Virus record (IMG/VR): IMGVR_UViG_3300008116_000013
DNA from: an uncultured virus (IMG/VR IMGVR_UViG_3300008116_000013)
Taxonomy: Duplodnaviria; Heunggongvirae; Uroviricota; Caudoviricetes
Reading direction: 5' to 3' (one strand)
Length of the DNA: 64,000 nt
Shown here: positions 1 through 64,000 of the stretch, piece by piece
Numbering within the stretch: the first letter of the stretch is position 1
How the letters are laid out: every line of letters begins with the position of its first letter
Made by a program: the position numbers and the translations under genes
Notes under the pieces: generated by a model
Told to the model about the DNA's origin: nothing
Database searches by the model: none
The model's input: the letters and a program-made list of their open reading frames with translations, nothing else

Positions 1-553
1 CAGCAATGTGATTCGGGATGAAAGCGAACTCGTCAAGAAAGATGACATTATAGGATCCGCCTCGGACAGCAGATGACGAAGTAGAGTTAGATGAAATTTT
101 GGAGCCATTTTCTAGTTCTAAAGATCCTTTGTTCCAAGATATAATACCTTGTTGCATCCACTTGGGAAGGTTTTCATAAGCAAGTTGTAGTCTTCCAAGA
201 AGGTCTCTTGCCGTGGATGCTTTGTTCGCTAGAATAGCTATATTAACGTTATCGTTGAATACGGCATAATGTAACAAATATGAAACACAAGTCGTAGATT
301 TACCCGTCTGGCGAGGCATCTTACAGATATTAAATCTATTCTCGTGGAAGTTCTTTACAAGTTTCTCTTGAAATGGATACATCTCAAAAGGAACCAGACC
401 GTGATCCAGAGAAACAATCTTAATATAATTTTTTGCGAAATATACAGGGTCTTCTTTACATTTTAAGAACTCGATGATTTGTTCTTCAGTAAATTGAATC
501 TGTGTATTTGCTTTTTTTAAATTGGGGTTACCAAGATATACATTATCAGACAT
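1..553 (-). CDS. gp17: Terminase large subunit (T4 gp17-like), 5' part; runs off the window
   Basis: Manual translation from ATG at 553: MSDNVYLGNPNLKKAN...KMPRQTGKST (Walker A)...VRGGSYNVIFLDEFAF (Walker B). Missing from the ORF track because it is truncated. Confidence 0.97.
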   Translation of the reverse strand, partial: MSDNVYLGNPNLKKANTQIQFTEEQIIEFLKCKEDPVYFAKNYIKIVSLDHGLVPFEMYPFQEKLVKNFHENRFNICKMPRQTGKSTTCVSYLLHYAVFNDNVNIAILANKASTARDLLGRLQLAYENLPKWMQQGIISWNKGSLELENGSKISSNSTSSSAVRGGSYNVIFLDEFAFIPNHIA

Positions 554-560
554 AATTTAT

Positions 561-1835
561 TTACCTCTGTTCAATCCAGTTCAGAACTGCAAGTGCCTTT
601 TTACCAGTGTTGGGACTTGCACAAGCAAGAGTATAAGTATCACTAATTGTTCCAATACCACTTCTACCTAACTGAAGTGCTGCTTTAATATCGAGATCAA
701 CTAATGTTCCATTACCATCAATCACAAAACCACTCAAGAGATCACTTCCACCTGTTGTTGCAGTTTCAGTAATATTGTACTGCATAAAAGAGTTTGGATC
801 TGGATGATTTACCCAAGTTCCGCCAGTATTTGTTGCATTCAAAAGAAGTTTCCAATAAACATTGGTATTATCGTTTGTTGCTGCCTGCAATGATCTCAAA
901 AGCATTACACCAGTTAAACTACTAGACTTTAGACGAATACTTATAATTGGATAAAATATATCATTCGATGTCATCGTTGTCCCTGTGATGGGATTGGATA
1001 TACTCAAAAGAGTTCCAAGTTTCTCTGGTTCTCCTTCCTGAATCAGAGAATTAGAACCCTGATACATGTAATGAGTTCCTGCAACACCAGTTACATTTTC
1101 TATCTCAAGTCTAATAGGTAAGAATGGAGTAGAACACCACACTCCTGGATTTGTATTTGAGTTCTCAAAAGTATGGGATACAACAGTCTCATTCTTCATC
1201 AACCAAGCAAATTCTACAATGCCAGCACCATACCATTCATAATTGATTGAAATCATTTGTTGTTTTGTTGGATCCGCAGTTACTCCAGTCCAACCATTAC
1301 CATCAAACTTTTCACCATTCCAATCATCTCTGTATACTCTGGTTTCTGTAACAATTCCAGTTACACTACTGCGGAGCACATAAGAATATGTTCCTCCATC
1401 ATCCTCAAAATAAACGCCATTATTTTCATCAAATAATCCAAATCTTCTACGAATACCTACCTGTGGATTATCAAGACGAATTGCAAATGCAAGAGTTGCA
1501 CCTCTACCAGGAATGTATCTCATCACATTCTTGGTTTGGCGAATGATTTTGCTTCCTGTAGTGGAACCAACTTGCATCACTACATTACTAGATGCTACAT
1601 TATGAGTTGCAGTTGCTATTCCAACTATTCTTTCATCCCATACATCAGTTTCTTTACCATACTGGAAAGTGTTGAAGAAGACTGTTTGGAATGGAGCAAT
1701 TTTGAGACGATTGTTATTGGTGAATTGAGGTCTCCAGTCTGTCTGGTTTCCCCAGTGATCTGCGATCATATTTACTTCAAAAAGAGTTCTTTCTTGATCT
1801 AAGAAGTCTTGTGTTTTCTTATTCCACTGTGCCAT
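561..1835 (-). CDS. Hypothetical beta-rich protein between gp16 and gp17, probably virion-associated
   Basis: 424-aa ORF in the late operon, Thr/Gly/Ser-rich, no catalytic motif recognised. Confidence 0.6.
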   Translation of the reverse strand: MAQWNKKTQDFLDQERTLFEVNMIADHWGNQTDWRPQFTNNNRLKIAPFQTVFFNTFQYGKETDVWDERIVGIATATHNVASSNVVMQVGSTTGSKIIRQTKNVMRYIPGRGATLAFAIRLDNPQVGIRRRFGLFDENNGVYFEDDGGTYSYVLRSSVTGIVTETRVYRDDWNGEKFDGNGWTGVTADPTKQQMISINYEWYGAGIVEFAWLMKNETVVSHTFENSNTNPGVWCSTPFLPIRLEIENVTGVAGTHYMYQGSNSLIQEGEPEKLGTLLSISNPITGTTMTSNDIFYPIISIRLKSSSLTGVMLLRSLQAATNDNTNVYWKLLLNATNTGGTWVNHPDPNSFMQYNITETATTGGSDLLSGFVIDGNGTLVDLDIKAALQLGRSGIGTISDTYTLACASPNTGKKALAVLNWIEQR

Positions 1836-1838
1836 TAA

Positions 1839-2153
1839 TCAATCACTCCAGGTTAAACTTTCTGGTCTATATCTTTGTGCATTTTTAATCTTTAAGGAAT
1901 TGTTTGTTGATGGATAAATGTTGTGAACAATTGCTCCAGGATATTCACCCTGCAATTGTTCAGCAAGTGCATTTTTATCCATCATCTTACCTTCAACTTC
2001 CATACGATATAATTTTCCTTGCCAAACAACATCGGCAAGAAAAGATTCACCAACTGGTTCTGACTGTGATTCAGAACTATTTACATAGAGATTTCCATTG
2101 AAGTCTCCTGCAATATTTACGCTTTCTGAAAGAAACTCTTTGAATGATTTCAT
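1839..2153 (-). CDS. Putative internal head protein with a capsid-targeting-like N-terminus
   Basis: Starts MKSFKEFLSES, similar to the T4 internal-protein CTS (MKTYQEFIAE). Confidence 0.6.
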   Translation of the reverse strand: MKSFKEFLSESVNIAGDFNGNLYVNSSESQSEPVGESFLADVVWQGKLYRMEVEGKMMDKNALAEQLQGEYPGAIVHNIYPSTNNSLKIKNAQRYRPESLTWSD

Positions 2154-2154
2154 T

Positions 2155-3954
2155 TTAGTTACAGTTCCAACGACGGAGTGCTTTGTTGATTCTTGAATCT
2201 GGGTCTCTTGCAGTTTTTGCTGAAGTAAGTTTTGAACGCATTCCTTTCATACGACTACAAAAATTCTTACGTCTTTTTGCTCTTTTACCTTTTGGTTTTT
2301 TTTCAGTTACTGCGGTTTGAAGTTTAGAACCTGGATTTTCTTTGCGATAAGCATTAACTGCTGCTTGACTTAATCCATCAGTTTTATCTTTACGATTTAC
2401 TGATTGCCAATCTTCCGATAATCCAAAATCTGCTCTCCAATTAGAAAACTCTTCCGCCTTAACACAGTTTGGATGTCTCTTTCCAAACATTGTTTTCATT
2501 CCTTTCTTTTTATAACCAGGCCAACACTTCTCATCAATTACTTCACCTTTTGGTTCATAATGTGCAACTTGTACCTTTGTTTCTTTTTTTGCTAGTGGAA
2601 GTTGTGGTCCAGTTCTTTTTAAGAAAATTTCCTTTTCATATGGATTGTCTGTACTGGATCCTTTATTATAAAGTTTTTGTCTTTTTTGCAAATCCTTATG
2701 CTTTTGTGGATCAATAGGTGGAAGCATTTGCTCTTTCATTTCTCCACTGTCAACATAATCTGCAGCAGAATCTAAGTAGTCTGCTGCTTTAGTAATTTTT
2801 GATTGTACCCATGCTTCAATATTACCTTCACCATTCTTCATTTTTTTGCGAAGTCTTTTTGCCGCAGAAATAATTGTAGAAATTTCTGATCGAGCCATTG
2901 AATACTCATGATCATATCCTTCTGGCATATTTCCAGGATGTGGTGTATTTGGAGTGTATTTTTTACCTAAACCGATTGGAAGAGAATACATATCCCAGTA
3001 ATTTTTACCATACTTGCACTCATCACGAGTTTCATCCTTTTGACATTTTGGGCAATATCTAATCATTTGAGCCTCCTCTGATTTAGTTCCCCAATTAGAA
3101 GCACCAACTTTACGACACTTGACCAGTGCTCCAGATGCATATGCACTTGGCCAGACATCATATCTTGCTTTAACTTTGTGATAACAAGCATCTTTGGAAC
3201 CACTACCTTTTCCTGGTTTATCTTTTTGTGCTTCGTTAAGTTCCATTGCTTCTTTAATTCCTGGTTCTGCTTTTACGTAATTTGGATCTTTTTTACCCTT
3301 AGCAAAAGTTGGAACATTAGTTGGTGCCATCGCTCCAGATTTTGCTTGTTGCCCCTTATCTTTCTGTCTTTTTCTACGAATTGCTGATCTAATTAACGAT
3401 TTTCCTTTTTTACCCTTTTTCTTCAATGATCTCAATCTGGCGCTACTAAAACATTTAGGTGTTTTAGTTTCTCCAGGTTCATTAGCACAGGGTGAACCAT
3501 CTGCTTGAACCCATCCAGGTTTTCCACCTTTCGATTTTGAACCTCTGAACCAATGATGAAGAGTTCCTTCAGAAACAGAAACATCTTTGAACTTTTTATG
3601 TTCTTTCTTTGCTTTTGCTTCCATCTTTTTCAAGCGAGTATAATAATCGGGAATCTCATCTAAATGTTGAAGAGCAATATCAATTGCAAGGTCTTTGTCT
3701 TTTGTGTGTTCATGCTCAATAGGAACTCCCATTTTGAGTTGATTTTTTATAAAAGAAACTTCCATACGATGTTTCTTTGCAATTTGTTCAACTGTTTTAT
3801 GAGACTTAACTTCATGCATTTCACTAAATGGTGATTTTGATTTAATATCTTCACCCTTTGCTCTTTTTTTACGAGCAGCACAATGAGATTTCTGTGAGAA
3901 TCCACTGGGATTCTCACAGTTTATTGATCGTTTATATTTGTCAGACCAACTCAT
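2155..3954 (-). CDS. Basic, modular 599-aa protein; putative prohead-core/internal polyprotein
   Basis: A string of short Lys/Arg- and Cys-containing modules separated by x-x-E sites; late promoter CTAAATA at 3977-3983. Confidence 0.55.
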   Translation of the reverse strand: MSWSDKYKRSINCENPSGFSQKSHCAARKKRAKGEDIKSKSPFSEMHEVKSHKTVEQIAKKHRMEVSFIKNQLKMGVPIEHEHTKDKDLAIDIALQHLDEIPDYYTRLKKMEAKAKKEHKKFKDVSVSEGTLHHWFRGSKSKGGKPGWVQADGSPCANEPGETKTPKCFSSARLRSLKKKGKKGKSLIRSAIRRKRQKDKGQQAKSGAMAPTNVPTFAKGKKDPNYVKAEPGIKEAMELNEAQKDKPGKGSGSKDACYHKVKARYDVWPSAYASGALVKCRKVGASNWGTKSEEAQMIRYCPKCQKDETRDECKYGKNYWDMYSLPIGLGKKYTPNTPHPGNMPEGYDHEYSMARSEISTIISAAKRLRKKMKNGEGNIEAWVQSKITKAADYLDSAADYVDSGEMKEQMLPPIDPQKHKDLQKRQKLYNKGSSTDNPYEKEIFLKRTGPQLPLAKKETKVQVAHYEPKGEVIDEKCWPGYKKKGMKTMFGKRHPNCVKAEEFSNWRADFGLSEDWQSVNRKDKTDGLSQAAVNAYRKENPGSKLQTAVTEKKPKGKRAKRRKNFCSRMKGMRSKLTSAKTARDPDSRINKALRRWNCN

Positions 3955-3965
3955 TGAAAAATAGA

Positions 3966-4388
3966 TTACTCTTTATTATTTAGAAAACCTTGTTTGAGTA
4001 ATTTTGATAACTCAGATGTAGATCCCACAAAGATAGCATTATTTGTTGTATTATTTGTAGTTTTATTAGAATCTTCCTCCACTTCTTTTAATTTCTTTTG
4101 CAAATCAATAAGTTTATCAGTAACATCACCTACACTTTTAATTAACTGTCCGGCAACTTCATATGCTCTTGGTGAACCTCCCTCACCTGCAAGTTCCATG
4201 ATGCCATTAATTGCTTCTTGACCTTTTTCAATTAATGAATAAAGATTTGCTCTTGTATATTCATAGTCCTTTTGTATATCATCAGGTTTAATAGGAGTTA
4301 CACTTAACTCTTCTTTAACTTTTTCTACTTCTACAATACTACTCTCAATGTTTAGAGAAGAATTCAAACCGTCATAATTATTTTTCAT
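3966..4388 (-). CDS. gp16: Terminase small subunit (T4 gp16-like)
   Basis: DYEYTRANLYSLIEKGQEAI...SPRAYEVAGQLIK...NNAIFVGSTSEL signature; synteny. Confidence 0.95.
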   Translation of the reverse strand: MKNNYDGLNSSLNIESSIVEVEKVKEELSVTPIKPDDIQKDYEYTRANLYSLIEKGQEAINGIMELAGEGGSPRAYEVAGQLIKSVGDVTDKLIDLQKKLKEVEEDSNKTTNNTTNNAIFVGSTSELSKLLKQGFLNNKE

Positions 4389-4393
4389 AAAAC

Positions 4394-5188
4394 TTATATA
4401 TCCTTTTGTTGTGTAGGACTATATTCTTTACCATCAAAGAACATATCTAAAGATTCCGTAAATCCAAAATCATCATCAGGACTAGCAGTAATTGGATCTG
4501 GAACTACCGTGTATCTCATCTCCCTCTTTGCTGTTGTTTCTGTTCCAGTATAATAATCAACTTGAACCTTACGAATTAATCCATCCGTACTATCGGCAAT
4601 TGGTCCGAATAGATACGTTTTTGCAGTGAAATTAAAAGTGTAAATTAAAGTTCTTCTTGTGGAAAAATCACCTTCATAGTCATCAGTAAAAGAAACACTA
4701 TCTAAAACAACTGGAATATCCCTCTTTTCTCCAATGGAATCGACTAAATCTATTGTCAAATTAAATGCTGGTTGGAAGTATGGTAAAATTTGCTCAACCA
4801 CTTGAAGGGCATCATCGTTTAATTTAGACATCAAATTTAGTTGAAATCCTATATTATATGGAACAGGTAAAAAAACTTTTTTTAAATTTGATCCATCTAC
4901 AGCCTTAAAAGATTGAGTTATATTAGATTTTCTTGTAGAATCATATTGAATAGATGTCATTTCAAATGACATTCGAGGTAGAGTAATTGCAATTGGTTTA
5001 TTTAAATCTGCTTGCTGTTCTATTCTTGCTAGAAATTTTTGAATTGGACCATATGCTAAAGGAACTCTCATCTCATTATAAACATCACCATCTCCATCCA
5101 GATGTTTAATATGAATTTGGTTAAAAAGAGTACCAAAAGCAATTATAGTTTTTCTGATAATTTGATGATAATAATAAGTTCCTAACAT
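4394..5188 (-). CDS. gp15: Tail sheath stabilizer/completion protein (gp15)
   Basis: YYYHQIIRKTIIAFGTLFN...VPLAYGP...LPRMSFE...PVPYNIGF...EQILPYFQP motifs. Confidence 0.95.
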   Translation of the reverse strand: MLGTYYYHQIIRKTIIAFGTLFNQIHIKHLDGDGDVYNEMRVPLAYGPIQKFLARIEQQADLNKPIAITLPRMSFEMTSIQYDSTRKSNITQSFKAVDGSNLKKVFLPVPYNIGFQLNLMSKLNDDALQVVEQILPYFQPAFNLTIDLVDSIGEKRDIPVVLDSVSFTDDYEGDFSTRRTLIYTFNFTAKTYLFGPIADSTDGLIRKVQVDYYTGTETTAKREMRYTVVPDPITASPDDDFGFTESLDMFFDGKEYSPTQQKDI

Positions 5189-6579
5189 TAATAGTTACCA
5201 AATGGATTTGACTCTGAAAAATCGATAATTGAATCTGCTTCTATTTCAATTTGATCATTATCATCATATTTATCTTCAAACTTTGCGTCATTTATTCTTT
5301 CTAGAGAATAAATAGCAGACGATCCTTGTCCTACAATAATATCTCCTGGTAAGAAAGTCCCATCAGTTGTACCAACTTTAAGAATATTAGTATCTTTATT
5401 CCATGTTTTAACTCTTGCAGTTGCATTTGATATAGATCCAGTTACAACTTCATTGAAAATAAATGTTCCGATTCCTGTTAAAATTGGAGGAGGTGAGATT
5501 GTTACTGATGAATTTGAGGTATAACCAATTCCGGCGTCATAAAGTAATATTTGAGAAACATTACCAACACTACTAATTGATACTTTTCCGACTGCAGTTA
5601 TAGCTAGACCTACAGTTGGTGCTCCAAATGTGATTGTGGGACTAGTTGGATATCCAATTCCACTATTACCTATACTTACGGATGATATTCCAGCATAGTT
5701 TGAAACTAAAACGCAGGTTGCTGCAGCACCAACACCTACTCCCGTTATCGTTACTGATGGTGCTATAGTATATCCTGCTCCAGTATTTGTTAATAGAATC
5801 TCTTTAACTGAACAAACACCATTAATACACTGGGTTATAGCAACCGCAGATGCATTGACTCCTCCTGCAGGAGCTGAAGAAATTGCAACTGTTGGTATAG
5901 AAGTATATCCATGACCATCATTATTTAAAATAATTTTTCTAATATATCCAGTTGTTGTTATAGCAATACCAGTTGCTTGCACACCCAAAGAAATTAGTTT
6001 TAATGCTGTAATATATCCTCTATTTTCAAGAGTTGAATCTATTTCATCAACTGTTGTATTAAGATTATTCCAACCACCCATTTCATCTTCATATTCAAAT
6101 AGTTCACATTTTAACTCATAAACATATAGTTTACCTAATTGATAAAAGGGATTTTCATGTTCTACAAACTTAACTTCAAATAGTCTTTGACCTAAAGGAA
6201 AATAAATTAAATCCCCTTCTCTTGGTCTAGAAGCAATTTCAATTTCTGGATCATTTGAGTCAAGAAACGGAGAAATAAAATCTTCAAATCTTTCTCTGGA
6301 AATGACTAAACTTACTTCATCTTTTAAATTCATTCCAAATTTTGTTAGAATGTCTCCCTGACCACTATAACCATCATAATTATTAATGTATGCTTCAATT
6401 GCAAAATTGTCGTCAAATTTTGAAGCAGAAACTTCCTTTATAATAGTTTCTTTTCTAACAAATTTTCTTGGAATATAGATAACTTCAACTCCATAAATAC
6501 GAAGTTGTTCATTTATCAACTCTTGAACTAATCTTTGTTCGTTAGGTGATCCTTGTAAAAAGAAGGGATTTAGTGCCAT
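5188..6579 (-). CDS. gp14: Neck protein gp14 with inserted Gly/Thr-rich repeats
   Basis: MALNPFF...RPREGDLIYFP...FEVKFVEHENPFYQLGK...FSESNPFG; internal GxGYTxxPxVxI repeats. Confidence 0.93.
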   Translation of the reverse strand: MALNPFFLQGSPNEQRLVQELINEQLRIYGVEVIYIPRKFVRKETIIKEVSASKFDDNFAIEAYINNYDGYSGQGDILTKFGMNLKDEVSLVISRERFEDFISPFLDSNDPEIEIASRPREGDLIYFPLGQRLFEVKFVEHENPFYQLGKLYVYELKCELFEYEDEMGGWNNLNTTVDEIDSTLENRGYITALKLISLGVQATGIAITTTGYIRKIILNNDGHGYTSIPTVAISSAPAGGVNASAVAITQCINGVCSVKEILLTNTGAGYTIAPSVTITGVGVGAAATCVLVSNYAGISSVSIGNSGIGYPTSPTITFGAPTVGLAITAVGKVSISSVGNVSQILLYDAGIGYTSNSSVTISPPPILTGIGTFIFNEVVTGSISNATARVKTWNKDTNILKVGTTDGTFLPGDIIVGQGSSAIYSLERINDAKFEDKYDDNDQIEIEADSIIDFSESNPFGNY

Positions 6580-7421
6580 TATCCAATAAAATCGTAAGGA
6601 GGAAGTTCGTAATCTGTGGACATTTTTTGTATAATATCATCTAATTCTTTTTGCCCATCTTCATAAAGTTCTCTACCATTTAATTCAATACCACCTGGAA
6701 GTCTAACTCCCCTGAATTTAATTAAATTTTGACCCCACTGTCTTTTCATCAATGCAGTCAAATATTTTTTTAGAAAACTATCATTATATACTTTAGTAAA
6801 AGTATTTGGATCTAAAATTCTATAACAATCAATAACTATAAATGTATCTTTTGCTTTTGCATTCCAATCAATATCCAAATATAATCTATTTTGCCTCTTA
6901 TTGAATCTTATTTGCTTATCAGTTGAAAGTAAAAAATCAATATCTTCAAGATATGTCTTTACCATTGCATATTGTAGAAGTTCAACAGAATTGAAGTAAT
7001 ATAAATCATTCAAAAATAATTGATATTTGATACTCCACATTCCAGCAGAGATGGAACTAGTATCAAATTTGAATACTTTTTCTATACCAATAATAGAATC
7101 GGGAACTTGAATAAAATTTGAATTTTCATAGAAATTAAAAGTAGTGGTTCCTATTCCTGAAATATTTGCAGATCCTGTAGTTGTTACAATACCTACACCA
7201 TTTGTATATTGTGCTTTTCCTCTGTTAACATCTTCATCGGTAATTTTATATTTTAAGTACATTCTTTCAACACCATCAAAATGACGTTCTTGAAAATATT
7301 GAAGGGCATCGTCAACTAAATCATCTATTTGATCATCTGCCAGATTAATTTCCAAAACAGGAGCGCCCAAACGTCTTAAACAATAATCTATCAATTCTTG
7401 TCTAGTTGTAGGTTTTGACAT
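6579..7421 (-). CDS. gp13: Neck protein gp13
   Basis: ELIDYCLRRLGAPVLEIN...KRQWGQNLIKF.GV.LPGGIELNG motifs. Confidence 0.95.
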   Translation of the reverse strand: MSKPTTRQELIDYCLRRLGAPVLEINLADDQIDDLVDDALQYFQERHFDGVERMYLKYKITDEDVNRGKAQYTNGVGIVTTTGSANISGIGTTTFNFYENSNFIQVPDSIIGIEKVFKFDTSSISAGMWSIKYQLFLNDLYYFNSVELLQYAMVKTYLEDIDFLLSTDKQIRFNKRQNRLYLDIDWNAKAKDTFIVIDCYRILDPNTFTKVYNDSFLKKYLTALMKRQWGQNLIKFRGVRLPGGIELNGRELYEDGQKELDDIIQKMSTDYELPPYDFIG

Positions 7422-8158
7422 TAATAGGATCCTCCGTCTATTACATTTGACCAGGTTGGAATTCCTGATGCATTAGTTGAAAGTATATAGTTAGTTTCAC
7501 TAATTGCAGATGATGTTGTTCCCGTAGATACTAACTGATCATTAGCATCAAAATATGCAATTCCATATGCTTGACCTGGTGAGTAATAAATTGATTGCGC
7601 TACTGTAAGAATGCCAGAAATATAACCATTTCTTGCATTAAACTCATCAAATACTAAGTCATTGCTAACATATAAATCTCCATCAACATATAAATTGTTA
7701 AGAAAAGTTGCAACTCCAACAAAAGTTGAAACTCCACTTACATAAAGTTGACTTATAGATGAAATGCTAATATTTGCATTACTTATATCGGCATTTGATA
7801 ATGTAGTAATTCCAGAAACATTTAAATTAGTATTACTAAGGTTAGTAATAATCCCTACAGTTGATTGTAGAGTTGAGATAGTTCCAATTCCTGAAATAAT
7901 AATATTTCTACCAAAAATCTCATCTAAACTAACGTCATTAGTTACATATAAATTAGCGCCGATATAGAGATCATTTGCAAATGATGATATACCAGTAAAG
8001 GTTGAAACACCGCTGACACTTAACTGTGTAACTGATGCTATACCACCTATTACATTAACTGAGTTAGTTGCGTTATCCGCAAAAACAGAACCACCAGCAA
8101 CTGATGATAATATCTTGACAGTATTTTGTTGACCAACTCTAACTTTTATGTCGGGCAT
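7421..8158 (-). CDS. Fibre-like structural protein
   Basis: Repeated SQLxVSGVSTFxG units, C-terminal IDGGSY; position upstream of gp13. Confidence 0.65.
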   Translation of the reverse strand: MPDIKVRVGQQNTVKILSSVAGGSVFADNATNSVNVIGGIASVTQLSVSGVSTFTGISSFANDLYIGANLYVTNDVSLDEIFGRNIIISGIGTISTLQSTVGIITNLSNTNLNVSGITTLSNADISNANISISSISQLYVSGVSTFVGVATFLNNLYVDGDLYVSNDLVFDEFNARNGYISGILTVAQSIYYSPGQAYGIAYFDANDQLVSTGTTSSAISETNYILSTNASGIPTWSNVIDGGSY

Positions 8159-8499
8159 TATCGAGTGACTCCCTCTCTGACAAGGACCATCCCCTCAATC
8201 ACTCTACTTTTAATTGAGTTTCTAGTAATTACTACATCATACACGTATCTACCAGGTTTTAAATTAGTTGTTTGTGCAGATGATAAACTAACTATTATTT
8301 TTCCTAAATTAGATGGTGTAGAAATTGAAGTGGTAAAATCAGTAGCCGTTGAACTTCCAGCATATTTTCGCATCTGAGCAGTTGCTGTATATCCAGTAAG
8401 ATCGAGAGCAGAATTTGTGTCACTGGTTTCTAAATTAAAGGTCTGAGAAAAATCAGACCCAGCATTGATTACAAGATTATTGACATATACAGCTGCCAT
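8158..8499 (-). CDS. Small virion structural protein (BppU-N-like Ig fold suspected)
   Basis: LDLTGYTATAQMRK...GRYVYDV...RVIEG.V.V pattern; preceded by a late promoter. Confidence 0.7.
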   Translation of the reverse strand: MAAVYVNNLVINAGSDFSQTFNLETSDTNSALDLTGYTATAQMRKYAGSSTATDFTTSISTPSNLGKIIVSLSSAQTTNLKPGRYVYDVVITRNSIKSRVIEGMVLVREGVTR

Positions 8500-8521
8500 C
8501 TATTTTATAAGCTCTACTTTT

Positions 8522-8529
8522 TATTTATA
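8522..8529 (-). promoter_or_regulatory. T4-type late promoter TATAAATA
   Basis: Exact TATAAATA on the minus strand, 22 nt before the ATG at 8499. Confidence 0.85.
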
Positions 8530-8530
8530 C

Positions 8531-8701
8531 CTATATCAAATCGAGAGATGCTATTACCTCTTGCTGTTTAAGATACAATTTGCAATACAACTTTGCAAAA
8601 TTTTTTAGTTCATTTTCATTCATTTCATCAATAACACGAACATGCTTTTCATACTCAAATAATTTATCAATCGTCTCTAAAGCAATTTTACTTGGATCCA
8701 T
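8531..8701 (-). CDS. NblA-like small helical protein (56 aa; not in the ORF track)
   Basis: Manual translation MDPSKIALETIDKLFEYEKHVRVIDEMNENELKNFAKLYCKLYLKQQEVIASLDLI. Length and the L-x5-F...M...L...LY pattern resemble NblA. Confidence 0.55.
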   Translation of the reverse strand: MDPSKIALETIDKLFEYEKHVRVIDEMNENELKNFAKLYCKLYLKQQEVIASLDLI

Positions 8702-8888
8702 TTACTATTTCTCTCAATAAAGATTTAATTTCGTCAATGTCTTTTTTCATTTGTTCTATTTCATATTTTTGTATCTCCCTATTATTTTTTGCATTCATAT
8801 ATTGATTATATGATTGATTATCCACATTAAGAATAGCACCGCTATTCTCATCACGATATAAATTAGGAAAACCTTTTACTGGAATCAT
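8688..8888 (-). CDS. Conserved hypothetical cyanomyovirus protein
   Basis: VKG.PNLYRDENSGAILN plus a coiled-coil C-terminus; start overlaps the upstream stop. Confidence 0.75.
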   Translation of the reverse strand: MIPVKGFPNLYRDENSGAILNVDNQSYNQYMNAKNNREIQKYEIEQMKKDIDEIKSLLREIVNGSK

Positions 8889-11800
8889 TATGCTAAAGCA
8901 ATACTTCTTAAATCTTTAAATCTTGGAGAATATGCTTGATTTGTTCCAGACATCACTATTTTAATCGTATAACCAGTAAAACTTCCAAGATTATTAGCGG
9001 TAAATTCATATTCTAAAAATTGGTCATTTAAACTTTCTGGAACAAAAACATCTGGAAGACCATTATTATTTGCTGGATTTATAATATCTAAATAACCATC
9101 TTGATTGTTATCCACTGTTAGATTGTTGTATCCAGGAAATAAATCAAATGAAGGTGTTATTTCACTTGAATCTGGACGTATCAAACTATATAATACTCTA
9201 AAGTCTGCTGAAGAGTGTCTATAAGCACTTACAATCACTTTGAGCGCAGATGCTGGTTGTGCTAGTCTTATTGTGTTAGAAACGTAAACAGCAGCGTGTG
9301 GATCCTCTATTATATTATTAGATCCATTTTCTCCAGCATAATCTTGAATTGGTTTATTTAATCTATTGCTTAATAGCTCTACAGAAGATTCTTTCCAGAA
9401 AACTAATGGGGAAAGATTTGAATCTGTGGTAGATAAATCAACCTTCATGGTAAATGATTTATTTCTCAAGAATGATGGTGTATTCAAATATTGTAATTCG
9501 TTTACATTTGAACATACAATTCTAGTAGAAGATAGTTTATTTTCAACTCCAAGTTGTACGTTTTCATAAGTTTGGTCAATAAATGATGATTCATTACCAT
9601 CAACGCTAGTTCCACTAACTGTTCTAATTTGACCAGTTACTGATGTAGAAGAACCGGGATTTAAAATTGCAAGATGTGGAGTTATACTATTAAATTGAAT
9701 ATTTTCAGTTGCCTTCACAATGTTTCCACCACACGATAATTCACCATTGAATGAAAGTTGTGGAAATCCTGTTGGGGAATTATCTGAATTTCTATTGATT
9801 GCATTTGAGTCAAAATTTGTTCTATCTACTTCAACATAATAAGTATCAATATCATTTTTACTATCACTTATTGTATGTGTTTTGTTTATTCTTCTTAGAG
9901 ATACTCCTCCAAGTTCATACTTATATACTAATGAATTTATATTATGAGTACTGACTAAAGTAGAATCTATGCCTCTTCCAGTAAGATTGAGAATTCCGAC
10001 TCCAACAGTATATTTCATAATTTCATCATCAATTTTTATATAACCTGGATTGGTAACACCATCGACAGGCATACCTTCAAATGTTGAGAAATTAGATGTC
10101 GAAGCAACGCTAATTGTTACATCTGTTAATGTAACAGGTAAAGTTAATTGAGATGGAGATACATCACTTTCAACATTTGATAGTGAAACTTTATTACCAC
10201 TAGAATACATACCATGATTATAATGATTAACTTTAAAGAAGTTTCCTGAATATACTCCACCTACTGAAGTAGATGAAGTAATTGTAGTATTTGCAAGAGA
10301 AACTAAATTTCCAGAAAAATCATAATATGACAAAGTTGCTATTCCAACGTTAAATGAATTTCCCTGAACATTTGATAAGTATAATGTATCAATACCAGTT
10401 CCTATTCCAGTGATTGTAATACGAGCATTACTTCCTCCAACAGGACTTACTGATGATGTAACAATTCCAACAACATCACCAACCTTGTAACCATTTCCTG
10501 GATATGGTGTAGATACAGCAACTCCAGTTATAACTCCACCAGAAGCAATAATGTTCAATCTCAAACCACTTCCATTTCCGGTAATATTATAAGTTTGAAC
10601 TCCAGGCGTTGTAGTATAATTAAATCCTCCCGTAGTTAATCCAACAGAAGTAACAGAACTTCCAGTTCCAACAACATAACCATAATTATATGTTGCAGAT
10701 TGAACAGAAATTTTTCTACCACTTGTTAATATTCCAATTATACTAGAGTCGGTAATTGTAGTTATGCCTAAATTAACTTTTCTAGGTAAAATTGTTATTG
10801 GATTTGAACTTAATGTTGGAACATAACTATTACTTTGATCTAATGTTGGATTTTGAAATAATATGCTACCAATTTTTGATGTGAAATTTGCTTTGTATAA
10901 TTTAAATTTCAGATCCTGATAATCATTTGGAGTCCACTCTCCACCATTTTGAGATTTATACAATCTACCAATTGCAAATTGTCTAGAATATCTTACTGCT
11001 TGAGAATCGGGCAGAGTCCTAGTTTCTATGGTCTTCTCTCCCATTTCTGCAATCCAAACTTCATACTCATCACTCTGAGGGGCAAGGAGGACAATTGCAT
11101 ATTGCAATCCTGCTTCTAGATAAATTGGATATTCAAAAGTAACTCTTGTAGGTATAGATGCATTTGTAGATGTATTAATATCACTTGGCCTTAAAGTTAC
11201 TGATTTTCCAACAATAGTTCTTGTAGGAGTACCTAATTCTACGGTTCTTACTTCAACTGTTAATGGAGCATTTCCACTATCTTTATTTGCAAAAAACAAA
11301 TCAACTGCAGTTAAATAAGCTCCGTTAGCATCATCATTTGGTTTTAAACCATTTCCAGATTCTGCTACTCCACCAACAGTAAAAGATTGAGCAAGAGGAT
11401 CAACATAATAAATTGATGTTGTAGTTGTTATAACTCTTTGTCTTTCTTCCCAAGTTCCTTCAGATTTATAAATGGTTTCTGCTGAAGAAATTAAAGTGCT
11501 TCCTGGTAATGGAATTTGATTTGTTGAACTTGATGATAATTTATAAACCTTTGAACCAGTTGTTATTCTGACTGATGGTGGTGGAGTTGTATTTGGATCT
11601 TTTAAGAAGAAAGATCCTGATAAAAATCCATTAACATCAGTGATTAATCTTAGATCTTTTACATATGCTTCTGCACCACTAGTTTGTCCAACTAATTTCA
11701 TACCAATATCCAAGTATCCAGAATATAATCCCTGAGTTTGGGCACATAAAGATGAGATATCAATATTCAAAGTTTTTGATGATGCACTATATGCTGAAGG

Positions 11801-14800
11801 AATAGTTTCTGAAATTGCGTATGGATTGGTTGTATATGTAATTGATGGATTGTTAAATGCACCTTCTTTATGATTTGACGATGCAACTCTGAATGAAATT
11901 GCTTGTTTTAGTGTTCCAGAACTTGAATTTGTCCATCCAATTACAGTTTCTCCAACTTGGAAAGCAGCGGAAGATCCATAATTTTGAAGATTACTATCAG
12001 TGGAAATTTCAACAAGTTTTGGAATAAATTGAACACCACTATTTCCATCTAAAAATTGATAAACTCTAGTTAGTGGTTTCATGTTTACCGCAGTGAATCC
12101 AGTGTTTCTGGATCTCATATAAAGTTCTGCCCCAGTATTTCTTAGTACATCTTCAACATTTCTATTAACTGATGATCCAACAACTCTAAAAGTTCCGGTT
12201 GCTCTTAACCAAATCCAATTTGTTTGATTGATGTTAACATCTTCTAATCTAATTGTTCTGACCCAACTATCACTGGATGGATTTAATTTGATAGTTCCAC
12301 TATAAGAAATAACGTTAAACGGATTTACATTTTCCACCTTTGTAGCAAATGTTTGTTCAATCCAATCTATCTGTTGATATTTTAATGTAATAGCATCGCC
12401 ACTTTTTTGAACATTCGAATCATATAATTCAAAATTAGTTTCTAGATCTAAATTTTGATCTGTAACATTTTGAGATGGGACAGGTCTAAGATTTAAACTA
12501 TTTTTTGATATTCTTGTGATTAATTCATCATTATCACTATCAATTTCAATCTTTGATAGTTGAGTATTAATCAGACTAGTATCCTTAAAATCGTCTACAA
12601 AAAATCCCGTTTTAAATCTGTTGAGACCCTGTGCATCTTGTATTTGTAATGTTTGAGTATTAATCTCAAGTAAAGATAATGATGTTACTCTTTCTAGATT
12701 TTCAACTCTATCTTCAATTTTGCCAATATCCCGCATAGTATATCTTCTATTATCTGCTAAAGATACTAATGCATCTTTAGGATTATAAAGATATGGTGGC
12801 AATGTAATAGTAGCAATTTCCATTACATCATTTGGTTTATTTGGTTCTTTTGGTGTAATTGATGGTATCCCCTTAAGAACGGTAAATACTCCAAATTTAT
12901 CCAGATATAGCTTATCAATTCTTCCAAGATAATATTGATAACCAATTACTGCACTTTCATTTGGAGACATAATAATCTTTGGTTCTATTCCAAAAGATCT
13001 AGAAGCAAAATCAAATGGTGATGAAGTTATTGATGTAAATGGCGATACTCTTGGTCTAAAGTCCAAAGTATCAGATGCTCTTATGTTACTTTTATCAATA
13101 TATGGAATATCTGAAGAAAATCTTTCTGCAGCATAACTATTAACAGTAAATACATCTCCAGTATCATTAGATGGAACTGAATAATGGTCAAATACTATTA
13201 AAAGTTGTTTAGAAGGAGGTGATTCTTCATTTCTTCTTACAATTCTTGAATAATCATAATATTGCTCTTTTTGTCCCTTATCTAAAGTATACTTTGAAGT
13301 AATATTTCTGTAAGTGCCAATTATAATCGATGAAATATTTGTATTAATATTTGATTCTTCAAAAGTTACAATTTCATTAGTTACAAATTTACTATCATTT
13401 AAATAAACAATTCCTAATGTATTTGCTGCTGGTTTTGATACTATTCTCGCTATTGCATCGCTAGTTCTGCCTATAATATTTTCCCCAATAATTGCATTAG
13501 TATCGACATTTGCAATTGAACTAAATGTAAGTCTATCTAATGAAGGTGAATTTGCATCTAAAGACTCATATATTGCAATAACTTTGACAACATCAGGATA
13601 ATTTAAACTTATTTCTTCATCTTGAATGCGTAAACCATAGTAAGGATTATAAGTAAGTCCATCATTAATTGATGTATTAACACCAACTCCAGATCTAGGA
13701 TCTTTTGATAATGTTACACTAATAGTTTGTGATCTGTTAAATTGTTTTATCTTACTTTGAATTTTATTTTTTACAAAAGTTGCATTGATTACTGAAATAT
13801 TTTTGTTTTGAATATTTGAAAATGTAATTTGATTTGATCCTGCATTTAAAGTAACTTTGTCAGAAGTTAATGATTCAATACTTCCATCTTCATAAAAAAT
13901 AGAATATCTTTCTTCATCAAAAACCTGAAATTGTGCAGTTGTTGAATTAATTCCTAAATTAAATTTTCCAGTATCTACAGTTAATGTACTGGCAGATATT
14001 CCAGTAAATGATGTATTAGATTGTGCAGTAAAAGTAATTGTAGATGTGCTTAAGTCTGTTGAAGAAATGTTAGAGTTTGGTATCTGAGCATATAAAAATC
14101 CTTGCTGATCATTTTTAATTTTAGATAAACCAATAGAATATGGAACGCTAATCGTTAGACCTATACCAGGAAGAGATCCATCGCAAACTCCAGAAATAGT
14201 TGGAACAGCTTCCAACGTCATTGAATTTAAAGCAGGAGAAATTGAAACTACGCGATTATAAATCTCTGTAGATATTCCAGGTCTCTGATATCTAATAATA
14301 TTATCAGTTTTTATTCCACTAAAAGTTGCTGGTGCTGCTACAGTTGCTGTACTAATTCCATTTCCAGCAGCAGTAATTGTAATAATCTCTGATCGTAATC
14401 CTCTATCTAATTGAGTATCACATATAAATGCTGTTGTAAATCCTGAAACAGAAGTTGGTTGATGGATAGACTTTACATCTTCAATTTCAAATGTTTTTAC
14501 TGCAGCAATTGTCCTTGAAATATTATCTGAACCATTTATTAAAATTTGTTCTCCTATTGAAAAAGTTCCGGATGTTTGGCGAATGTTAATTAGATTTGTT
14601 CCTGATCCAGCAGAAACTGTATACCCACTTGCCCCGCTGCTTTTACCTTTGATAAAAGAAGTCGCTGGAATTTCTATAGACGAGACTGATTGATTTAATC
14701 TAAGTTCTGTATATGTTTGAATGTCATACAAATACAAATCCCAGTTTGTAGATGCTCCACTATATGCAGCATCTGTTACATTAAAACTATAAACTCTTGC

Positions 14801-16114
14801 AGATCCAATTGTTGTCCCAGCAGCAACTATATTTCCCGAATTACCAATACTACTTTTTCTACGATTCTGAAAGAATATTTCTTGCCTTTGTTCTGGCGAT
14901 CCACTTACATTATTAACTCTTAACAAATTTCCCATTTCAAATGGAATATTTGCAGAAGAAACAGATTGTTTTGTTCTTGGTTTTTCTACATCTATAATTT
15001 CAATACCAGTTTTTTCAATATCATATCCTCTAACATACGCTTTACCTGGAGAAAACTTAACACACATCAAATCATCTGATGGTGTTGCATCCTGATCTGT
15101 TTTTTCTGTTGCGAAAAATAATCCATCATTTCCTAATCTATCATTTAGCGAATTATTTAATGAAAATTGAAATGGATTAACAACATAATCCCCAGATTCA
15201 TCATATGTTCTCTGGGCTAAGTAATCTTTAATTAATGAGTAACTTGATTTTATTTCTATTTTCTTGATTGCACCATCTTTTACTCTTAGTAATTCAATAA
15301 AATCAGTATCATTAGTATCTGTTAGTAGTTTTTTAGATAGTGTTGTAGAAATTTTAAATCTATCTGCTCCAGGAGCAGCGTAATTTGTAAAACCTTTTGC
15401 ATTGTCATATAATGCAGAATCATCTTTAGCGGTAATAATTTGTTCAGTTACTTTTAGACCAACTCTATAAGATGGAGTATTGGTGTAATAGTCTAAAATT
15501 ATTGTTTGCTTTGGAACTCTTACAAAAGTGCCTCTAATAAAATATACACCATCATTAATTGATACTGCAGATCCAGTTACAGTTGCATTTGAAGAAATGG
15601 TCGTAGCAAAAGGTGTATTTGCTATTATTGATCCTACATTTTCAGATGCAGTTAATAATTCATTATCACTAAAAGGATTAATTTCAAAATTTGAATCAGA
15701 ATTTAAATATTTTACATAAAGAGTTGGGTATTCAACATCAGAATTAGGAAGTTGAACTAATTGAACTACCGCTGTAACACCTGATATTTGACCTGTTATC
15801 TTTTTACCAACAAAATTTGACAAATAAGAAGTTAAATTAACTCCATATTGTTGTGTATTTAATTTTACTGCAGTAAATTGATCATCAAAGGTAATATTTC
15901 CTGGAATAACCAAAGATCCTTCTTTGAAAATATGACTCCCAAAAGTTTCTACTTGATCTTGTAATATAGATTGAAGAGTATTTAACTCTCGTGCTTGTAT
16001 TGGTTTGCCTGGATTAAAAAGAACTTTATAATAATTTTTATCTCTTGCACCGATATTTTGTTCGGCAAAGTCATCAAAATATGGACTTACATTGAGATTA
16101 GTTTTTTGAGCCAT
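8888..16114 (-). CDS. Large virion structural protein (VrlC/DUF4815-like), 2408 aa
   Basis: NLNVSPYFDDF...YYKVLFNPG.PIQARELNTLQSILQ...APGADRFK...RTYDESGDY...RFKTGFFVDDF...DPLAQSF motifs. Confidence 0.85.
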   Translation of the reverse strand: MAQKTNLNVSPYFDDFAEQNIGARDKNYYKVLFNPGKPIQARELNTLQSILQDQVETFGSHIFKEGSLVIPGNITFDDQFTAVKLNTQQYGVNLTSYLSNFVGKKITGQISGVTAVVQLVQLPNSDVEYPTLYVKYLNSDSNFEINPFSDNELLTASENVGSIIANTPFATTISSNATVTGSAVSINDGVYFIRGTFVRVPKQTIILDYYTNTPSYRVGLKVTEQIITAKDDSALYDNAKGFTNYAAPGADRFKISTTLSKKLLTDTNDTDFIELLRVKDGAIKKIEIKSSYSLIKDYLAQRTYDESGDYVVNPFQFSLNNSLNDRLGNDGLFFATEKTDQDATPSDDLMCVKFSPGKAYVRGYDIEKTGIEIIDVEKPRTKQSVSSANIPFEMGNLLRVNNVSGSPEQRQEIFFQNRRKSSIGNSGNIVAAGTTIGSARVYSFNVTDAAYSGASTNWDLYLYDIQTYTELRLNQSVSSIEIPATSFIKGKSSGASGYTVSAGSGTNLINIRQTSGTFSIGEQILINGSDNISRTIAAVKTFEIEDVKSIHQPTSVSGFTTAFICDTQLDRGLRSEIITITAAGNGISTATVAAPATFSGIKTDNIIRYQRPGISTEIYNRVVSISPALNSMTLEAVPTISGVCDGSLPGIGLTISVPYSIGLSKIKNDQQGFLYAQIPNSNISSTDLSTSTITFTAQSNTSFTGISASTLTVDTGKFNLGINSTTAQFQVFDEERYSIFYEDGSIESLTSDKVTLNAGSNQITFSNIQNKNISVINATFVKNKIQSKIKQFNRSQTISVTLSKDPRSGVGVNTSINDGLTYNPYYGLRIQDEEISLNYPDVVKVIAIYESLDANSPSLDRLTFSSIANVDTNAIIGENIIGRTSDAIARIVSKPAANTLGIVYLNDSKFVTNEIVTFEESNINTNISSIIIGTYRNITSKYTLDKGQKEQYYDYSRIVRRNEESPPSKQLLIVFDHYSVPSNDTGDVFTVNSYAAERFSSDIPYIDKSNIRASDTLDFRPRVSPFTSITSSPFDFASRSFGIEPKIIMSPNESAVIGYQYYLGRIDKLYLDKFGVFTVLKGIPSITPKEPNKPNDVMEIATITLPPYLYNPKDALVSLADNRRYTMRDIGKIEDRVENLERVTSLSLLEINTQTLQIQDAQGLNRFKTGFFVDDFKDTSLINTQLSKIEIDSDNDELITRISKNSLNLRPVPSQNVTDQNLDLETNFELYDSNVQKSGDAITLKYQQIDWIEQTFATKVENVNPFNVISYSGTIKLNPSSDSWVRTIRLEDVNINQTNWIWLRATGTFRVVGSSVNRNVEDVLRNTGAELYMRSRNTGFTAVNMKPLTRVYQFLDGNSGVQFIPKLVEISTDSNLQNYGSSAAFQVGETVIGWTNSSSGTLKQAISFRVASSNHKEGAFNNPSITYTTNPYAISETIPSAYSASSKTLNIDISSLCAQTQGLYSGYLDIGMKLVGQTSGAEAYVKDLRLITDVNGFLSGSFFLKDPNTTPPPSVRITTGSKVYKLSSSSTNQIPLPGSTLISSAETIYKSEGTWEERQRVITTTTSIYYVDPLAQSFTVGGVAESGNGLKPNDDANGAYLTAVDLFFANKDSGNAPLTVEVRTVELGTPTRTIVGKSVTLRPSDINTSTNASIPTRVTFEYPIYLEAGLQYAIVLLAPQSDEYEVWIAEMGEKTIETRTLPDSQAVRYSRQFAIGRLYKSQNGGEWTPNDYQDLKFKLYKANFTSKIGSILFQNPTLDQSNSYVPTLSSNPITILPRKVNLGITTITDSSIIGILTSGRKISVQSATYNYGYVVGTGSSVTSVGLTTGGFNYTTTPGVQTYNITGNGSGLRLNIIASGGVITGVAVSTPYPGNGYKVGDVVGIVTSSVSPVGGSNARITITGIGTGIDTLYLSNVQGNSFNVGIATLSYYDFSGNLVSLANTTITSSTSVGGVYSGNFFKVNHYNHGMYSSGNKVSLSNVESDVSPSQLTLPVTLTDVTISVASTSNFSTFEGMPVDGVTNPGYIKIDDEIMKYTVGVGILNLTGRGIDSTLVSTHNINSLVYKYELGGVSLRRINKTHTISDSKNDIDTYYVEVDRTNFDSNAINRNSDNSPTGFPQLSFNGELSCGGNIVKATENIQFNSITPHLAILNPGSSTSVTGQIRTVSGTSVDGNESSFIDQTYENVQLGVENKLSSTRIVCSNVNELQYLNTPSFLRNKSFTMKVDLSTTDSNLSPLVFWKESSVELLSNRLNKPIQDYAGENGSNNIIEDPHAAVYVSNTIRLAQPASALKVIVSAYRHSSADFRVLYSLIRPDSSEITPSFDLFPGYNNLTVDNNQDGYLDIINPANNNGLPDVFVPESLNDQFLEYEFTANNLGSFTGYTIKIVMSGTNQAYSPRFKDLRSIALA

Positions 16115-16117
16115 CTT

Positions 16118-17692
16118 TTAAAATTCCAGGATAATTTTAACGTCTTCTTTTTGTCTAGAATTTCGAGAAACTGTTGATCTATTATCAATATAAATTATAT
16201 CTCCCGACTTATTATTTATCTCTGGATTTGCAAGTCCATTAGTAAATTCAACTCCAAGATTTATAACTTTATTTGAAATAGTTGTAGTTATTCCAGAAAA
16301 TCCACTAATTGTTCCATTCCATCCACTGGGGAATTTATTGACACTTGTAATTGTATTAAATCCAACTGATTTTCCGGAAGAATTGAAAAACGTAGACATG
16401 CCTACAAAATCAGTATGTCCAATTCCACCGCCACCACTAAAATATATAGATCTATCCGAATAATATTTCAAAACATTTGTTTCAGAGTCATAAGAAACAA
16501 CATAACCTAATGCTTTTTTTCCATCCGATTGAATTTGCTGTATCTTATCACCTACTGCTGGTGTTCCACCAGTAATAGAACTAAATCTCATAGAATAAAC
16601 ACCAGAAAAATCACTTTGAGTATAAACTGAAGTGTTTATCCCTGTTGAATCAAATACAGTTGGATTCTTTATGATTCCAACTTGAGAAAATTTAGAATCT
16701 ACTGGAAAATCTTTTGTTGAATCATCAAACCTTGCATAGATTAAAATTTTATCTGCACCAAGTTCTTTATATAAATCAAATCCATGACCCTTTGAAGGTG
16801 GGATGATTGGAATTAATTCTGCAAAAACTCCATCATTTCCAAGAGCACCTTGTTGAGTTGCTAAATCAACTAAAGCAAAAGTATAATTTTTTCCACCAGA
16901 TGTAACAGTAACATCTGTAATTTTAGTTGATGCGTCTACAGTGACTAAAACTGTTCCATTAGATCCATCACCAACTAAATTGCAAGATCTAGTTCCTGAA
17001 GCATATCCAAGACCTTGATTTTTAATATAAACTTTTTTAATCTGATTTTCGTTAAGATCAGAATTTCCATTTTCTCTTACTGATACAATTTGAGAATTAG
17101 TGGAAGTTTGCCAATCATTAGGAAGAGTTATATACTCTGTTGAATCGAACTTAATAATGTCTGATGGGGAAATTGTGTAAAGATATTTCCAAGAATATCC
17201 ATCACTTAATTGTGTTGGTTCTAAATCTGTAAAAGTTGGTTCTATTTGAGAAGCATTCCCTGTACTATTAATTCCAGAAGAACCATTGTCAATGCAAATA
17301 TAAATTCTATAATCAGAATTTATAACATAATAATTTGTATCATATAATCTTAAAGAACCTGCTACTGGAGAACGATTTAAATCACTATAATCTGGGCGAT
17401 ACATCTCATATTTTTGTCCAGAATTCCAATCAACTTTTCTAATTACTCTTCTTATATTTGCACTTGTTATTTTTTTACCAAATAGAATAGTTGAATTATA
17501 ATGATTTAAATAATCAATATTATCAGTTGGATTTGGTGGTATAGTATCCCAAGTAGCACTTCTTCCAAATCCAGATGCTGTTGGGTTGGATAATCCAACA
17601 AAAACATAATAAGAATTTGAAGAGTCGTTAACAGAATCTACAAAATTAGATGCATTAAGTATTCTAAACTGATCTGTTACAATTGCAGGCAT
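16118..17692 (-). CDS. gp8: Baseplate wedge subunit gp8
   Basis: MPAIVTDQFRILNA...YRIYICIDNG...DGYSWKYLYTI...SGDIIYIDNR...QKEDVKIILEF. Confidence 0.92.
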   Translation of the reverse strand: MPAIVTDQFRILNASNFVDSVNDSSNSYYVFVGLSNPTASGFGRSATWDTIPPNPTDNIDYLNHYNSTILFGKKITSANIRRVIRKVDWNSGQKYEMYRPDYSDLNRSPVAGSLRLYDTNYYVINSDYRIYICIDNGSSGINSTGNASQIEPTFTDLEPTQLSDGYSWKYLYTISPSDIIKFDSTEYITLPNDWQTSTNSQIVSVRENGNSDLNENQIKKVYIKNQGLGYASGTRSCNLVGDGSNGTVLVTVDASTKITDVTVTSGGKNYTFALVDLATQQGALGNDGVFAELIPIIPPSKGHGFDLYKELGADKILIYARFDDSTKDFPVDSKFSQVGIIKNPTVFDSTGINTSVYTQSDFSGVYSMRFSSITGGTPAVGDKIQQIQSDGKKALGYVVSYDSETNVLKYYSDRSIYFSGGGGIGHTDFVGMSTFFNSSGKSVGFNTITSVNKFPSGWNGTISGFSGITTTISNKVINLGVEFTNGLANPEINNKSGDIIYIDNRSTVSRNSRQKEDVKIILEF

Positions 17693-17711
17693 TTGAATAT
17701 TGTTTTTTCTA

Positions 17712-17719
17712 TATTTATA
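17712..17719 (-). promoter_or_regulatory. T4-type late promoter TATAAATA
   Basis: Exact consensus upstream of the gp8 ATG. Variants (nTAAATA) occur at about 557-564, 3977-3983, 32463-32469, 32779-32785, 33143-33149, 44915-44921, 45433-45439, 52601-52607 and 54293-54300. Confidence 0.85.
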
Positions 17720-17724
17720 CTATG

Positions 17725-20700
17725 TTATAGATCCTTTTTAATTGCACCAGTATTTCTTAATCCATAATTTCTTCTTTGGATGGTTGGGAACGTGGTTAAT
17801 CCTGAATTAACCGTAAATCCAGAAATACCAATTGAAATTGGAGTTAACGATCTTGTTAGTGAAGATAATTTACCCCAAGAAAACTTACCAACATTATCAC
17901 CCGTAGTTGCAATTCCAACTATTGAAGTTTGAGAATGAATATTACATGTAACCACACCCGCAGAAATTGCACTTATTCGGTAAATGTTATCTACGCATAT
18001 AGTACCAATCCCGATCACATCAGTATTTGAATTTATAATAGAAGTAACACCATTTCCAACTATTGTATCATAAACAAAAATATAATCACCAATAGAGAGA
18101 GATGGTACTAATGAATCAAAGTTTTGTGCAGTAAATCTAAGGGCCAAATCTGTTCCAATACCGACTGTTGTTCCAATACCAGTTAGATTTCCAGATTTAC
18201 CTGCTACTGCGGTAATGTTGGTGATATTTTCATAAGTTGGATCTGGTAAAGGAACAAGAACTTGTGGTGGATTTGACGTTGTATAACCAAATCCCGGATT
18301 ATTAATTGTAACTGCAGATAAAGAACCGTTAACTATACTAATTGATGCATTTGCTGTAGTCCCAATCCCAACACCTATTCTCATTGGAGACGAAATGCTT
18401 ACATTTATAGACGCACCTACATAACCACCACCAGCATTATTAATTGATAATGACTGAATTGTTCCTGCAATAGAAACAACAGCAGTAACAGCAGCAGATA
18501 CTGGATCTGGAGTGCCAGAAATAATTAATGCATTAAAATCTGGAGTTATTTCCGATTCATAGTTAAAGAATTCTGAATTATCGACATATATTGTACCATC
18601 TGTCGATGTCAAGTCTTTAATAATTTTAGCAGTTGGATAAATTTGAGGTTCAATAGAATCTCTAGATTTAGAAATTAATTCACCATCGATGACCTTATCT
18701 ACTTTTTGTTTTGTCCAATTTAGTGGTTTGAAGTTACTAGCATCAATACCTTGAAAACCATATGGTGATGTTTCTATAATATCTGATGTTACTATTCCAG
18801 AAATTACTCTAGAATTTTGTGTAGTTGTAATTCCAGAAAGTAAATTGTTACTTAAAATTTGAATATCATCACCAGGTTTAAGAGTTTCAAAAACTGTTAT
18901 ATATTCACTATCTAAAGAACTTCCCCTATAGAAATAAATTGATATATTATCTTCTACTTTAGGTGGTTCAGTAAATGTAAACGAGGTTCCTCCATTAAAT
19001 TGATATGCAACACCTGGTTGCTGAAGAATTCCATTGATAAAAATTACTAATAATGTATTAAAATCGATTAATTGAGAGTCTTGATCTTTTGAATTTTTCT
19101 CAAAACTTAATAACTGTGAGTTGTAATAAAGTGGGAATCTAACTCTTAGTCCGTCTTGTAAATTTTTAATTGAATCAATGTAATCTAATTCACCAAACTG
19201 CCAAGCAGAGAATGAGTCTGTAAAAGTATCAACAACTGTTAATTTAAATTCCGAAATAGGTGAAGATAAACCATATGCAGTTACAAGTCCAACGACCTTA
19301 ACAACATCTCCAGGTTTAAATCCATATCCATTTCTTACAATTTCAAAATTAGTTACTTCAAAGAGTGTTGATCCAATTCCTGTAGTTGAACATGCACCAA
19401 CATCAACATTTACTAATAATCCTGTTCCACAACTAGTTGTTGTCCCTATTCCTAATCTAGAAACTCCAATTACTGTTAAATTACTATAACTTGGAGCAGA
19501 AACATTAATTGTTGGATTTGTGTATCCACTCCCACCATTAACAATAGTAAATGAAAGAGTTCCTCCAGCACCTACGTTTGCTGAAATTATTGATCCATTA
19601 CCAGTAGAGTCGGTAACCGCTACAGAAACTGGATTTGTATATCCAGATCCCCAATTACCTGTTGTTCCTATTCCAATAGATGTAATTATACCTCCAGAAA
19701 TAATAGATGTAACAGATGCTCCAACTAAAGGAGCATAACCTAATCCAGGAGTTGATCCTAAAGATACAATTACACCACCTCTTGGAAGTTGATTTAAATT
19801 TATATCTGATTCTGAAACTATAAGTGACCCATTTGTTGATGTAATTCCTGAAAATACTATACTACTAACACCAACTACAGTATCCTCAAAAATTCTGAAG
19901 TTATTGTTTATATTATTTTCTGTGGTTGGAGTTTGATAAATTCCATTAATTAAAACAATTCCATTTCCACCTATAGTTCCCAATCCAATAGTGTTTCCTC
20001 CACCAACAGTTAATTTATAAGTCTGTCCTATTCCTGTGAAATTTTCAGAAATGTTATCATAAACTACATTTGAAGTATAATCTTTTCTTAAAAATACTCT
20101 ACCATTAAAGTATGATTTTGCCTCAGGAAGTTCATCAAAATCGACAAGTAATTGATCTTCTAAACTTCCTTGTGGAGGATATGTAAAATAAATAGCACTC
20201 TTTGAAATATTAAAAGATCCTCTATAAACAGACGCAATTCCCGAGTTTGAATGTGAAGTTGCCGAAGATCCAACAAAACCTCTTTTAACGCCAACTAATG
20301 GGAATGTCCCTGCAAAAGAAATTGGTCCGGAGTATGTTGTGCCAAATCCAACATTTTCAACTTTCATATATTCGTTATCAATCTTAAGAATATCTCCAAT
20401 AAGAATTGAAGATATACCACTTAATGCAAAGAATGTAGTTGCTGCACCAATAGAAGTACCATTATTAACGGTATAATTTAATAAAGAGTATGATATTGGA
20501 GATTGAATTATATTATCAATTGTAATAATTGATTTTTCATTTTTCTTGACCATTTCCAATTCATGTGCATTACCAAGACCAACTGAAGTAAATGTTACCG
20601 CTATTCCAGCTGCGGCATATTCTTTTCTGGTTGCTATTTTAAATTTATCATTATTAATTTTAATTGCATATACAACTGGAGGAAGAAGATTGGTAACGAC

Positions 20701-23700
20701 TCCAACATAATTTAAAGTAGATCCAATTCCAACTGAAGTTGCAGCAACTCCAATAAAAGTTGAATTTGGTCTGTAAATTAATTCTTCACCTGTACTAAAG
20801 AAATGATTTGAAATATTAAAGTTTCCAGTTGATGGTTCTAATACTAAAGAATTTGAGGGATCAAAAGTTTTCATGAAAATTGGCACGCCATTATATTTAA
20901 GATCAAATTGAAGAGTATTAATATCATCATCATTAATAGCAAAGTACTTAGAAACTCCAACTGATTCTAAAACATTACTATATTCTAAATTTGGAGCAAT
21001 ATTTACATAATCATTTTCTCTATAAAAACTTTGATTAAAACTTAAAATTTCAAAAGTTCCTGAGAATCCTGCATCAGGATAAAATTTCAATGATACTGTT
21101 GATCCAGATATTTCACCACCAAAAGTTCCTATTCCAGAAGTGCTTCCTATTGATAAGAATGGATATTGAGTTGTATAAACATTATTAGAATCTGAAATAA
21201 GCATTACTTGATGTAATGCACTTGTTTGACCAATACTTACCTTTAAAACTGATTTTACTGCATTAAATTGTGTAGACTGATATGAAATAATAGTTGATGC
21301 TGATGAAACATTTGTATATAATGAATCATATTTCACAGTATTTTCATATCCTTCAAGTTGAGCTGGTTGTTTAAATCTATATGTCCCTATACCAGATCCA
21401 GATGCAGTTGTTCCAAATCCAATATTTTTGGATCGAATTGTTATACTATTGGTTGAAGTATTTGTGCAGGTTAATGATAAAATACCACTTGGACTAATGG
21501 AAGCTCCAAATGATCCAATAAAATTAGAACTCATTCCATCTTCACTATCAAAATAAAATTCTGATATATTTGTATCTGTACCATTATGATCTACAAAAAG
21601 TTCAACATAATTCATTTCATTAGTTACATTATCAATTAAATGAATTTCAGAATGAATAGATTCTATTACTGCAGCACTTGATTCTAATAAAATTGCAGTT
21701 GAACCTGAAGAAACTGTAGATGTTGTTCCAGTGAGATTAATAAATCCTATAGAAGCAGTGCCTACACCTGAAGTGTAATTTGTAAAGGTGGTATTTAAAT
21801 ATTTTATATTATAAGATGTATTGTATCCTTCTCTAGGAGTAAACTTAAGATAGTAATCTCCAGTGCTATCATCAATGTATCCATAAACATCTCCAATACT
21901 ATTTGAAATATAACCAGTTTCAATTGAAGATCCTACAGATATTGTTCCTTTTTCTAACGTAATAATATTGGAATTATCATTTAAGACTATTACTTCATTA
22001 AATTGAGATTGGGAATAGTCCTTACTTGATATTTGTACGAGATACTTATTATACTTTCTAGAAGAAATGATATCTACAATTTTTGCAGAAGTATCTAAAT
22101 CAAGTGCCTGGTCGGAGGTTGAAAATTCAGAACTAATATCATCAATTTCAAGAACTCTGTTTGTTCTGCATTCAAAATAATTTGATAGTCTTTTATTTTG
22201 GAGTTTTACAAATCTAGAAATATTTTTAGTTTGATTCACATCAAAATCCTGAACAAAATCAAAATTATTAATTGTATCTACTCTATTTTCATCTATAATA
22301 TTGTAGTAAGAATTGACATACTCTTCTACATTTGTTGTTCCAACACCAACATTCTGAATAATTTGAGTATCTGCAAAGTTTTTGAGACCACTTGGATGAA
22401 GTATTCCATTTACAGGACTTACTATATCAATCCATTCTTGATTACTTTTTACAGTATATGATAAATTTTGATAATAATCATTATCAGATATGACTTGAGT
22501 ATCTTCATCTAATTTACCAATATTATCTGACCATCCAATATTTTGAACTGATGAATAATCAATGATAAATTGTCCGGTTGATTCTTTAACTTCATTAATT
22601 GTAGCGATTGAACCAGATTGAGTTCCGCGTATAATTTGACCTTTTTCTAATTCATATGATCCCGAAGTCTTAATATAATTATTATTTGATTCTGAAATTT
22701 TTAAATCTTTTTCAATAAAATTACTTTGTTCTTTTATTTCTAGCGATTCTCCAATAATAAAATTTGAAAAAACTTGATTAAAGTTAAATGATGGATAATC
22801 ACTGTAGTTAATAATTCTTCCATAATTATTATCGAGTGTTTTTGCAATTCCTGGATTTGTTGTTAAACCTGATAAATTAAATCTTACAACTGCTGGGGTA
22901 CTTGATGTTGATGCAGTATAACTAGAAACTGTAAAAAATTGATAACCATAATTTTCAGAATTTAGTCCATCTCCTTCAGTTCCATACTTTTCAATTCCCT
23001 CTACATAAATTTTATCACCAACTGCAAATGGTTCTACACTAAAACCAGATGATGGTGATAGTAAAGAACAAGTTACTATTCCAGATGATGAAGATTGTAT
23101 AGAACTAATACCAACTCCATTTGAATTATTAATTACTTTCATAGTAACAGGATTTTCAGGCAATCCCTTTGGTTCAATAATAACATTGACTGATGTAATT
23201 ACATTTGCGGATAAATTTGCTAGAATTAATCCCGAATCAATTTTTTCTCCAGTATCAGAATTTACTAAAATTATATCTGGTGCTGAAATATAATTTTTTC
23301 CACCATATGTAACATTAACTTCCTCAATTGTTTTTGAATTTTCAATAGTTAAAAACTTAGGAATAGATGCTTCTGGTCGCAAAGTTTTATCTGAAGAATA
23401 TTCAAAACCTTCATTTAGAATTCTAATTTCATTAATTTGTCCAACATAATCTGATTTTGGTATAATATATGCACCTGTTCCTGAAATTGAATCAATTCCT
23501 TCGAATACTGGTAACTTTTTAAAATTGGATCCTGCTGAAATTGTCCTAACCTTAGAAACTCCACCAGAAGCACTTGCAGAAGTTGTAGTGTATTCTAAAC
23601 TATCACAATCACTTTGAGTATAATAATTTTTCTCTGGTGATTTTGTTAATGAAATACTAAATGTTGTTGTCCCAACTCCAGAAATATTGTAAGAACCATT

Positions 23701-26700
23701 ATAATAACTATCAATAAAATTAATTTGAGAATAATTTTGAACTTCTTTATCAGCAGTGCTAATGTAACCAGATTTCTCTAAGGCATAGAATAGTTGAGTT
23801 GGTAAACCTTCACTATAATTAATTGTTAGCGAAGCATTGGTTGATATCCCAACAGTTCCTAGACCACTTACAGAGAATGTGGATGTAGATCCTATAGAAA
23901 TAAATTCATCCTTAAATTCCTGATCATAGAATATTTTAAACTTATAACCAGATAGAGAAGAATCCGTTAAATTGAATACAAGGTTATTATTTTTGATTGT
24001 AGGAATTGCTGGATTGATTTGAGCAAAAGTTGCAGTTGTAAAAGAAAAATTATTGACTATGAGAGGAGGATTTGAAATTGAATCAAGATACGTTTCACAA
24101 ATATTAATGGTATCTTTATCAATTTTATAAACAAAGTATTCTTTTTTATTGTTTACAAAATAATCTAAGAAAATTTTATTGCCCGTTTCGAGTCCATGAT
24201 TTGGAATATATAAAACATTTCCATAATTTTTAACAGCTGGAGCTACATTAAATCCTAAAGCACCAGGAGATATATCTCCTGGTGCAGAGGCAAATCTTGC
24301 AATTAAAAGACCATCTCCAAGAGGTTGTACTAATCCACTACCATCAACATCAAAATAAGAACTGACTATTCCACATCTTGCGTAACATGTTGCATGTGTT
24401 GTTCTAATTGCATTTTGTGGGAATGTAATTCCAGTTGCAATATTCGGAAAAGATGCAAGTCCAAATAGATATCTTGTAATTAATACTCCATCATTATAAC
24501 TTACAACTCCATCCCCATCAATATCAAATTGAGTGTAGTTATCCCAAATGTAATCATATATTTGTTGAGCATTTCTAGTTGCTGTGGGAGAAATTGCACT
24601 ACTAGTCCAAGCTATTCCAACTGCAGTATCTAAAGTTACAACTCTAGTTGGGTATGTGTAACTAAATTCGGAAGCACTACCAACTCCTGATACATTACTT
24701 CCTGTAAGTGATAATGAATTAATTAGTAATTTGTTATATGCTTGATTATATTTTAATCTAACAGCAGTAGAAGTTCCAATACCAACGGAAAGATTTGGTT
24801 TTACTGAAAGATTAATTATATCTCCAGAAATGAGTTCGTGAGATGTTGAAACTGAAACTTGAGTTACAATTTTTTCAATATCACCCTTTACTTGTGTAAA
24901 GTTTGATTGTAAGGAATATTGATAATCATTAGAACCATTATTGATAAAGAACAAACCACTTGTTGATGTTGTCAATCCAATTTGAGTGACAATACCAATA
25001 TGATCTACTGATTTTTTAATTATATAAACAGTTTGACTATCTCCACTTGAAGGTAAATTAAATGCCGTGCTTCCTTCAGTATTCGCAACAGAAATTGCAG
25101 ATGCACTTGAAGGTTTTGTGAAAGTTACTGCTTGATTTGTTTTAAATGAATGATTTGGTAAATAAATTGATTGAGTTGGAATTGAGATGAGATTATTAGT
25201 TTGAACTCCAATGTTGTTAATAACTTTAACATCAATACCAGAAGTAGTGCCTACACCAATAGATTGATTTGCATTAAAATAAATTAAATCATTAATTTTA
25301 GATTCAAAATAATCTACAGATTTATTAACTATAAATGTGTCTGTATTGAAATATATTGGTGTTGTTGCAGTATGAGCAGCGCCAGTTGTTTCTCTAACAA
25401 CTCTAAGTACATTTTGAACCGGAAAAATATTTAATACTGATAATCTTTCTGATTCTATTGTTAAACTACTTCCTATAGAAATATTTTCAGGGATATTAGA
25501 AACATAAACATCAGTAACAATACCAGCTGCTGAATATGATGGAATTTCTTGAATAATAACTGATGTATATGAAGTTACTCCTATTTGTTGAAATCCATTT
25601 AATGAAGAAAGTGATGTGGAAAAACCAGAAATGTTTACATAATCTAGATTTTCAAAATTGTGTTTTGGACTAACTTTAACTTCAACTTGATTTCCATTTT
25701 TCCAAGTGAAAATTGCATCATTATATGATGTTATTGAAGTTTGTAAGTTTGAAATTTCTTCACCTTTAATTTCAGATACTTGTGCTATTAGTCCTCCACC
25801 ATTTGTATTTTCTTCATTGAATTGTAAAGTATTCCCAATTTTATAGTTATATCCAGAATTTATGATATCAAAACTATCAATTGAACCAAAAGTGACTGAT
25901 TCAACAACTGCAGTTTGATTAACAATTTCGTTTGATTCAATTATAAAATCATTATCAGCATAGTTATCATTAACTTTATATGGAAATGTATTTCTGACTA
26001 AATTAGAATTATTAAAATCAAATGATTGATTTAAAGTTTTGTTTTCTGCTATAAATTTGGATCTATATCTGTCTCCAATAAAATATGGAAAACTGCCAAC
26101 TACATTGTTTTCATCATCAATTATTGATGTTGCAAAATAAGCATATACTCCATTTGGAAATTCTGGAGTTATACAGTATCTTCCATTATATTCATCTAAA
26201 TCTCCAGAATTTGTAAATTTGTAGTCTTCTACAAAAAATCCAGAGTTAAATCCAGATGGTCTGTTTAAAATATTTGCAGTATTTAAAGTATAACCAGATA
26301 CTAATTTTTTAAGTGTTGAATTATCTTTTGGATTTTCATAACCATATGGTCCATAAATTGGATTACCATCATATGCCCATCCAATAATAGGTGAGTGAAT
26401 TGTTCCATCATCAAAAAATTGAGATTGCCCCTCATACCTTTTAAATTCTGATTGAAGCGTTTGAGAATATGAAAAAACTCCATATTGCAAATTATTATAT
26501 GATGATGTTACTAGATCTACTGCCTCTAAAGAAGTATCATCTATATCTTTATATAAAACATTTTTTTTAACTGTAATAGATCTTACTTGAGGATCAAGTA
26601 AAACATTTTTGCCTGCAGGGATTACTGAAATAGTGGTATTTGCAGTGGAGTATCCTGTACCAGGATTTACAACAATCACGTCAGTAATTTTATTATTAAC

Positions 26701-29700
26701 CACAATAGCTCTCAAAGCAGCACCAGTTCCTGTGCCAGTTACAATAATATCTGGAGTTGAATAGTATTCAGTTCCACCATATTGAACAAAAACATCTTGT
26801 ATTGATCCATTAATAATGTTTGCTTTAAGTTGAGCATCTTTACCATTTTTAATGGAAATAGATGGTTTTTTATGGTAGTTTAAAATTGTAGATCCATAGT
26901 CAGATCCTTTCTCATAAACATAAACATCTACAATTTCTCCACGTATAGTTGGAGTTGCATCAATAACACCTGTAATTTGAGTGCTACCAAAACCAACTGC
27001 AGAATATTCTACTTTTAAATAAATATCTGGATAATTGAAAACGTGATAACCAGAACCTGTAGATCCTAAACTAATATAATTTTTTCTTAAATAATTTGTT
27101 CTTACTGTTCCTCCAATGCCAGCATTAGATAATTTAAAAGTATCATTATCAACCTTAAGAACATAGTATTGATTTGTTGTAGTCAATCCTGATATTAAAT
27201 TACCTGTACTTGAATATACAATTAATTCACCATCTTTAAAACCGTGATTTGAAAATGAGATTGTATGATTGATTGTAGAAATTCCAGTTGGAACAACTCT
27301 TAATTTTCTATTTGTATATCCACTTCCTTGATTTATGATCTTAATTTCAGATAGAGTATTTTTTGGTTCTGTAGCAAACTTATGAATACCACTTGTACCA
27401 ATTGTTGTAAATCCTACAGTATTAATTCCAGATTTAAAATCCTCAAATGACTCATAAAGTTGAATTGTATTATTACTGATAAATTTGCTATAATATAATG
27501 ACTCATTTTTAAGTGTCCTTCCAGTATTAGCATCTGATCCATAATAAGTGCCAATACCCAATGGAGAATTTCCACCCTGTCTATAAAGAATAGGTTGACC
27601 ATCATATAAATTATGATCACTAAGAAATGTAATAGTTTCAAAAGTTGTACTTATTCCACCACCATTTGATATTTCTCTTGCATCAAATGCAATCTCTCTT
27701 CTTTTTCTTTCTACAATTGGTTCAAAAGTAGCATCTGTCCCATTTCCACCGGTTAAAGCAACTGAAACAATAACGTCAATATCAAAATCTTGAGGATCAA
27801 CATAAATTTTTTCTACTGAACCACTAATGACTGGTTGAACAAGAGCAGATCCAGAGGACAGTGATAGTAATGGGGGGTTAATAACATCATAACCAGTTCC
27901 CCCACTTAGTACATTTACAGACTCTAGGGGTCCATAGTAAATTTTTTTATCAGATTTATAATTAAAAATTTCAACTCCATTAACTAAAATTCCAACTGCT
28001 CCAGGAAGTGTTAAATCAGATTTACCATCACCAATATTATTGGAAATAGGAAATTTTCTAAGTATTTTTTGTGGTGATAAAACTTTTTGTTTTTGAGAAT
28101 CTAAAATAAAATTATGTGTACCATCCGTTAAAGTGCCAAAAGACACATAGTTTTCAGTTCCAACTAAACTCTTAGAAAGATATAGTTTAATTTGTTGATT
28201 ATTTGTTCCTGAAACAACTTCGACATAATATAATCCTTCACTCAATCCTGAGATTGGGGTATCTGAAGCAGTATAGTATATTTCACTACCTGTCAAAAAA
28301 GAAACTCTTTCTGAAAAAGTAATGGTTGAATATAATTGTGTGATTGAGTTTTTTCCACTAACTCCAGAAGCATTATAAGAAAAGAGTGAATTTGAAATTT
28401 GATATGATGGCAATGAGTTTGAGGCAACATACATGTGCTCATTATTTTCATCATAAACATTTTGAACGTCTGAAGTTGTAGGATTATATTCAAATTCTAC
28501 ATTAGAAGCATTAGCATTTTTAATCTTTCTTCTAATATCATATTTTAAATCTGGTAAAAGACTAAAACCCTCTGCAATTGTTATTTGATTTTCAAAAATT
28601 GAAGTTATTTCTAAATTAGAATTTATTATAGTTTGGGAATCACGAGTTAAAATGTCAATATAATCACCGACTTTAAGACTAGATTTATCAATATTACTTT
28701 TTAGAGTAATTTGTGGAGTTGAAAAAGAATCAATTTGATATCTTGAGCTGGTATTGTAAATCCAACTATTTGCAAAAATTTCTTTATAAGTTTTTTGAAT
28801 TGGTAATTGTGGATTTTTTATAATTGTTCCAATATTTTTAACTTTTATTTGTTCACCTATGGAAATTGAAGAATTTGTAGTGATTGGTTTATAATTTGAT
28901 ATAACTCCAGTAATTCTAATTTCGACTTTTTTAGATTTATCTCCTTCAGCATACCCATAATATGTTTCATCTGAATAAATGGTAGAAGCAGTTGCAATAC
29001 CAGATGTAACTCCGGAACATCCAAAAAATTGGTTAATACTTTTATCAATATATGTAATTTTATTATTTCCAGAATAAATTGTTCCAGATTGTGGAAATCC
29101 TAATGTTGAATCTACAGTAATGACTGAATCACCTTCACTTACATAATTTAAATTTTTTGTGTTCCCTGTAATATTGAAAGTTCCTGTTATTGTTGGGAAT
29201 GCATCATCATAACCAATAAAAAGTAAAAGTTTGTAATATGTTTTATTTTTTCTTCGAATTATCTCAACTTCTGATACCGAAGCTGATGTTGTAATATCAT
29301 TGTTTTTAAATATTGTTTGACCTTTTAATTGTAAAGGATCTCCTGAAATTACATCAGCAATAACAACCGCTCTCCTTACATAAGTTGATGATGATGGTTT
29401 TAACAAAAATTGTTCAAGATCAATTACCTTTGGAGTTTCACCAAATAAAACATTAAAAAGAATTTTAAATGATTCTTCAGTCCCTTTAGATTCATAAAGA
29501 GTTCTTGCTTCTTTAATGAAATTGCCAACATTCAAATCTGAAACAAAATCTTTGTTTTCTAGATCTGGAGTTAAAGAATATTTAATTTTTTTATAAAATT
29601 CTTTTAAAAATAAAGAGCTTAAATTTTGTACGGTCGATAATCCTACATGTGATGCTGAGTTTGATGTAGAAAATACCAGTTCTTCAGATTGGAGATCATG

Positions 29701-30096
29701 ATGATAATTTGTAATTCCAGAAAAACCACGAACACAACCGGTGAAGGTATTTGTAGTTAATCCAGTATATGTAATAATTTCATCATCAATTTTTAAAAGA
29801 CCATAATTTTGAGGAAATCCTTTGGTTGTTGAAACTTCAATAGTAGTTGTGGACGAAGAAATATCAGTAGAAAGAGTTGTAAATCCAACTATTACTTCCG
29901 GAGTTAAGTTATCAAGTTTTAAATATTGATCTAGATTTTCAGCAATGTCAACTGTTGCTCCTTGATTTTCTAGAGAAATATAATATTGCTTCAGAAAGTC
30001 TACAACTTTTGGACTCTCATCTAAAATAAATTCAGGAAGTTGACTATCAATTATTTGTTGTACTTTTATCCTAGAGTCAAAACCTGTTTGTATCAT
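17725..30096 (-). CDS. gp7: Giant baseplate wedge initiator (gp7-like), 4123 aa, with a YHYH-like domain and a dockerin-like insert
   Basis: Position between gp6 and gp8; SQLPEFI...FLKQYY...YESKGTEESFKILFNVLFG N-terminus; DNDYYQNLSY...LHPSGLKNF; HSPIIGWAYDGNPIYGPYGY...GDLDEYNGR. Confidence 0.8.
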   Translation of the reverse strand: MIQTGFDSRIKVQQIIDSQLPEFILDESPKVVDFLKQYYISLENQGATVDIAENLDQYLKLDNLTPEVIVGFTTLSTDISSSTTTIEVSTTKGFPQNYGLLKIDDEIITYTGLTTNTFTGCVRGFSGITNYHHDLQSEELVFSTSNSASHVGLSTVQNLSSLFLKEFYKKIKYSLTPDLENKDFVSDLNVGNFIKEARTLYESKGTEESFKILFNVLFGETPKVIDLEQFLLKPSSSTYVRRAVVIADVISGDPLQLKGQTIFKNNDITTSASVSEVEIIRRKNKTYYKLLLFIGYDDAFPTITGTFNITGNTKNLNYVSEGDSVITVDSTLGFPQSGTIYSGNNKITYIDKSINQFFGCSGVTSGIATASTIYSDETYYGYAEGDKSKKVEIRITGVISNYKPITTNSSISIGEQIKVKNIGTIIKNPQLPIQKTYKEIFANSWIYNTSSRYQIDSFSTPQITLKSNIDKSSLKVGDYIDILTRDSQTIINSNLEITSIFENQITIAEGFSLLPDLKYDIRRKIKNANASNVEFEYNPTTSDVQNVYDENNEHMYVASNSLPSYQISNSLFSYNASGVSGKNSITQLYSTITFSERVSFLTGSEIYYTASDTPISGLSEGLYYVEVVSGTNNQQIKLYLSKSLVGTENYVSFGTLTDGTHNFILDSQKQKVLSPQKILRKFPISNNIGDGKSDLTLPGAVGILVNGVEIFNYKSDKKIYYGPLESVNVLSGGTGYDVINPPLLSLSSGSALVQPVISGSVEKIYVDPQDFDIDVIVSVALTGGNGTDATFEPIVERKRREIAFDAREISNGGGISTTFETITFLSDHNLYDGQPILYRQGGNSPLGIGTYYGSDANTGRTLKNESLYYSKFISNNTIQLYESFEDFKSGINTVGFTTIGTSGIHKFATEPKNTLSEIKIINQGSGYTNRKLRVVPTGISTINHTISFSNHGFKDGELIVYSSTGNLISGLTTTNQYYVLKVDNDTFKLSNAGIGGTVRTNYLRKNYISLGSTGSGYHVFNYPDIYLKVEYSAVGFGSTQITGVIDATPTIRGEIVDVYVYEKGSDYGSTILNYHKKPSISIKNGKDAQLKANIINGSIQDVFVQYGGTEYYSTPDIIVTGTGTGAALRAIVVNNKITDVIVVNPGTGYSTANTTISVIPAGKNVLLDPQVRSITVKKNVLYKDIDDTSLEAVDLVTSSYNNLQYGVFSYSQTLQSEFKRYEGQSQFFDDGTIHSPIIGWAYDGNPIYGPYGYENPKDNSTLKKLVSGYTLNTANILNRPSGFNSGFFVEDYKFTNSGDLDEYNGRYCITPEFPNGVYAYFATSIIDDENNVVGSFPYFIGDRYRSKFIAENKTLNQSFDFNNSNLVRNTFPYKVNDNYADNDFIIESNEIVNQTAVVESVTFGSIDSFDIINSGYNYKIGNTLQFNEENTNGGGLIAQVSEIKGEEISNLQTSITSYNDAIFTWKNGNQVEVKVSPKHNFENLDYVNISGFSTSLSSLNGFQQIGVTSYTSVIIQEIPSYSAAGIVTDVYVSNIPENISIGSSLTIESERLSVLNIFPVQNVLRVVRETTGAAHTATTPIYFNTDTFIVNKSVDYFESKINDLIYFNANQSIGVGTTSGIDVKVINNIGVQTNNLISIPTQSIYLPNHSFKTNQAVTFTKPSSASAISVANTEGSTAFNLPSSGDSQTVYIIKKSVDHIGIVTQIGLTTSTSGLFFINNGSNDYQYSLQSNFTQVKGDIEKIVTQVSVSTSHELISGDIINLSVKPNLSVGIGTSTAVRLKYNQAYNKLLINSLSLTGSNVSGVGSASEFSYTYPTRVVTLDTAVGIAWTSSAISPTATRNAQQIYDYIWDNYTQFDIDGDGVVSYNDGVLITRYLFGLASFPNIATGITFPQNAIRTTHATCYARCGIVSSYFDVDGSGLVQPLGDGLLIARFASAPGDISPGALGFNVAPAVKNYGNVLYIPNHGLETGNKIFLDYFVNNKKEYFVYKIDKDTINICETYLDSISNPPLIVNNFSFTTATFAQINPAIPTIKNNNLVFNLTDSSLSGYKFKIFYDQEFKDEFISIGSTSTFSVSGLGTVGISTNASLTINYSEGLPTQLFYALEKSGYISTADKEVQNYSQINFIDSYYNGSYNISGVGTTTFSISLTKSPEKNYYTQSDCDSLEYTTTSASASGGVSKVRTISAGSNFKKLPVFEGIDSISGTGAYIIPKSDYVGQINEIRILNEGFEYSSDKTLRPEASIPKFLTIENSKTIEEVNVTYGGKNYISAPDIILVNSDTGEKIDSGLILANLSANVITSVNVIIEPKGLPENPVTMKVINNSNGVGISSIQSSSSGIVTCSLLSPSSGFSVEPFAVGDKIYVEGIEKYGTEGDGLNSENYGYQFFTVSSYTASTSSTPAVVRFNLSGLTTNPGIAKTLDNNYGRIINYSDYPSFNFNQVFSNFIIGESLEIKEQSNFIEKDLKISESNNNYIKTSGSYELEKGQIIRGTQSGSIATINEVKESTGQFIIDYSSVQNIGWSDNIGKLDEDTQVISDNDYYQNLSYTVKSNQEWIDIVSPVNGILHPSGLKNFADTQIIQNVGVGTTNVEEYVNSYYNIIDENRVDTINNFDFVQDFDVNQTKNISRFVKLQNKRLSNYFECRTNRVLEIDDISSEFSTSDQALDLDTSAKIVDIISSRKYNKYLVQISSKDYSQSQFNEVIVLNDNSNIITLEKGTISVGSSIETGYISNSIGDVYGYIDDSTGDYYLKFTPREGYNTSYNIKYLNTTFTNYTSGVGTASIGFINLTGTTSTVSSGSTAILLESSAAVIESIHSEIHLIDNVTNEMNYVELFVDHNGTDTNISEFYFDSEDGMSSNFIGSFGASISPSGILSLTCTNTSTNSITIRSKNIGFGTTASGSGIGTYRFKQPAQLEGYENTVKYDSLYTNVSSASTIISYQSTQFNAVKSVLKVSIGQTSALHQVMLISDSNNVYTTQYPFLSIGSTSGIGTFGGEISGSTVSLKFYPDAGFSGTFEILSFNQSFYRENDYVNIAPNLEYSNVLESVGVSKYFAINDDDINTLQFDLKYNGVPIFMKTFDPSNSLVLEPSTGNFNISNHFFSTGEELIYRPNSTFIGVAATSVGIGSTLNYVGVVTNLLPPVVYAIKINNDKFKIATRKEYAAAGIAVTFTSVGLGNAHELEMVKKNEKSIITIDNIIQSPISYSLLNYTVNNGTSIGAATTFFALSGISSILIGDILKIDNEYMKVENVGFGTTYSGPISFAGTFPLVGVKRGFVGSSATSHSNSGIASVYRGSFNISKSAIYFTYPPQGSLEDQLLVDFDELPEAKSYFNGRVFLRKDYTSNVVYDNISENFTGIGQTYKLTVGGGNTIGLGTIGGNGIVLINGIYQTPTTENNINNNFRIFEDTVVGVSSIVFSGITSTNGSLIVSESDINLNQLPRGGVIVSLGSTPGLGYAPLVGASVTSIISGGIITSIGIGTTGNWGSGYTNPVSVAVTDSTGNGSIISANVGAGGTLSFTIVNGGSGYTNPTINVSAPSYSNLTVIGVSRLGIGTTTSCGTGLLVNVDVGACSTTGIGSTLFEVTNFEIVRNGYGFKPGDVVKVVGLVTAYGLSSPISEFKLTVVDTFTDSFSAWQFGELDYIDSIKNLQDGLRVRFPLYYNSQLLSFEKNSKDQDSQLIDFNTLLVIFINGILQQPGVAYQFNGGTSFTFTEPPKVEDNISIYFYRGSSLDSEYITVFETLKPGDDIQILSNNLLSGITTTQNSRVISGIVTSDIIETSPYGFQGIDASNFKPLNWTKQKVDKVIDGELISKSRDSIEPQIYPTAKIIKDLTSTDGTIYVDNSEFFNYESEITPDFNALIISGTPDPVSAAVTAVVSIAGTIQSLSINNAGGGYVGASINVSISSPMRIGVGIGTTANASISIVNGSLSAVTINNPGFGYTTSNPPQVLVPLPDPTYENITNITAVAGKSGNLTGIGTTVGIGTDLALRFTAQNFDSLVPSLSIGDYIFVYDTIVGNGVTSIINSNTDVIGIGTICVDNIYRISAISAGVVTCNIHSQTSIVGIATTGDNVGKFSWGKLSSLTRSLTPISIGISGFTVNSGLTTFPTIQRRNYGLRNTGAIKKDL

Positions 30097-30097
30097 A

Positions 30098-32038
30098 TTA
30101 TGACCTCGTTAAATCCCCGTTCGAATAGCTTGATCTATAGTAGTCGTTTGTAGAAAAGACGACTCCAGATACATCATCACCAGAAGCAATGACATCCTTA
30201 ACCATATTTATTTTACTTTTAGAAATGCTAAAAGATAAGTATAAATCTTTTAATCCTACAATATCATTTGACTCTGGAAATGCTTGAATTTCAATAATAT
30301 TTTGTTCTAAACTTGTAGATGCAACAGTTAAAGAACTCAATAAAATTTCTCCAGTTTCATAATTAACTGTTCCTGCAGATTGAACAATTACAGGAGTTTG
30401 GAATGTTTTGGTAGAACCTGCTCCGACTAAAACAGGTACATTTTTTACAATTGAAATTGTACCTTCAGTATAAGATCCATCAGAATTTTTAATTGGAGTA
30501 TCTGTAAAATAAACAGTATCTGTTTCATTCAAAATATTAAATCCTGTTGACTTAATATTTTTTCCTGCTGGATTAACATGAAATTTATTTCCAAAACAAA
30601 TTTCATACTGTGTAGGAGTGTTAATATTTACCTTTAAGTCTCTTCTTAGTATAACTTTTGTAATGTTTGAAGTCACTGCCTTATCTGTATTATCAATAAC
30701 TTGTAAAACTTTACTATACTTAAATCTACCACCAAAAGCATTTAGATCAGGAGATTGTGCATAAGAATTTAAAGACTTGATGATATTTGTTTTTAAGTTT
30801 TCAACACTGTTTATTTGAGAATAATTATAATAAACTGTTGAATCTATTTCAACATAGAGTATCTTTAAATCTGTAATTTGAGGATTAATTCCTGCAACTG
30901 TATATTGTTTTAATTTATTTTTAATCTGTTGTTTATTAAAATCAGAAACAAAAGTTCCATTCTTTGGTTTGATACTAATAATCACTGTTCCATACTGTGG
31001 TGGTGATAATTCTTCCCCACCCACAACAGACACTGACTCAGTTTCTGGATATATTATTGATTTTATAATTGCCTCATAGTCTCTTGGCGTTACCGCTCTA
31101 TATTGAGAAGAGTATAGTCTAGGAGCAAAATTACGAACCGAATCAATAGACTCTATCTCAGACCCATTTTGAGACGACTGAACAGTTGCAATTGATACAG
31201 CAGGACCATTAATAAGTTCAACTGCATCATTCTCATTTTTAAAAGTCCCTGCAAATGCAAAGGAACTTGCACCATTACCATCTTTCCCATCTGTTACAAT
31301 ATAGGTAACCGTGATGATTGCACCATTTTCAAGTTTTTTTCCAAATCTACCATCACCAAATAATAGTTCATACTTTTCATCTTTAACTTCTTGAATTAGG
31401 AAAATTTTTGAAGTTGAATCAATATCAAAAATATTATCAACAAGAGTATAAGTTTGCCCAAGTCCAGTATCACTTGTTCCTTTTACATAAACACGAATTG
31501 TAGATGTATCAATAAAAGAATTATCAAGTATAAATTTTTGATCTAAAGAACCATCGACTGTAAATTTTTTAGTTAGAAAAATTCCTTGCTTAACTGTAAG
31601 ATTATTAAATGTTGCTATACCATTTACAACAGATGCTGTTGTATTTTCTGGAATTGAAAAGACATAAGATGTTCCACTTGCAGATCCAGTGCAGACAAGA
31701 CCAGATTGTAACGTTAATGTTGATGTAGAACTTGTTGGTTGTGCAGTGAATGAAACTACAGCACTCGCCGCTGTTCTAGATCTAGGAACATAACCAATAT
31801 TACGTGCTAATGAAACAACGTTTTCTCTAACTGTTGCAGAATCCAAAAAGGATTCATTCACAACCATGTTAGAGTTAAATGCGGTGATATATGTATTATA
31901 CGCTAAAGTATCAATTAAGATAGAAAAATTAGATCCTTCAAAATCAAAGTCAGTAAAATTTGAATTTGCACGCAAATAATCTTTGATTGAAGTTCTAATC
32001 TGATCAAAATCTAGATTAGTAAATTTAGTAAAAGGCAT
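30098..32038 (-). CDS. gp6: Baseplate wedge subunit gp6
   Basis: LDFDQIRTSIKDYL...FTDFDFEGS...LAYNTY...ESFLDSA...QYRAVT..DYEA. Confidence 0.95.
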   Translation of the reverse strand: MPFTKFTNLDFDQIRTSIKDYLRANSNFTDFDFEGSNFSILIDTLAYNTYITAFNSNMVVNESFLDSATVRENVVSLARNIGYVPRSRTAASAVVSFTAQPTSSTSTLTLQSGLVCTGSASGTSYVFSIPENTTASVVNGIATFNNLTVKQGIFLTKKFTVDGSLDQKFILDNSFIDTSTIRVYVKGTSDTGLGQTYTLVDNIFDIDSTSKIFLIQEVKDEKYELLFGDGRFGKKLENGAIITVTYIVTDGKDGNGASSFAFAGTFKNENDAVELINGPAVSIATVQSSQNGSEIESIDSVRNFAPRLYSSQYRAVTPRDYEAIIKSIIYPETESVSVVGGEELSPPQYGTVIISIKPKNGTFVSDFNKQQIKNKLKQYTVAGINPQITDLKILYVEIDSTVYYNYSQINSVENLKTNIIKSLNSYAQSPDLNAFGGRFKYSKVLQVIDNTDKAVTSNITKVILRRDLKVNINTPTQYEICFGNKFHVNPAGKNIKSTGFNILNETDTVYFTDTPIKNSDGSYTEGTISIVKNVPVLVGAGSTKTFQTPVIVQSAGTVNYETGEILLSSLTVASTSLEQNIIEIQAFPESNDIVGLKDLYLSFSISKSKINMVKDVIASGDDVSGVVFSTNDYYRSSYSNGDLTRS

Positions 32039-32039
32039 T

Positions 32040-32441
32040 TTATCTTGTTGCCTCTAATATAAATGAAAATTGTTGTGTTGGAATGTCTTGCCCAATAATA
32101 TTAAAAGTAACTGTAATTTCAAACTCATTTAGATCTGGTTTTGGATCTACTTGAACAATCGTATTATTTACCCTAGGTTCATAATTAGAAATCACTTCAT
32201 AAATTTGATCTTCAATGGCAGATGCAGTTCCATAATCAAAAAAATCAAACAAACTACTTCTTACATTTGAACCAAGTGTTGAATTAAAAAATCGTTCAGT
32301 TGGAATGGTTTCAACTAAATTGCGAATAGAACGAATGATTGCTCTTTCATTAGTTAAAATTGCCAAATCTTTTGTCACCGGATGTGGATCAAAAGATAAA
32401 CTAATATCTTTAAAAGATCTAGATATCCGAGTAACTGCCAT
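32040..32441 (-). CDS. gp25: Baseplate wedge subunit gp25
   Basis: FKDISLSF..HPVTKD...AI.RSIRNLV.T...ERFF...YEPRV. Confidence 0.95.
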   Translation of the reverse strand: MAVTRISRSFKDISLSFDPHPVTKDLAILTNERAIIRSIRNLVETIPTERFFNSTLGSNVRSSLFDFFDYGTASAIEDQIYEVISNYEPRVNNTIVQVDPKPDLNEFEITVTFNIIGQDIPTQQFSFILEATR

Positions 32442-32465
32442 TGTTAAATAAATTTCTTTACTTAT

Positions 32466-32714
32466 TTATGACAATTTCCAGGAAGATCCATACGTTGGTT
32501 CTGTCCCATAATCCCAATCGTTATAATCTTCATCATTTCTAATCTTCTCATGCAATTCAAGTTGTTTTTTGAAGTCATGTCTTGGTGCAACATCATGCAT
32601 AACTTCTTGAATTACTCGTTTTTGTGGTGTTGAAGTATAATCAGTAATTAATTGAGTGGTTCCCCACATTTCATACATGTAATTTTTGTCTCTATCGACA
32701 GGTAAATTAGACAT
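32466..32714 (-). CDS. Hypothetical protein (82 aa)
   Basis: ORF with an AGGAG RBS inside an upstream hairpin. Confidence 0.75.
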   Translation of the reverse strand: MSNLPVDRDKNYMYEMWGTTQLITDYTSTPQKRVIQEVMHDVAPRHDFKKQLELHEKIRNDEDYNDWDYGTEPTYGSSWKLS

Positions 32715-32781
32715 TTTAGCTCCTGTTTTAAGTAATAAAACAGAACTTTTATAAAGGAGGTTGCTATCTCCTTATGTCTAT

Positions 32782-33123
32782 TTAACGTTCAACTTCTCTC
32801 AATGAATATGAGTCTGAATCAAGGTATTTTAAAATTTCAAGAGCAATCAATCTAGGATTTCCTTCACCACATGTGTAAACATCAACCGCTAGACACCCAT
32901 TTTCTGGCCAAGTATGACAAGAAACGTGACTTTCTGCCAGTGCAATGACCACTGTACACCCCTGAGGAATAAAACAATGGGAAAAAGTGTTTAAAATCGT
33001 CATCTTTGCACGATTTATACCTTTGATCATGGCATTTTGAAGCGATTCTACATCATTAATCGCTTCAAAATCGACATCATACACCTCTAAGAGCAGGTGT
33101 TTACCCATTGAGTACTGTTTCAA
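32782..33123 (-). CDS. speD: S-adenosylmethionine decarboxylase proenzyme (pyruvoyl-dependent)
   Basis: GKHLLLEVY...F.PQGCT..IALAESHVSCHTWPE.G..AVDVYTCG; the ESH autocleavage site is intact. Confidence 0.93.
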   Translation of the reverse strand: MKQYSMGKHLLLEVYDVDFEAINDVESLQNAMIKGINRAKMTILNTFSHCFIPQGCTVVIALAESHVSCHTWPENGCLAVDVYTCGEGNPRLIALEILKYLDSDSYSLREVER

Positions 33124-33145
33124 TTCAATTATTGTAAAAATTTAT

Positions 33146-33745
33146 TTATTTGACCCAAAAACCCTTACGTTCGTAACTGGAGTCTTCAATAAATCGATAT
33201 CCTTCACGATTTTCGTCATTTCTACCCTCCCAGACTGGTATTGCAACAGTGTTTCCATATCTAAAATTTGGATTTCTACGAAATTGTACCTCTATCAGGT
33301 GTCCATCAATGAATTCACAATTTATCCATTCATAATTTTTGTTCAAATTCTTCAAAATATTAGGGAAATCGACTTTTCTATCTACTTTTTCCCATTTAGA
33401 CCACTGATGAATAGAGTCAATTTCTGTTTTTGTGCCCAAAATCACTAAATCTTGTTGTTGGTTGTGATAATCAACACTTAAATGTTCTCCTTCAAAGATT
33501 TCACACCAAAACTCTGATGGGTGTATGTTATCTGTTTCTTTTTCTATCCATTCTTTACGAGCAAAAAGGCTCATTCCAAATAAATTAAACGATGGTCGAA
33601 CAATATAAAAGTCGGGTTTTGGAACTGTGGTTCCCGCTGGACCACAAGTATAACCTAAAACCCGACTTAAAAAGAGTTTATTGTAAATCCAGAGGTCTGA
33701 TGGATGTATTTGATTCCATTCATCATCACACTCTAGGTAATACAT
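33146..33745 (-). CDS. Hypothetical protein with ATP-grasp-like motifs
   Basis: YIVRP..N..G, CEIFEGEHLSVD and INCEF...LIEVQFR resemble ATP-grasp core motifs. Confidence 0.5.
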   Translation of the reverse strand: MYYLECDDEWNQIHPSDLWIYNKLFLSRVLGYTCGPAGTTVPKPDFYIVRPSFNLFGMSLFARKEWIEKETDNIHPSEFWCEIFEGEHLSVDYHNQQQDLVILGTKTEIDSIHQWSKWEKVDRKVDFPNILKNLNKNYEWINCEFIDGHLIEVQFRRNPNFRYGNTVAIPVWEGRNDENREGYRFIEDSSYERKGFWVK

Positions 33746-33900
33746 TATCCTTTACCTTGACCCCTATACTTTTTACGTGCTCCATTGCGAGAAGACGCAG
33801 CATATTTAGTTCCACCACCTTGTCCTTGACGAGACTTTTTCGGAGGACCCGCAATATAAGAACTATTCTTACTCAATCCACCTTTTGCTTTTGTAGCCAT
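33745..33900 (-). CDS. Small, very basic Gly/Lys-rich protein (51 aa; not in the ORF track)
   Basis: Manual translation MATKAKGGLSKNSSYIAGPPKKSRQGQGGGTKYAASSRNGARKKYRGQGKG; TAATG-coupled to the next gene. Confidence 0.75.
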   Translation of the reverse strand: MATKAKGGLSKNSSYIAGPPKKSRQGQGGGTKYAASSRNGARKKYRGQGKG

Positions 33901-34070
33901 ACATTATTCTCCACTAAAATTTCAGTTTCAAGATCTTCAGGTTTTGGAGAACCTGTCTGATAATACTCAATTGACAGATCCTCCATTGCATTGAAATATT
34001 CTTCTTCTGTAAGACTTGTGTAAATTCTACGTCCCTTACAAAGAATATTATAGCGTTCGTTAGACATCAA
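33873..34070 (-). CDS. Hypothetical protein
   Basis: 65-aa ORF coupled to the upstream gene. Confidence 0.7.
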   Translation of the reverse strand: MMSNERYNILCKGRRIYTSLTEEEYFNAMEDLSIEYYQTGSPKPEDLETEILVENNVWLQKQKVD

Positions 34071-34822
34071 ATAATCCTTGTTTTTTCGTGCCCTACGCGA
34101 ATGCGAGGATCACACCAAATCTCAAATCCTGCTTCCTTTGCATCCAAACAGAATGATACGTCTTCTCCACACATATCTTGTACATCACCAGACTCAAAGA
34201 CTTGCATCTTTGGTGCAAACCATGGATACTTCATCTCAGAATGCTCGAAGACTCCATTTTTAATCAACAACCATCCAAATCCAGTGTAGTCAACAGTAAA
34301 TGGTTTACGACGCTTTGAGATACTCTCAACGGTTTCATGATTCATGACACCGCCATTATTGCGGAAATCATCTTCTTCTAACCAGTGAGCAACAGAGGTC
34401 GTGTGCCCGTCTTCAGTTGCATACCAACCAGCAGCGATGTCTTTATCCATCAAAACTAATTGCCAGAAATTGTTTGAATTGAATACAATATCAGAATCAA
34501 TCCAAAGTTGCCAATCATAATTCAGTTTGCCGTCCCAAGGAATCTGATCAGGTCCACGCAGTACATTCGCTCCTAAACATTTGCAACGAGCAAAGTTTAC
34601 CATTGAGGAATAGTCCTGCGAGATCTGGATACTTGCTCCTGATTGTACAAGATCAAAACAGAGTTGTACAAAGTTCTTTAGATATGTGTAAGAAACTCCT
34701 CTGCCAGGAAGACAAAAGACAATAGACTTGCCTTTTACCATCTCTCTTGCTAGGTTATAATCCCATTCTTGTTGCTGCGAAACAGTTGGTGCTTTTGCTT
34801 TTACGGTAAATCCTTTAGCCAT
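34067..34822 (-). CDS. GT-A-fold glycosyltransferase-like protein
   Basis: VNFARCK...QLWIDSDIVF (DxD)...VDYTGFGWLLIK..VFE...GEDVSFC...IWCDP...VGH. Confidence 0.75.
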   Translation of the reverse strand: MAKGFTVKAKAPTVSQQQEWDYNLAREMVKGKSIVFCLPGRGVSYTYLKNFVQLCFDLVQSGASIQISQDYSSMVNFARCKCLGANVLRGPDQIPWDGKLNYDWQLWIDSDIVFNSNNFWQLVLMDKDIAAGWYATEDGHTTSVAHWLEEDDFRNNGGVMNHETVESISKRRKPFTVDYTGFGWLLIKNGVFEHSEMKYPWFAPKMQVFESGDVQDMCGEDVSFCLDAKEAGFEIWCDPRIRVGHEKTRII

Positions 34823-34844
34823 AATAGAAAGTAGTTACTTCAGT

Positions 34845-34873
34845 ATCATACAATATTATCTATGCTTTGTCAA
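34845..34873 (-). promoter_or_regulatory. Sigma70-type promoter
   Basis: TTGACA-17 nt-TATGAT upstream of the ATG at 34822. Confidence 0.8.
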
Positions 34874-35040
34874 TCTGCCTCTGTCAGAATAACTTCACCG
34901 CCTTCGATGGAAAATTTAATCTTTGTGTCCTCATACCATTCTAATTCATTCATAATCTGCTCAGGAATCTGAATGAAATACTGCCCGCTAATTGGATCGA
35001 CTTGTACGGACTCAAAAATATCTCCGGAATTTTTTCTCAT
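34870..35040 (-). CDS. AbrB/MazE-like small DNA-binding protein (56 aa; not in the ORF track)
   Basis: Manual translation MRKNSGDIFESVQVDPISGQYFIQIPEQIMNELEWYEDTKIKFSIEGGEVILTEAD; swapped-hairpin pattern. Confidence 0.7.
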   Translation of the reverse strand: MRKNSGDIFESVQVDPISGQYFIQIPEQIMNELEWYEDTKIKFSIEGGEVILTEAD

Positions 35041-35266
35041 TATTGTGAATATAAAGGTTTATTTTGTTTTTATATAGCGGGGAATTTTTTTATTTTGTTT
35101 GGGTCTTATATTCGATTTCCTTTGAGTCTTATATTTAACTAGCGAAAGCAAGACTTTATAGCTTATGGGGACCCATTGATTTTATATCGCATACCCCCGA
35201 CCCGCCCATCAGGATCGCTTAACTGTCAAACACGAACGCATAAGGTATTCTCATCAGTCACGATTA

Positions 35267-35295
35267 GGGCGGCAGAGTATAAAGAACTGCCGCCC
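35267..35295. terminator. GC-rich hairpin closing the early region
   Basis: GGGCGGCAG-AGTATAAAGAA-CTGCCGCCC, a perfect 9-bp stem just after the stop at 35309. Further hairpins at 35651-35671 and 36837-36855. Confidence 0.6.
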
Positions 35296-35308
35296 ACGAA
35301 AGACTAAC

Positions 35309-35623
35309 TTAGTCGCGCAATCCTAAGTGCTTCGCTACAGTGTACGCCATAAGTGTGACATCCACGCCATAATCGAACTCCTCAGATTCTGACGGGAAAA
35401 ATGTTACATACCATCCGCCGGTTCCTGTTATAGTTGGAACTGTACCCTCTAATTGACACTTAACCGCATAATTGTAGGCGATCGTTCTAATGTAAGACGC
35501 CATACTTTCGGCGTTAGTGTGACCGTTGCGGTTGATTTGCATCAGAACTTTAACAGTATCCTCCAAACCAGAGTATTCCCAATTGATGCGAATTTGGTTG
35601 GTGAGAGTAGCAGTCATGATCAA
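35309..35623 (-). CDS. Hypothetical early protein
   Basis: 104-aa ORF between two hairpins. Confidence 0.7.
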   Translation of the reverse strand: MIMTATLTNQIRINWEYSGLEDTVKVLMQINRNGHTNAESMASYIRTIAYNYAVKCQLEGTVPTITGTGGWYVTFFPSESEEFDYGVDVTLMAYTVAKHLGLRD

Positions 35624-35681
35624 AAGTGCAGTGGTGAAAGTGTAAAGAATGGGGGCGGATCTTGCCGCCCCTAATTATAGT

Positions 35682-35906
35682 TCAATCCTCCCAGATCATA
35701 CCCCAGAAGGAACCCTTACCGTAGGTCGATTCGCACCATGCTTCTGCACTTTCAGTGAGCAGATCCTCCCATTCTGACTGATCACAATCCATCCATTCTG
35801 CAGGCACGGTCAATTCTACAGTGGCGACACCGTTAGGAATCCAGTGCCGAGCATCGGTAGGTAGGAAGTAGGAAATGCAAACCTCAGCGGTGGTGGTGGC
35901 GGTCAT
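35682..35906 (-). CDS. Hypothetical acidic early protein
   Basis: 74-aa ORF downstream of the palindromic promoter at 35969-35990. Confidence 0.7.
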   Translation of the reverse strand: MTATTTAEVCISYFLPTDARHWIPNGVATVELTVPAEWMDCDQSEWEDLLTESAEAWCESTYGKGSFWGMIWED

Positions 35907-36116
35907 GAGTCAGTGGCGTTTGACTCCCATAGATTAACCCCCAGCACTGACCCTGCCTAGGGGGATCAGGACAGTCTGCCGATTGGCACAAGACCCCAGT
36001 TTGTATAAAGAATAAGACAGGGATGAATGTAAAGAATAAACCACACCACTGACAATAAATTACATTCAACCCTGAGTTATTCTTTATACTCAGTGGTAAG
36101 TATAAAGAATTAAAAA

Positions 36117-37015
36117 CTACTTTTTCTTCTTTCTAGTATTCGCTGCCTTCTTTGCCCCATTAGTTTTTGCTTGAGACTTTACATTCTTGAATCTTTTATC
36201 AGGACGGGATTTGCCATCCTTGTGAATCCATCTACCAAACATTGTTCTTCCTCAGATAAACTTAGCAGGTGAACCACAAGACTTATAGAATGCAATCATT
36301 CTTTCTGCCTCTTCTTTAGTGGTGAAAGATTGTGTTCTCCATTCACAATCATTGTATGGTGATTGATAAGTAATTGTGAACCCGATTGAATTGATTTGTT
36401 GTTGATTGTTGTACATGAATCTAGATGTGTTAGGTGTGTGTATCTCGTCGAGATGTATGTATGTGTGTCTCGACGAGATAATGTGTGCGCTCTCGACTAG
36501 ATTATTCTTTTCGAGATCTAATCTTTGCTTTTCTCATTTCACGAATGAGTGAAAGATAATTTTGTCGTGCAGTTTTTTCTAATTCTGCACATTCATCAGT
36601 ACGATGAAGATGCCACTCAGCAAAAGCAGTTTGCCACTCAGAATGTAAAGATTTAATCATCAGTAGTGGTGGTGTGACATAACATTGTTGGGGTCATTGT
36701 ACCAATCAGAATCCTCATAAGATTCAGTCATTCGAATCATCAACTCATCAGTAAGTTCAACGACTCCGGTTGTAACTAACTGTAGGATTTCTTCAGCGGT
36801 GAGGAATGTTTGCATGGTTCTGTAGTGTGGTTAAGAGGGGGGAATGTTACCCCCCGTGAATGTTACTTTTGAATGCAGTATCCGTACTCATCAATCGGGA
36901 AATCTTCATGATTCCAGTGTTCCTGAAGATCCTCCCAATTCTCTTGAATGTATTCATGAAGATCAAGTGCCCGATCTTCTTCCAGTTGGCGGCAGTTGGT
37001 GATGGGGTAGTTCAT
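36117..37015 (-). CDS. Five small early ORFs below the ORF-track cutoff: 36117-36242, 36252-36416, 36502-36660, 36660-36815, 36863-37015
   Basis: Manual translations starting MFGRWIHKDGKS, MYNNQQQINSIG, MIKSLHSEWQTA, MQTFLTAEEILQ and MNYPITNCRQLE; they tile the minus strand, one junction is TGATG-coupled. Confidence 0.7.
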
Positions 37016-37201
37016 TCAGTGGTGTGGTGTGAACTGAGAGAAGTCTACAGGGTCAGTGGCGCACCATCTCAGCAGCGGTGGACAGTGCATCCGCTGTCAC
37101 AGTGCGGATCGGGCGAATCGGTTCCCAGAGAATCCAGAGCAGTAGGGTTGCGATCATCAGGCGGAGCATGGTAGGATTGGCAGTTGCTTTGCTGAGTGCT
37201 T

Positions 37202-37339
37202 TCACTTGAGACCACAGGCAGATGGACGGGTGATGCAGATGCGATCGGCGGCGGATTCTGTGCTAGTATTGACGGTTGCCAATGCCATTTGAGCAACGCC
37301 ACACGCGAACAGGCAGAACAGGAGAGGGAATGCTTTCAT
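37202..37339 (-). CDS. Small putatively secreted peptide (45 aa; not in the ORF track)
   Basis: MKAFPLLFCLFACGVAQMALA-TVNTSTESAADRICITRPSACGLK; signal-peptide-like N-terminus ending in ALA. Confidence 0.55.
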   Translation of the reverse strand: MKAFPLLFCLFACGVAQMALATVNTSTESAADRICITRPSACGLK

Positions 37340-37372
37340 GGTAGGATGGGGGGTTGGTGCCCCCGTATTGTA

Positions 37373-37633
37373 TCACCCGAACAGGGCAGCGGCAAGACGA
37401 TCACGCTTGCGGATCTTATCGGGAAAAATGCTCCACTGATCACGCTTGCCATCAGGGCGCAGTGTGGCGGTGAGAATGCCCTCCCGCTCCATCTCCACCA
37501 TAATGGCGTGAACAGTGCCCTTATGCTTACGGGGGTCCATTCCCATGCCGCGCACAATGTCGCTGCATGTTTGCTCGCCGTTCTGAATCAGTGTGGCGCG
37601 GACGGCGGTGCGGATGGCGGTTCGGAGGTTCAT
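37373..37633 (-). CDS. Winged-helix DNA-binding protein (Z-alpha/wHTH-like)
   Basis: L...GEQTCSDIVRGMGM...TVHAIMVEMEREGIL...DQW pattern; has its own early promoter. Confidence 0.6.
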   Translation of the reverse strand: MNLRTAIRTAVRATLIQNGEQTCSDIVRGMGMDPRKHKGTVHAIMVEMEREGILTATLRPDGKRDQWSIFPDKIRKRDRLAAALFG

Positions 37634-37756
37634 CGGAGTGGTGTGGTGAACTGATACCAGTATGGGGGCAGATGGGGGGCAGATCCATCCAGGTTGTGCC
37701 AGTGGTCAGACTGTCCACCGATGCGGGTTTTGCGGGGGATCGGATGCTTATAATAC

Positions 37757-37819
37757 GGGGACAATCAAGAGAGGGGCAGGGTCGCCCCGTTGACGCAAAC
37801 GGTCGCCACCGAACCTGCC
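37757..37819 (+). ncRNA. Putative small RNA, copy 1
   Basis: Palindrome 37695-37718, then 30 nt, then TATAAT (37749-37754) on the + strand; no credible ORF; homologous to 39557-39620; terminator at 37845-37876. Confidence 0.7.
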
Positions 37820-37844
37820 TGCCGGTATTATAAAAAAAAGTATA

Positions 37845-37876
37845 AAGAAAGGGGGCGGATTGTGCCCCCTCTTTTA
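37845..37876. terminator. Bidirectional intrinsic terminator
   Basis: AAGAAA-GGGGGC-GGATTGT-GCCCCC-TCTTTT, between the convergent sRNA and the ORF ending at 37887. Confidence 0.75.
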
Positions 37877-37886
37877 TACTTTAGGA

Positions 37887-38159
37887 TCAGACTTCGATCT
37901 GTTCAATGTCACCATGCTTCAGAGCACGGTTAAACAACTGACCCCAAGATGTTGCCGCTTTGTCTTCATCATTGGAGAGAAGTGCAAACCAACGCTCACA
38001 CTCACCTTCATCTTCCCAAGCGTAGCGATAAACTTTATCGCTGCTGTTAAATGTCACCAGCAGATCGTAACAATCCCCATCGGCGCGAACAATAGCAAGA
38101 TGGGCGATGGCGCTGGATTGAACGCTGGCGCTGATCGTGAAGTCGGTTGCGGTTGCCAT
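37887..38159 (-). CDS. KTSC-like domain protein (likely start 38159)
   Basis: VQSSAIAHL...LLVTFNSSDKVYRY...SWGQLFNR resembles KTSC; the upstream extension in the ORF track overlaps the promoter. Confidence 0.55.
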   Translation of the reverse strand: MATATDFTISASVQSSAIAHLAIVRADGDCYDLLVTFNSSDKVYRYAWEDEGECERWFALLSNDEDKAATSWGQLFNRALKHGDIEQIEV

Positions 38160-38229
38160 AGTGTCGTTTGCGGTTGACTCTGTAAGTCTACAGGATAGGT
38201 GGGGGGCATCCGCGCCCCCCGTGTGCATC

Positions 38230-38907
38230 TTAACGATCTGTCACAATGGCGTCAACTGCCTTCTTAGCAGTCCCGTGTGCAGGAAATGCTATAATAAACT
38301 CACGGTCGGATTGTTGACACAAACCGCAGGTGCTGCAGTTAACTTTACCCTTGTGAATCTTAGCAGGGCAAACAACAACCTTACGACCGCTCTCAGTGTT
38401 AAAGAACCGCCGCGATTCTGTGGAAGGAACAACAGCAACCGCAGGGATTCCGTGCTCTGACATAACCGAATCAGCAACCTCTACGGATTCTGTGCTCACG
38501 TTGACTGTGAACCCGTTAGCGTTAGCGTTCTGAATCACTTTTAGGTTGTGATCATTCAGAACGTGGTGAGTGTAGGTGAAACCTTTCTTGCCACGATTTG
38601 CCCGCACAAGTGCATCAACCATCAGCGGATTGATGTCACCTAAGAGATGCGGGAGATCCCCAGTTACGTTATGACGCCATAAAGAATTGGGGGCAAATTT
38701 ACGAACCTTGGAGATAAACTCATCCCAAGATACGCCGCGCTCGTGATTAGAAACCTTGCGCCAATGTACACCCTGTAGATGATACTTACCGTAGCACCCT
38801 GTTTCATAAAAAGGGCAGGCAGTTGAGCAGGATGCCCGTTCTGTGACGGTGGTGGGGATCGGTCCCGTGTTGCTGTTGCCTGAGGCGGTGGTGATGGCGA
38901 CTTGCAC
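38230..38907 (-). CDS. Cys-rich GP88-like (radical-SAM-related) phage protein; likely GTG start at 38907
   Basis: SGN..TG...SCSTACPFYETGCYG...WRHNVTGDL...FTYTHH...VNVSTES...CPA...CSTCGLC...FPAHG. Confidence 0.65.
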   Translation of the reverse strand: MQVAITTASGNSNTGPIPTTVTERASCSTACPFYETGCYGKYHLQGVHWRKVSNHERGVSWDEFISKVRKFAPNSLWRHNVTGDLPHLLGDINPLMVDALVRANRGKKGFTYTHHVLNDHNLKVIQNANANGFTVNVSTESVEVADSVMSEHGIPAVAVVPSTESRRFFNTESGRKVVVCPAKIHKGKVNCSTCGLCQQSDREFIIAFPAHGTAKKAVDAIVTDR

Positions 38908-38987
38908 GGTGGTGTGGTGCGGTTGACCTTTTAAGTATAGGGGTTGGGGGCACCCTGTCGATGCCCCCTGTGCCACCTTGCCAACTG

Positions 38988-39410
38988 TCACACCTTCCAG
39001 AGTTTCTCTTCAATCAGGCGATCAATCAGTGCCTTAGAGAGTGAACCACAGTGCTCACAATGCGATTCCAGGTTGATACGTTCATGCAGAGAATTACGAT
39101 AGCAGTAATGCTGAAAGGATGCAAAATGCCAGCGATAAACTGCACTCAGAGTCTGCAGATACTTACGGAAGACAACATAATCCGAATAATCTGAGAACCT
39201 TCTGATTGTATGATAAACAGAGTTAAATCCCCGAAAATCTGTAGTGTGGCGATTGCGACCACGACAATACTTAAGAGTATTCATAATCACCTCAGTGTAA
39301 TGCTCATTGAAAAACTTTGAGGTGACTTCTTGACAAATACGATCCAAATCTTTGATCTGGTTGGAGTTAAGATCCTGATCCAGGGAAGGATTAAAGAAAG
39401 GGGTGTTCAT
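38988..39410 (-). CDS. Hypothetical early protein (likely start 39410)
   Basis: MNTPFFNPSLDQ... preceded by a CA-rich leader; C-terminal CEHC. Confidence 0.65.
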   Translation of the reverse strand: MNTPFFNPSLDQDLNSNQIKDLDRICQEVTSKFFNEHYTEVIMNTLKYCRGRNRHTTDFRGFNSVYHTIRRFSDYSDYVVFRKYLQTLSAVYRWHFASFQHYCYRNSLHERINLESHCEHCGSLSKALIDRLIEEKLWKV

Positions 39411-39556
39411 GGTGGTGGGGTGGTGTGTGGTCGGCGTCAGTGGTGCGCCGTTGACGGAATGATGAACGATGAGAACCTGCCACCACAAGCGGGTTTGTGC
39501 CACCTTTAGAACTGGCACAACCCACCGGGTTTTGATGCGGTCTGGCAGTATCCTAT

Positions 39557-39620
39557 GGGGACAATCAGATGAGGGGAGGGGTATCCCTGTGGACGACAAC
39601 ACATCGCCACCGCCCCTGCC
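39557..39620 (+). ncRNA. Putative small RNA, copy 2
   Basis: Palindrome 39496-39519, then 29 nt, then TATCCT (39549-39554); GGGGACAATC...GAGGGG...GACG...TCGCCACCG...CCTGCC shared with copy 1. Confidence 0.7.
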
Positions 39621-39647
39621 ATAAAATAATAGAATGTGAAGAATAGT

Positions 39648-39766
39648 AAAAAGGATCAGGCACCACCCTGATCCTCAGCGTCCACATCACCTTAACCATG
39701 CTAGAATTATCTGTTCGCTTCGTGGGTGACTTTCTTTTAGCGGAGGCAAACCCCTTCCTCCTTGTC
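39648..39766 (-). ncRNA. Putative ~115-nt small RNA with H-type pseudoknot potential
   Basis: TTGACA (39796-39801)-18 nt-TAGAAT (39772-39777); ends in the AGGATCAGG/CCTGATCCT hairpin plus a U-run; no RBS-led ORF inside. Confidence 0.55.
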
Positions 39767-39955
39767 TTATAATTCTACCATCCAGTCTGGGTCATTGTCA
39801 AGTGTTGCCCAGAAATGATTGCGACCGTTCAATGATGTGAGAAACACTTTGTTACCTTTGTGTTGCTCAATGATGCAGATCTCGATGCGATTCATGATGT
39901 TCGAGAATCTGTTCTTTGCTTTCTTCGAGATTGGTGTAACAGATGCAGTTTGCAT
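39767..39955 (-). CDS. Hypothetical protein, paralogue of 61881-62087 (likely start 39955)
   Basis: V.P.S.KAKNR..N.M.....CI.EQ.KG...FL.S.N....FW shared between the two. Confidence 0.75.
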   Translation of the reverse strand: MQTASVTPISKKAKNRFSNIMNRIEICIIEQHKGNKVFLTSLNGRNHFWATLDNDPDWMVEL

Positions 39956-40049
39956 GATGGTCTCGTCGAGATGTGCATAATCTAGTTGATCTTGCTGATC
40001 TCGTCGAGAGAGGTGTACCACTAGATGAACTGGCACACCTCGACGAGTT

Positions 40050-41571
40050 TCAGAACTGGATCTCGTCTAGTGTTGGAACATTATCTTGACTAGATTCACT
40101 GCTGTCCACCCCATCACAGAGTACATCAAGAATGTGAAGGATGTCGTTCCCATTTTTGCCTTGGCGAAGTTGAGAGATCAGAAGTTGTTTGGTCATTGTG
40201 CAGATTCCTCCAGCAGTTCGGGATAGTATTCTTCACACTCAGTAATCAATTCTTCATCCGAATACTTTGCATAACCCTCATCCAGATAATCATAACAAAG
40301 TTGGGTCATTGTCTTGAGGTCCATGTCATCCAACATCTGCTGAATGAGTTGATCTTGAAGTTCAGTGCGGTTCATAATCAGTTAGCGTAGAGGGGCAGTT
40401 TCTTACGGAGGCGGATTGCGTCCTCCAATACATCACCAATCTGTTCGTAGATGTAGTCGCAACCTCCCACATCACAGAGAACATCTTGAGTGAAAAGTTC
40501 AGGAAAACGATGCTCTTCTGTCATTTCCTCATTATACTCAAAAACATCGTTTTGAGTGAATACAAACGCAGCACAACCTGCGTCCTCACCTTGACTCTCA
40601 ATCAGTTGGTTGATAGAGTCACGAAGTTCAGAAAGAGTGCGGTACATAATCAGAAACGAATTACAGGGTGGTCAACATCAAGGACATCACATTCATCAGT
40701 TGTAAATGCAAGATCTACATCAAGTTGAATGTGTTGATCTTCCCAACTGTTGTAGATGCAAACATCCTGATTCAGTTGTTCTTCATTCAGTTGTTGCAAC
40801 TGTTGCAGAAGTTCCTTGTAAGTCATCAGTCGTCTCCGAAGTTGTTGGTGAGGAAGTCTTCAAGTTCAATGAGTTTGCTGTCACTTAGAGAGACAATGTA
40901 CTCATCGACAATCATAGCAAGAAGGTCGTGATCTTCCCTGCATTTAGCATACAAAAACTCAAAGAGTTCTGTGCCCGTAGAGTAACGAAGGTCAGTCATC
41001 AGAAATCGTTGAGACAGTGACGGTAGGTTTGATTCAAACGAATGAGAATGTCATTCCAAAACTCTACATCCTCATCATCATTGTATTGGTTGTTCTCTTC
41101 AACCAAACGAATCAGATTGTTGAGATCGTGAGGAGTGAGATAGTTCATCAAACTTCATCCCGCATTTCAGAGAGTTTGTCATAGAGTGCGGAAACATCGC
41201 ACCCCACAATTTCACTCACTTCATCCCAATCATCATGAAACTCTATCAGCGCCAGAAGCGCATCCAGTTCTTCAAAAGTCAGAGCAGTGAGAGTCATTTG
41301 TCTTTAGAGCGACGGTGACGGTCAGAAGCGGTAGGGTCAGGATCATAAACCCCCAACCCCATCCGATCCTCATAGTAGAACATGGCACCGAACATTGTCA
41401 AGATGCCAGCACCCAGAATCAGAGTAACCATCAGAAATCCCAATCAGAGTTCAGAAAAGCATTCCAGGTTGCCTCATCATTCTGGTATTCTTCATCCAAT
41501 TCCCGCATCTCAGGAATGTCGAAGATCTCACCAGGAGCATCAGCAATTTCGATCCAGAGTGTGTCTTCCAT
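40050..41571 (-). CDS. Operon of nine small, mostly acidic ORFs: 40050-40196, 40193-40375, 40378-40647, 40650-40826, 40826-40999, 40999-41148, 41148-41297, 41294-41431, 41431-41571
   Basis: Manual translations tile the strand with TGATG/ATGA coupling downstream of the promoter at 41633. Confidence 0.75.
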
Positions 41572-41643
41572 GTGGTGTGTGGTTGGTTGACTCTTGTAGT
41601 ATAAGGGGCACCAGAGGCGCTTCCAGTGCCCTTGTGACACTTC

Positions 41644-42045
41644 TTAAACTGCCAGGTTACCAGCAGGAATCTCCACCAGTGAAGGTTTTTTCTTCTCAAA
41701 CTGGTGCATGTCATAACATACCCATTCACCCTTACGGTAAAGGTATGCAAACTCTTCACCTGCTGAGAGATACTCTTTCAGTGAAGAATCATAACGGGGA
41801 GGAGTATCTTCCCCACGCTGAGAATAGTATTGAGCACCGTATTCTTGTGCTTTACTATCCCAGCGATCTTCAGTCCAGCAGGATGACATGTCGCCACCAT
41901 CAATCAGTGCAGCGACCTTATCCCTGTTGTGATAATGAGTGCGAAGAATCCTACCCAACCATTCAGGATAACCATCCCAGTGGTGATAGGCAGAAAGAAT
42001 CGAACCGTCTGCCAGTTCGATGCCAATGCGTGATCTGGTTGCCAT
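41644..42045 (-). CDS. Conserved phage early protein (TRSRIG...YHHWDGYP family)
   Basis: MATRSRIGI...SAYHHWDGYPEWLG...LIDGGDMS...EEFAYLY. Confidence 0.8.
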   Translation of the reverse strand: MATRSRIGIELADGSILSAYHHWDGYPEWLGRILRTHYHNRDKVAALIDGGDMSSCWTEDRWDSKAQEYGAQYYSQRGEDTPPRYDSSLKEYLSAGEEFAYLYRKGEWVCYDMHQFEKKKPSLVEIPAGNLAV

Positions 42046-42094
42046 TGGTGTGTGGTGTTGAACAATGTCAATTTACGGGATTCTCAGCAGTCCG

Positions 42095-42313
42095 TCAAGA
42101 CCCTTGTGCCACTACAGAAACTGGCATAAGCAGATCCCGAATCCGCAGGAGTTGTGCTTCATCCTCTGGCGTCTCACAGTCTGCCAAATCTACAGGAGCA
42201 CATTCCTCCAAGTCAACCATCCCATACACATTGATCGGTGCAAAGAACAACTCATGGTTGTCCACAAAGTATAAGCAACCGTGACCGTTCTCAATGTAAA
42301 ACTTGGTGGGCAT
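42095..42313 (-). CDS. Hypothetical protein (likely start 42313)
   Basis: MPTKFYIENG... downstream of the palindrome at 42373. Confidence 0.65.
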   Translation of the reverse strand: MPTKFYIENGHGCLYFVDNHELFFAPINVYGMVDLEECAPVDLADCETPEDEAQLLRIRDLLMPVSVVAQGS

Positions 42314-42397
42314 GAGTTCTAATGTTTCAACGCAACCAATATAAGACAAAAGCGGCACTTGGATTGTCTCCTTGTGCCGCTTTTTTATGTGTCACAA

Positions 42398-42550
42398 TCA
42401 ATAAAGATCAGAGTAATCTTTGATTCTACAGTCTACCTCTTCACCACCTTCCAATTGCAGGACTTCCCTCCAATTGATATCTTCTAGATCTAGATCATCA
42501 TAACATCTAATGTCCAGCGTGACTCGAACTAGTCTCTTTTGTGCAATCAT
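42398..42550 (-). CDS. Hypothetical protein (50 aa; not in the ORF track)
   Basis: MIAQKRLVRVTLDIRCYDDLDLEDINWREVLQLEGGEEVDCRIKDYSDLY. Confidence 0.65.
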   Translation of the reverse strand: MIAQKRLVRVTLDIRCYDDLDLEDINWREVLQLEGGEEVDCRIKDYSDLY

Positions 42551-42581
42551 AAGATCCTCGTGCGTTGTGTTCTAGATTCTA

Positions 42582-42722
42582 TCATGCATAATGGCGATAT
42601 GCAAGATCTTGATAATCTTGCCCATCTCGTGCATAATCCTCGTCGAGATCTTGTGTATACTCGTCGAGATCGTATGAATAGTCTGATGCGTATGTATAGT
42701 CGAGATCGTAGTCGTCGTACAT
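42582..42722 (-). CDS. Asp/Tyr-rich peptide (46 aa) overlapping the palindrome cluster
   Basis: MYDDYDLDYTYASDYSYDLDEYTQDLDEDYARDGQDYQDLAYRHYA; the LDE codons are CTCGACGAG. Confidence 0.55.
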   Translation of the reverse strand: MYDDYDLDYTYASDYSYDLDEYTQDLDEDYARDGQDYQDLAYRHYA

Positions 42723-42874
42723 AATGCTCGTCGAGATTGTGTAACTGAATGAATTATAGCATAATCCTCGACGAGATTGCAAGCTTTATGATGCACCGTC
42801 TCGTCGAGATCATGCTAATATATATGCACTATCGTCGAGAATTGTGTGCTTTTATAAACATGAGATCTCTGAGT

Positions 42875-42980
42875 ATCATAACACGAACGCACAAGACTGT
42901 CAAGGTCTCTGAGTCTTATGTGTGGGTCTCATGGGAAATTTTTGGAGGCGCTTGACTTTTTTGAGTTCTTGTGATAGACT
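42875..42980. promoter_or_regulatory. Divergent sigma70-type promoter pair
   Basis: Minus strand: TTGACA-17-TATGAT (~42875-42903). Plus strand: TTGACT (42952-42957)-17-TAGACT (42975-42980). Confidence 0.7.
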
Positions 42981-43004
42981 GCTCGCCTAACTCACAAGAC
43001 CTAG

Positions 43005-43151
43005 AAGGTTTTAATGAGTATTACATAAGGTTTTAATGAGTATTACATAAGGTTTTAATGAGTATTACATAAGGTTTTAATGAGTATTACATAAGGTTTT
43101 AATGAGTATTAGTAGAAGGATTTAGAGAGTATTACATAAGGTTTTAATGAG
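43005..43151. repeat. 22-bp tandem repeat (iteron-like) AAGGTTTTAATGAGTATTACAT
   Basis: Four perfect copies at 43005, 43027, 43049 and 43071, then three degenerate or partial copies at 43093, 43116 and 43138. Confidence 0.95.
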
Positions 43152-43264
43152 AATAAACACACCTATTCTCAACTAATACCCTTATTGATTCTCAATAACA
43201 ATCACCTTATTGAGAATCAATATATGTTTTTTAATACCTTTTTTAATTAAATTTAAGTTAAAAT

Positions 43265-43450
43265 ATGTCTAAAATCACAAAAAGACCACAAAATATGTGT
43301 TATTCCTGTTGGTATACATGGTATCCAAGAGGTAAGAACATTTCGAATGTTTGTCCTAATTGCGGAAGTCGTAATACAGGAATTGATCTCAGTGGGTTAA
43401 TACTCTTTGTGATTATACTGATTATGATCTTGATCTTTGCGACGATCTAA
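43265..43450 (+). CDS. Zn-ribbon protein with a C-terminal transmembrane helix; the only convincing plus-strand CDS
   Basis: CYSCWYTW.PRG......CPNCGS followed by LILFVIILIMILIFATI. Confidence 0.7.
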   Translation: MSKITKRPQNMCYSCWYTWYPRGKNISNVCPNCGSRNTGIDLSGLILFVIILIMILIFATI

Positions 43451-44169
43451 TTCATTTTGAAGTTGTTGCACATAGTCTTGAGTGTTTGGAAAGAACATAC
43501 AATCTGCAATCTCACACCATAGATCTTCTGATGGAATATCTGCAAGTTCTTCATCAGACCAGTAACAAGGAGGAAAAATCATTTCAACCTCCACCATAAA
43601 CATAAGACACAACACCAGCAGGATGATTGACATTCTCAATCACCTTGATTTCTGCAGTATTGAAATCTTTTTGCAGTTCTTCATTTCGCATTTTTGAATA
43701 ATCAGAACCACCATCGCTACTAAAGTGTTCCATAAAGATCTGTTCACAATGAGGCATCGATTCCGCTGCGATTACACACATTCCAGAAGTGTAATCATAA
43801 AGAACATCATTGATAATGTAGAGATTCATGATCGAGTGAGGAAACAAGTGAAGTGAGTGAATTTAGAACTTTAAGAGTAAACCGTTCAACAATGGGTTCA
43901 TCATTCTCAGTATACAATTGATGACACCAATCGTCAAACAGATACTCATTCAGATAAGAGAGATCATCAAGTTGCTGTTCAATACAGCGAATCAGTTGGT
44001 CTTGATTCATGATTCAGTTCCAGTTGTAGTAAGTTTGATCAGGATAAAGACCCATTTCTTCACAGCGGCATTCGTAGGCGATTCGCTTGAGCATTTCAAG
44101 ATCCATATCCTCAATGGATTTCAGAATGGAACGACGGATCTGAGCGTCTTGAGCAGTGTCGGTAATCAT
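43397..44169 (-). CDS. Four small early ORFs: 43397-43582, 43584-43847, 43807-44010, 44014-44169
   Basis: Tiled ORFs downstream of the promoter palindrome at 44230. Confidence 0.65.
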
Positions 44170-44248
44170 GAGAGGTGGATTGGATTACCCCTGTATTATA
44201 AGGGTGCTACAGGCGATTCTGATGGGGCGTGTGACAGTTCTTCAAGTG

Positions 44249-44899
44249 TCAGTCTGCCAGTCCAACTCCTGCAATTCCAAATCTTCCACCTGCTCCAGGA
44301 GTGTATGATGTTGAGTTGGTTCTAGAGTTTGTATTTGAAAGAGATCCTGACATGCGAGTTTGTGTTCTTCTTTCTTTACCTTTTGCTCGAATTGTTGGTT
44401 GAGGATTGGTTACAATAGACTTATTTGCAACATCCTTATCCATCATCACATAAGATCCTTGTGCCTGTCCTGGTCTTGGAGTAAATCCTCCATGTGCATT
44501 TGGAACTCTAACTACTTTAGCACCTTGTTTGAATGCTGCTTTTGCCTGATCAACAGAACTGGTTGGTTTACCTTTCTTATCAGCAATATCTTCATCAGAT
44601 GCTGATGCCATCCAACGTTTGATGTTTTTACCAAAATCTCTTGGTGAATCTGTGTTTGTCATTCTTGGATTGACAACTCTTAGATTCACTCTTGATCCAC
44701 CATAATCAGAACCAACTCTGGATGATGGAGTAGTATAAACAACTCCTTTTCGTTCATCAGGATGATAGGTTCCAGTGGATGGTGAGTCCTGGAATCCAGT
44801 TTTGAGGATATTTTCCTTATTTGAAGCAGAAGTATAATGTGCTGTGCGAAGAACTCTCATTCTTCTTGCTTCTGCAATAAATTCAGAAAATGTCTTCAT
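44249..44899 (-). CDS. Putative internal head protein with an ADP-ribosyltransferase-like domain
   Basis: CTS-like MKTFSEFIAE; AHYT...ENILKTGF...GVVYTTP...DYG pattern of H-Y-type ART folds; late promoter ATAAATA at 44915-44921. Confidence 0.6.
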   Translation of the reverse strand: MKTFSEFIAEARRMRVLRTAHYTSASNKENILKTGFQDSPSTGTYHPDERKGVVYTTPSSRVGSDYGGSRVNLRVVNPRMTNTDSPRDFGKNIKRWMASASDEDIADKKGKPTSSVDQAKAAFKQGAKVVRVPNAHGGFTPRPGQAQGSYVMMDKDVANKSIVTNPQPTIRAKGKERRTQTRMSGSLSNTNSRTNSTSYTPGAGGRFGIAGVGLAD

Positions 44900-44917
44900 G
44901 ACTCTTTTAAAAATTAT

Positions 44918-45211
44918 TTATCTTCCAGGACGATCTTGATTCAGCATATAAGTCAGTTTTGCTAGATCTGGATCTGCTCTCTTTTCTGCTGGTGTTCTGC
45001 GTCGTTGTTGACGTTCAGTTTGATACTGTTTTAGTTTGTTAATATCTTCCTTAACTGCTTTTGCTAACTTAACTGGTGGTTTCTTTAATGGTTCCAGATA
45101 CCTTTCCTTCCAACCTGGTGGTGGTGTTGATGGTTCAGGTTGTGGTGCTGGTTTATAAGGTTGATACGGAGATCCACCGCTTTCGGACATGAACTGTGAA
45201 AATGTCTTCAT
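44918..45211 (-). CDS. Putative internal head protein
   Basis: MKTFSQFMSE N-terminus; Pro-rich and basic. Confidence 0.65.
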   Translation of the reverse strand: MKTFSQFMSESGGSPYQPYKPAPQPEPSTPPPGWKERYLEPLKKPPVKLAKAVKEDINKLKQYQTERQQRRRTPAEKRADPDLAKLTYMLNQDRPGR

Positions 45212-45215
45212 GATT

Positions 45216-45422
45216 CTACAGTGGTGAGAGCATCGTGTTGATTCTCATTCTTTGAATGAATTGTCTCACACGATCTGGATCTTTTGTTGGTTTTGGTGCT
45301 TGAGTTGGTTGTCTCATGGCACTTCTGAGATTTCTTTGAACTTCTGGATCTTTGAGTGAGATCACCTGTGCTGGTTTAATTGGATCACCCACTGCTTCCA
45401 GAAATTGTGCAAAGGTTTTCAT
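45216..45422 (-). CDS. Putative internal head protein
   Basis: MKTFAQFLE N-terminus; late promoter CTAAATA at 45433-45439. Confidence 0.65.
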   Translation of the reverse strand: MKTFAQFLEAVGDPIKPAQVISLKDPEVQRNLRSAMRQPTQAPKPTKDPDRVRQFIQRMRINTMLSPL

Positions 45423-45431
45423 GTTTTATTT

Positions 45432-46325
45432 TTATTTAGACCATGCCTTTTGCATCGTGAAGTTCGCATGACTGAAGAACTCTCTGTTGACCAGTTTATA
45501 AGTGCCATACTCATTGGACATTACATAACCTTCGGCATCAATCCGATCATATCCAATATAAGCAGCAGGGCCATCATTGCGACACAGGAACAGACAATCT
45601 TCCTTGATGGATTTGACCAACTTCCACAGGCGAATCAGATTGGCATCACAATCAAATGCATCATCCTCAATCTTACGCTGTTCCCGAATACACGCATTGA
45701 TCGCTTTCTTCAATTCAGTCAGTTGTTTACCAGACACAAAGGTGCAAGTAGTAGACATTTGACGGGCAAAGTCACAGATTTCTTCCACATCAGCAAAAGA
45801 GATCTGATTGTGTTGAATATATGCTTTGGGTTTCACAAACAACACTTCATCAGTGCTGTTCAGATTAACTGTAAGTGGAATTGCCCAACTGTCACGCAGA
45901 TCATCATTTGCCTCATAACGAGTATGAGGAGCAAGAATCACCTTGTGTGTGATGACATCAGGAAACTGATAAGTGATGGTATTAGGAGTGTATTCAGTGT
46001 CTCCACCAAAACCAATGAAATCACCTTGAATAATATCTTCGGTACGTGGCAGAACATCAAAACACTCATGCAAAATGTTTGCCACATTGCCTTCATAGAA
46101 TTGATCAATCTCTTCATGAGAATGTGCAATGCGAATCTTTACCTTGTTGAAAACCGCTTTGGTGCCAACAAAGAATTGACCATTAGCAGGATTGGTTCCC
46201 CATACAATCGCAGGAGCACCATCAATCTTCAGAGACAATGTGCCTGCAGCAGTGAACCAATCCAGCACATTCAGATCACCATTCAGAATGGTGTCTTCAG
46301 GATGCTCAATGTGAAGGTTTTGCAT
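45432..46325 (-). CDS. Ligase-like nucleotidyltransferase-fold protein (DUF6267-like)
   Basis: HIEHPED, SLKIDGAPA (KxDG), IQGDF, EGYV and YKLVNR correspond to motifs I, III, IV and V. Confidence 0.6.
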   Translation of the reverse strand: MQNLHIEHPEDTILNGDLNVLDWFTAAGTLSLKIDGAPAIVWGTNPANGQFFVGTKAVFNKVKIRIAHSHEEIDQFYEGNVANILHECFDVLPRTEDIIQGDFIGFGGDTEYTPNTITYQFPDVITHKVILAPHTRYEANDDLRDSWAIPLTVNLNSTDEVLFVKPKAYIQHNQISFADVEEICDFARQMSTTCTFVSGKQLTELKKAINACIREQRKIEDDAFDCDANLIRLWKLVKSIKEDCLFLCRNDGPAAYIGYDRIDAEGYVMSNEYGTYKLVNREFFSHANFTMQKAWSK

Positions 46326-46405
46326 GAGTTGGTTTGTTTGGTATGCAATCAGTATAAGGGCAGAGTGTGAGCAGAGTCAGGGCAGAGTGGACAGTTGTTC
46401 GACTG

Positions 46406-49400
46406 TCACACCCCCAGCAGTTCTCTTTGCTCTGGTGTGAGAGATTCAATCAGTTCTTTACGCTTTTGTGCCTTGATTTCTTTCTCTTGTTGTTTCGTAA
46501 TCATTTCATCCAGAATGTTATCCATTGTGTAGAAATCATAATCCCCAGTATCCCAACTGGATTCACCTTCGTTGTCAATGAAAATGGATTGTTTATAGTT
46601 ATTGCCATCATCGTGCCAATCACAATACAGAGTGATTTTATAACCTTCATCAGTTTGACGAAAGGTTGCTCCACAAGGAGAAACTCTTTGTGCTTTGGTG
46701 AGAAAATTAAGAAGTTCAGTTGCAGTAATCATTTCAGTTGCACTCAGAGTGAAGAATGTCTAGCATTTGTTGATGATAGTTGTCAGCATCACGAATCACA
46801 TTTGCTGCCTCTGATACATCTTCAATTTCGTATTGTGTCATCTCCAGAGAGTGAATCACATTGGAGAGAAGTTCAGTCAGAGCATCAATCTTTTGTGCGT
46901 CGGTCATTGCCATTCCACTTCAAAGTTTTGGGGTTCAGATACTTGCGACCATAATAACTTGCGTTCTGATAAGGTTCATAGAACAGACCTGCAAAGGCAT
47001 AAACTTGATACACAAAGAACCAATGAATACCCTTCCAAATCGAATCAATTGCAAGTAAAACAAGAGTAATGCCCACATAGACAATGATCTTTGTTCTGTG
47101 AAGAATTATATTGCGGGTCATTTGATTGTTCTCAGTTGGTTGAGTTGGTAAGCAATTCTACATGCTTCAAGTGTACTCTCACACTCACTGCAACAATATG
47201 AAAGTCCGAATGGAAGATTACGATAGATTCGATTCTCTTCCACCCGATAAGATCCTGATGCTTTGATTAGATTGTTCAACAAAAATCTAGTCATTGTTGT
47301 AAGGAGGATTATCAAAACGATGCATCCAAAGAGCATGAGACCGCTCTCGCAATTCCAGAATCATATTATACTTCTGTTTGACTGGAGAATCATCAGGCAA
47401 ATCATAGATTTCACTGTAACCAGTAAAATCATAGGCATCAAGAGCATGATTTAGAATATTATTGATTACATCATGCTCTTCAAATGAAAATTGCATTGTG
47501 ACTGGTTTTTGATCACAATAGTTGGTTTCATTGAGTTCAATCATTGGAACGTCCAAGAGAATCCTCCTTGTGGAATACATGTATTATACAGCAGATTATC
47601 CTGCTTTAGATTGGCAGTGTGCCAGTGTTTAAACTGTCTACCGATTTGACACAAATGCCAGAATGACACCAAAAATAAGACCAGTAGCGAACAGTTTCAT
47701 TTCAGAAGATCGGAACAATTTCAACATTAGTGAATCCTTCTTGAATGACATGTTTTTCCCAAAATGATGCATCCTCAATTTTATAGAATGTTGCAACTTG
47801 TTTGGATTGTTTGTTCTTTTTGTTTTTCAGGTAAATCACTTGGTACTTCATAAAAATGTAAATGAATGGTTTCTCCGTCGTTCCAGTGTCTTAAGACTCC
47901 TGCAACAATGAAAATATTAGTAAGAAGATAAGTGAGGAATATAACAGTCCGTATACTAGCAATGTAATCTGATTCGTTGTCATTTTTAGACGCTTTCTCC
48001 CCCAATGCTTTTGCCCACCAACGCCACAACGTTTTTCTCTTCTTCGTATACTGATTTTCTAGTTGTGACATACTTTAATTCATTCCATTGATTATGGTAA
48101 CATAAAACTAACAATCTGTCATTACGATGAAGACGACAGGCATTGTAATTTTGCAAATCCTTTGGTTGAACAGATGCTTCAATTGTAATATATTCATCAC
48201 TCTTAAAGTATACCCATCCCTCAACACCTTTTGTCCATGTTACATAATCATTGACTTCAGGGATATAATTCATACAAAACATGACTCCAATGCGGTTAGT
48301 TTTGGCACCATTGCACTATAAGGTGTTGTATTTCTTATGTCCACCGATTGTCCAACACTTTTGGAGTTGATGGGGGAATGATAGGTTCTAGTTTTGGTGT
48401 TGTAGAATCCCCAGATACAACAAACGGGATCACCACCATTGTAAATAAACCTACGCTGATAATGAATCCAAATTGCAACAACATTCTGTTTAAAGTCTGT
48501 CTGCTCATAATAGTAACCTTTAGGTGCTTTATGTGGAAAATCAGTAATCATCTCCATATTCTAATCCAGATTCAGCATTCATCATTTCAACAGTCGTTTG
48601 GAATTTTTTTGCGATGGTAAGATCATGAGTCTTTCCAATGTCGTAGATTGCTTCAACATCGTAGGTTGGTGCAGTAATCCAACTAAATCCCTTGCCAAAA
48701 GTATTATCAGGGTTGACCACATACCAATGGCAAGCAGTGTCAGGGACGAATACAGAACATTTTTTCCAGTCATTGTCCCATTGTGGCACTTGTACAAATG
48801 ATAATGCAGCAAACAGAAAACCAAAAAGACTCAGAAACATCAGTTGTCAATAACAGCACGAAGATTATTGGGGTTATGTCCCAAAGAAAGATAATTATTC
48901 AACATAAGATCACACTGTTCTTTTGTTAGTTTTTGTGCCTCATCATCAATCAAGGTCCATCCAGTGGTATACAATTCTTCAATACGATAGAGTTTTGTCA
49001 TGTGGTAAATGCCTCCAGAATACCCGATTCATACTCATCAACAAGTGCAAACTTCTGAGAATTGACAACACGTTCCATAATACGATCTGTGTAACGATCA
49101 TCAAATGATTGTTCTTTTGAGAGAATCTCAAATGCTTCAGTGTCGTTACTTGCAATTAAATTGATTAGACCACCATATTCACTAGAAGGAAATGGCACCC
49201 AGTAATCAATAATGTAAAGATACTTCATCGGTTTTTGTAAATTACTTTTTTATTTTAGAGGAATGATTCAAATTTGTCAACTGACGTTGAAGTTCAATTT
49301 GAATTGACATTAGATGAGAATATAGAAATTGTTGATACTCATTATCCTTTATCAATGATGTCAGATTATCAATTTGCATTAATGCGAGAATGAGTTTTGT

Positions 49401-50591
49401 TTGTTGATTCATATAAATTCTGCCATATAATAATCAACAGTTACTTCTAACTCGCTTGCTTTTTGTTCATAAAACAATTCAGTATACTTTTCTGCTTCTT
49501 GCCATTTCTGATGTGAATCAATTTCGGTTTCAGAATGTTTCATGAAATCTTCAAAAGCAGACATAAATTGCTGAATATCTTTTTCGTTCATCAGCAGGCA
49601 CCGTTCATAGGATTGACATTTTTAACTTCAGTGTTGAACCCAGTCACTTCCCAACCCAATCCAATGCGTTCATCCATCTCACGTTGAAAGTCACGCATCG
49701 TGATACACTTGTAAGACATAGCATCAACACCACGAAACTTGAGCACTTTGAACATGTGACGAGTGCTATCTTTGACAGGAAAGTAATCCACAGTCATGGA
49801 GGGTTCACCGTCAATCTTGGAGAAGGTAGACAGTTGCATCAGAGTCTCTCTCGATTACCTCTGTATTATAGGTCAGAAAGAGGGCACCACATCGTTGCGT
49901 AGACCAGTTTGCGAACTGTCCATTTGTTCAAAAACTGAATAGAGTTTGTTATACAGTGCTGGAACACTTCCGTATTCCCGTGCAATCTGATGTTCCTCAC
50001 GCAAAGTTAGAGTCTGTAGTGCAGATAGAATTACACCGATTTCATGCACATTCAGATTTACAATAGTTTCAGTCATTTAATTCTCCATCATTGAATTAAT
50101 TTTGTCAATAATAATACTACATTCATCAGCATAATCTTCTTCTTCTAACATTCCTTCTTGCTCAACAGCGTCCAGAATGATCTCCCACTCACGTTCGGTA
50201 AAAAACTCTTTGATTGATTGTTTCATCAGTCCCAAGATACATTTTCAAGAAGAACTCCAGGCATTACATAAGTCCAACCAGTTCCACCAGGTTTGTAATC
50301 CCACTTGTATTCATATTTGTTGTGACTATCCCAAGTCATATATCCTTTTTCTTTATCAAATCGCCCCTTGATCGTCAGAGCAAACTTATTAGAGAAAATA
50401 TTGCGAGTGCGAAGCGCACCGCTCTTTTCCCGAGTTTCAATCACAACACAAGTATCCTCAAAGAACTCAGTACCAGACTCAATTCCACAGGGAGTTTCAT
50501 AGCGAAACGGACGATACGTTGAAGTTTGCTGCTGTTGTGCGAATACAGGAGACGCAAGAAGAAAAAAGGAAAGAAAAATAGATTTCATCAT
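46406..50591 (-). CDS. Run of small hypothetical ORFs: 46406-46732, 46885-47121, 47118-47336, 47287-47580, 47702-47851, 47781-48071, 47986-48282, 48270-48557, 48541-48840, 48998-49228, 49409-49591, 49591-49839, 49873-50076, 50226-50591 and a few shorter ones
   Basis: Minus-strand tiling with palindromic and sigma70 promoters (e.g. TTGACA-17-TAAAAT at 49252-49280); 48541 and 50226 have signal-peptide-like starts. Confidence 0.65.
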
Positions 50592-50627
50592 TTGTGAGTC
50601 TGCTTGTGTCGGATAATGACCTTCATA

Positions 50628-51104
50628 TTATACTGCCTGAGTCAAGCGGTTAGGAAAAAACTGTACCACTTCTGGAACTGGTACATTCAGTTCGTCAAAC
50701 AAATACTCAAGATATAGGGTTTCTTCTTGTTCCCGTGCCTCAATTTCGTGTGGTTGATGCCAATACTCATACTTCTCTACGGGTTCTTTAGAATAACACA
50801 ATTTTCCATAACGAACCCGCAACGAACCATCTACCCACTGCCGCATATGCGTCAGTTCATGCAAAAGAGTTTTTATATACAATTCCTCATTCATGTAAGT
50901 ATCAAGTTCAATTTGAAATTCACGAGGACGATACTGCTTATCTATTATATCACAATATCCATTGACACCTTCACGTTTCAAACCACGATGAATAATATCA
51001 ATGACAATCTTATGGCGTGGAAAGAATTTATTCAGAAACCAAGCGGTAACATCCTCACAGACCCGTTTGCGATAACCGTATCCACAATGAATGAAGTAAG
51101 ACAT
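50628..51104 (-). CDS. Zincin-like metallopeptidase-domain protein
   Basis: TLLHELTHMRQW (HExxH)...YWHQPHEIEA. Confidence 0.75.
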   Translation of the reverse strand: MSYFIHCGYGYRKRVCEDVTAWFLNKFFPRHKIVIDIIHRGLKREGVNGYCDIIDKQYRPREFQIELDTYMNEELYIKTLLHELTHMRQWVDGSLRVRYGKLCYSKEPVEKYEYWHQPHEIEAREQEETLYLEYLFDELNVPVPEVVQFFPNRLTQAV

Positions 51105-51168
51105 TGCCCCCAATGCAAAAACCAAATGAAACTTGAAACAAACAGAAGTTTTTCTTTAGCAGTCATAC

Positions 51169-51627
51169 TCAACGAGCATAGAGATAAGAACCACACCAAT
51201 CTGCATTCTCAAGCAACCATTCACGATCACTGATCAAACGCAGATCATAGCGAACACCTTTGGCGGGCGCTTTCCAACTGGAACTTTTGTAAACTTCACC
51301 AGTCTTCTTGTCAATGAAGCAGTGAACACTCCTGCTCCCATTTGCAACCATAATGATTTTGTGATACTTGCGACCCGTTTCAGGGTAGAACTCATAACCA
51401 CAATTGCCGTTCTTCAGGTCAGTGATACATGCTTTGTGATACTCAACAGAGGTAACAGCACCAGCAAGAGAAAAAGTCAAAACAGACTGCTCATGAGACT
51501 TGATGCTGTAATCAATAAAGTTCTGACGCAGTGCCTCACAGAGAGCATAGGTGTGACCCAGAACTGCCTCTGCGATGTTCTTCCGTGCCTCTGCTTGGGC
51601 GGAGTAATCAGCGAAGGTGGTCGTCAT
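51169..51627 (-). CDS. Conserved cyanomyovirus early protein
   Basis: GRKYHKII...SVHCFIDKKTGEVYK..SWKAPAKGVRY motif; promoter at 51684. Confidence 0.8.
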   Translation of the reverse strand: MTTTFADYSAQAEARKNIAEAVLGHTYALCEALRQNFIDYSIKSHEQSVLTFSLAGAVTSVEYHKACITDLKNGNCGYEFYPETGRKYHKIIMVANGSRSVHCFIDKKTGEVYKSSSWKAPAKGVRYDLRLISDREWLLENADWCGSYLYAR

Positions 51628-51702
51628 CGGTTCGTTGCGTATGTGCTTATTATAGGGCACCCAGAGGGGTCTGGGATGCCCCGTGTGCCAGTTGTTAGAG
51701 TG

Positions 51703-52107
51703 TCACTTATTCATTTGAAGAGTGGGCACAGGCATACCACCTTCTGTTGGAACATAAATGGTCACATTGCCTTTGTTGCTACCTTCTTCCAGTCCAGTAA
51801 TGTAAAGATACTGAAGATATTCACGATTATCTTTCAAACTGTTACCAATGATTTGGTTTGCTTTTGCAACACCTTGAGCACGAATCACCTCAGCATCAGC
51901 AAGTTGTTGTGCCGAATCTTTCTTTGCTTGTGCTTCCAGAACTGCTACCTGACGAGTATATTCTGCTTTCTGAAGTTCTGCTTTACCTTGCAGAGATTGT
52001 GCCCACACATTGTAGAGAGGACCAACCACAGCATTGATAATAAACAGAGAGAGAATAAAGGAAGCACCAATAATTGTGGCGTTCCGCATAGTGTTATCTT
52101 CTTTCAT
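51703..52107 (-). CDS. Membrane-anchored coiled-coil protein resembling an SPFH/prohibitin C-terminus
   Basis: N-terminal TM; AEVIRAQGVAKANQII..SL...YLQYL...IYVP. Confidence 0.6.
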   Translation of the reverse strand: MKEDNTMRNATIIGASFILSLFIINAVVGPLYNVWAQSLQGKAELQKAEYTRQVAVLEAQAKKDSAQQLADAEVIRAQGVAKANQIIGNSLKDNREYLQYLYITGLEEGSNKGNVTIYVPTEGGMPVPTLQMNK

Positions 52108-52286
52108 TTTGAGGAAACTCCAGTAGATTTGAAAATAGCGTTAGCAAGGAAGATGATAGCAAAGTTCTGCCAGAAGGTCAAGGATACACTAAACCAAGAC
52201 AGAATCAAACCAAGCAACCACGCCTCAAAGAGAAGTCCAGCAGTGGCAAGGACAAGAACAACAAAGGCAAGACCAAAGATTTTCAT
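52104..52286 (-). CDS. Small hydrophobic membrane protein
   Basis: Two hydrophobic segments; coupled to the next gene. Confidence 0.65.
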   Translation of the reverse strand: MKIFGLAFVVLVLATAGLLFEAWLLGLILSWFSVSLTFWQNFAIIFLANAIFKSTGVSSK

Positions 52287-52366
52287 TGTAATTTTTGATT
52301 ACCCACATATTATAAGGGGTCCCCAGTGCCCTGAGAACCCCCTGTGTGCCAGTTTTAGAACCGTCC

Positions 52367-52579
52367 TCAATCGTCGTAAACTCTACACTCAAGTGCATTA
52401 GGGTTTGCATCACAATAAAGCTCAAGTGGTGTAGGATCGTGAGAATCTTCTGGATGATGATTCTTATATGCTTTTAGTGCTTCTAATTCTTCTTCAGTAT
52501 GTCTCCTAGACTGAGGAGAAATTGTAGGATCACTCAAAAGTTCTTCATCCTTCTGGATGTGTTGGTCGATGTTATTCAT
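52367..52579 (-). CDS. cp12: CP12 Calvin-cycle inhibitor (auxiliary metabolic gene)
   Basis: SPQSRRHTEEELEAL...DPTPLELYCDANPNALECRVYDD; C-terminal CP12 cysteine pair. Confidence 0.95.
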   Translation of the reverse strand: MNNIDQHIQKDEELLSDPTISPQSRRHTEEELEALKAYKNHHPEDSHDPTPLELYCDANPNALECRVYDD

Positions 52580-52608
52580 GGTTTTGTATCGGGTTGATAA
52601 TATTTATT

Positions 52609-53446
52609 TTATCGTGGTGTACAATCACCTTTACCTTCCAGTGATCGAACCATAAGTTCAGTGAATTTTTCCATCTTTTCAGCAGAAACTGACTGGGGAC
52701 GATAAGTTATAGCATCTTTGAGTGCCACAAGTTCATCCCATTCCTCTTGAGTAAGATTTTTAGGACCAGTTTTTGCTAGAGTCATAGGTGTTTTGCGTTG
52801 TGTCCCAATATTAGCATTTCAATACATTAGTATCTAGTAACTTAATGTTTTCTTTGGGATCCTGTTACACTACTTAATAAACTCATCAAGGGCATCAAGA
52901 TCATCTTTAAGTTCTTGTTCCCTTTTCTTGTCGTGATAATAAGACCATAGAGCATTATGAACATCCATCAAATGATCTATCCAAAACCCAGAAGGATAAA
53001 TTCCAAGATCATCCATCAATCCTCTGTGACTGGTTCCCTCACTTTCTGCTTTACACATAATATAGCAGATTGCCTGAACCATATCAAGTTTATCTTCTTC
53101 AGAAAGCATAAAATACTTTCCTACTGCACGTTGCTTTGCTTCTTCATTTGCCTTTTGCATTTGTTTACAGGCATCAGAGTCCCACCATTCTTTTAGTGCC
53201 TTGCCGAGTTCGTTAGGTTCAGTCATCTTTCCCAAAAATAGTTCCAAAGAAACCAGAGTCTCCTGGTTTACGGTTTTCAAGTTTATCAAGAAGAGAATCA
53301 GTCGTTTGTAGTGTTTCAATACGACTAATCATATCAGCAATCACAGAACATACCATAGGACGTTCATTTTTTGCTGCCCAATGTAGAGCATTTCTTAGGC
53401 ACCCCTCTGCTTCTTTTAAGTTTTCTTCAACTTGATTTGTCAGCAT
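52609..53446 (-). CDS. Three hypothetical ORFs: 52609-52785, 52870-53226, 53219-53446
   Basis: ORF track plus manual translation (MTLAKTGPKNLTQEEWDEL...). Confidence 0.65.
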
Positions 53447-53470
53447 TTTAAATATTTCAACTTAATTTCA

Positions 53471-54265
53471 TCATACCATTTCTCTCATGCTTTTGTCAAT
53501 CCCTCTATTATTTTGAAATCTTGAGAGGGCATTATAAGTTGAAATATGCCCTGTAATGAGACATCTCCATTTGATTTTGTTTTGTTTTTTAGCATTTTCA
53601 CTTCTTTGTTCTTTTGTCAATCCACATATACCTATCTTAAATTCTTTACAAGTATTTCCTTGTTTTTTACCTCCTGCTATTCTTGCTTTTTTCATATCTT
53701 CATCATTCATTCCAAATAAACCTTTACCTTCTTCATACAATTTTTTACCTGCTATTTTTCCACCATTACTACATATTTCCATTTTTCTTTCTTCTGCCAA
53801 TCCATATATTCCCACTTTATTAATTTTGTTTATTTTTGATGCCTCTTTACCACCTTTTGAAAGAGATTCTTGTTTTAAATATTTTCTTGCATTTTTTGCA
53901 TTTTCTATTCTTTGGTATTCACTAAATGAATGAATACCCTTTTTACTATCTCTAACACTTATTCCATTCTGCCTTTTTATTGATATAGAATAAGAACCTC
54001 CACATCTTTCATTAAGGCAATAAGAATCATTAAGAACTGGTTTTATCAATCTATCTTCAAGTTTTCTACATTCTTCATAACCTTCATCAGTATAATCAAA
54101 TACTTCTAATATTTGTTTCTTTGGAGTATAAAGTTCCCAACACCACTTATTTGTTATTGGAGAACCCCAGTATTCCTCATCAAATACTTTTTCTTTCTTA
54201 CTTCCATAATAGTAGTAAGGAACTTCTTCAAAGGTAATTTTGTATGTGTAGATACGTGGTTGCAT
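53471..54265 (-). mobile_element. Free-standing putative homing endonuclease (GIY-YIG/Seg-like N-terminus, basic repeat C-terminus)
   Basis: IYTYKITF...YYYGSK...YWGS...E.RLI...CLNE; repeated GGK..G modules; AT-rich relative to neighbours; own late promoter. Confidence 0.7.
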
Positions 54266-54276
54266 AGTTCTACTCT

Positions 54277-54350
54277 AATTTGCTCGCATATCTATTTATA
54301 TTAAAAAGGAGGGACTTTCACCCCCCCCTCCCGATAAGTGCGAGCAAATC
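54277..54350 (-). promoter_or_regulatory. Nested inverted repeat, terminator and late promoter controlling the endonuclease
   Basis: ATTTGCTCGCA arms at 54278-54288 and 54339-54349 enclose a GGAGGG/CCCTCC-T5 terminator and TATAAATA (54293-54300). Confidence 0.75.
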
Positions 54351-54358
54351 AGGTAATA

Positions 54359-54529
54359 TTATTTAGTGCCATTTAATCGATCCTCACATTTAGTATAAAA
54401 AGTTCCATTTACATAACAAGACTTACCTGCTTCATAGTATTTTACCACAGGTATTTGTGTTCTTGGATATTCTACCACATTTTTTACATGACAGAATAGA
54501 TTATAACCACAAATAAGAGTTTCAAGCAT
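54359..54529 (-). CDS. Hypothetical protein (56 aa; not in the ORF track)
   Basis: MLETLICGYNLFCHVKN...CEDRLNGTK; TGATG-coupled. Confidence 0.6.
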   Translation of the reverse strand: MLETLICGYNLFCHVKNVVEYPRTQIPVVKYYEAGKSCYVNGTFYTKCEDRLNGTK

Positions 54530-55143
54530 CAACACTCATCCATTCCAAGTGGTTTAGACACTTTAGTAAGTGTATAAGATCCATCGCCATTATCAACCCA
54601 TTCAACCTGATCACCCTCCTTTAGGTTTGCTGCTTCAAGAAGGTCATCTGGGAAAGTTACAAAACATTCACCACTTGGTTCTAATTCAACAGGAAGTTGC
54701 CACTTTACAACCTTATCTGCTTTTTCTTGTTTTTCTGCAGCATCACACATTGCATTCAGTTCCTCATCAGTGTACCGAACACTACTTACGGTTGAACCAG
54801 TGCTTTCCCAGAAAGAGTTCCAAGCATCTTTGCATTCGGGTGATGGATCATCTTTATCACAAGTCAGAGGGTTTTTTACATCACCATCACGCAAGTCACC
54901 AACAGTTGCCTGCCAAGCAAGTTTAAACTTCTCATCAAACTCCTCAATGAAGTATCCAAGAAACTCATATGCTGCCATTGTCATGGCCTCTGCACGTTCT
55001 TGTTGATTGTTACTGCAACATTCGTTTGCAACATCAATCATTTCACGGGCAGAGACGACCTTTGCAATGATCATCTCAAGATCATTCATTGTATCCCAAA
55101 CTTTCTGATACTTAATTGCCATGACGTTTGAGTTCTTCCTCAA
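54529..55143 (-). CDS. Protein with a C-terminal AbrB/MazE-like domain
   Basis: VE....GECFVTFPDDLLEAANLKEGDQVEWVDNGDGSYTLTK. Confidence 0.7.
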   Translation of the reverse strand: MRKNSNVMAIKYQKVWDTMNDLEMIIAKVVSAREMIDVANECCSNNQQERAEAMTMAAYEFLGYFIEEFDEKFKLAWQATVGDLRDGDVKNPLTCDKDDPSPECKDAWNSFWESTGSTVSSVRYTDEELNAMCDAAEKQEKADKVVKWQLPVELEPSGECFVTFPDDLLEAANLKEGDQVEWVDNGDGSYTLTKVSKPLGMDEC

Positions 55144-55275
55144 TTGCTTGCTGTACTATAATGGAAATCTCTTTGGATGTCAACCCATTTAACCATTTCC
55201 AATTTGGATCTTCCTTGTCCCAATCCATTGTGAACGATCCATCCTCGTTCTCTGTTATTTTAAGTGAGTCTTCCA

Positions 55276-55476
55276 TCACATATCAATATGAATATCATTT
55301 ATCCAAGTTTGTTTTTCTGCTTTACGAAGTTTTTTCAATTCTTTCAGCATTTCTTTAATTTCTTGGTATGCTACTTCGGGAGACATCTTATCAGAAATTT
55401 CAAGTCCTACAATATATTGCACTTTGTCCCCGAATCGGGCAAGTGCTCTTTCAAATTCAGTTAGAGTTTCGTACAT
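55276..55476 (-). CDS. Small helical protein resembling a cyanobacterial hypothetical family
   Basis: F..KVQYIVGLEISDKMSPEVAYQEIK...KELKK pattern, recalled from cyanobacterial small proteins. Confidence 0.55.
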   Translation of the reverse strand: MYETLTEFERALARFGDKVQYIVGLEISDKMSPEVAYQEIKEMLKELKKLRKAEKQTWINDIHIDM

Positions 55477-58400
55477 TATTTGTTAAGTGAAAATCTATCA
55501 AGATTATAAGGTTCGGATGCAAGGATGTCAATACGTGCTTCAAGACTGTTAAAAATTTCGTATATTGAGTTAGTCGTATTGATATTCTCTTCTTCAAGAA
55601 CTTTAACACGTTGCTCTAACTCAACAACTCTGGTATAGAGTTCATCAATCAAAACAGGATCTTCTAGTCCCCATTTCTTTTGAAACCAATTTGTTCCAAT
55701 CATAATACACCTACAGATTTAAGATAGTTTCGATATCCCATATATCTTCTCATATTTGGTTGATCTTTAACATCTAGTTGATGACAGATCTCACAGTAAC
55801 ATAACCACTCATACCATGGCGTAGTAGGATCTAAAACATGATATGGATGATCAGAGTTTTCCACCTACAGTTCCTTCATGAGTTTTGGATTCAGGGAAAC
55901 CTTCCTGCCGTCCTTTAAGAACATAACGGGTTGCTGATACACATTGCTCTTCAGTGAGAGACGTGACCAGTCCGTTACCATCTTTGTCGGTAGAATCCCA
56001 GAGTCCATACTTTTTTTGCTCAACATAGAAGCAATCATCAATCAGTTTTTTTTCCATTTTTCAAATCAGGATGAGGTGCATAGAGTGGTCCTTCATAATT
56101 ACCAGCAAACAAAGATAGATTCTTGACTGCTTCTACAACAGCAGGAGTTTCTTCCCAGTTCCACTCATTACCATGCTTATCAACAAAAGTTCTAATTGTC
56201 ATATTTGTAACTTAATTGAATGTCTTTCTTTTTAAGGTTGTAGCGATCAATGTGCTTTTTACGATGTTCTTCTGTTTGAAAGTAACATTTACGTGTTTCT
56301 TTTCCATCCTTATGAATCAACTTCCATGGAAATTGATCAAACGGAAACTCTTCGCTGTAATCCATCAGGTAGGTTGCTCAACACGTTGAGTATACACGGC
56401 ATCAAACAATTCGTCAAGCACCTCACCACAGGTATGATACTCTTTACTGTTCAGCACGGTCTTATCATACTGATAACGACGCACAGCAGTGTAAATGAGT
56501 TTATATTGTTCAGGTGTAAAGTTCATTCAGTTCCTCCATAAAGTCGTTGTCCTTCTTCATATCCTAGTTGATATGCCGCTTGTAACCACTTGATGATTGC
56601 TCCGTAATCATTTGTTTTAGCAGCATAATCAAAGTCATCATAGAACCGCTCAGAGCGGAATGAGAACCCTTCCATCTCTTCAAACCAATCATTAAAATTA
56701 GTCATAAAGATGCTGTTCGTGTTGCAACTTATCTAGGTGATGATAAATTGTCTGTTGTGAATACTGAAACTCTTCAAATCGTTGTGGTTTCTTCTGCTCC
56801 ATTCGAGTGAGCATATTGATCCAATCATAATGAGTATTGATTACCCAACCATAATGTGCATCATTCATTTTAGTTCAAGTGTTTGGGTTTTTCTGTATCA
56901 AATTGGTAGAACTTTACATCTTTCATATCAAGACACATACGGATAGTTTCGTGCTCTCGGTGCTCTCTAGCAGTGCCTTTATATAATGCTCTGCGTTGGT
57001 ATGCACAGCACCAGATGTTATAGAATATTTTAGATTTCTCATTCACTGCCCTAACCTCAACTTACGTTCAGGTGAAATAGTGCGATTGAATGGGTCATCA
57101 TAAGGAAAAATATATTCTTGCATCCAACCATAAGAAAGTGCTTCCCAAAAATCATCTGGAAAGTGCTCAATAGTATCATAACTATCCAAAGCATACCAGA
57201 AGTTATGGAAACCATCAAGGAAGAGTTCCCATTTTGTTGGGTTTTCAAATCTCATTTAGATTACCTGTATTAGGAGACCATAAGGTGCTTAACTTCTTAC
57301 CTTTCACTATAACATTAAAGTGATCAATCTGTCCATTTTTACGAGTAATCCCAATCCACACACTATCAGGACCCATCACTTCCATATGAAATGTATCAAT
57401 ATCCCGCACGATAATCTCATCGGGATTCTTACATTCTTCCTTTGGAAAATCGTTGCGGTCTTCTGTCATTTCAAAACCTCATAAACATCAACGGCATCAT
57501 AATCTCCAATACCAAGTTTGAACCTTACAAAATCAGTGAGGTCAGTAGCATCACATTCATAGACACAATACCCACCATTATTATCACTTTGAACATAATT
57601 GGTGTAGTAATCATCAATCACCACCATAATTGCAAGAGCACGGGATTGGTCGTGCTCTGTGATGGTTTTATGAGGATGTGCTACGATATTCGTGATACAC
57701 TTAAAGAGTTCTTCTCTTGTGTATGAGAATGCTTTTGCTTCTTGGTTGAGTGAATAAGTCATCAAACCTCTCCGTATGCTTCCAGAATAGCACGGGCAAC
57801 TGCGATTGCCAAATCCTTCTGTGCGATACTCATATCCTCACGAGCACCCCCTTCACAGGAAGTAATGAAGACACCAGCATTATCTACTGTAAGTTCTACC
57901 CGATGAAAAATCTTTTCATCATCAGGGTCAGACATCGTGAAGACATCAATCTTACTGCGGAGCACATCAGTTCCAGGAAGTTTTGTGTAGAAAGGCATTA
58001 GGGAGTTCCTTTGTGTATGAGACTATTATAGGGCATCAAGTGGCATCTGTGGAGTGCTCTTGTGCCACTTTCATAACTGTCTCATGCCTCTTGTTGCTTT
58101 CGTTTCCTTGTTCTTCAATCAGGTCAGCAAGGTTGTTCAAATCTTCTACAGAAATACTCTCCTTCATATTATACTTACGGGCAAAGGCATAAAGCACAGC
58201 ACGAATTGTGGTTGCCTGCAAATGTTCCATGCTGGTAAGAGAACCCCAAGGAGCAGCAGCACATTCATCGTTGTAGTATTCGTTATATCGGTCTATGAGT
58301 CTCATGATAAAAATACCTTGAGTGTACGTCCTTCATCTTGTTCTGATATTTGAACATTAGAGCAGTCATATTGAACAAACTCTCGTCCATTCTTACCAAT

Positions 58401-61400
58401 CACTTCTACACGATTGATAAGTGGATAAGACTTGATGTAATCACCATTCGGTGCATAATAATCTACATCGTCTTCACCCTCAAAATCACCATAATCAATT
58501 CCAAGTGATTCTAAGGCTTTGTTTTCTGCTTCTCGTTGTGCGGCAACTTCTAGCATTTCCTCATGGGTCATACACTCCACTCCCTTGCTTCCCAATCCAT
58601 CAGGCACATGTTAGTTTGCTCCTTATCAGTATAGTTGTCGTAAGCATACTGACGACACTCTTCTTCTGTGCCCTCAAACAGCATTTCATACATCTTGTGG
58701 TCTCCATCGTAGGTAAACTTATAAAGCCCCCACTCATCATAGCAGTCGGGAAAGAATGGCATTATCGTAGTTTCCCCTTAATTTTCTTGAGACAATCGTT
58801 GAAACCATCTACCGTGCATTCAACATACTCATTTTGAGAACCAGCAGAAGATTGTTCTTTCGGTAAGAACAACTCAATCCTATCTACCAAATCCTCAATA
58901 GAAGTTTCCATATCATCATTACTATTGGTTGTAAATACATCTTCCCACCAATCATAAATCAAATCAGTAAGATTTTGTGGTTTAGTAGAAGATGAAACTA
59001 CACCTTGCTTGACTGCTTCCCTGAATGCTCCTTTCAATCCATCAGCAACTTGCTCTGGTGTTTGTGGAGTTGGTTCCCACTCACTCACATTTTGTTGATA
59101 AGCAAACTCATAACCTGCTTGGAAACTTTCACTCACTTTCTTTTCTTTTGAGGCATTATATCCCATTTGAAATGCTCTCCACCTAATATCAAAAATATTA
59201 TCAACACTTGGATTAGTTGGAGGATACACACCCATCCAATCTTTATATGCTTCTTCTACTGGTGATTTTGTTTTTTCCAGTTCTTCAAGGAAAGAGAGTT
59301 TCTTTTCAAGCACTTTAATTTCTGCTTTTGTTTTTTCAATTTCAGTCATTTCCGTGCCTCCATTTTTATGCGATACTCACACCATTCTTCGTGATTTTCC
59401 AAGTATCCGTTGATTTGTGGATCACTAATCTTACAATAAGAACAACGATAATAAGGATTATCACCACCAATAGGTTCTGTTGGGTAATCGCAGTAATACT
59501 TTTCAGTCATTTTGCCTCCCAATACTTACCTTCCATTCCACATCCGTGATACTTTCTCATATTATCACAAAAACCACCATTAGATTTCCCAGTCACAACA
59601 TTTCCAGACAGATGAGGATTGAGGCATAAGTCAAATGTGTCTCCATATCCAGTAATACGAGCACACCAATCTTTCTTGTAGTGCTTACAATCCTTACATA
59701 GACGAATGGGTTCAGTCACAGAGGTTCTCCACAATCACAATCAAAGTCAAGGTATTCTATCACAGGTTTCCTCAAGAAGTTACAAAGGTGCCACTGTGCT
59801 TCTTCAAATGTAGAATAATCACCATCCCTATATTCATCTACAAATATATTATACCAGAACAATCCAAATCTTTTGTGTTGTGGGTAATATCTGGTTGAGT
59901 GTCCGTCTGTGACTTTTTTGATACGATAGTTTTTCATATATCATACGGCATTTGAGGGTCTTTAGTCCACACTTTTGTATACACTAACCACTTCTCTTGT
60001 CTGTTATCCATTTCTGCTGTCCAGTGATACCCATTCTCATCAATAGCATCAAGGTAATGAATACCTTTTGTGATGTCAATAGTTCGTGTAACAGTTACAA
60101 ACTTTACTTTCTCAACCATTAGAGTTCATCGTCCTCCAACTCATCAGCAAGACGCAGTATAGCACCCTTTACCCACTTCTGTCCCTTGATGAAATAATTT
60201 TTTTCCATACTCAATTCTCGGTCAGGGTCTGGTTCAATATTGAGACCCTCCACTACTTCACGGAGAGCAGCAGCAACGGCAGCATTATCATAATAATTTG
60301 GACCTGGACCCAACTTACTATAATACTCATTCATTACTTGTTGTGCTCTGTTTTTTCTACTCATAGTGCTTCTACCTCATTGGCAAGTTCATACAATACA
60401 TCAACAGGACTTTGAAGTTCTCCACAATCAGTACAAAGTCGTGCTGCTGCTTCGTTGATGATAAAAGCAATCAGTTTCTTGCGGTCATCCTTCTGTGGTC
60501 GCAATGTGAGTTCCATAGAAGCATCTAGGAGTTCTTGTGCCCTAGTCGTCATTTGTGTTCTTTATACCAACGAAGGTCTCTTGGTTTCCAATCAACTATA
60601 CTACAATCAAATTGAAATCGTTTGTATCGGATAAAACCACCGAACAAATGACTGGAACCAATACTCAACTGAAATGCTGGGAATAAATCATCACATCCAT
60701 AATCATCCCATTGGAGAGTAATATCCAACAGAGCAAATCTGCGGCATGAGAGAACTTGGAGAAACCATTCTTTCCCATAGTCCTCATAGGTTTCATAGTC
60801 AAAGAGTTTCATCAATCCTCTCCATTTTAGCAAGGGGTTCGTGTCCCCATTTCATAGGGTCATCATAGCATACCTGCATCATTTCAGGCCACTTTCTTTC
60901 CGAATCCTCACTCTCAATAATACCTTCTTCTACTGCCCGTTCCCAAGAAAGTTTCTTACGAATAACACAGTGAAGGTCATAAAGAACTCCATTATTCTTG
61001 GGAAGGTCTGGATGCCCAATACCCAAAGAAACTTGAGGACAATCAATATCATCTACCATATGATTGCAAAGAATATTGCCAATCGTGCGTGTGTCTTCGT
61101 GAAGTTTGGTATAATCAGTCGGTTTTTTAAGAGGCAACCAATCCACAATCTCTTCCCACTGCCCCAACTGAACTCGTTGGAGTACATCAGTAGCATATTG
61201 CAGTGCCCGTGCCTGTTCTTCTGTGATAGTGAGAGTGTAGGTTTTCATGGATTTGTAGGTTGTTCAGGTGGCACAGGGGGTGGTGCTACTGGAGGTAGTA
61301 TAACGGGTTGTTGAACTGCTTGCACTTGAGGTTGTGCCACTTGCTCAACTGGTTGTGCTGGTTGTGCTGGTTCTTCTAGTTTCTTTTCAAGTTCTTGGAT

Positions 61401-63269
61401 TTTCTGTTCCAGAGTCTGTTCCAGAGGAGCAGTTTGTGCGTTTTTAATATCCTCAGAAATCTTCCAACTTGCAAGACCCACACTAAAAATACTAGCAAGG
61501 GCAGCAACAACAGAAACAGTTTTAGAAAAACTCATTGGTATTCGTCCTCAGGAAAAGTAAAGTATTCGTGAATCGCAGACATCACAGCATCTTCAATATG
61601 CTCAATCACAGCACCTTCACTGGGGTTTTCTACATGTTTGTGTGCCCGATGCCATCCTTGACGCACACCCTCTTCAATTGCCTGTTCTAAAATGACATAA
61701 AACTTAGGTTTCATTCTTCTTCCTCACAAGGGAACATAGCATCATACTCTTCATCGGTCAGAGTCAGGTACTGAACATCAGCATCTTGGTGTTCTTCGGC
61801 ATACATCAGTTGATAGTGTGCGAAGTCAGAGAGACTTGTGCTCCCATATTCTACCAGACCATCAACCAAGCACAAGTAGTTCATAATACCTCCCAATCAC
61901 ATTCCCAATGACAATCGTTGTTTACATTGACCCAGAAGAAGTATTTCTGATTCTCGGATGCAAGAAACATCATACCATCACCCTTGTCTTGCTCAACAAT
62001 ACAAACAGGATTGTTGCCCATCATATTACACAGACGGTTCTTCGCCTTGCTGCTTTTGGGTCTTACGGTTACTCTTTTCATTTTCAATCTCTAGTTTGAG
62101 TTTACGAATTCCAGTAATGAAGTAAGCAAAGTCACGGGTCTCTGTGATAGGTTTGGTTTCACCACACACATCACAGGTTGACGTATAAACAGAAGAACAA
62201 CCTACCGAATAAACACCATAGGTTCGTCCACAATCCATACAGGTATTATAAGCAGTTTCAAGTCTCTTGAGAAGTGCTTTCTTTTCTTTGAGGTTCATAA
62301 GGTCCAAGTTCAACACGGGGTTTTGTGTCTGCAAGGTAATCATACAGCATCTGGGCGAACCCGTACTGGGGTTTTGTGCCAGTTTCAATACTGGATGAGG
62401 TGGCAACAGTCCACATTATATCAAGTTGTAGTTTATCAGGTAAGTTCTTCATCTAAATCAACATCAATACCATCAGTAAGGTCTTTCAATCGGTCAAAGA
62501 AATCTTCATCAAGTGGATATACCTTTTCTTCTCCTCTATCAATTCTATCACACATTTCCATCAGGTACTCAAGAAACTCTTTGGGGTAGGTTTCATCTAG
62601 GTTGATACTTGTCCAAAACCACTGGTAACATTCTTCATATGGGTCATCAGTTGGAAGTAGAGCATAGTCCTTATAGTTTCCACTGATGAGGTCTCTCCAC
62701 ATCTTGAAGTTATTCCACATCTCTCTCCAACCAGTTTGGAAGCAGTGACCAAAGTAATATTCAAACCAGTTTAGTTTTTTAGCCATCTTTCAACTTCATA
62801 TAATCTCTTGCACGGTAAAACAATTCATCACGCCAGTTACGACCACAAATATCAAAAGTGAAACCTAACCGACCAATAGAAAATAGAAAGGAGAATAGTC
62901 TTCCATATCCCATAGAGATTTGAAGATAAGGAAATTCAATCCATTTCCCATACTCTCCATAATCAAAAGCAAGTTGAAGTAGTGAATATCGTCTTCCAGT
63001 ACAAAGAGTCATATACCATTCTTTTCCGTAGTCGTTTCTTTCGCCAAATTGAATGAGTTTCATAATCAGTAAGGTAACGACTTCAGACCATCTAATACTT
63101 CTTGGAATCTTTCGGCACGACTCTTGTGGTGCTCTACATTCTCTTCCAATACACCTACAATATCGTCCAGCACAACATCCAGAGAGGCATCAGTATCAAA
63201 GTATTTCTGGATTGCTTCGGCAAGGTATCTCCTCCGACTCCATTCCATACTATAAGGACGATAATTCAT
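55476..63269 (-). CDS. Long run of small hypothetical ORFs (e.g. 55476-55703, 55851-56057, 56523-56705, 57043-57255, 57245-57469, 57466-57765, 57762-57998, 58036-58305, 58302-58607, 58568-58762, 58762-59349, 59507-59734, 59716-59937, 59934-60119, 60119-60364, 60361-60552, 60549-60833, 60799-61248, 61245-61535, 61532-61714, 61711-61896, 61881-62087, 62026-62406, 62436-62786, 62779-63063, 63066-63269)
   Basis: Head-to-tail minus-strand tiling with ATGA overlaps; sigma70 promoter TTGACG-17-TATACT at 56389-56417. Confidence 0.7.
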
Positions 63270-63290
63270 AATCAGAAAGTATATGCAGGT

Positions 63291-63319
63291 ATTATAGGGT
63301 ATCTAGGGCAGTTTGTCAA
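63291..63319 (-). promoter_or_regulatory. Perfect sigma70 consensus promoter
   Basis: TTGACA-AACTGCCCTAGATACCC (17 nt)-TATAAT; the -35 overlaps the stop codon of the HiPIP-like gene. Confidence 0.9.
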
Positions 63320-63519
63320 TCTTTGTTTTTTCTATCATACTGATGCCACTTGCACCAACCATCGGCAGCAATCTTTCCTTTTACTGCGGTACAGGCATTC
63401 GGTGGTCTCCACATATTACAATTGGAGCACTTCTCATTGCCCTTCGGATGATTTTGATATTTTGCTGTTTCCTTAGAAGACTTTTCTTCTTCTGCTATAA
63501 ACTCTTGATAGGATTTCAT
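63316..63519 (-). CDS. HiPIP-like [4Fe-4S] protein with an N-terminal capsid-targeting-like sequence
   Basis: MKSYQEFIAE followed by K...KYQNHPKGNEKCSNCNMWRPPNACTAVKGKIAADGWCKWH (CxxC-x8-C-x12-C ending in GWC). Confidence 0.85.
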   Translation of the reverse strand: MKSYQEFIAEEEKSSKETAKYQNHPKGNEKCSNCNMWRPPNACTAVKGKIAADGWCKWHQYDRKNKD

Positions 63520-63522
63520 TGG

Positions 63523-63996
63523 TTAAGTTGTCTCTTGTAACATTTTTCTATAACAATCTCTGGCAATAATTGCTTCATCTATCGTATCATAAGTGCCAAC
63601 ATAGTAGTTAATCTTTTTATGCCACATATTGACTTGATATTTACCAGATGGGACTTTTTTTATATTTCTCAACTCACCATTGGGACATCTGCGATTTATA
63701 TTTTGTGTAGAGTTGTCTGCCCATCTTATATTGCCAGGAATATATCCAGAGTTGTTGTTTATTCTATCAATAGAATATCCTTCTGGTCTTTCACCCAAAT
63801 TTTCATCAATATATTTTAGAAACTTTATAAAACCTGGCGGAGTTTGTGTGGTGCCGTGAAACCCTCTTTCAGACCACTCTTCAAAAATTTCTATCCCACG
63901 AGCACCATACTCTGAATAGTTTATATTTTTTGGATCTTTACATCTGCGTATCATACCATTCCAAGTATGATATAGGGGGTGTTGTGATACTTTCAT
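63523..63996 (-). mobile_element. HNH-family homing endonuclease with an AP2-like C-terminus
   Basis: HPLYHTWNGMIRRC...YGARGI...GYSIDRINNNSGYIPGNIRWA...QNINRR...YYVGTYDTIDEAIIARD. Confidence 0.85.
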
Positions 63997-64000
63997 TGTA

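Follow-up and report, generated by a model that had tools for sequence, protein, structure and literature searches.

Many of the picocyanobacteria in lakes and oceans, a large share of the total, are killed by T4-like cyanophages. To our knowledge, few noncoding RNAs (ncRNAs) are known for these phages, whose signals for early and middle transcription are poorly defined. The window analyzed here is a 64,000-nt stretch of DNA from an uncultured virus, a T4-like cyanophage from lake water and a relative of Synechococcus phage S-SRM01. An earlier note on this DNA pointed to two similar short elements oriented against the genes. Are these elements genes for RNA, and what would such an RNA do? Our analysis indicated that both are probably paralogous genes of a widespread ncRNA family of T4-like cyanophages (Kyanoviridae), driven by promoters and oriented antisense. 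Table 1 lists their features.

Table 1. Coordinates of the two elements, their promoters and their neighbors in the window
Feature	Position	Strand	Remark
-10-like box CATACT, promoter of 86-aa gene 37373-37633	37659..37664	-	30 nt from palindrome 1
Bipartite palindromic promoter/operator motif 1, TGTGCCA-N10-TGTCCAC	37695..37718	.	common to both divergent promoters
-10 box TATAAT, putative RNA copy 1	37749..37754	+	30 nt past palindrome 37695-37718
Putative RNA copy 1, conserved core + A/U-rich box	37757..37832	+	covariance-model match
Hairpin P1, copy 1: GGGGC / loop AGGGTC / GCCCC	37773..37788	+	covariation
Conserved linear tail, copy 1 (family motif UCGnnAC-n4-CCUGC)	37803..37819	+	homologue comparison
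G+C-rich hairpin, terminator-like on both strands	37850..37870	.	terminator scoring
90-aa gene (phrog_4357, function unknown), last in module between the two RNAs	37887..38159	-	
225-aa DUF7227 gene (PF23872, E 5e-78)	38230..38907	-	anchor for RNA-independent locus set
140-aa gene, no known family, divergent from RNA copy 2	38988..39410	-	
-10-like box CATCAT, promoter of 140-aa gene	39459..39464	-	31 nt from palindrome 2
Palindromic motif 2, TGTGCCA-N10-TGGCACA, 14/14	39496..39519	.	
-10 box TATCCT, putative RNA copy 2	39549..39554	+	29 nt past palindrome 39496-39519
Putative RNA copy 2, conserved core + AUAAAAUAAU box	39557..39633	+	covariance-model match
Hairpin P1, copy 2: GGGGA / loop GGGGTA / TCCCT	39573..39588	+	covariation
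Terminator of minus-strand gene 39767-40036	39651..39676	-	terminator-like on - only; relatives' wobble pairs on -

The two elements and their homologues

A sequence check confirmed both copies on the + strand, copy 1 spanning 37757-37819 and copy 2 spanning 39557-39620, with letters that matched the earlier note exactly. The covariance model R1 found exactly two matches across the whole 174,667-base record. Copy 2 matched at G000:C1:51640-51725 (window span 39548-39633) with 96.7 bits and an E value of 4.9e-20; copy 1 matched at G000:C1:49840-49924 (window span 37748-37832, -10 box included) with 85.7 bits and an E value of 2.2e-17. The homology of the two copies is thus well above chance, as had been claimed.

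The family is abundant. Two pattern scans of viral contigs, when pooled, gave at least 129 distinct homologue cores. Scan 1 gave at least 122 loci, and among the matches listed 35 nhmmer hits corresponded to 31 distinct sequences. Scan 2 gave at least 127 loci, and all 127 listed were true hits. Both scans fix portions of the tail motif, so tail conservation in these sets is partly ascertainment. An RNA-independent set was built with the DUF7227 protein as the anchor; of its 32 loci, 21 contained a total of 29 matches, each on the strand opposite the DUF7227 gene. Each record carried one or two copies, and pairs lay 1.5-1.9 kb apart on the same strand. Among isolates, the family was present in S-SRM01 (two copies), DSL-LC03 (one copy) and marine P-SSM2 (one diverged copy), and these cultured phages make it testable at the bench. 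The S-SRM01 and DSL-LC03 copies carry no annotation. Full scans of Syn9 and S-PM2 gave no family match, and a looser first-pass search gave none in S-CREM1 and S-8S53.

The earlier note could not match the elements to a known family. Rfam 15 gave 0 matches at the gathering threshold in the whole window, which supported a structured RNA family outside Rfam 15. At E values up to 10, the region 37400-39900 gave only four chance-level matches, none on the elements. Literature searches found neither the RNA family nor the palindrome described. One source names CfrI, PhotoRC-II, wcaG, manA, glnA and abiF as cyanophage ncRNAs (PMC9964418). Like the new family, these RNAs are found in T4-like cyanophages, and CfrI shares the antisense orientation too. 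Unlike the ncRNAs listed there, the new family lies in a window where no Rfam family reaches threshold.

A host origin was considered and rejected: a pattern search through 596 Gb of prokaryote genomes gave 50 matches, close to the estimated chance level. Seven of the 50 fit the family model, six of them at 60 bits or more. These six were on MAG contigs of 1.3-15 kb, and the weak one was in a Planctomycetota chromosome. None of the seven came from a record with a cyanobacterium in its title. Among sequencing runs on record as RNA, none was found containing the element stretch. Four runs that were compared with it contained contigs of relatives only, probably from DNA, and gave no useful coverage of the elements.

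Hairpin P1 and the conserved motifs

The earlier note, which had two sequences to compare, proposed three covarying stems. One hairpin, P1, stood up to more sequences. It is the stem that the note had called alternative (GGGGC/GCCCC in copy 1 and GGGGA/TCCCT in copy 2), and it showed two-sided changes at all five pairs. In 107 distinct sequences, 99.8% of 535 P1 cells were paired, versus 43-67% in slid controls. The covariation score was 0.823, versus 0.189 in shuffles, and none of 500 shuffles reached it. The model used to fit alignment A4 already contains P1, which biases the A4 pair counts toward P1; the unfitted MAFFT alignment A2 (30 sequences) gave the same hairpin, and RNAalifold predicted P1 alone on it with 0 broken pairs. 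By corrected mutual information, the P1 pairs included the top three column pairs, and the weakest, 33-52, ranked about 44th. No distant column pair outside P1 showed both covariation and standard pairing in this analysis. Such five-pair compensatory changes mean that the element must fold as a single strand.

The inner and outer stems failed. In its two registers, the inner stem (CCGT/ACGG versus TGTG/CACA) was 49.9% and 45.1% paired, not above shuffles. The outer stems (GGCAGG/CCTGCC and AGGGG/CCCCT) lie in registers that differ between the copies; they were 77.8% and 58.8% paired without covariation, they did not exceed their shuffles, and changes of CCUGC to CCAGC or GCAGC were uncompensated. 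The proposed pseudoknotted or switching architecture is not supported, as a single hairpin survived the 107-sequence comparison. The letters of a 3-bp contact between loop and tail (RGG with CCU, or GGU with ACY) hardly vary, and such a contact may still form. A closing stem UCAG/CUGA was rejected since it was canonical in just 44 of 106 sequences at the key position. The loop of the downstream hairpin (GAUUGU after copy 1) might have paired with the 5' ACAAUC, and this was also rejected: the mean longest complementarity was 4.97, versus 4.88 in shuffled DNA, which is chance. Single-sequence folds were mutually inconsistent.

The conserved 5' part of the transcript would be about 75 nt long and consist of four pieces. 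A single-stranded ACAAUC leader would be followed by the 5-bp hairpin, with a stem free to vary and a fixed 6-nt loop NNNGUM, mostly RGGGUA or RGGGUC. Then would come a linear tail, UGA..CAA..UCGnnAC-n4-CCUGC, and an A/U-rich box. In 28 sequences, conservation was 1.58 bits per column in the loop, 1.14 in the 5' region and 0.37 in the spacer from the palindrome to the -10 box. The sequence TCGCCACCG, which had been called invariant, is the same in copies 1 and 2 and varies in the homologues of the neighbor-protein set. Among homologues next to DUF7227, UCG..AC alone was fixed, with variants such as TCGACAC, TCGGTAC, TCGTCAC, TCGAAAC and TCGTAAC, and the family-wide motif is UCGnnAC-n4-CCUGC. 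Two types were distinguished among the homologues, type A with 70 members and type B with 32. Between paralogues, the type of a 4-nt insertion tracked the genome and the type of tail tracked the position.

The cores did not look like a small protein gene. Core lengths of the 107 sequences were spread over all three values modulo 3 (54, 34 and 19 sequences), the distance between the conserved blocks occupied all three phases (46, 41 and 20), and a stop-free + frame was absent in 41 of 107 cores.

Strand, promoters and surroundings

The strand was read from the wobble pairs of P1. In the 107 sequences, 88 cells were G·U or U·G on the + strand, versus 1 C·A cell, which is the wobble on the - strand. 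As the wobbles lie on the + strand, the RNA is read against the genes. This asymmetry and the conserved TAnnnT box upheld the antisense reading of the earlier note. The neighboring terminators showed that the method can tell strands apart, since they served as a control with the opposite asymmetry: in 10 distinct variants of the copy-2 type of downstream hairpin, 7 cells were G·U on the - strand only and 0 on the + strand.

The boxes and the palindrome were then counted across loci. The -10 boxes precede the copies on the + strand at the distances that had been reported, and -10-like boxes lie on both sides of the palindrome at both copies, in agreement with the two-way promoter region proposed before. 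A TAnnnT -10 box was present in 95 of 103 loci examined. The palindrome scored at least 10/14 in 75 of the 103, and in 71 of these 75 its gap to the -10 box was 28-31 nt. The window held 18 matches to the palindrome motif, versus 1.5 expected, and all 11 motif sites had a gene-side -10-like box at 29-31 nt. This promoter class was also found in marine P-SSM2. Each RNA gene has its own host-type promoter, with a weak -35-like GTTTTR followed by TAnnnT, which forms a divergent pair with that of the adjoining protein gene. One bipartite palindrome (TGTGCCAS-N8-STGGCACA or the TGTCCAC variant) lies between both promoters, with its edges 28-31 nt from each -10 box. Bipartite palindrome, 28-31 nt and -10 box together define a promoter class that is predicted for at least 11 genes in the window. 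From sequence comparison, we take the family, hairpin P1, its strand and the promoter architecture as established, and we infer that the RNA is produced.

All credible genes around the elements are on the - strand, as are nearly all from 17.7 to 64 kb. The surroundings are small genes without known function or with DUF matches only, beside the baseplate genes gp6 and gp25. Flanking genes differed between loci in a crude clustering of divergent partners, for which ORF calls began inside the promoter region. A tie of the RNA to the DUF7227 gene was rejected: P-SSM2 carries the RNA without DUF7227, and the positive control passed. No PDB relative and no NCBIfam match was informative about the function of the DUF7227 protein. 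The RNA does not keep to one neighboring protein, which counts against the protein-binding mechanism considered below.

A reading with no + strand RNA is that the element is a DNA-level regulatory or recombination cassette, or a leader or riboswitch-like structure of the gene strand. An intergenic unit of about 250 nt (gene start, palindrome, -10 box, element, terminator) is homologous as a whole across both copies and their S-SRM01 counterparts, it sits among small genes of unknown function, and 5' halves look exchanged between paralogues, all of which would suit such a reading. So would the A/T-rich box at the 3' edge, which might work as a -10 box for the - strand and give some opposite-strand transcription. 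However, the compensatory changes at all five P1 pairs argue against it. In a gene-strand fold, the 88 wobble cells become A·C mismatches, and pairing falls from 99.8% to about 84% (derived value). We consider this reading highly improbable.

T4-type phages have cassettes with which to compare them, the promoter-early stem-loops (PeSLs), reportedly described by Arbiol in 2010. As described in a later source, a PeSL is a terminator stem-loop abutting a sigma-70-type early promoter that points the same way as the genes, without an oppositely oriented conserved unit (Comeau 2014, PMC4122927). The elements resemble PeSLs as repeated terminator and promoter units among small genes of variable T4-like regions. 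They do lie among small genes of such a hyperplastic region, and their paralogous copies, like PeSLs, could serve recombination. Here, unlike in PeSLs, terminator and gene promoter do not abut but are about 150-190 nt apart, and a promoter-driven, oppositely oriented unit of some 75 conserved nt lies in the interval. The elements also have a fixed-loop covarying hairpin and occur in one or two copies per genome. The promoter here is palindrome-dependent, whereas that of PeSLs is TTGACA-N17-TATAAT.

Possible functions

If the RNA is made, it might act by base pairing in trans, with the tail or the loop as the seed against phage or host mRNAs. Its own promoter, the conserved unpaired segments and the usable terminator at copy 1 agree with such a small RNA. 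However, the tail is broken up by freely varying positions (UCGnnAC-n4-CCUGC), which makes it unlike a seed. Both copies were scanned with RNAduplex against the region from -60 to +21 of 642 ORF starts in the record, a scan that covered phage targets. The best energies were -57.6 and -59.0, versus -60.9 and -57.9 for shuffled controls. No phage mRNA target stood above the shuffled controls, and the sole outlier was the element's own antisense. A base-pairing function in trans seems quite unlikely.

The 3' end bears on whether the RNA is small at all. The downstream hairpin of copy 1 is terminator-like on both strands and that of copy 2 on the - strand only. The hairpin at 37850-37870 ends the convergent 90-aa gene, and it might also terminate RNA copy 1. 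We infer that the 3' end could be this two-way terminator, about 30 nt past copy 1; copy 2 has no counterpart mark, and its transcript may run on because its hairpin is not a + strand terminator. A hairpin lies 15-21 nt past the core in about half of the loci, and the DNA past the core diverges widely among loci.

Instead of a free small RNA, the element could be the 5' domain, acting in cis, of a longer antisense transcript. It might let the polymerase pass the terminator that lies about 30 nt further on, or stabilize the 5' end of an antisense RNA over the upstream gene module, by which the module could be silenced or its mRNA protected from RNase E. Cyanobacteria are not known to have Rho. 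In cyanophage infection, long antisense RNAs shield host mRNAs from RNase E, according to one report (PMC3113571). The Rho-less host and this precedent agree with a cis-acting domain, as do the position of the element at the 5' end of the transcript, the hairpin shortly past the core in about half of the loci and the possible run-on at copy 2.

The anatomy and the copy number agree with it as well. Lambda nutL/nutR (boxA and boxB) and HK022 putL/putR are pairs of paralogous promoter-proximal antitermination RNA elements, two per genome. The new elements are similar in having one or two paralogous, promoter-proximal copies per genome, a terminator a short way downstream, and a fixed-loop hairpin with a free stem beside fixed linear boxes. 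However, they share no sequence likeness with nut or put, and no credible + strand genes follow the terminators, so nothing co-oriented is there to be expressed. They have a single supported hairpin, whereas put RNA has two. The DNA past the core, moreover, is not conserved among loci. A cis-acting domain is unlikely on this balance. Its put-like form, in which the viral RNA would act on the very host RNA polymerase that transcribed it, is very unlikely. Read-through of the convergent terminators in a Rho-less cyanobacterial host would cover a block of phage genes with long antisense RNAs, which would set when these genes are shut off or shield them from RNase E. If true, cyanophages would have an RNA-based device for antitermination or antisense programming, the first one known for them.

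We tentatively favor another reading, in which the fixed loop and the fixed linear motifs of the RNA would be recognized by a protein, and the RNA would act as a small regulatory or decoy RNA. In protein-binding RNA operators, unlike in antisense seeds or ligand pockets, the stem varies while loop and flanks stay constant, and the family shows this pattern. The RNA would be co-produced with the neighboring genes because the operator is common to both. A handle on how these phages program infection would come from identifying what binds the RNA and which factor recognizes the palindrome.

The flanks of P1 were also compared with the kink-turn, whose consensus is a canonical stem, a 3-nt bulge and tandem G·A and A·G pairs. 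Unlike a kink-turn, the 32 type B members have no 5' GA, and no Watson-Crick helix lies beyond the G·A pairs; the arrangement, judged from these alignments, is not a family-wide feature. In type A it is kink-turn-like in sequence: GA lies directly 5' of P1 (G31 in 69/70 and A32 in 70/70), and a 3-nt bulge and then GA lie 3' of P1 (69/70).

Two elements and their homologues

The two sequences quoted in the earlier note were located exactly where it had placed them (table). The window is G000:C1:12093-76092 of a 174,667-base IMG/VR virus record; among cultured phages, the freshwater Synechococcus phage S-SRM01 (Kyanoviridae) is its closest relative. The window contains the baseplate genes gp6 and gp25, followed by an extended series of small genes that match only DUF families or have no known function. 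Nearly all of these genes are on the minus strand, so the plus-strand elements are oriented against the gene flow. A single 4,123-aa ORF lies directly upstream of gp6 and gp25.

Features of the window
Feature	Position	Strand	Remark
RNA element, copy 1	37757-37819	+	
RNA element, copy 2	39557-39620	+	
Palindrome sites, 24 nt	starts 37078, 37695, 38969, 39496, 40014, 42105, 42373, 46387, 47618, 51684, 58061		
4,123-aa ORF	17725-30096	-	
Tandem array, unit AAGGTTTTAATGAGTATTACAT	43005-43151 (to about 43181)		6.6-7 copies, 22-nt unit, 90% matches
Near-palindrome TCTCGTCGAGA	36443-36501, 39961-40009, 42638-42840		
Gene leaders	37634-37658, 38908-38933, 39411-39458, about 37016-37037	-	
Weak MazE/PrlF-like protein	54529-55122	-	E 1.7e-5
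Weak MazE/PrlF-like protein	62436-62786	-	E 2.5e-4, below Pfam cut-off

S-SRM01 contained unannotated counterparts of both copies. An intergenic unit of ~250 nt was homologous among the four loci (two in the window, two in S-SRM01), in the order gene start, palindrome, -10 box, element, and terminator. A covariance model (R1) was built from 30 homologues. It matched two sites in the full-length record and no others (E 4.9e-20 and 2.2e-17), and the likeness of the two elements is beyond chance.

A first scan of viral contigs with the tail pattern gave at least 122 loci, of which 35 nhmmer hits (31 distinct) were true and the remainder chance. A second pattern scan gave at least 127 viral-contig loci, with true hits in all 127 listed. 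An RNA-independent set of 32 loci was collected via the protein of the neighbouring DUF7227 gene; 21 of them contained 29 model matches, all in the orientation opposite to that gene. The three collections together contained at least 205 hits and at least 129 distinct cores. Each record carried one or two copies, and paired copies were on the same strand, 1.5-1.9 kb apart. The lake isolate DSL-LC03 had one unannotated copy. Among five marine or estuarine isolates, the sole match was in Prochlorococcus phage P-SSM2, where the copy was diverged yet complete (45.4 bits with a second model, R2; E 6.6e-7) and opposite to annotated genes. Syn9 and S-PM2, scanned in full, gave no match. In prokaryotes, sampled at one genome per species, the pattern occurred 50 times, roughly what we estimate for chance, and the model matched seven. 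Six of the seven were on MAG contigs of 1.3-15 kb, which look like mis-binned phage DNA, and none of the seven record titles named a cyanobacterium.

As the earlier note had supposed, no known family accounted for the elements: no Rfam 15 family reached threshold anywhere in the window, and a looser search (E up to 10) gave just four matches at chance level, all outside the elements. The cyanophage RNAs in the list of PMC9964418 are Rfam families, and none of those listed matches. Among described arrangements, the PeSL cassette of T4-type phages comes nearest: in variable regions, a terminator stem-loop borders an early promoter (PMC4122927). As described there, PeSL cassettes lack an oppositely oriented conserved RNA unit, whereas the window elements have one. 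Our verdict is a new RNA family among phage-encoded small RNAs, real and widespread.

Predicted structure and strand of the RNA

Covariation pointed to one helix only for the family, the 5-bp hairpin P1. It had been called an alternative hairpin before. In an alignment of 107 distinct sequences, which leans to P1 because the model used for fitting includes that hairpin, P1 was paired in 99.8% of 535 cells, and slid controls paired in 43-67%. Two-sided changes were observed at all five pairs (150 cells). The covariation score was 0.823 versus 0.189 in shuffles, and none of 500 shuffles reached it. RNAalifold agreed: for 30 sequences aligned by MAFFT without such fitting, it predicted P1 alone, with no broken pairs. 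When all column pairs were scanned for mutual information, P1 pairs 35-50, 38-48, and 34-51 ranked first, 36-49 seventh, and 33-52 about 44th; no further distant pair with standard pairing was found. The other proposed stems did not hold. The inner stem was paired in just 49.9% or 45.1% of cells, depending on the register. For the outer stems, pairing reached 77.8% and 58.8% of cells with no covariation, their registers differed between the two copies, and changes of CCUGC to CCAGC or GCAGC were not compensated.

P1 contained 88 G·U or U·G cells when read on the plus strand and a single C·A cell, and its pairing would fall to ~84% on the gene strand. The RNA is thus read opposite to the genes, as proposed. 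A purely DNA-level or gene-strand element is contradicted by this wobble asymmetry and is very improbable. The asymmetry was reversed in the hairpin downstream of copy 2 and its relatives (10 distinct variants), where seven cells were G·U on the minus strand only and none on the plus strand, indicating that the method distinguishes strands. This fits a role of that hairpin as terminator of the upstream minus-strand gene.

The P1 loop was constant (NNNGUM, mostly RGGGUA or RGGGUC). Columns 32/53 at the P1 base were A·G (68), G·A (20), A-U (10), or G-C (7). In the 70 members without a 4-nt insertion (type A), the flanks were A-N-G-A [P1] G-N-N-G-A-Y-G-A, a sequence signature resembling a kink-turn, in which a canonical stem is joined to a 3-nt bulge and both strands carry GA. 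Type B, with 32 members, had the insertion and lacked the 5' GA, so the signature would be a subtype feature at most. The supposedly invariant TCGCCACCG varied in the family; the family motif was UCGnnAC-n4-CCUGC, with an A/U-rich box 3' of it. Indel lengths were not multiples of three, and an open plus-strand frame was lacking in 41 of 107 sequences; the element does not code for protein.

In alignment A4, the 5' halves of the paralogues followed the genome, being type B in both S-SRM01 copies (L001 1577-1651 and 3127-3203) and type A in both window copies. Their tails (..CCGAACCUGC versus ..CCGCCCCUGC) followed position. This mosaic suggests exchange between the two copies inside one genome.

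Promoter, downstream DNA and possible roles

TAnnnT lay directly before the element in 95 of 103 loci, with outer letters kept and inner letters varying, like a sigma-70 -10 box. A bipartite palindrome (TGTGCCA-N10-TGGCACA, or TGTCCAC/TGTCACA variants) scored at least 10/14 in 75 of the 103 loci, and its end was 28-31 nt from the -10 box in 71 of the 75. The motif was enriched in the window (18 matches versus 1.5 expected). At all 11 good window sites, a -10-like box lay on the gene (minus) side at a distance of 29-31 nt. Only four sites also had one on the plus side: those of the two RNA genes and two others that may be chance. The proposed bidirectional promoter held as an architecture, with -10-like boxes on both sides of the palindrome at both RNA genes. 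The palindrome itself is probably a general promoter element of neighbouring genes. The P-SSM2 copy also had this palindrome in front of it, followed by a 29-nt gap and TATAAT. The promoter class recurs in P-SSM2, a marine phage, on the minus strand (L352, about 1616-1639 and 1450-1473). No description of the palindrome or its promoter class was found in the literature searched, and the terms promoter, terminator, ncRNA, and palindrome were absent from the S-SRM01 paper (PMC8557907).

About 30 nt past copy 1, a hairpin was terminator-like on both strands; an RNA terminated there would be ~125 nt long. Past copy 2, the hairpin was terminator-like on the minus strand only. Across loci, the DNA beyond the A/U-rich box varied, being either terminator type, another palindrome promoter, or other sequence. 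The conserved unit is thus the promoter plus about 75-85 nt, and the transcript may be short or continue as antisense RNA.

Comparison of the loci showed a conserved, promoter-equipped plus-strand element of predicted structure, present as one copy or as two paralogues. Its combination of a changeable stem with an unchanging loop and interrupted but constant linear motifs would be the pattern of protein-read RNAs, and the common palindrome would couple RNA production to neighbouring genes. Our best guess, still a tentative one, is a protein-recognised small RNA, regulator or decoy, made together with those genes. A base-pairing small RNA is doubtful, as no phage target scored above shuffled controls. 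Somewhat less doubtful, though still unlikely, is a cis-acting 5' domain of antisense transcripts, acting in put/nut-like antitermination or as a stabiliser. Lambda nut and HK022 put are two-copy, promoter-proximal elements with a hairpin plus boxes. The anatomy of the element recalls them, but here no co-oriented genes follow. Favouring the cis-acting domain, host mRNAs are reported in PMC3113571 to be shielded from RNase E by long antisense RNAs during cyanophage infection. A single partner gene for the RNA was rejected: a crude comparison of loci gave differing neighbours, and DUF7227 is absent from P-SSM2, which has the RNA.

Other repeats and candidate regulators

The 22-nt array looks iteron-like and might mark a replication origin or a protein-binding array. 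The second near-palindrome had 16 matches with at most one mismatch versus 0.27 expected. They were clustered in intergenic DNA, in pairs or groups, so it is probably an operator of another regulator. Two proteins with weak MazE/PrlF (AbrB-type) antitoxin-like DNA-binding domains are candidates for the regulator that acts at one of the repeated operators. The four gene leaders had no Shine-Dalgarno sequence and carried a C/A-rich run (CCACACCAC...) immediately 5' of the start codon. The loop of the copy-2-type terminator, CACCAC on the plus strand, is GGUGGUG in mRNA and thus complementary to these leaders. In P-SSM2, a 78-aa ORF (L352 1147-1383, minus strand; record about 66122-66358) lies opposite the annotated 51-aa PSSM2_098 and has the palindrome, a 29-nt gap, and TATAAT upstream; PSSM2_098 may be annotated on the wrong strand.

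What the first reader, a model, noticed from the sequence alone, without database searches (positions are those of the whole stretch)
63316..63519. HiPIP iron-sulfur protein fused to a T4 capsid-targeting sequence: a possible virion-delivered redox protein
Seen: the first 10 residues are MKSYQEFIAE, and the rest is a compact domain with YQ..P...CxxC-x8-C-x2-V-x-G-x-I-x3-GWC. Established: T4 internal proteins IPII/IPIII begin MKTYQEFIAE (9/10 identical here); this leader targets them to the prohead, is removed by gp21 after the Glu, and the proteins are ejected with the DNA. The Cys/GWC pattern matches short HiPIPs such as Acidithiobacillus Iro, which normally carry a Tat signal, absent here. 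Inference: the phage packages a [4Fe-4S] carrier and injects it at infection, as an electron shunt, iron delivery or oxidant buffer. HiPIPs are not a standard cyanobacterial carrier.
Basis: partly seen in the sequence, partly recalled or inferred. Interest (0 to 1): 0.9.

Follow-up and report, generated by a model that had tools for sequence, protein, structure and literature searches.

The report
Capsid-targeted HiPIP iron-sulfur protein, cyanophage
A freshwater T4-like cyanophage encodes a tiny HiPIP-type iron-sulfur protein whose usual bacterial export signal is replaced by the ten-residue tag that phage T4 uses to load proteins into its head, so it is probably carried inside the virus particle; this has not been tested at the bench.

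Summary
Window 63316-63519 (-) is a 67-residue ORF starting MKSYQEFIAE, which is 9 of 10 identical to T4 IPII/IPIII as read from the T4 record.

Residues 12-59 are a genuine HiPIP. Pfam HIPIP scores above its cut-off, PioC matches at E 2.4e-10 without gaps, and all 18 Foldseek PDB matches are HiPIPs.

The capsid-cargo reading is supported by inference only:
- The genome has a T4-type protease, scaffold, portal and capsid genes.
- Four more ORFs carry the same leader.
- All 87 short viral HiPIPs I collected have a hydrophobic-x-Glu motif at the leader/domain junction, against 9 of 64 Tat-type cellular ones.
- In giant phage proteins the HiPIP module is bounded by such motifs on both sides.
- In other phages the module is fused to head proteases, MuF and InPase.

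No virion proteomics, expression timing or cluster chemistry is available, and the role after delivery is unknown.

My searches found no paper on a phage HiPIP. UniProt already labels the S-SRM01 homologue automatically as a HiPIP-domain protein. This scan noted the same thing before on other genomes.

The parts
63316..63519 (-). Whole ORF, 67 aa plus stop: leader + HiPIP domain + short basic tail
   Evidence: Pfam HIPIP 24.2 bits against cut-off 22
63490..63519 (-). Codons 1-10, MKSYQEFIAE: T4-type capsid-targeting-like leader; inferred protease site after Glu10 (I-A-E)
   Evidence: 9 of 10 identical to T4 IPII/IPIII; forms a short helix (residues 4-8) in the model. In 52 distinct relatives positions 4, 7, 8 and 10 are conserved and positions 3, 5 and 9 vary
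63319..63489 (-). Codons 11-67: predicted mature protein of 57 aa, net charge +5, holding the HiPIP core (residues 12-59)
   Evidence: PioC 6xyv aligns to residues 12-59 without gaps, E 2.4e-10; AF2 pLDDT about 90 over the core; Foldseek TM 0.79, rmsd 1.3 A to PioC; charge
63427..63429 (-). Cys31, first predicted [4Fe-4S] ligand
   Evidence: invariant in alignment A2; codon checked
63418..63420 (-). Cys34, second predicted ligand
63391..63393 (-). Cys43, third predicted ligand
63352..63354 (-). Cys56, fourth predicted ligand (G-W-C)
44249..44899 (-). 216-aa basic ORF with the same leader (MKTFSEFIAEAR...), cargo of no known family: candidate second capsid-targeted protein
   Evidence: no Pfam hit, no tblastn hit in the phage records
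44918..45211 (-). 97-aa Pro/Lys-rich ORF with leader MKTFSQFMSE, directly upstream of the 216-aa ORF
45216..45422 (-). 68-aa ORF with leader-like start MKTFAQFLEA, first of the three-gene array
   Evidence: found by eye; scored below the threshold used
1839..2153 (-). 104-aa ORF with leader MKSFKEFLSE (phrog_1742), conserved in cyanomyoviruses near the head/terminase genes

Best explanation
The gene encodes a minimal PioC-like HiPIP that binds one [4Fe-4S] cluster through Cys31, Cys34, Cys43 and Cys56.

Proposed mechanism:
1. The cluster is inserted in the host cytoplasm, as it is for cellular HiPIPs before Tat export.
2. In place of a Tat signal the protein has a ten-residue T4-type capsid targeting sequence. 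This leader takes it into the scaffolding core of the assembling prohead.
3. The phage's gp21-type (S77) prohead protease removes the leader after Glu10 (I-A-E).
4. A 57-residue basic iron-sulfur protein remains in the head with the DNA and leaves with it at infection.

Shown here: the HiPIP fold and ligand pattern, the absence of an export signal, the identity of the leader, the presence of the protease and scaffold genes, and the comparative pattern.

Inferred: packaging, cleavage, ejection and cluster binding.

The biochemical role is open. My best guess is a one-electron (2+/3+) redox cargo that acts early in the infected cell, as other T4-type internal proteins and polyvalent-protein modules do. 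A role inside the capsid next to the DNA is the next guess.
For: HiPIP identity:
- PF01355 scores 24.2 bits, above the cut-off of 22.
- PioC aligns at E 2.4e-10 without gaps.
- The AF2 model has pLDDT 84.8. All 18 Foldseek PDB matches are HiPIPs, with PioC best at TM 0.79 and rmsd 1.3 A.
- C31, C34, C43, C56, Y21 and W55 are invariant in 22 diverse sequences.

Leader:
- It is 9 of 10 identical to T4 IPII/IPIII.
- Y4, F7, I8 and E10 are the positions that T4 genetics links to targeting and processing (PMC9026906 passages).
- In 52 distinct relatives these four positions are conserved: F45/L4/Y2/K1, F50/Y2, L48/I2/F1/Y1 and E51/S1. Positions 3, 5 and 9 vary.
- In T4 itself, 3 of the 4 ORFs matching the pattern are the proven internal proteins.

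Machinery: the same contig holds terminase, portal, S77 protease, scaffold and major capsid genes. The capsid protein's propeptide region and the protease N-terminus carry hydrophobic-x-Glu motifs.

Leader shared by unrelated cargo:
- Four further ORFs in this genome carry it, three of them in a tandem array.
- In record G007 the HiPIP gene is the third of three consecutive leader-bearing ORFs.

Junction rule:
- 87 of 87 short viral HiPIPs have [LIVFMY]-x-E ending 17-24 residues before Cys1, and so do 22 of 23 internal ones. Only 9 of 64 Tat-type cellular HiPIPs do.
- In proteins of 749-2845 aa the module is also followed by ...KDL[DE]E, after which homology breaks.

Host phages: 8 of 8 records that hold a HiPIP and are at least 90% complete have an S77 protease, and 13 of 21 records overall.

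Fusions in other phages:
- ChaB-HiPIP-S78 prohead protease (P0052, L267).
- DUF2213 head maturation protease (P0124, P0129).
- MuF (P0037).
- InPase (P0042, P0154, P0167), which Iyer et al. 2017 hold to be virion-packaged.
- BFVD shows the fold inside proteins named XkdF, SppA, prohead protease and ParB.

Charge: viral short forms are more basic than Tat-type ones, mean net +5.5 against +2.3.

Selection: median dN/dS is 0.07.
Against: - There is no experimental evidence for this protein or any relative: no virion proteomics, no processed N-terminus, no spectroscopy.
- The residue after the predicted cut is Glu (IAE|EEK), not Ala as in IPII/IPIII.
- T4 gp61.1, a 54-aa hypothetical protein in an early region, also starts MKTFKEFIKE and is not known to be packaged. 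The motif alone therefore does not prove packaging.
- The gene lies in a run of small ORFs of unknown function, not in the head module. There is no TATAAATA upstream: only 3 copies occur in the whole window against 6.7 expected, none near the gene. Late expression is therefore not shown.
- Strict leader sharing was significant only in 2 of 5 genomes tested (G000 and G007). G014, G009 and G011 had 0 other starts above threshold.
- The viral sequences counted are related to each other, so 87 of 87 is not 87 independent events.
- 30 of the 149 representatives are short and leaderless. Leaderless 53-68 aa forms occur on viral contigs, one set beside an integrase, so some phage HiPIPs may work unpackaged.
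- The conserved leader-bearing family phrog_1742 carries no structural annotation in 135 records and has no proteomic flag in Sullivan et al. 2010.
- If ejection requires unfolding, the cluster would be lost.
Confidence: 0.62

Rival explanations
1. The protein is an unpackaged auxiliary redox protein. It is made in the infected cell and stays in the cytoplasm as an electron carrier or sink, like cyanophage ferredoxin or plastocyanin genes. The leader-like start would then be a by-product of recombination among small phage genes that share 5' ends, or an expression-favouring start.
For: - Cyanomyoviruses carry electron-carrier genes; plastocyanin and ferredoxin lie near the phrog_1742 gene in Syn33.
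- The gene sits among small ORFs of unknown function rather than head genes.
- Leaderless short HiPIPs exist: 30 of 149 representatives and on viral contigs.
- T4 gp61.1 shows that the motif occurs on a protein not known to be packaged.
Against: - This does not explain why the hydrophobic-x-Glu junction is kept in every one of 87 short viral forms through many diverged leader versions.
- It does not explain why the module is bounded by such motifs inside giant proteins.
- It does not explain why the domain is repeatedly fused to head proteases, MuF and InPase.
- A carrier at +0.05 to +0.5 V (range quoted in PMC10654088) has no obvious cytoplasmic partner.
Confidence: 0.2
2. The protein is packaged but works inside the capsid and is not an injected effector. 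As a basic DNA-bound iron-sulfur protein it would help condense the genome, or act as a sacrificial electron donor that quenches oxidative damage to packaged DNA in sunlit water. Any entry into the cell would be incidental.
For: - The mature part has net charge +5 and the viral forms are more basic than cellular ones.
- No partner protein is encoded nearby.
- The domain is widespread in large aquatic T4-like phages.
Against: - There is no direct evidence of DNA binding.
- T4 internal proteins with known roles act after ejection (IPI*, passage in PMC13326640).
- Co-occurrence with enzyme modules in polyvalent-type proteins points to action in the host.
Confidence: 0.12
3. The domain has the HiPIP fold but binds zinc or no metal, and serves only as a compact stable module.
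For: No cluster chemistry can be computed here. AF2 folds the chain without a cofactor.
Against: - All four ligand Cys, their PioC-like spacing, and the shielding Tyr and Trp are invariant.
- dN/dS is 0.07.
- HiPIPs are routinely loaded with their cluster in the cytoplasm before Tat export (general knowledge, recalled).
Confidence: 0.05

Closest known systems
PioC of Rhodopseudomonas palustris TIE-1 (PDB 6xyv), the minimal 54-residue HiPIP
   Same: Same fold and size. Four Cys with identical spacing, a gapless alignment over 48 residues and 37% identity in the structural alignment.
   Different: PioC is a Tat-exported periplasmic carrier between PioA and the photosynthetic reaction centre (PMC10654088 passages). 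The phage protein has no twin-arginine signal, has a ten-residue T4-type leader instead, is more basic, and is encoded by a virus of a cyanobacterium.
Phage T4 internal proteins IPII and IPIII with their capsid targeting sequence (Mullaney and Black 1996, as summarised in PMC9026906)
   Same: The leader is 9 of 10 identical and keeps residues 4, 7, 8 and 10. The phage has a gp21-type protease and a gp22-type scaffold. The mature part is small and basic, and other unrelated ORFs in the genome carry the same leader.
   Different: The cargo is a cofactor-bearing redox domain of bacterial origin rather than a phage-specific basic protein. The residue after the cut is Glu, not Ala. Packaging has not been shown.
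Phage-type polyvalent proteins (Iyer, Burroughs, Anand, de Souza, Aravind 2017, PMC5512222)
   Same: Relatives of this domain sit in multidomain phage proteins together with InPase, ParB-like, NUDIX, nucleotidyltransferase and lysozyme modules. That paper argues these proteins are packaged and delivered.
   Different: The window's protein is a single module with its own leader. The paper's main text contains none of the terms iron-sulfur, high potential, Fe-S, 4Fe-4S or cysteine, so this module appears not to be described there. I did not see its supplementary files.
Synechococcus phage S-SRM01 QPX48026.1 / UniProt A0A879R316
   Same: 88% identical, the same length and the same leader type.
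   Different: GenBank annotates it as a hypothetical protein, and UniProt labels it automatically as a HiPIP-profile domain protein. The S-SRM01 paper's main text has no mention of iron-sulfur or HiPIP. Its upstream neighbour is a small ORF, not an HNH endonuclease.

Membership tests
HiPIP (Pfam PF01355) | Profile score above the curated cut-off | tested here: met
   24.2 bits against cut-off 22, E 4.1e-5, residues 13-57; the same result on the genome
HiPIP (Pfam PF01355) | Four Cys ligands with HiPIP spacing | tested here: met
   C31-x2-C34-x8-C43-x12-C56. Gapless against PioC and invariant in 22 sequences
HiPIP (Pfam PF01355) | Conserved aromatic residues shielding the cluster (Tyr before Cys1, aromatic next to Cys4) | tested here: met
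   Y21 and W55 are invariant. The role of these residues is taken from PMC10654088 passages
HiPIP (Pfam PF01355) | HiPIP fold | tested here: met
   AF2 pLDDT 84.8. All 18 Foldseek PDB matches are HiPIPs; PioC TM 0.79, rmsd 1.3 A
HiPIP (Pfam PF01355) | Binds a [4Fe-4S] cluster cycling 2+/3+ at high potential | not testable with these tools
   Needs purified protein, UV-visible/EPR spectra and a redox titration
HiPIP (Pfam PF01355) | Tat signal and periplasmic location (typical of cellular members, not part of the fold definition) | tested here: not met
   There is no twin-arginine motif, and only 10-11 residues precede the domain. 64 of 149 representatives matched my loose RR pattern; a few of those are false, such as P0047 and P0167
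T4-type capsid-targeted internal proteins | N-terminal leader of about 10 residues like that of IPII/IPIII | tested here: met
   MKSYQEFIAE against MKTYQEFIAE, 9 of 10. Weak N-terminal PHROG hits to internal head protein families, E 0.026 and 0.15
T4-type capsid-targeted internal proteins | Targeting residues 4 and 7 and processing residues 8 and 10 | tested here: met
   Y4, F7, I8 and E10 are present. They are conserved in 52 relatives. The rule comes from PMC9026906 passages
T4-type capsid-targeted internal proteins | Phage encodes a gp21-type (S77) prohead protease and a gp22-type scaffold | tested here: met
   PF03420 at 125 bits at G000:C1:4659-5111. PHROG head maturation protease, scaffold, portal and major head protein
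T4-type capsid-targeted internal proteins | Same leader on several unrelated proteins of the genome | tested here: met
   Four more ORFs carry it. 0 of 1000 shuffled leaders reach the observed count. The same strict test was negative in 3 of 4 other genomes
T4-type capsid-targeted internal proteins | Expressed when proheads assemble (late, or early and late) | tested here: inconclusive
   No T4-type late promoter word lies near the gene (the consensus is recalled). The start is 3 nt after the HNH gene's stop, so the gene is probably co-transcribed with it. No transcript data were used
T4-type capsid-targeted internal proteins | Found in virions with the leader removed | not testable with these tools
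   I found no proteomic data for this protein or its relatives
Phage polyvalent proteins (Iyer et al. 2017) | Two or more effector domains in one polypeptide | tested here: not met
   The window protein is a single domain. Only its relatives are embedded in such proteins

The most novel reading that the evidence does not exclude
HiPIP is a widespread, virus-specific capsid-cargo module of large aquatic T4-like phages. It is loaded by a leader or as a protease-released cassette of giant polyproteins. Its iron-sulfur cluster would do real redox work for the virus, in one of two ways: as a DNA-bound electron donor that heals oxidative holes in the packaged genome, or as an injected oxidant/reductant that disables a host iron-sulfur or radical-based defence in the first minutes of infection. 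It would be the first cofactor-bearing electron carrier known to travel inside a virion, and it would add hundreds of iron atoms per particle to the iron budget of phage lysis.
Probability: 0.15. Interest if true: 0.85.

Novelty: new variant of a known kind. Interest (0 to 1): 0.66.

Why it matters
Proteins that phages carry in the head and deliver with the DNA are the first viral molecules to meet the host. The few that have been studied, such as T4 IPI*, defeat host defences.

An iron-sulfur electron carrier as cargo would add a new kind of chemistry to that set. It would also show that the T4 capsid-targeting rule can be read from sequence far outside the coliphages, here in cyanophages and in uncultured phages of 160-380 kb.

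The viral form carries a signature (C-[TS]-M-W-R-x-P-[NH]-[KGA]-C) that found no relative in one genome each of 185,579 bacterial and archaeal species. It therefore looks like a lineage that now lives in viruses.

The idea is cheap to test. S-SRM01 is in culture, and the protein is 57 residues long with a coloured cofactor.

Tried and rejected
- **Protease-substrate complex**. Prediction of the phage's prohead protease with the HiPIP gave no verdict (score 0.00, controls not run). It counts neither for nor against.
- **Virion evidence through the conserved leader-bearing family phrog_1742.** All rows listed from 135 cyanomyovirus records call it a hypothetical protein; the 'virion/structural protein' labels belonged to neighbouring genes. 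Its Syn33 member (T4-GC 1019) has an empty proteomics column in the spreadsheet of Sullivan et al. 2010. Six leader heptamers searched in that paper's sequence file occur only in T4, RB32 and RB69, in none of its 16 marine cyanophages.
- **Late promoter.** TATAAATA occurs 3 times in the window against 6.7 expected, and never near the gene.
- **Isolate phages.** tblastn of the ORF and of P0100 found the HiPIP only in S-SRM01 among 50,697 records. P0031 hit only through its lysozyme part.
- **Near-identical DNA.** megablast of window 62000-64000 found nothing.
- **Kin search.** Whether cyanobacteria have HiPIPs was therefore not tested.
- **Alignments too diverse for a locus search.** Searches failed and were replaced by narrower alignments.
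- **Literature.** 'capsid targeting sequence' + cyanophage gave 1 paper, a T4 review. 'high potential iron-sulfur protein' + phage gave 4 papers, none of them on a phage gene by title and abstract. HiPIP + cyanophage gave 0. 'polyvalent proteins' + HiPIP gave 0. HiPIP + phage gave 20, none on a phage-encoded HiPIP by title and abstract, and the one I opened (PMC10654088) mentions phage only as integrase. 'capsid targeting sequence' alone gave 21 papers, 18 listed, none on cyanophages by title. One search was too loose to be useful.
- **Spurious ORF or chance resemblance.** Rejected: 75 viral contigs hold close relatives and dN/dS is 0.07.

Full report
**What is there.** Window 63316-63519 on the minus strand is a 67-codon ORF that begins at the first ATG after the upstream stop. 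Its product reads MKSYQEFIAE, then EEKSSKETAKYQNHPKGNEKCSNCNMWRPPNACTAVKGKIAADGWCKWHQYDRKNKD.

The window is bases 12093-76092 of an IMG/VR virus record of 174,667 bases, estimated 78% complete. The closest cultured relative is the freshwater cyanomyovirus Synechococcus phage S-SRM01 (Kyanoviridae). Its homologue is 88% identical and is annotated as a hypothetical protein.

**It is a HiPIP.**
- Pfam HIPIP scores 24.2 bits against a curated cut-off of 22.
- The best solved relative is PioC of Rhodopseudomonas palustris (6xyv), at E 2.4e-10. It aligns without a gap from residue 12 to 59, so the four cysteines have the same spacing.
- An AlphaFold model built on 22 diverse sequences has mean pLDDT 84.8, and about 90 over the core.
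- All 18 Foldseek matches in the PDB are HiPIPs, led by PioC at TM 0.79 and rmsd 1.3 A.
- C31, C34, C43, C56, Y21 and W55 are invariant in that alignment.
- The gene is under strong purifying selection: median dN/dS is 0.07 in 28 comparisons.

**The leader is the T4 capsid targeting sequence.** I read the T4 record itself. IPII and IPIII begin MKTYQEFIAE and IPI begins MKTFKEFTST, so the cyanophage ORF matches 9 of 10.

A review of the T4 head work says the first ten residues of IPIII suffice for loading. It places targeting mainly at residues 4 and 7, and processing at residues 8 and 10 (passages of PMC9026906). All four are kept here.

In 52 distinct relatives with this leader class those positions are nearly fixed: F/Y/L at 4, F/Y at 7, L/I at 8 and E at 10. 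Positions 3, 5 and 9 vary.

A DNA pattern for M-K-x-[YF]-x-E-F finds four ORFs in T4. Three are the proven internal proteins and the fourth is gp61.1, a 54-aa hypothetical protein. The reversed control pattern finds none.

**The machinery is present.** Just outside the window the same contig carries the large terminase, sheath, tube, portal, an S77 prohead protease, the scaffold and the major capsid protein. The capsid protein's N-terminal region and the protease's own N-terminus hold hydrophobic-x-Glu motifs of the kind T4 gp21 cuts. The cutting rule itself is taken from the literature.

**The leader is shared by unrelated cargo.** Four other ORFs of this genome start the same way:
- A 104-aa protein of family phrog_1742, at window 1839-2153.
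- A tandem array at window 44249-45422 of 68, 97 and 216 aa. The last begins MKTFSEFIAEAR.

Against the leader, four other start positions in this genome score at least half the self-score. One of these is an internal TTG and probably spurious. Shuffled leaders give 0.10 on average, and none of 1000 reaches four.

In a complete 217-kb relative (G007) the HiPIP gene is the third of three consecutive leader-bearing ORFs. By the same strict measure, sharing was not seen in three other genomes (G014, G009, G011). Looser resemblances ending in hydrophobic-x-Glu are visible in their top-scoring starts.

**Relatives.** An exhaustive profile-free search found 969 proteins at E up to 0.001. I sorted 149 of the 150 listed:
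- About 60 carry a twin-arginine-type signal. 64 matched my loose pattern, of which a few are false.
- 22 are short with a leader-like extension (three of them by an artefact of the rule).
- 30 are short and leaderless.
- The rest are longer proteins or lack the four-Cys core.

Three scans of IMG/VR for leader-bearing families returned 75, 80 (of 114) and 80 (of 86) loci. From these I extracted 111 distinct HiPIP-core proteins, taking the first in-frame ATG as the start:
- All 87 with a short N-terminus have [LIVFMY]-x-E ending 17-24 residues before the first Cys. That is exactly at the leader/domain junction, and it holds through more than a dozen diverged leader versions.
- 22 of 23 with the domain inside a large protein have it too.
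- Only 9 of 64 Tat-type proteins have it.

The viral sequences are related to one another, so these are not independent counts.

In the large proteins (749-2845 aa) the module is preceded by V/L-x-E|AAEKSTK and followed by ...SHRKDL[DE]E. After that the sequences become unrelated. This is what a cassette released by a prohead protease would look like.

Of 21 records holding such loci, 13 have an S77 protease, including 8 of 8 that are at least 90% complete. One further locus was not held.

**Fusions elsewhere.** In other metagenomic phage proteins the domain is joined to:
- An S78 prohead protease behind a ChaB domain (P0052, L267).
- DUF2213-type head maturation proteases (P0124; P0129, which also has NUDIX).
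- MuF head morphogenesis protein (P0037).
- The InPase domain (P0042, P0154, P0167).
- LysM plus a family-19 glycoside hydrolase behind a leader (P0031, P0076, P0089; LysM was found in P0031 only).
- Nucleotidyltransferase-containing giants (P0039 and others).

Iyer and colleagues describe InPase as a module of phage polyvalent proteins that are likely packaged into the virion (passages of PMC5512222). Their main text does not mention an iron-sulfur or HiPIP module, and I did not see their supplementary files.

The BFVD library shows the same fold inside uncultured-phage proteins named XkdF, SppA, prohead protease, ParB/sulfiredoxin and Zeta-toxin-domain.

A leaderless 68-aa form lies between the major head protein and tail-fibre genes of a 63-kb viral contig. 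Another set lies near an integrase.

The viral signature around the second and third Cys found no relative in one genome each of 185,579 prokaryote species.

**How it most likely works.** The chain is made in the cytoplasm and receives its cluster there. The leader takes it into the scaffolding core, and the protease cuts after Glu10. A 57-residue protein of net charge +5 stays with the DNA and leaves with it.

Only the sequence-level steps are shown. Loading, cutting, ejection and the cluster are inferred.

The role is open. As a one-electron carrier without catalytic residues, it must act through electron transfer or through the chemistry of the cluster. I rank an early role in the cell first and a role next to the packaged DNA second.

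**What speaks against.**
- Nothing has been measured.
- The residue after the cut is Glu rather than Ala.
- The gene is in a run of small ORFs, 3 nt behind an HNH endonuclease gene, with no late-promoter word nearby.
- T4 gp61.1 shows the motif on a protein not known to be packaged.
- Leaderless phage HiPIPs exist.
- No proteomic support could be found for any leader-bearing cyanophage protein.
- The complex prediction gave no verdict.

**Novelty.** My searches of the held library found no paper on a phage-encoded HiPIP or on a capsid targeting sequence in cyanophages. Subscription journals are largely outside that library.

UniProt already labels the S-SRM01 protein automatically as a HiPIP-profile protein. 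The S-SRM01 paper does not discuss it.

Earlier notes of this scan reached the same reading for homologues on other genomes. They also reported leader sets on unrelated proteins in other T4-like phages, one of which partly failed a later check. Those notes are not independent evidence.

Noticed in passing
window 44249-45422 (-): A tandem array of three ORFs (68, 97 and 216 aa) that all start with the T4-type leader. The 216-aa one begins MKTFSEFIAEAR, which is like T4 IPII through residue 12. None has a Pfam family. The layout resembles the T4 ipII-ipIII locus.
   Followed up: partly
window 1839-2153 (-): A 104-aa ORF (phrog_1742) starting MKSFKEFLSE. It is conserved in 135 cyanomyovirus records near the terminase and structural genes, and is always annotated hypothetical. 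It is a candidate conserved internal head protein of cyanomyoviruses.
   Followed up: partly
window 63523-63996 (-): An HNH endonuclease ORF (PHROG E 4.9e-36) that ends 3 nt before the HiPIP start. S-SRM01 has a different small ORF at that place, so this looks like a homing-endonuclease insertion.
   Followed up: partly
L006/L083/L089 (T4 NC_000866 18966-19130, -): T4 gp61.1, a 54-aa hypothetical protein next to the primase gene, starts MKTFKEFIKE. It is a fourth T4 ORF with a capsid-targeting-like start, and I know of no packaging test for it.
   Followed up: no
L185:8891-17425 (+), L188:7199-13543 (+), L205:3086-8710 (+): Giant viral proteins of 1875-2845 aa hold one HiPIP module bounded by hydrophobic-x-Glu motifs. 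They also have an Amidoligase_2 domain and, in some relatives, a ParB-like DGHHR motif upstream. They look like polyproteins cut up by the prohead protease.
   Followed up: partly
G007:C1:192825-194030 (L233) and G009:C1 near 92140 (L248): The basic tail that follows the HiPIP domain in the G007 protein (DPVRPGILKR...) is a separate small ORF with its own leader in G009. Cargo modules seem to be shuffled behind leaders.
   Followed up: no
L269:7998-8204 (+): A leaderless 68-aa HiPIP lies between the major head protein and tail-fibre genes of a 63-kb viral contig. A 53-aa form on 67-kb contigs (L270, L272) lies near an integrase-like gene instead.
   Followed up: partly
window 45432-46325 (-): A 297-aa ORF just upstream of the leader array contains an LKIDG motif that reminds me of ligase-type nucleotidyltransferases. 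It was not searched against any library.
   Followed up: no
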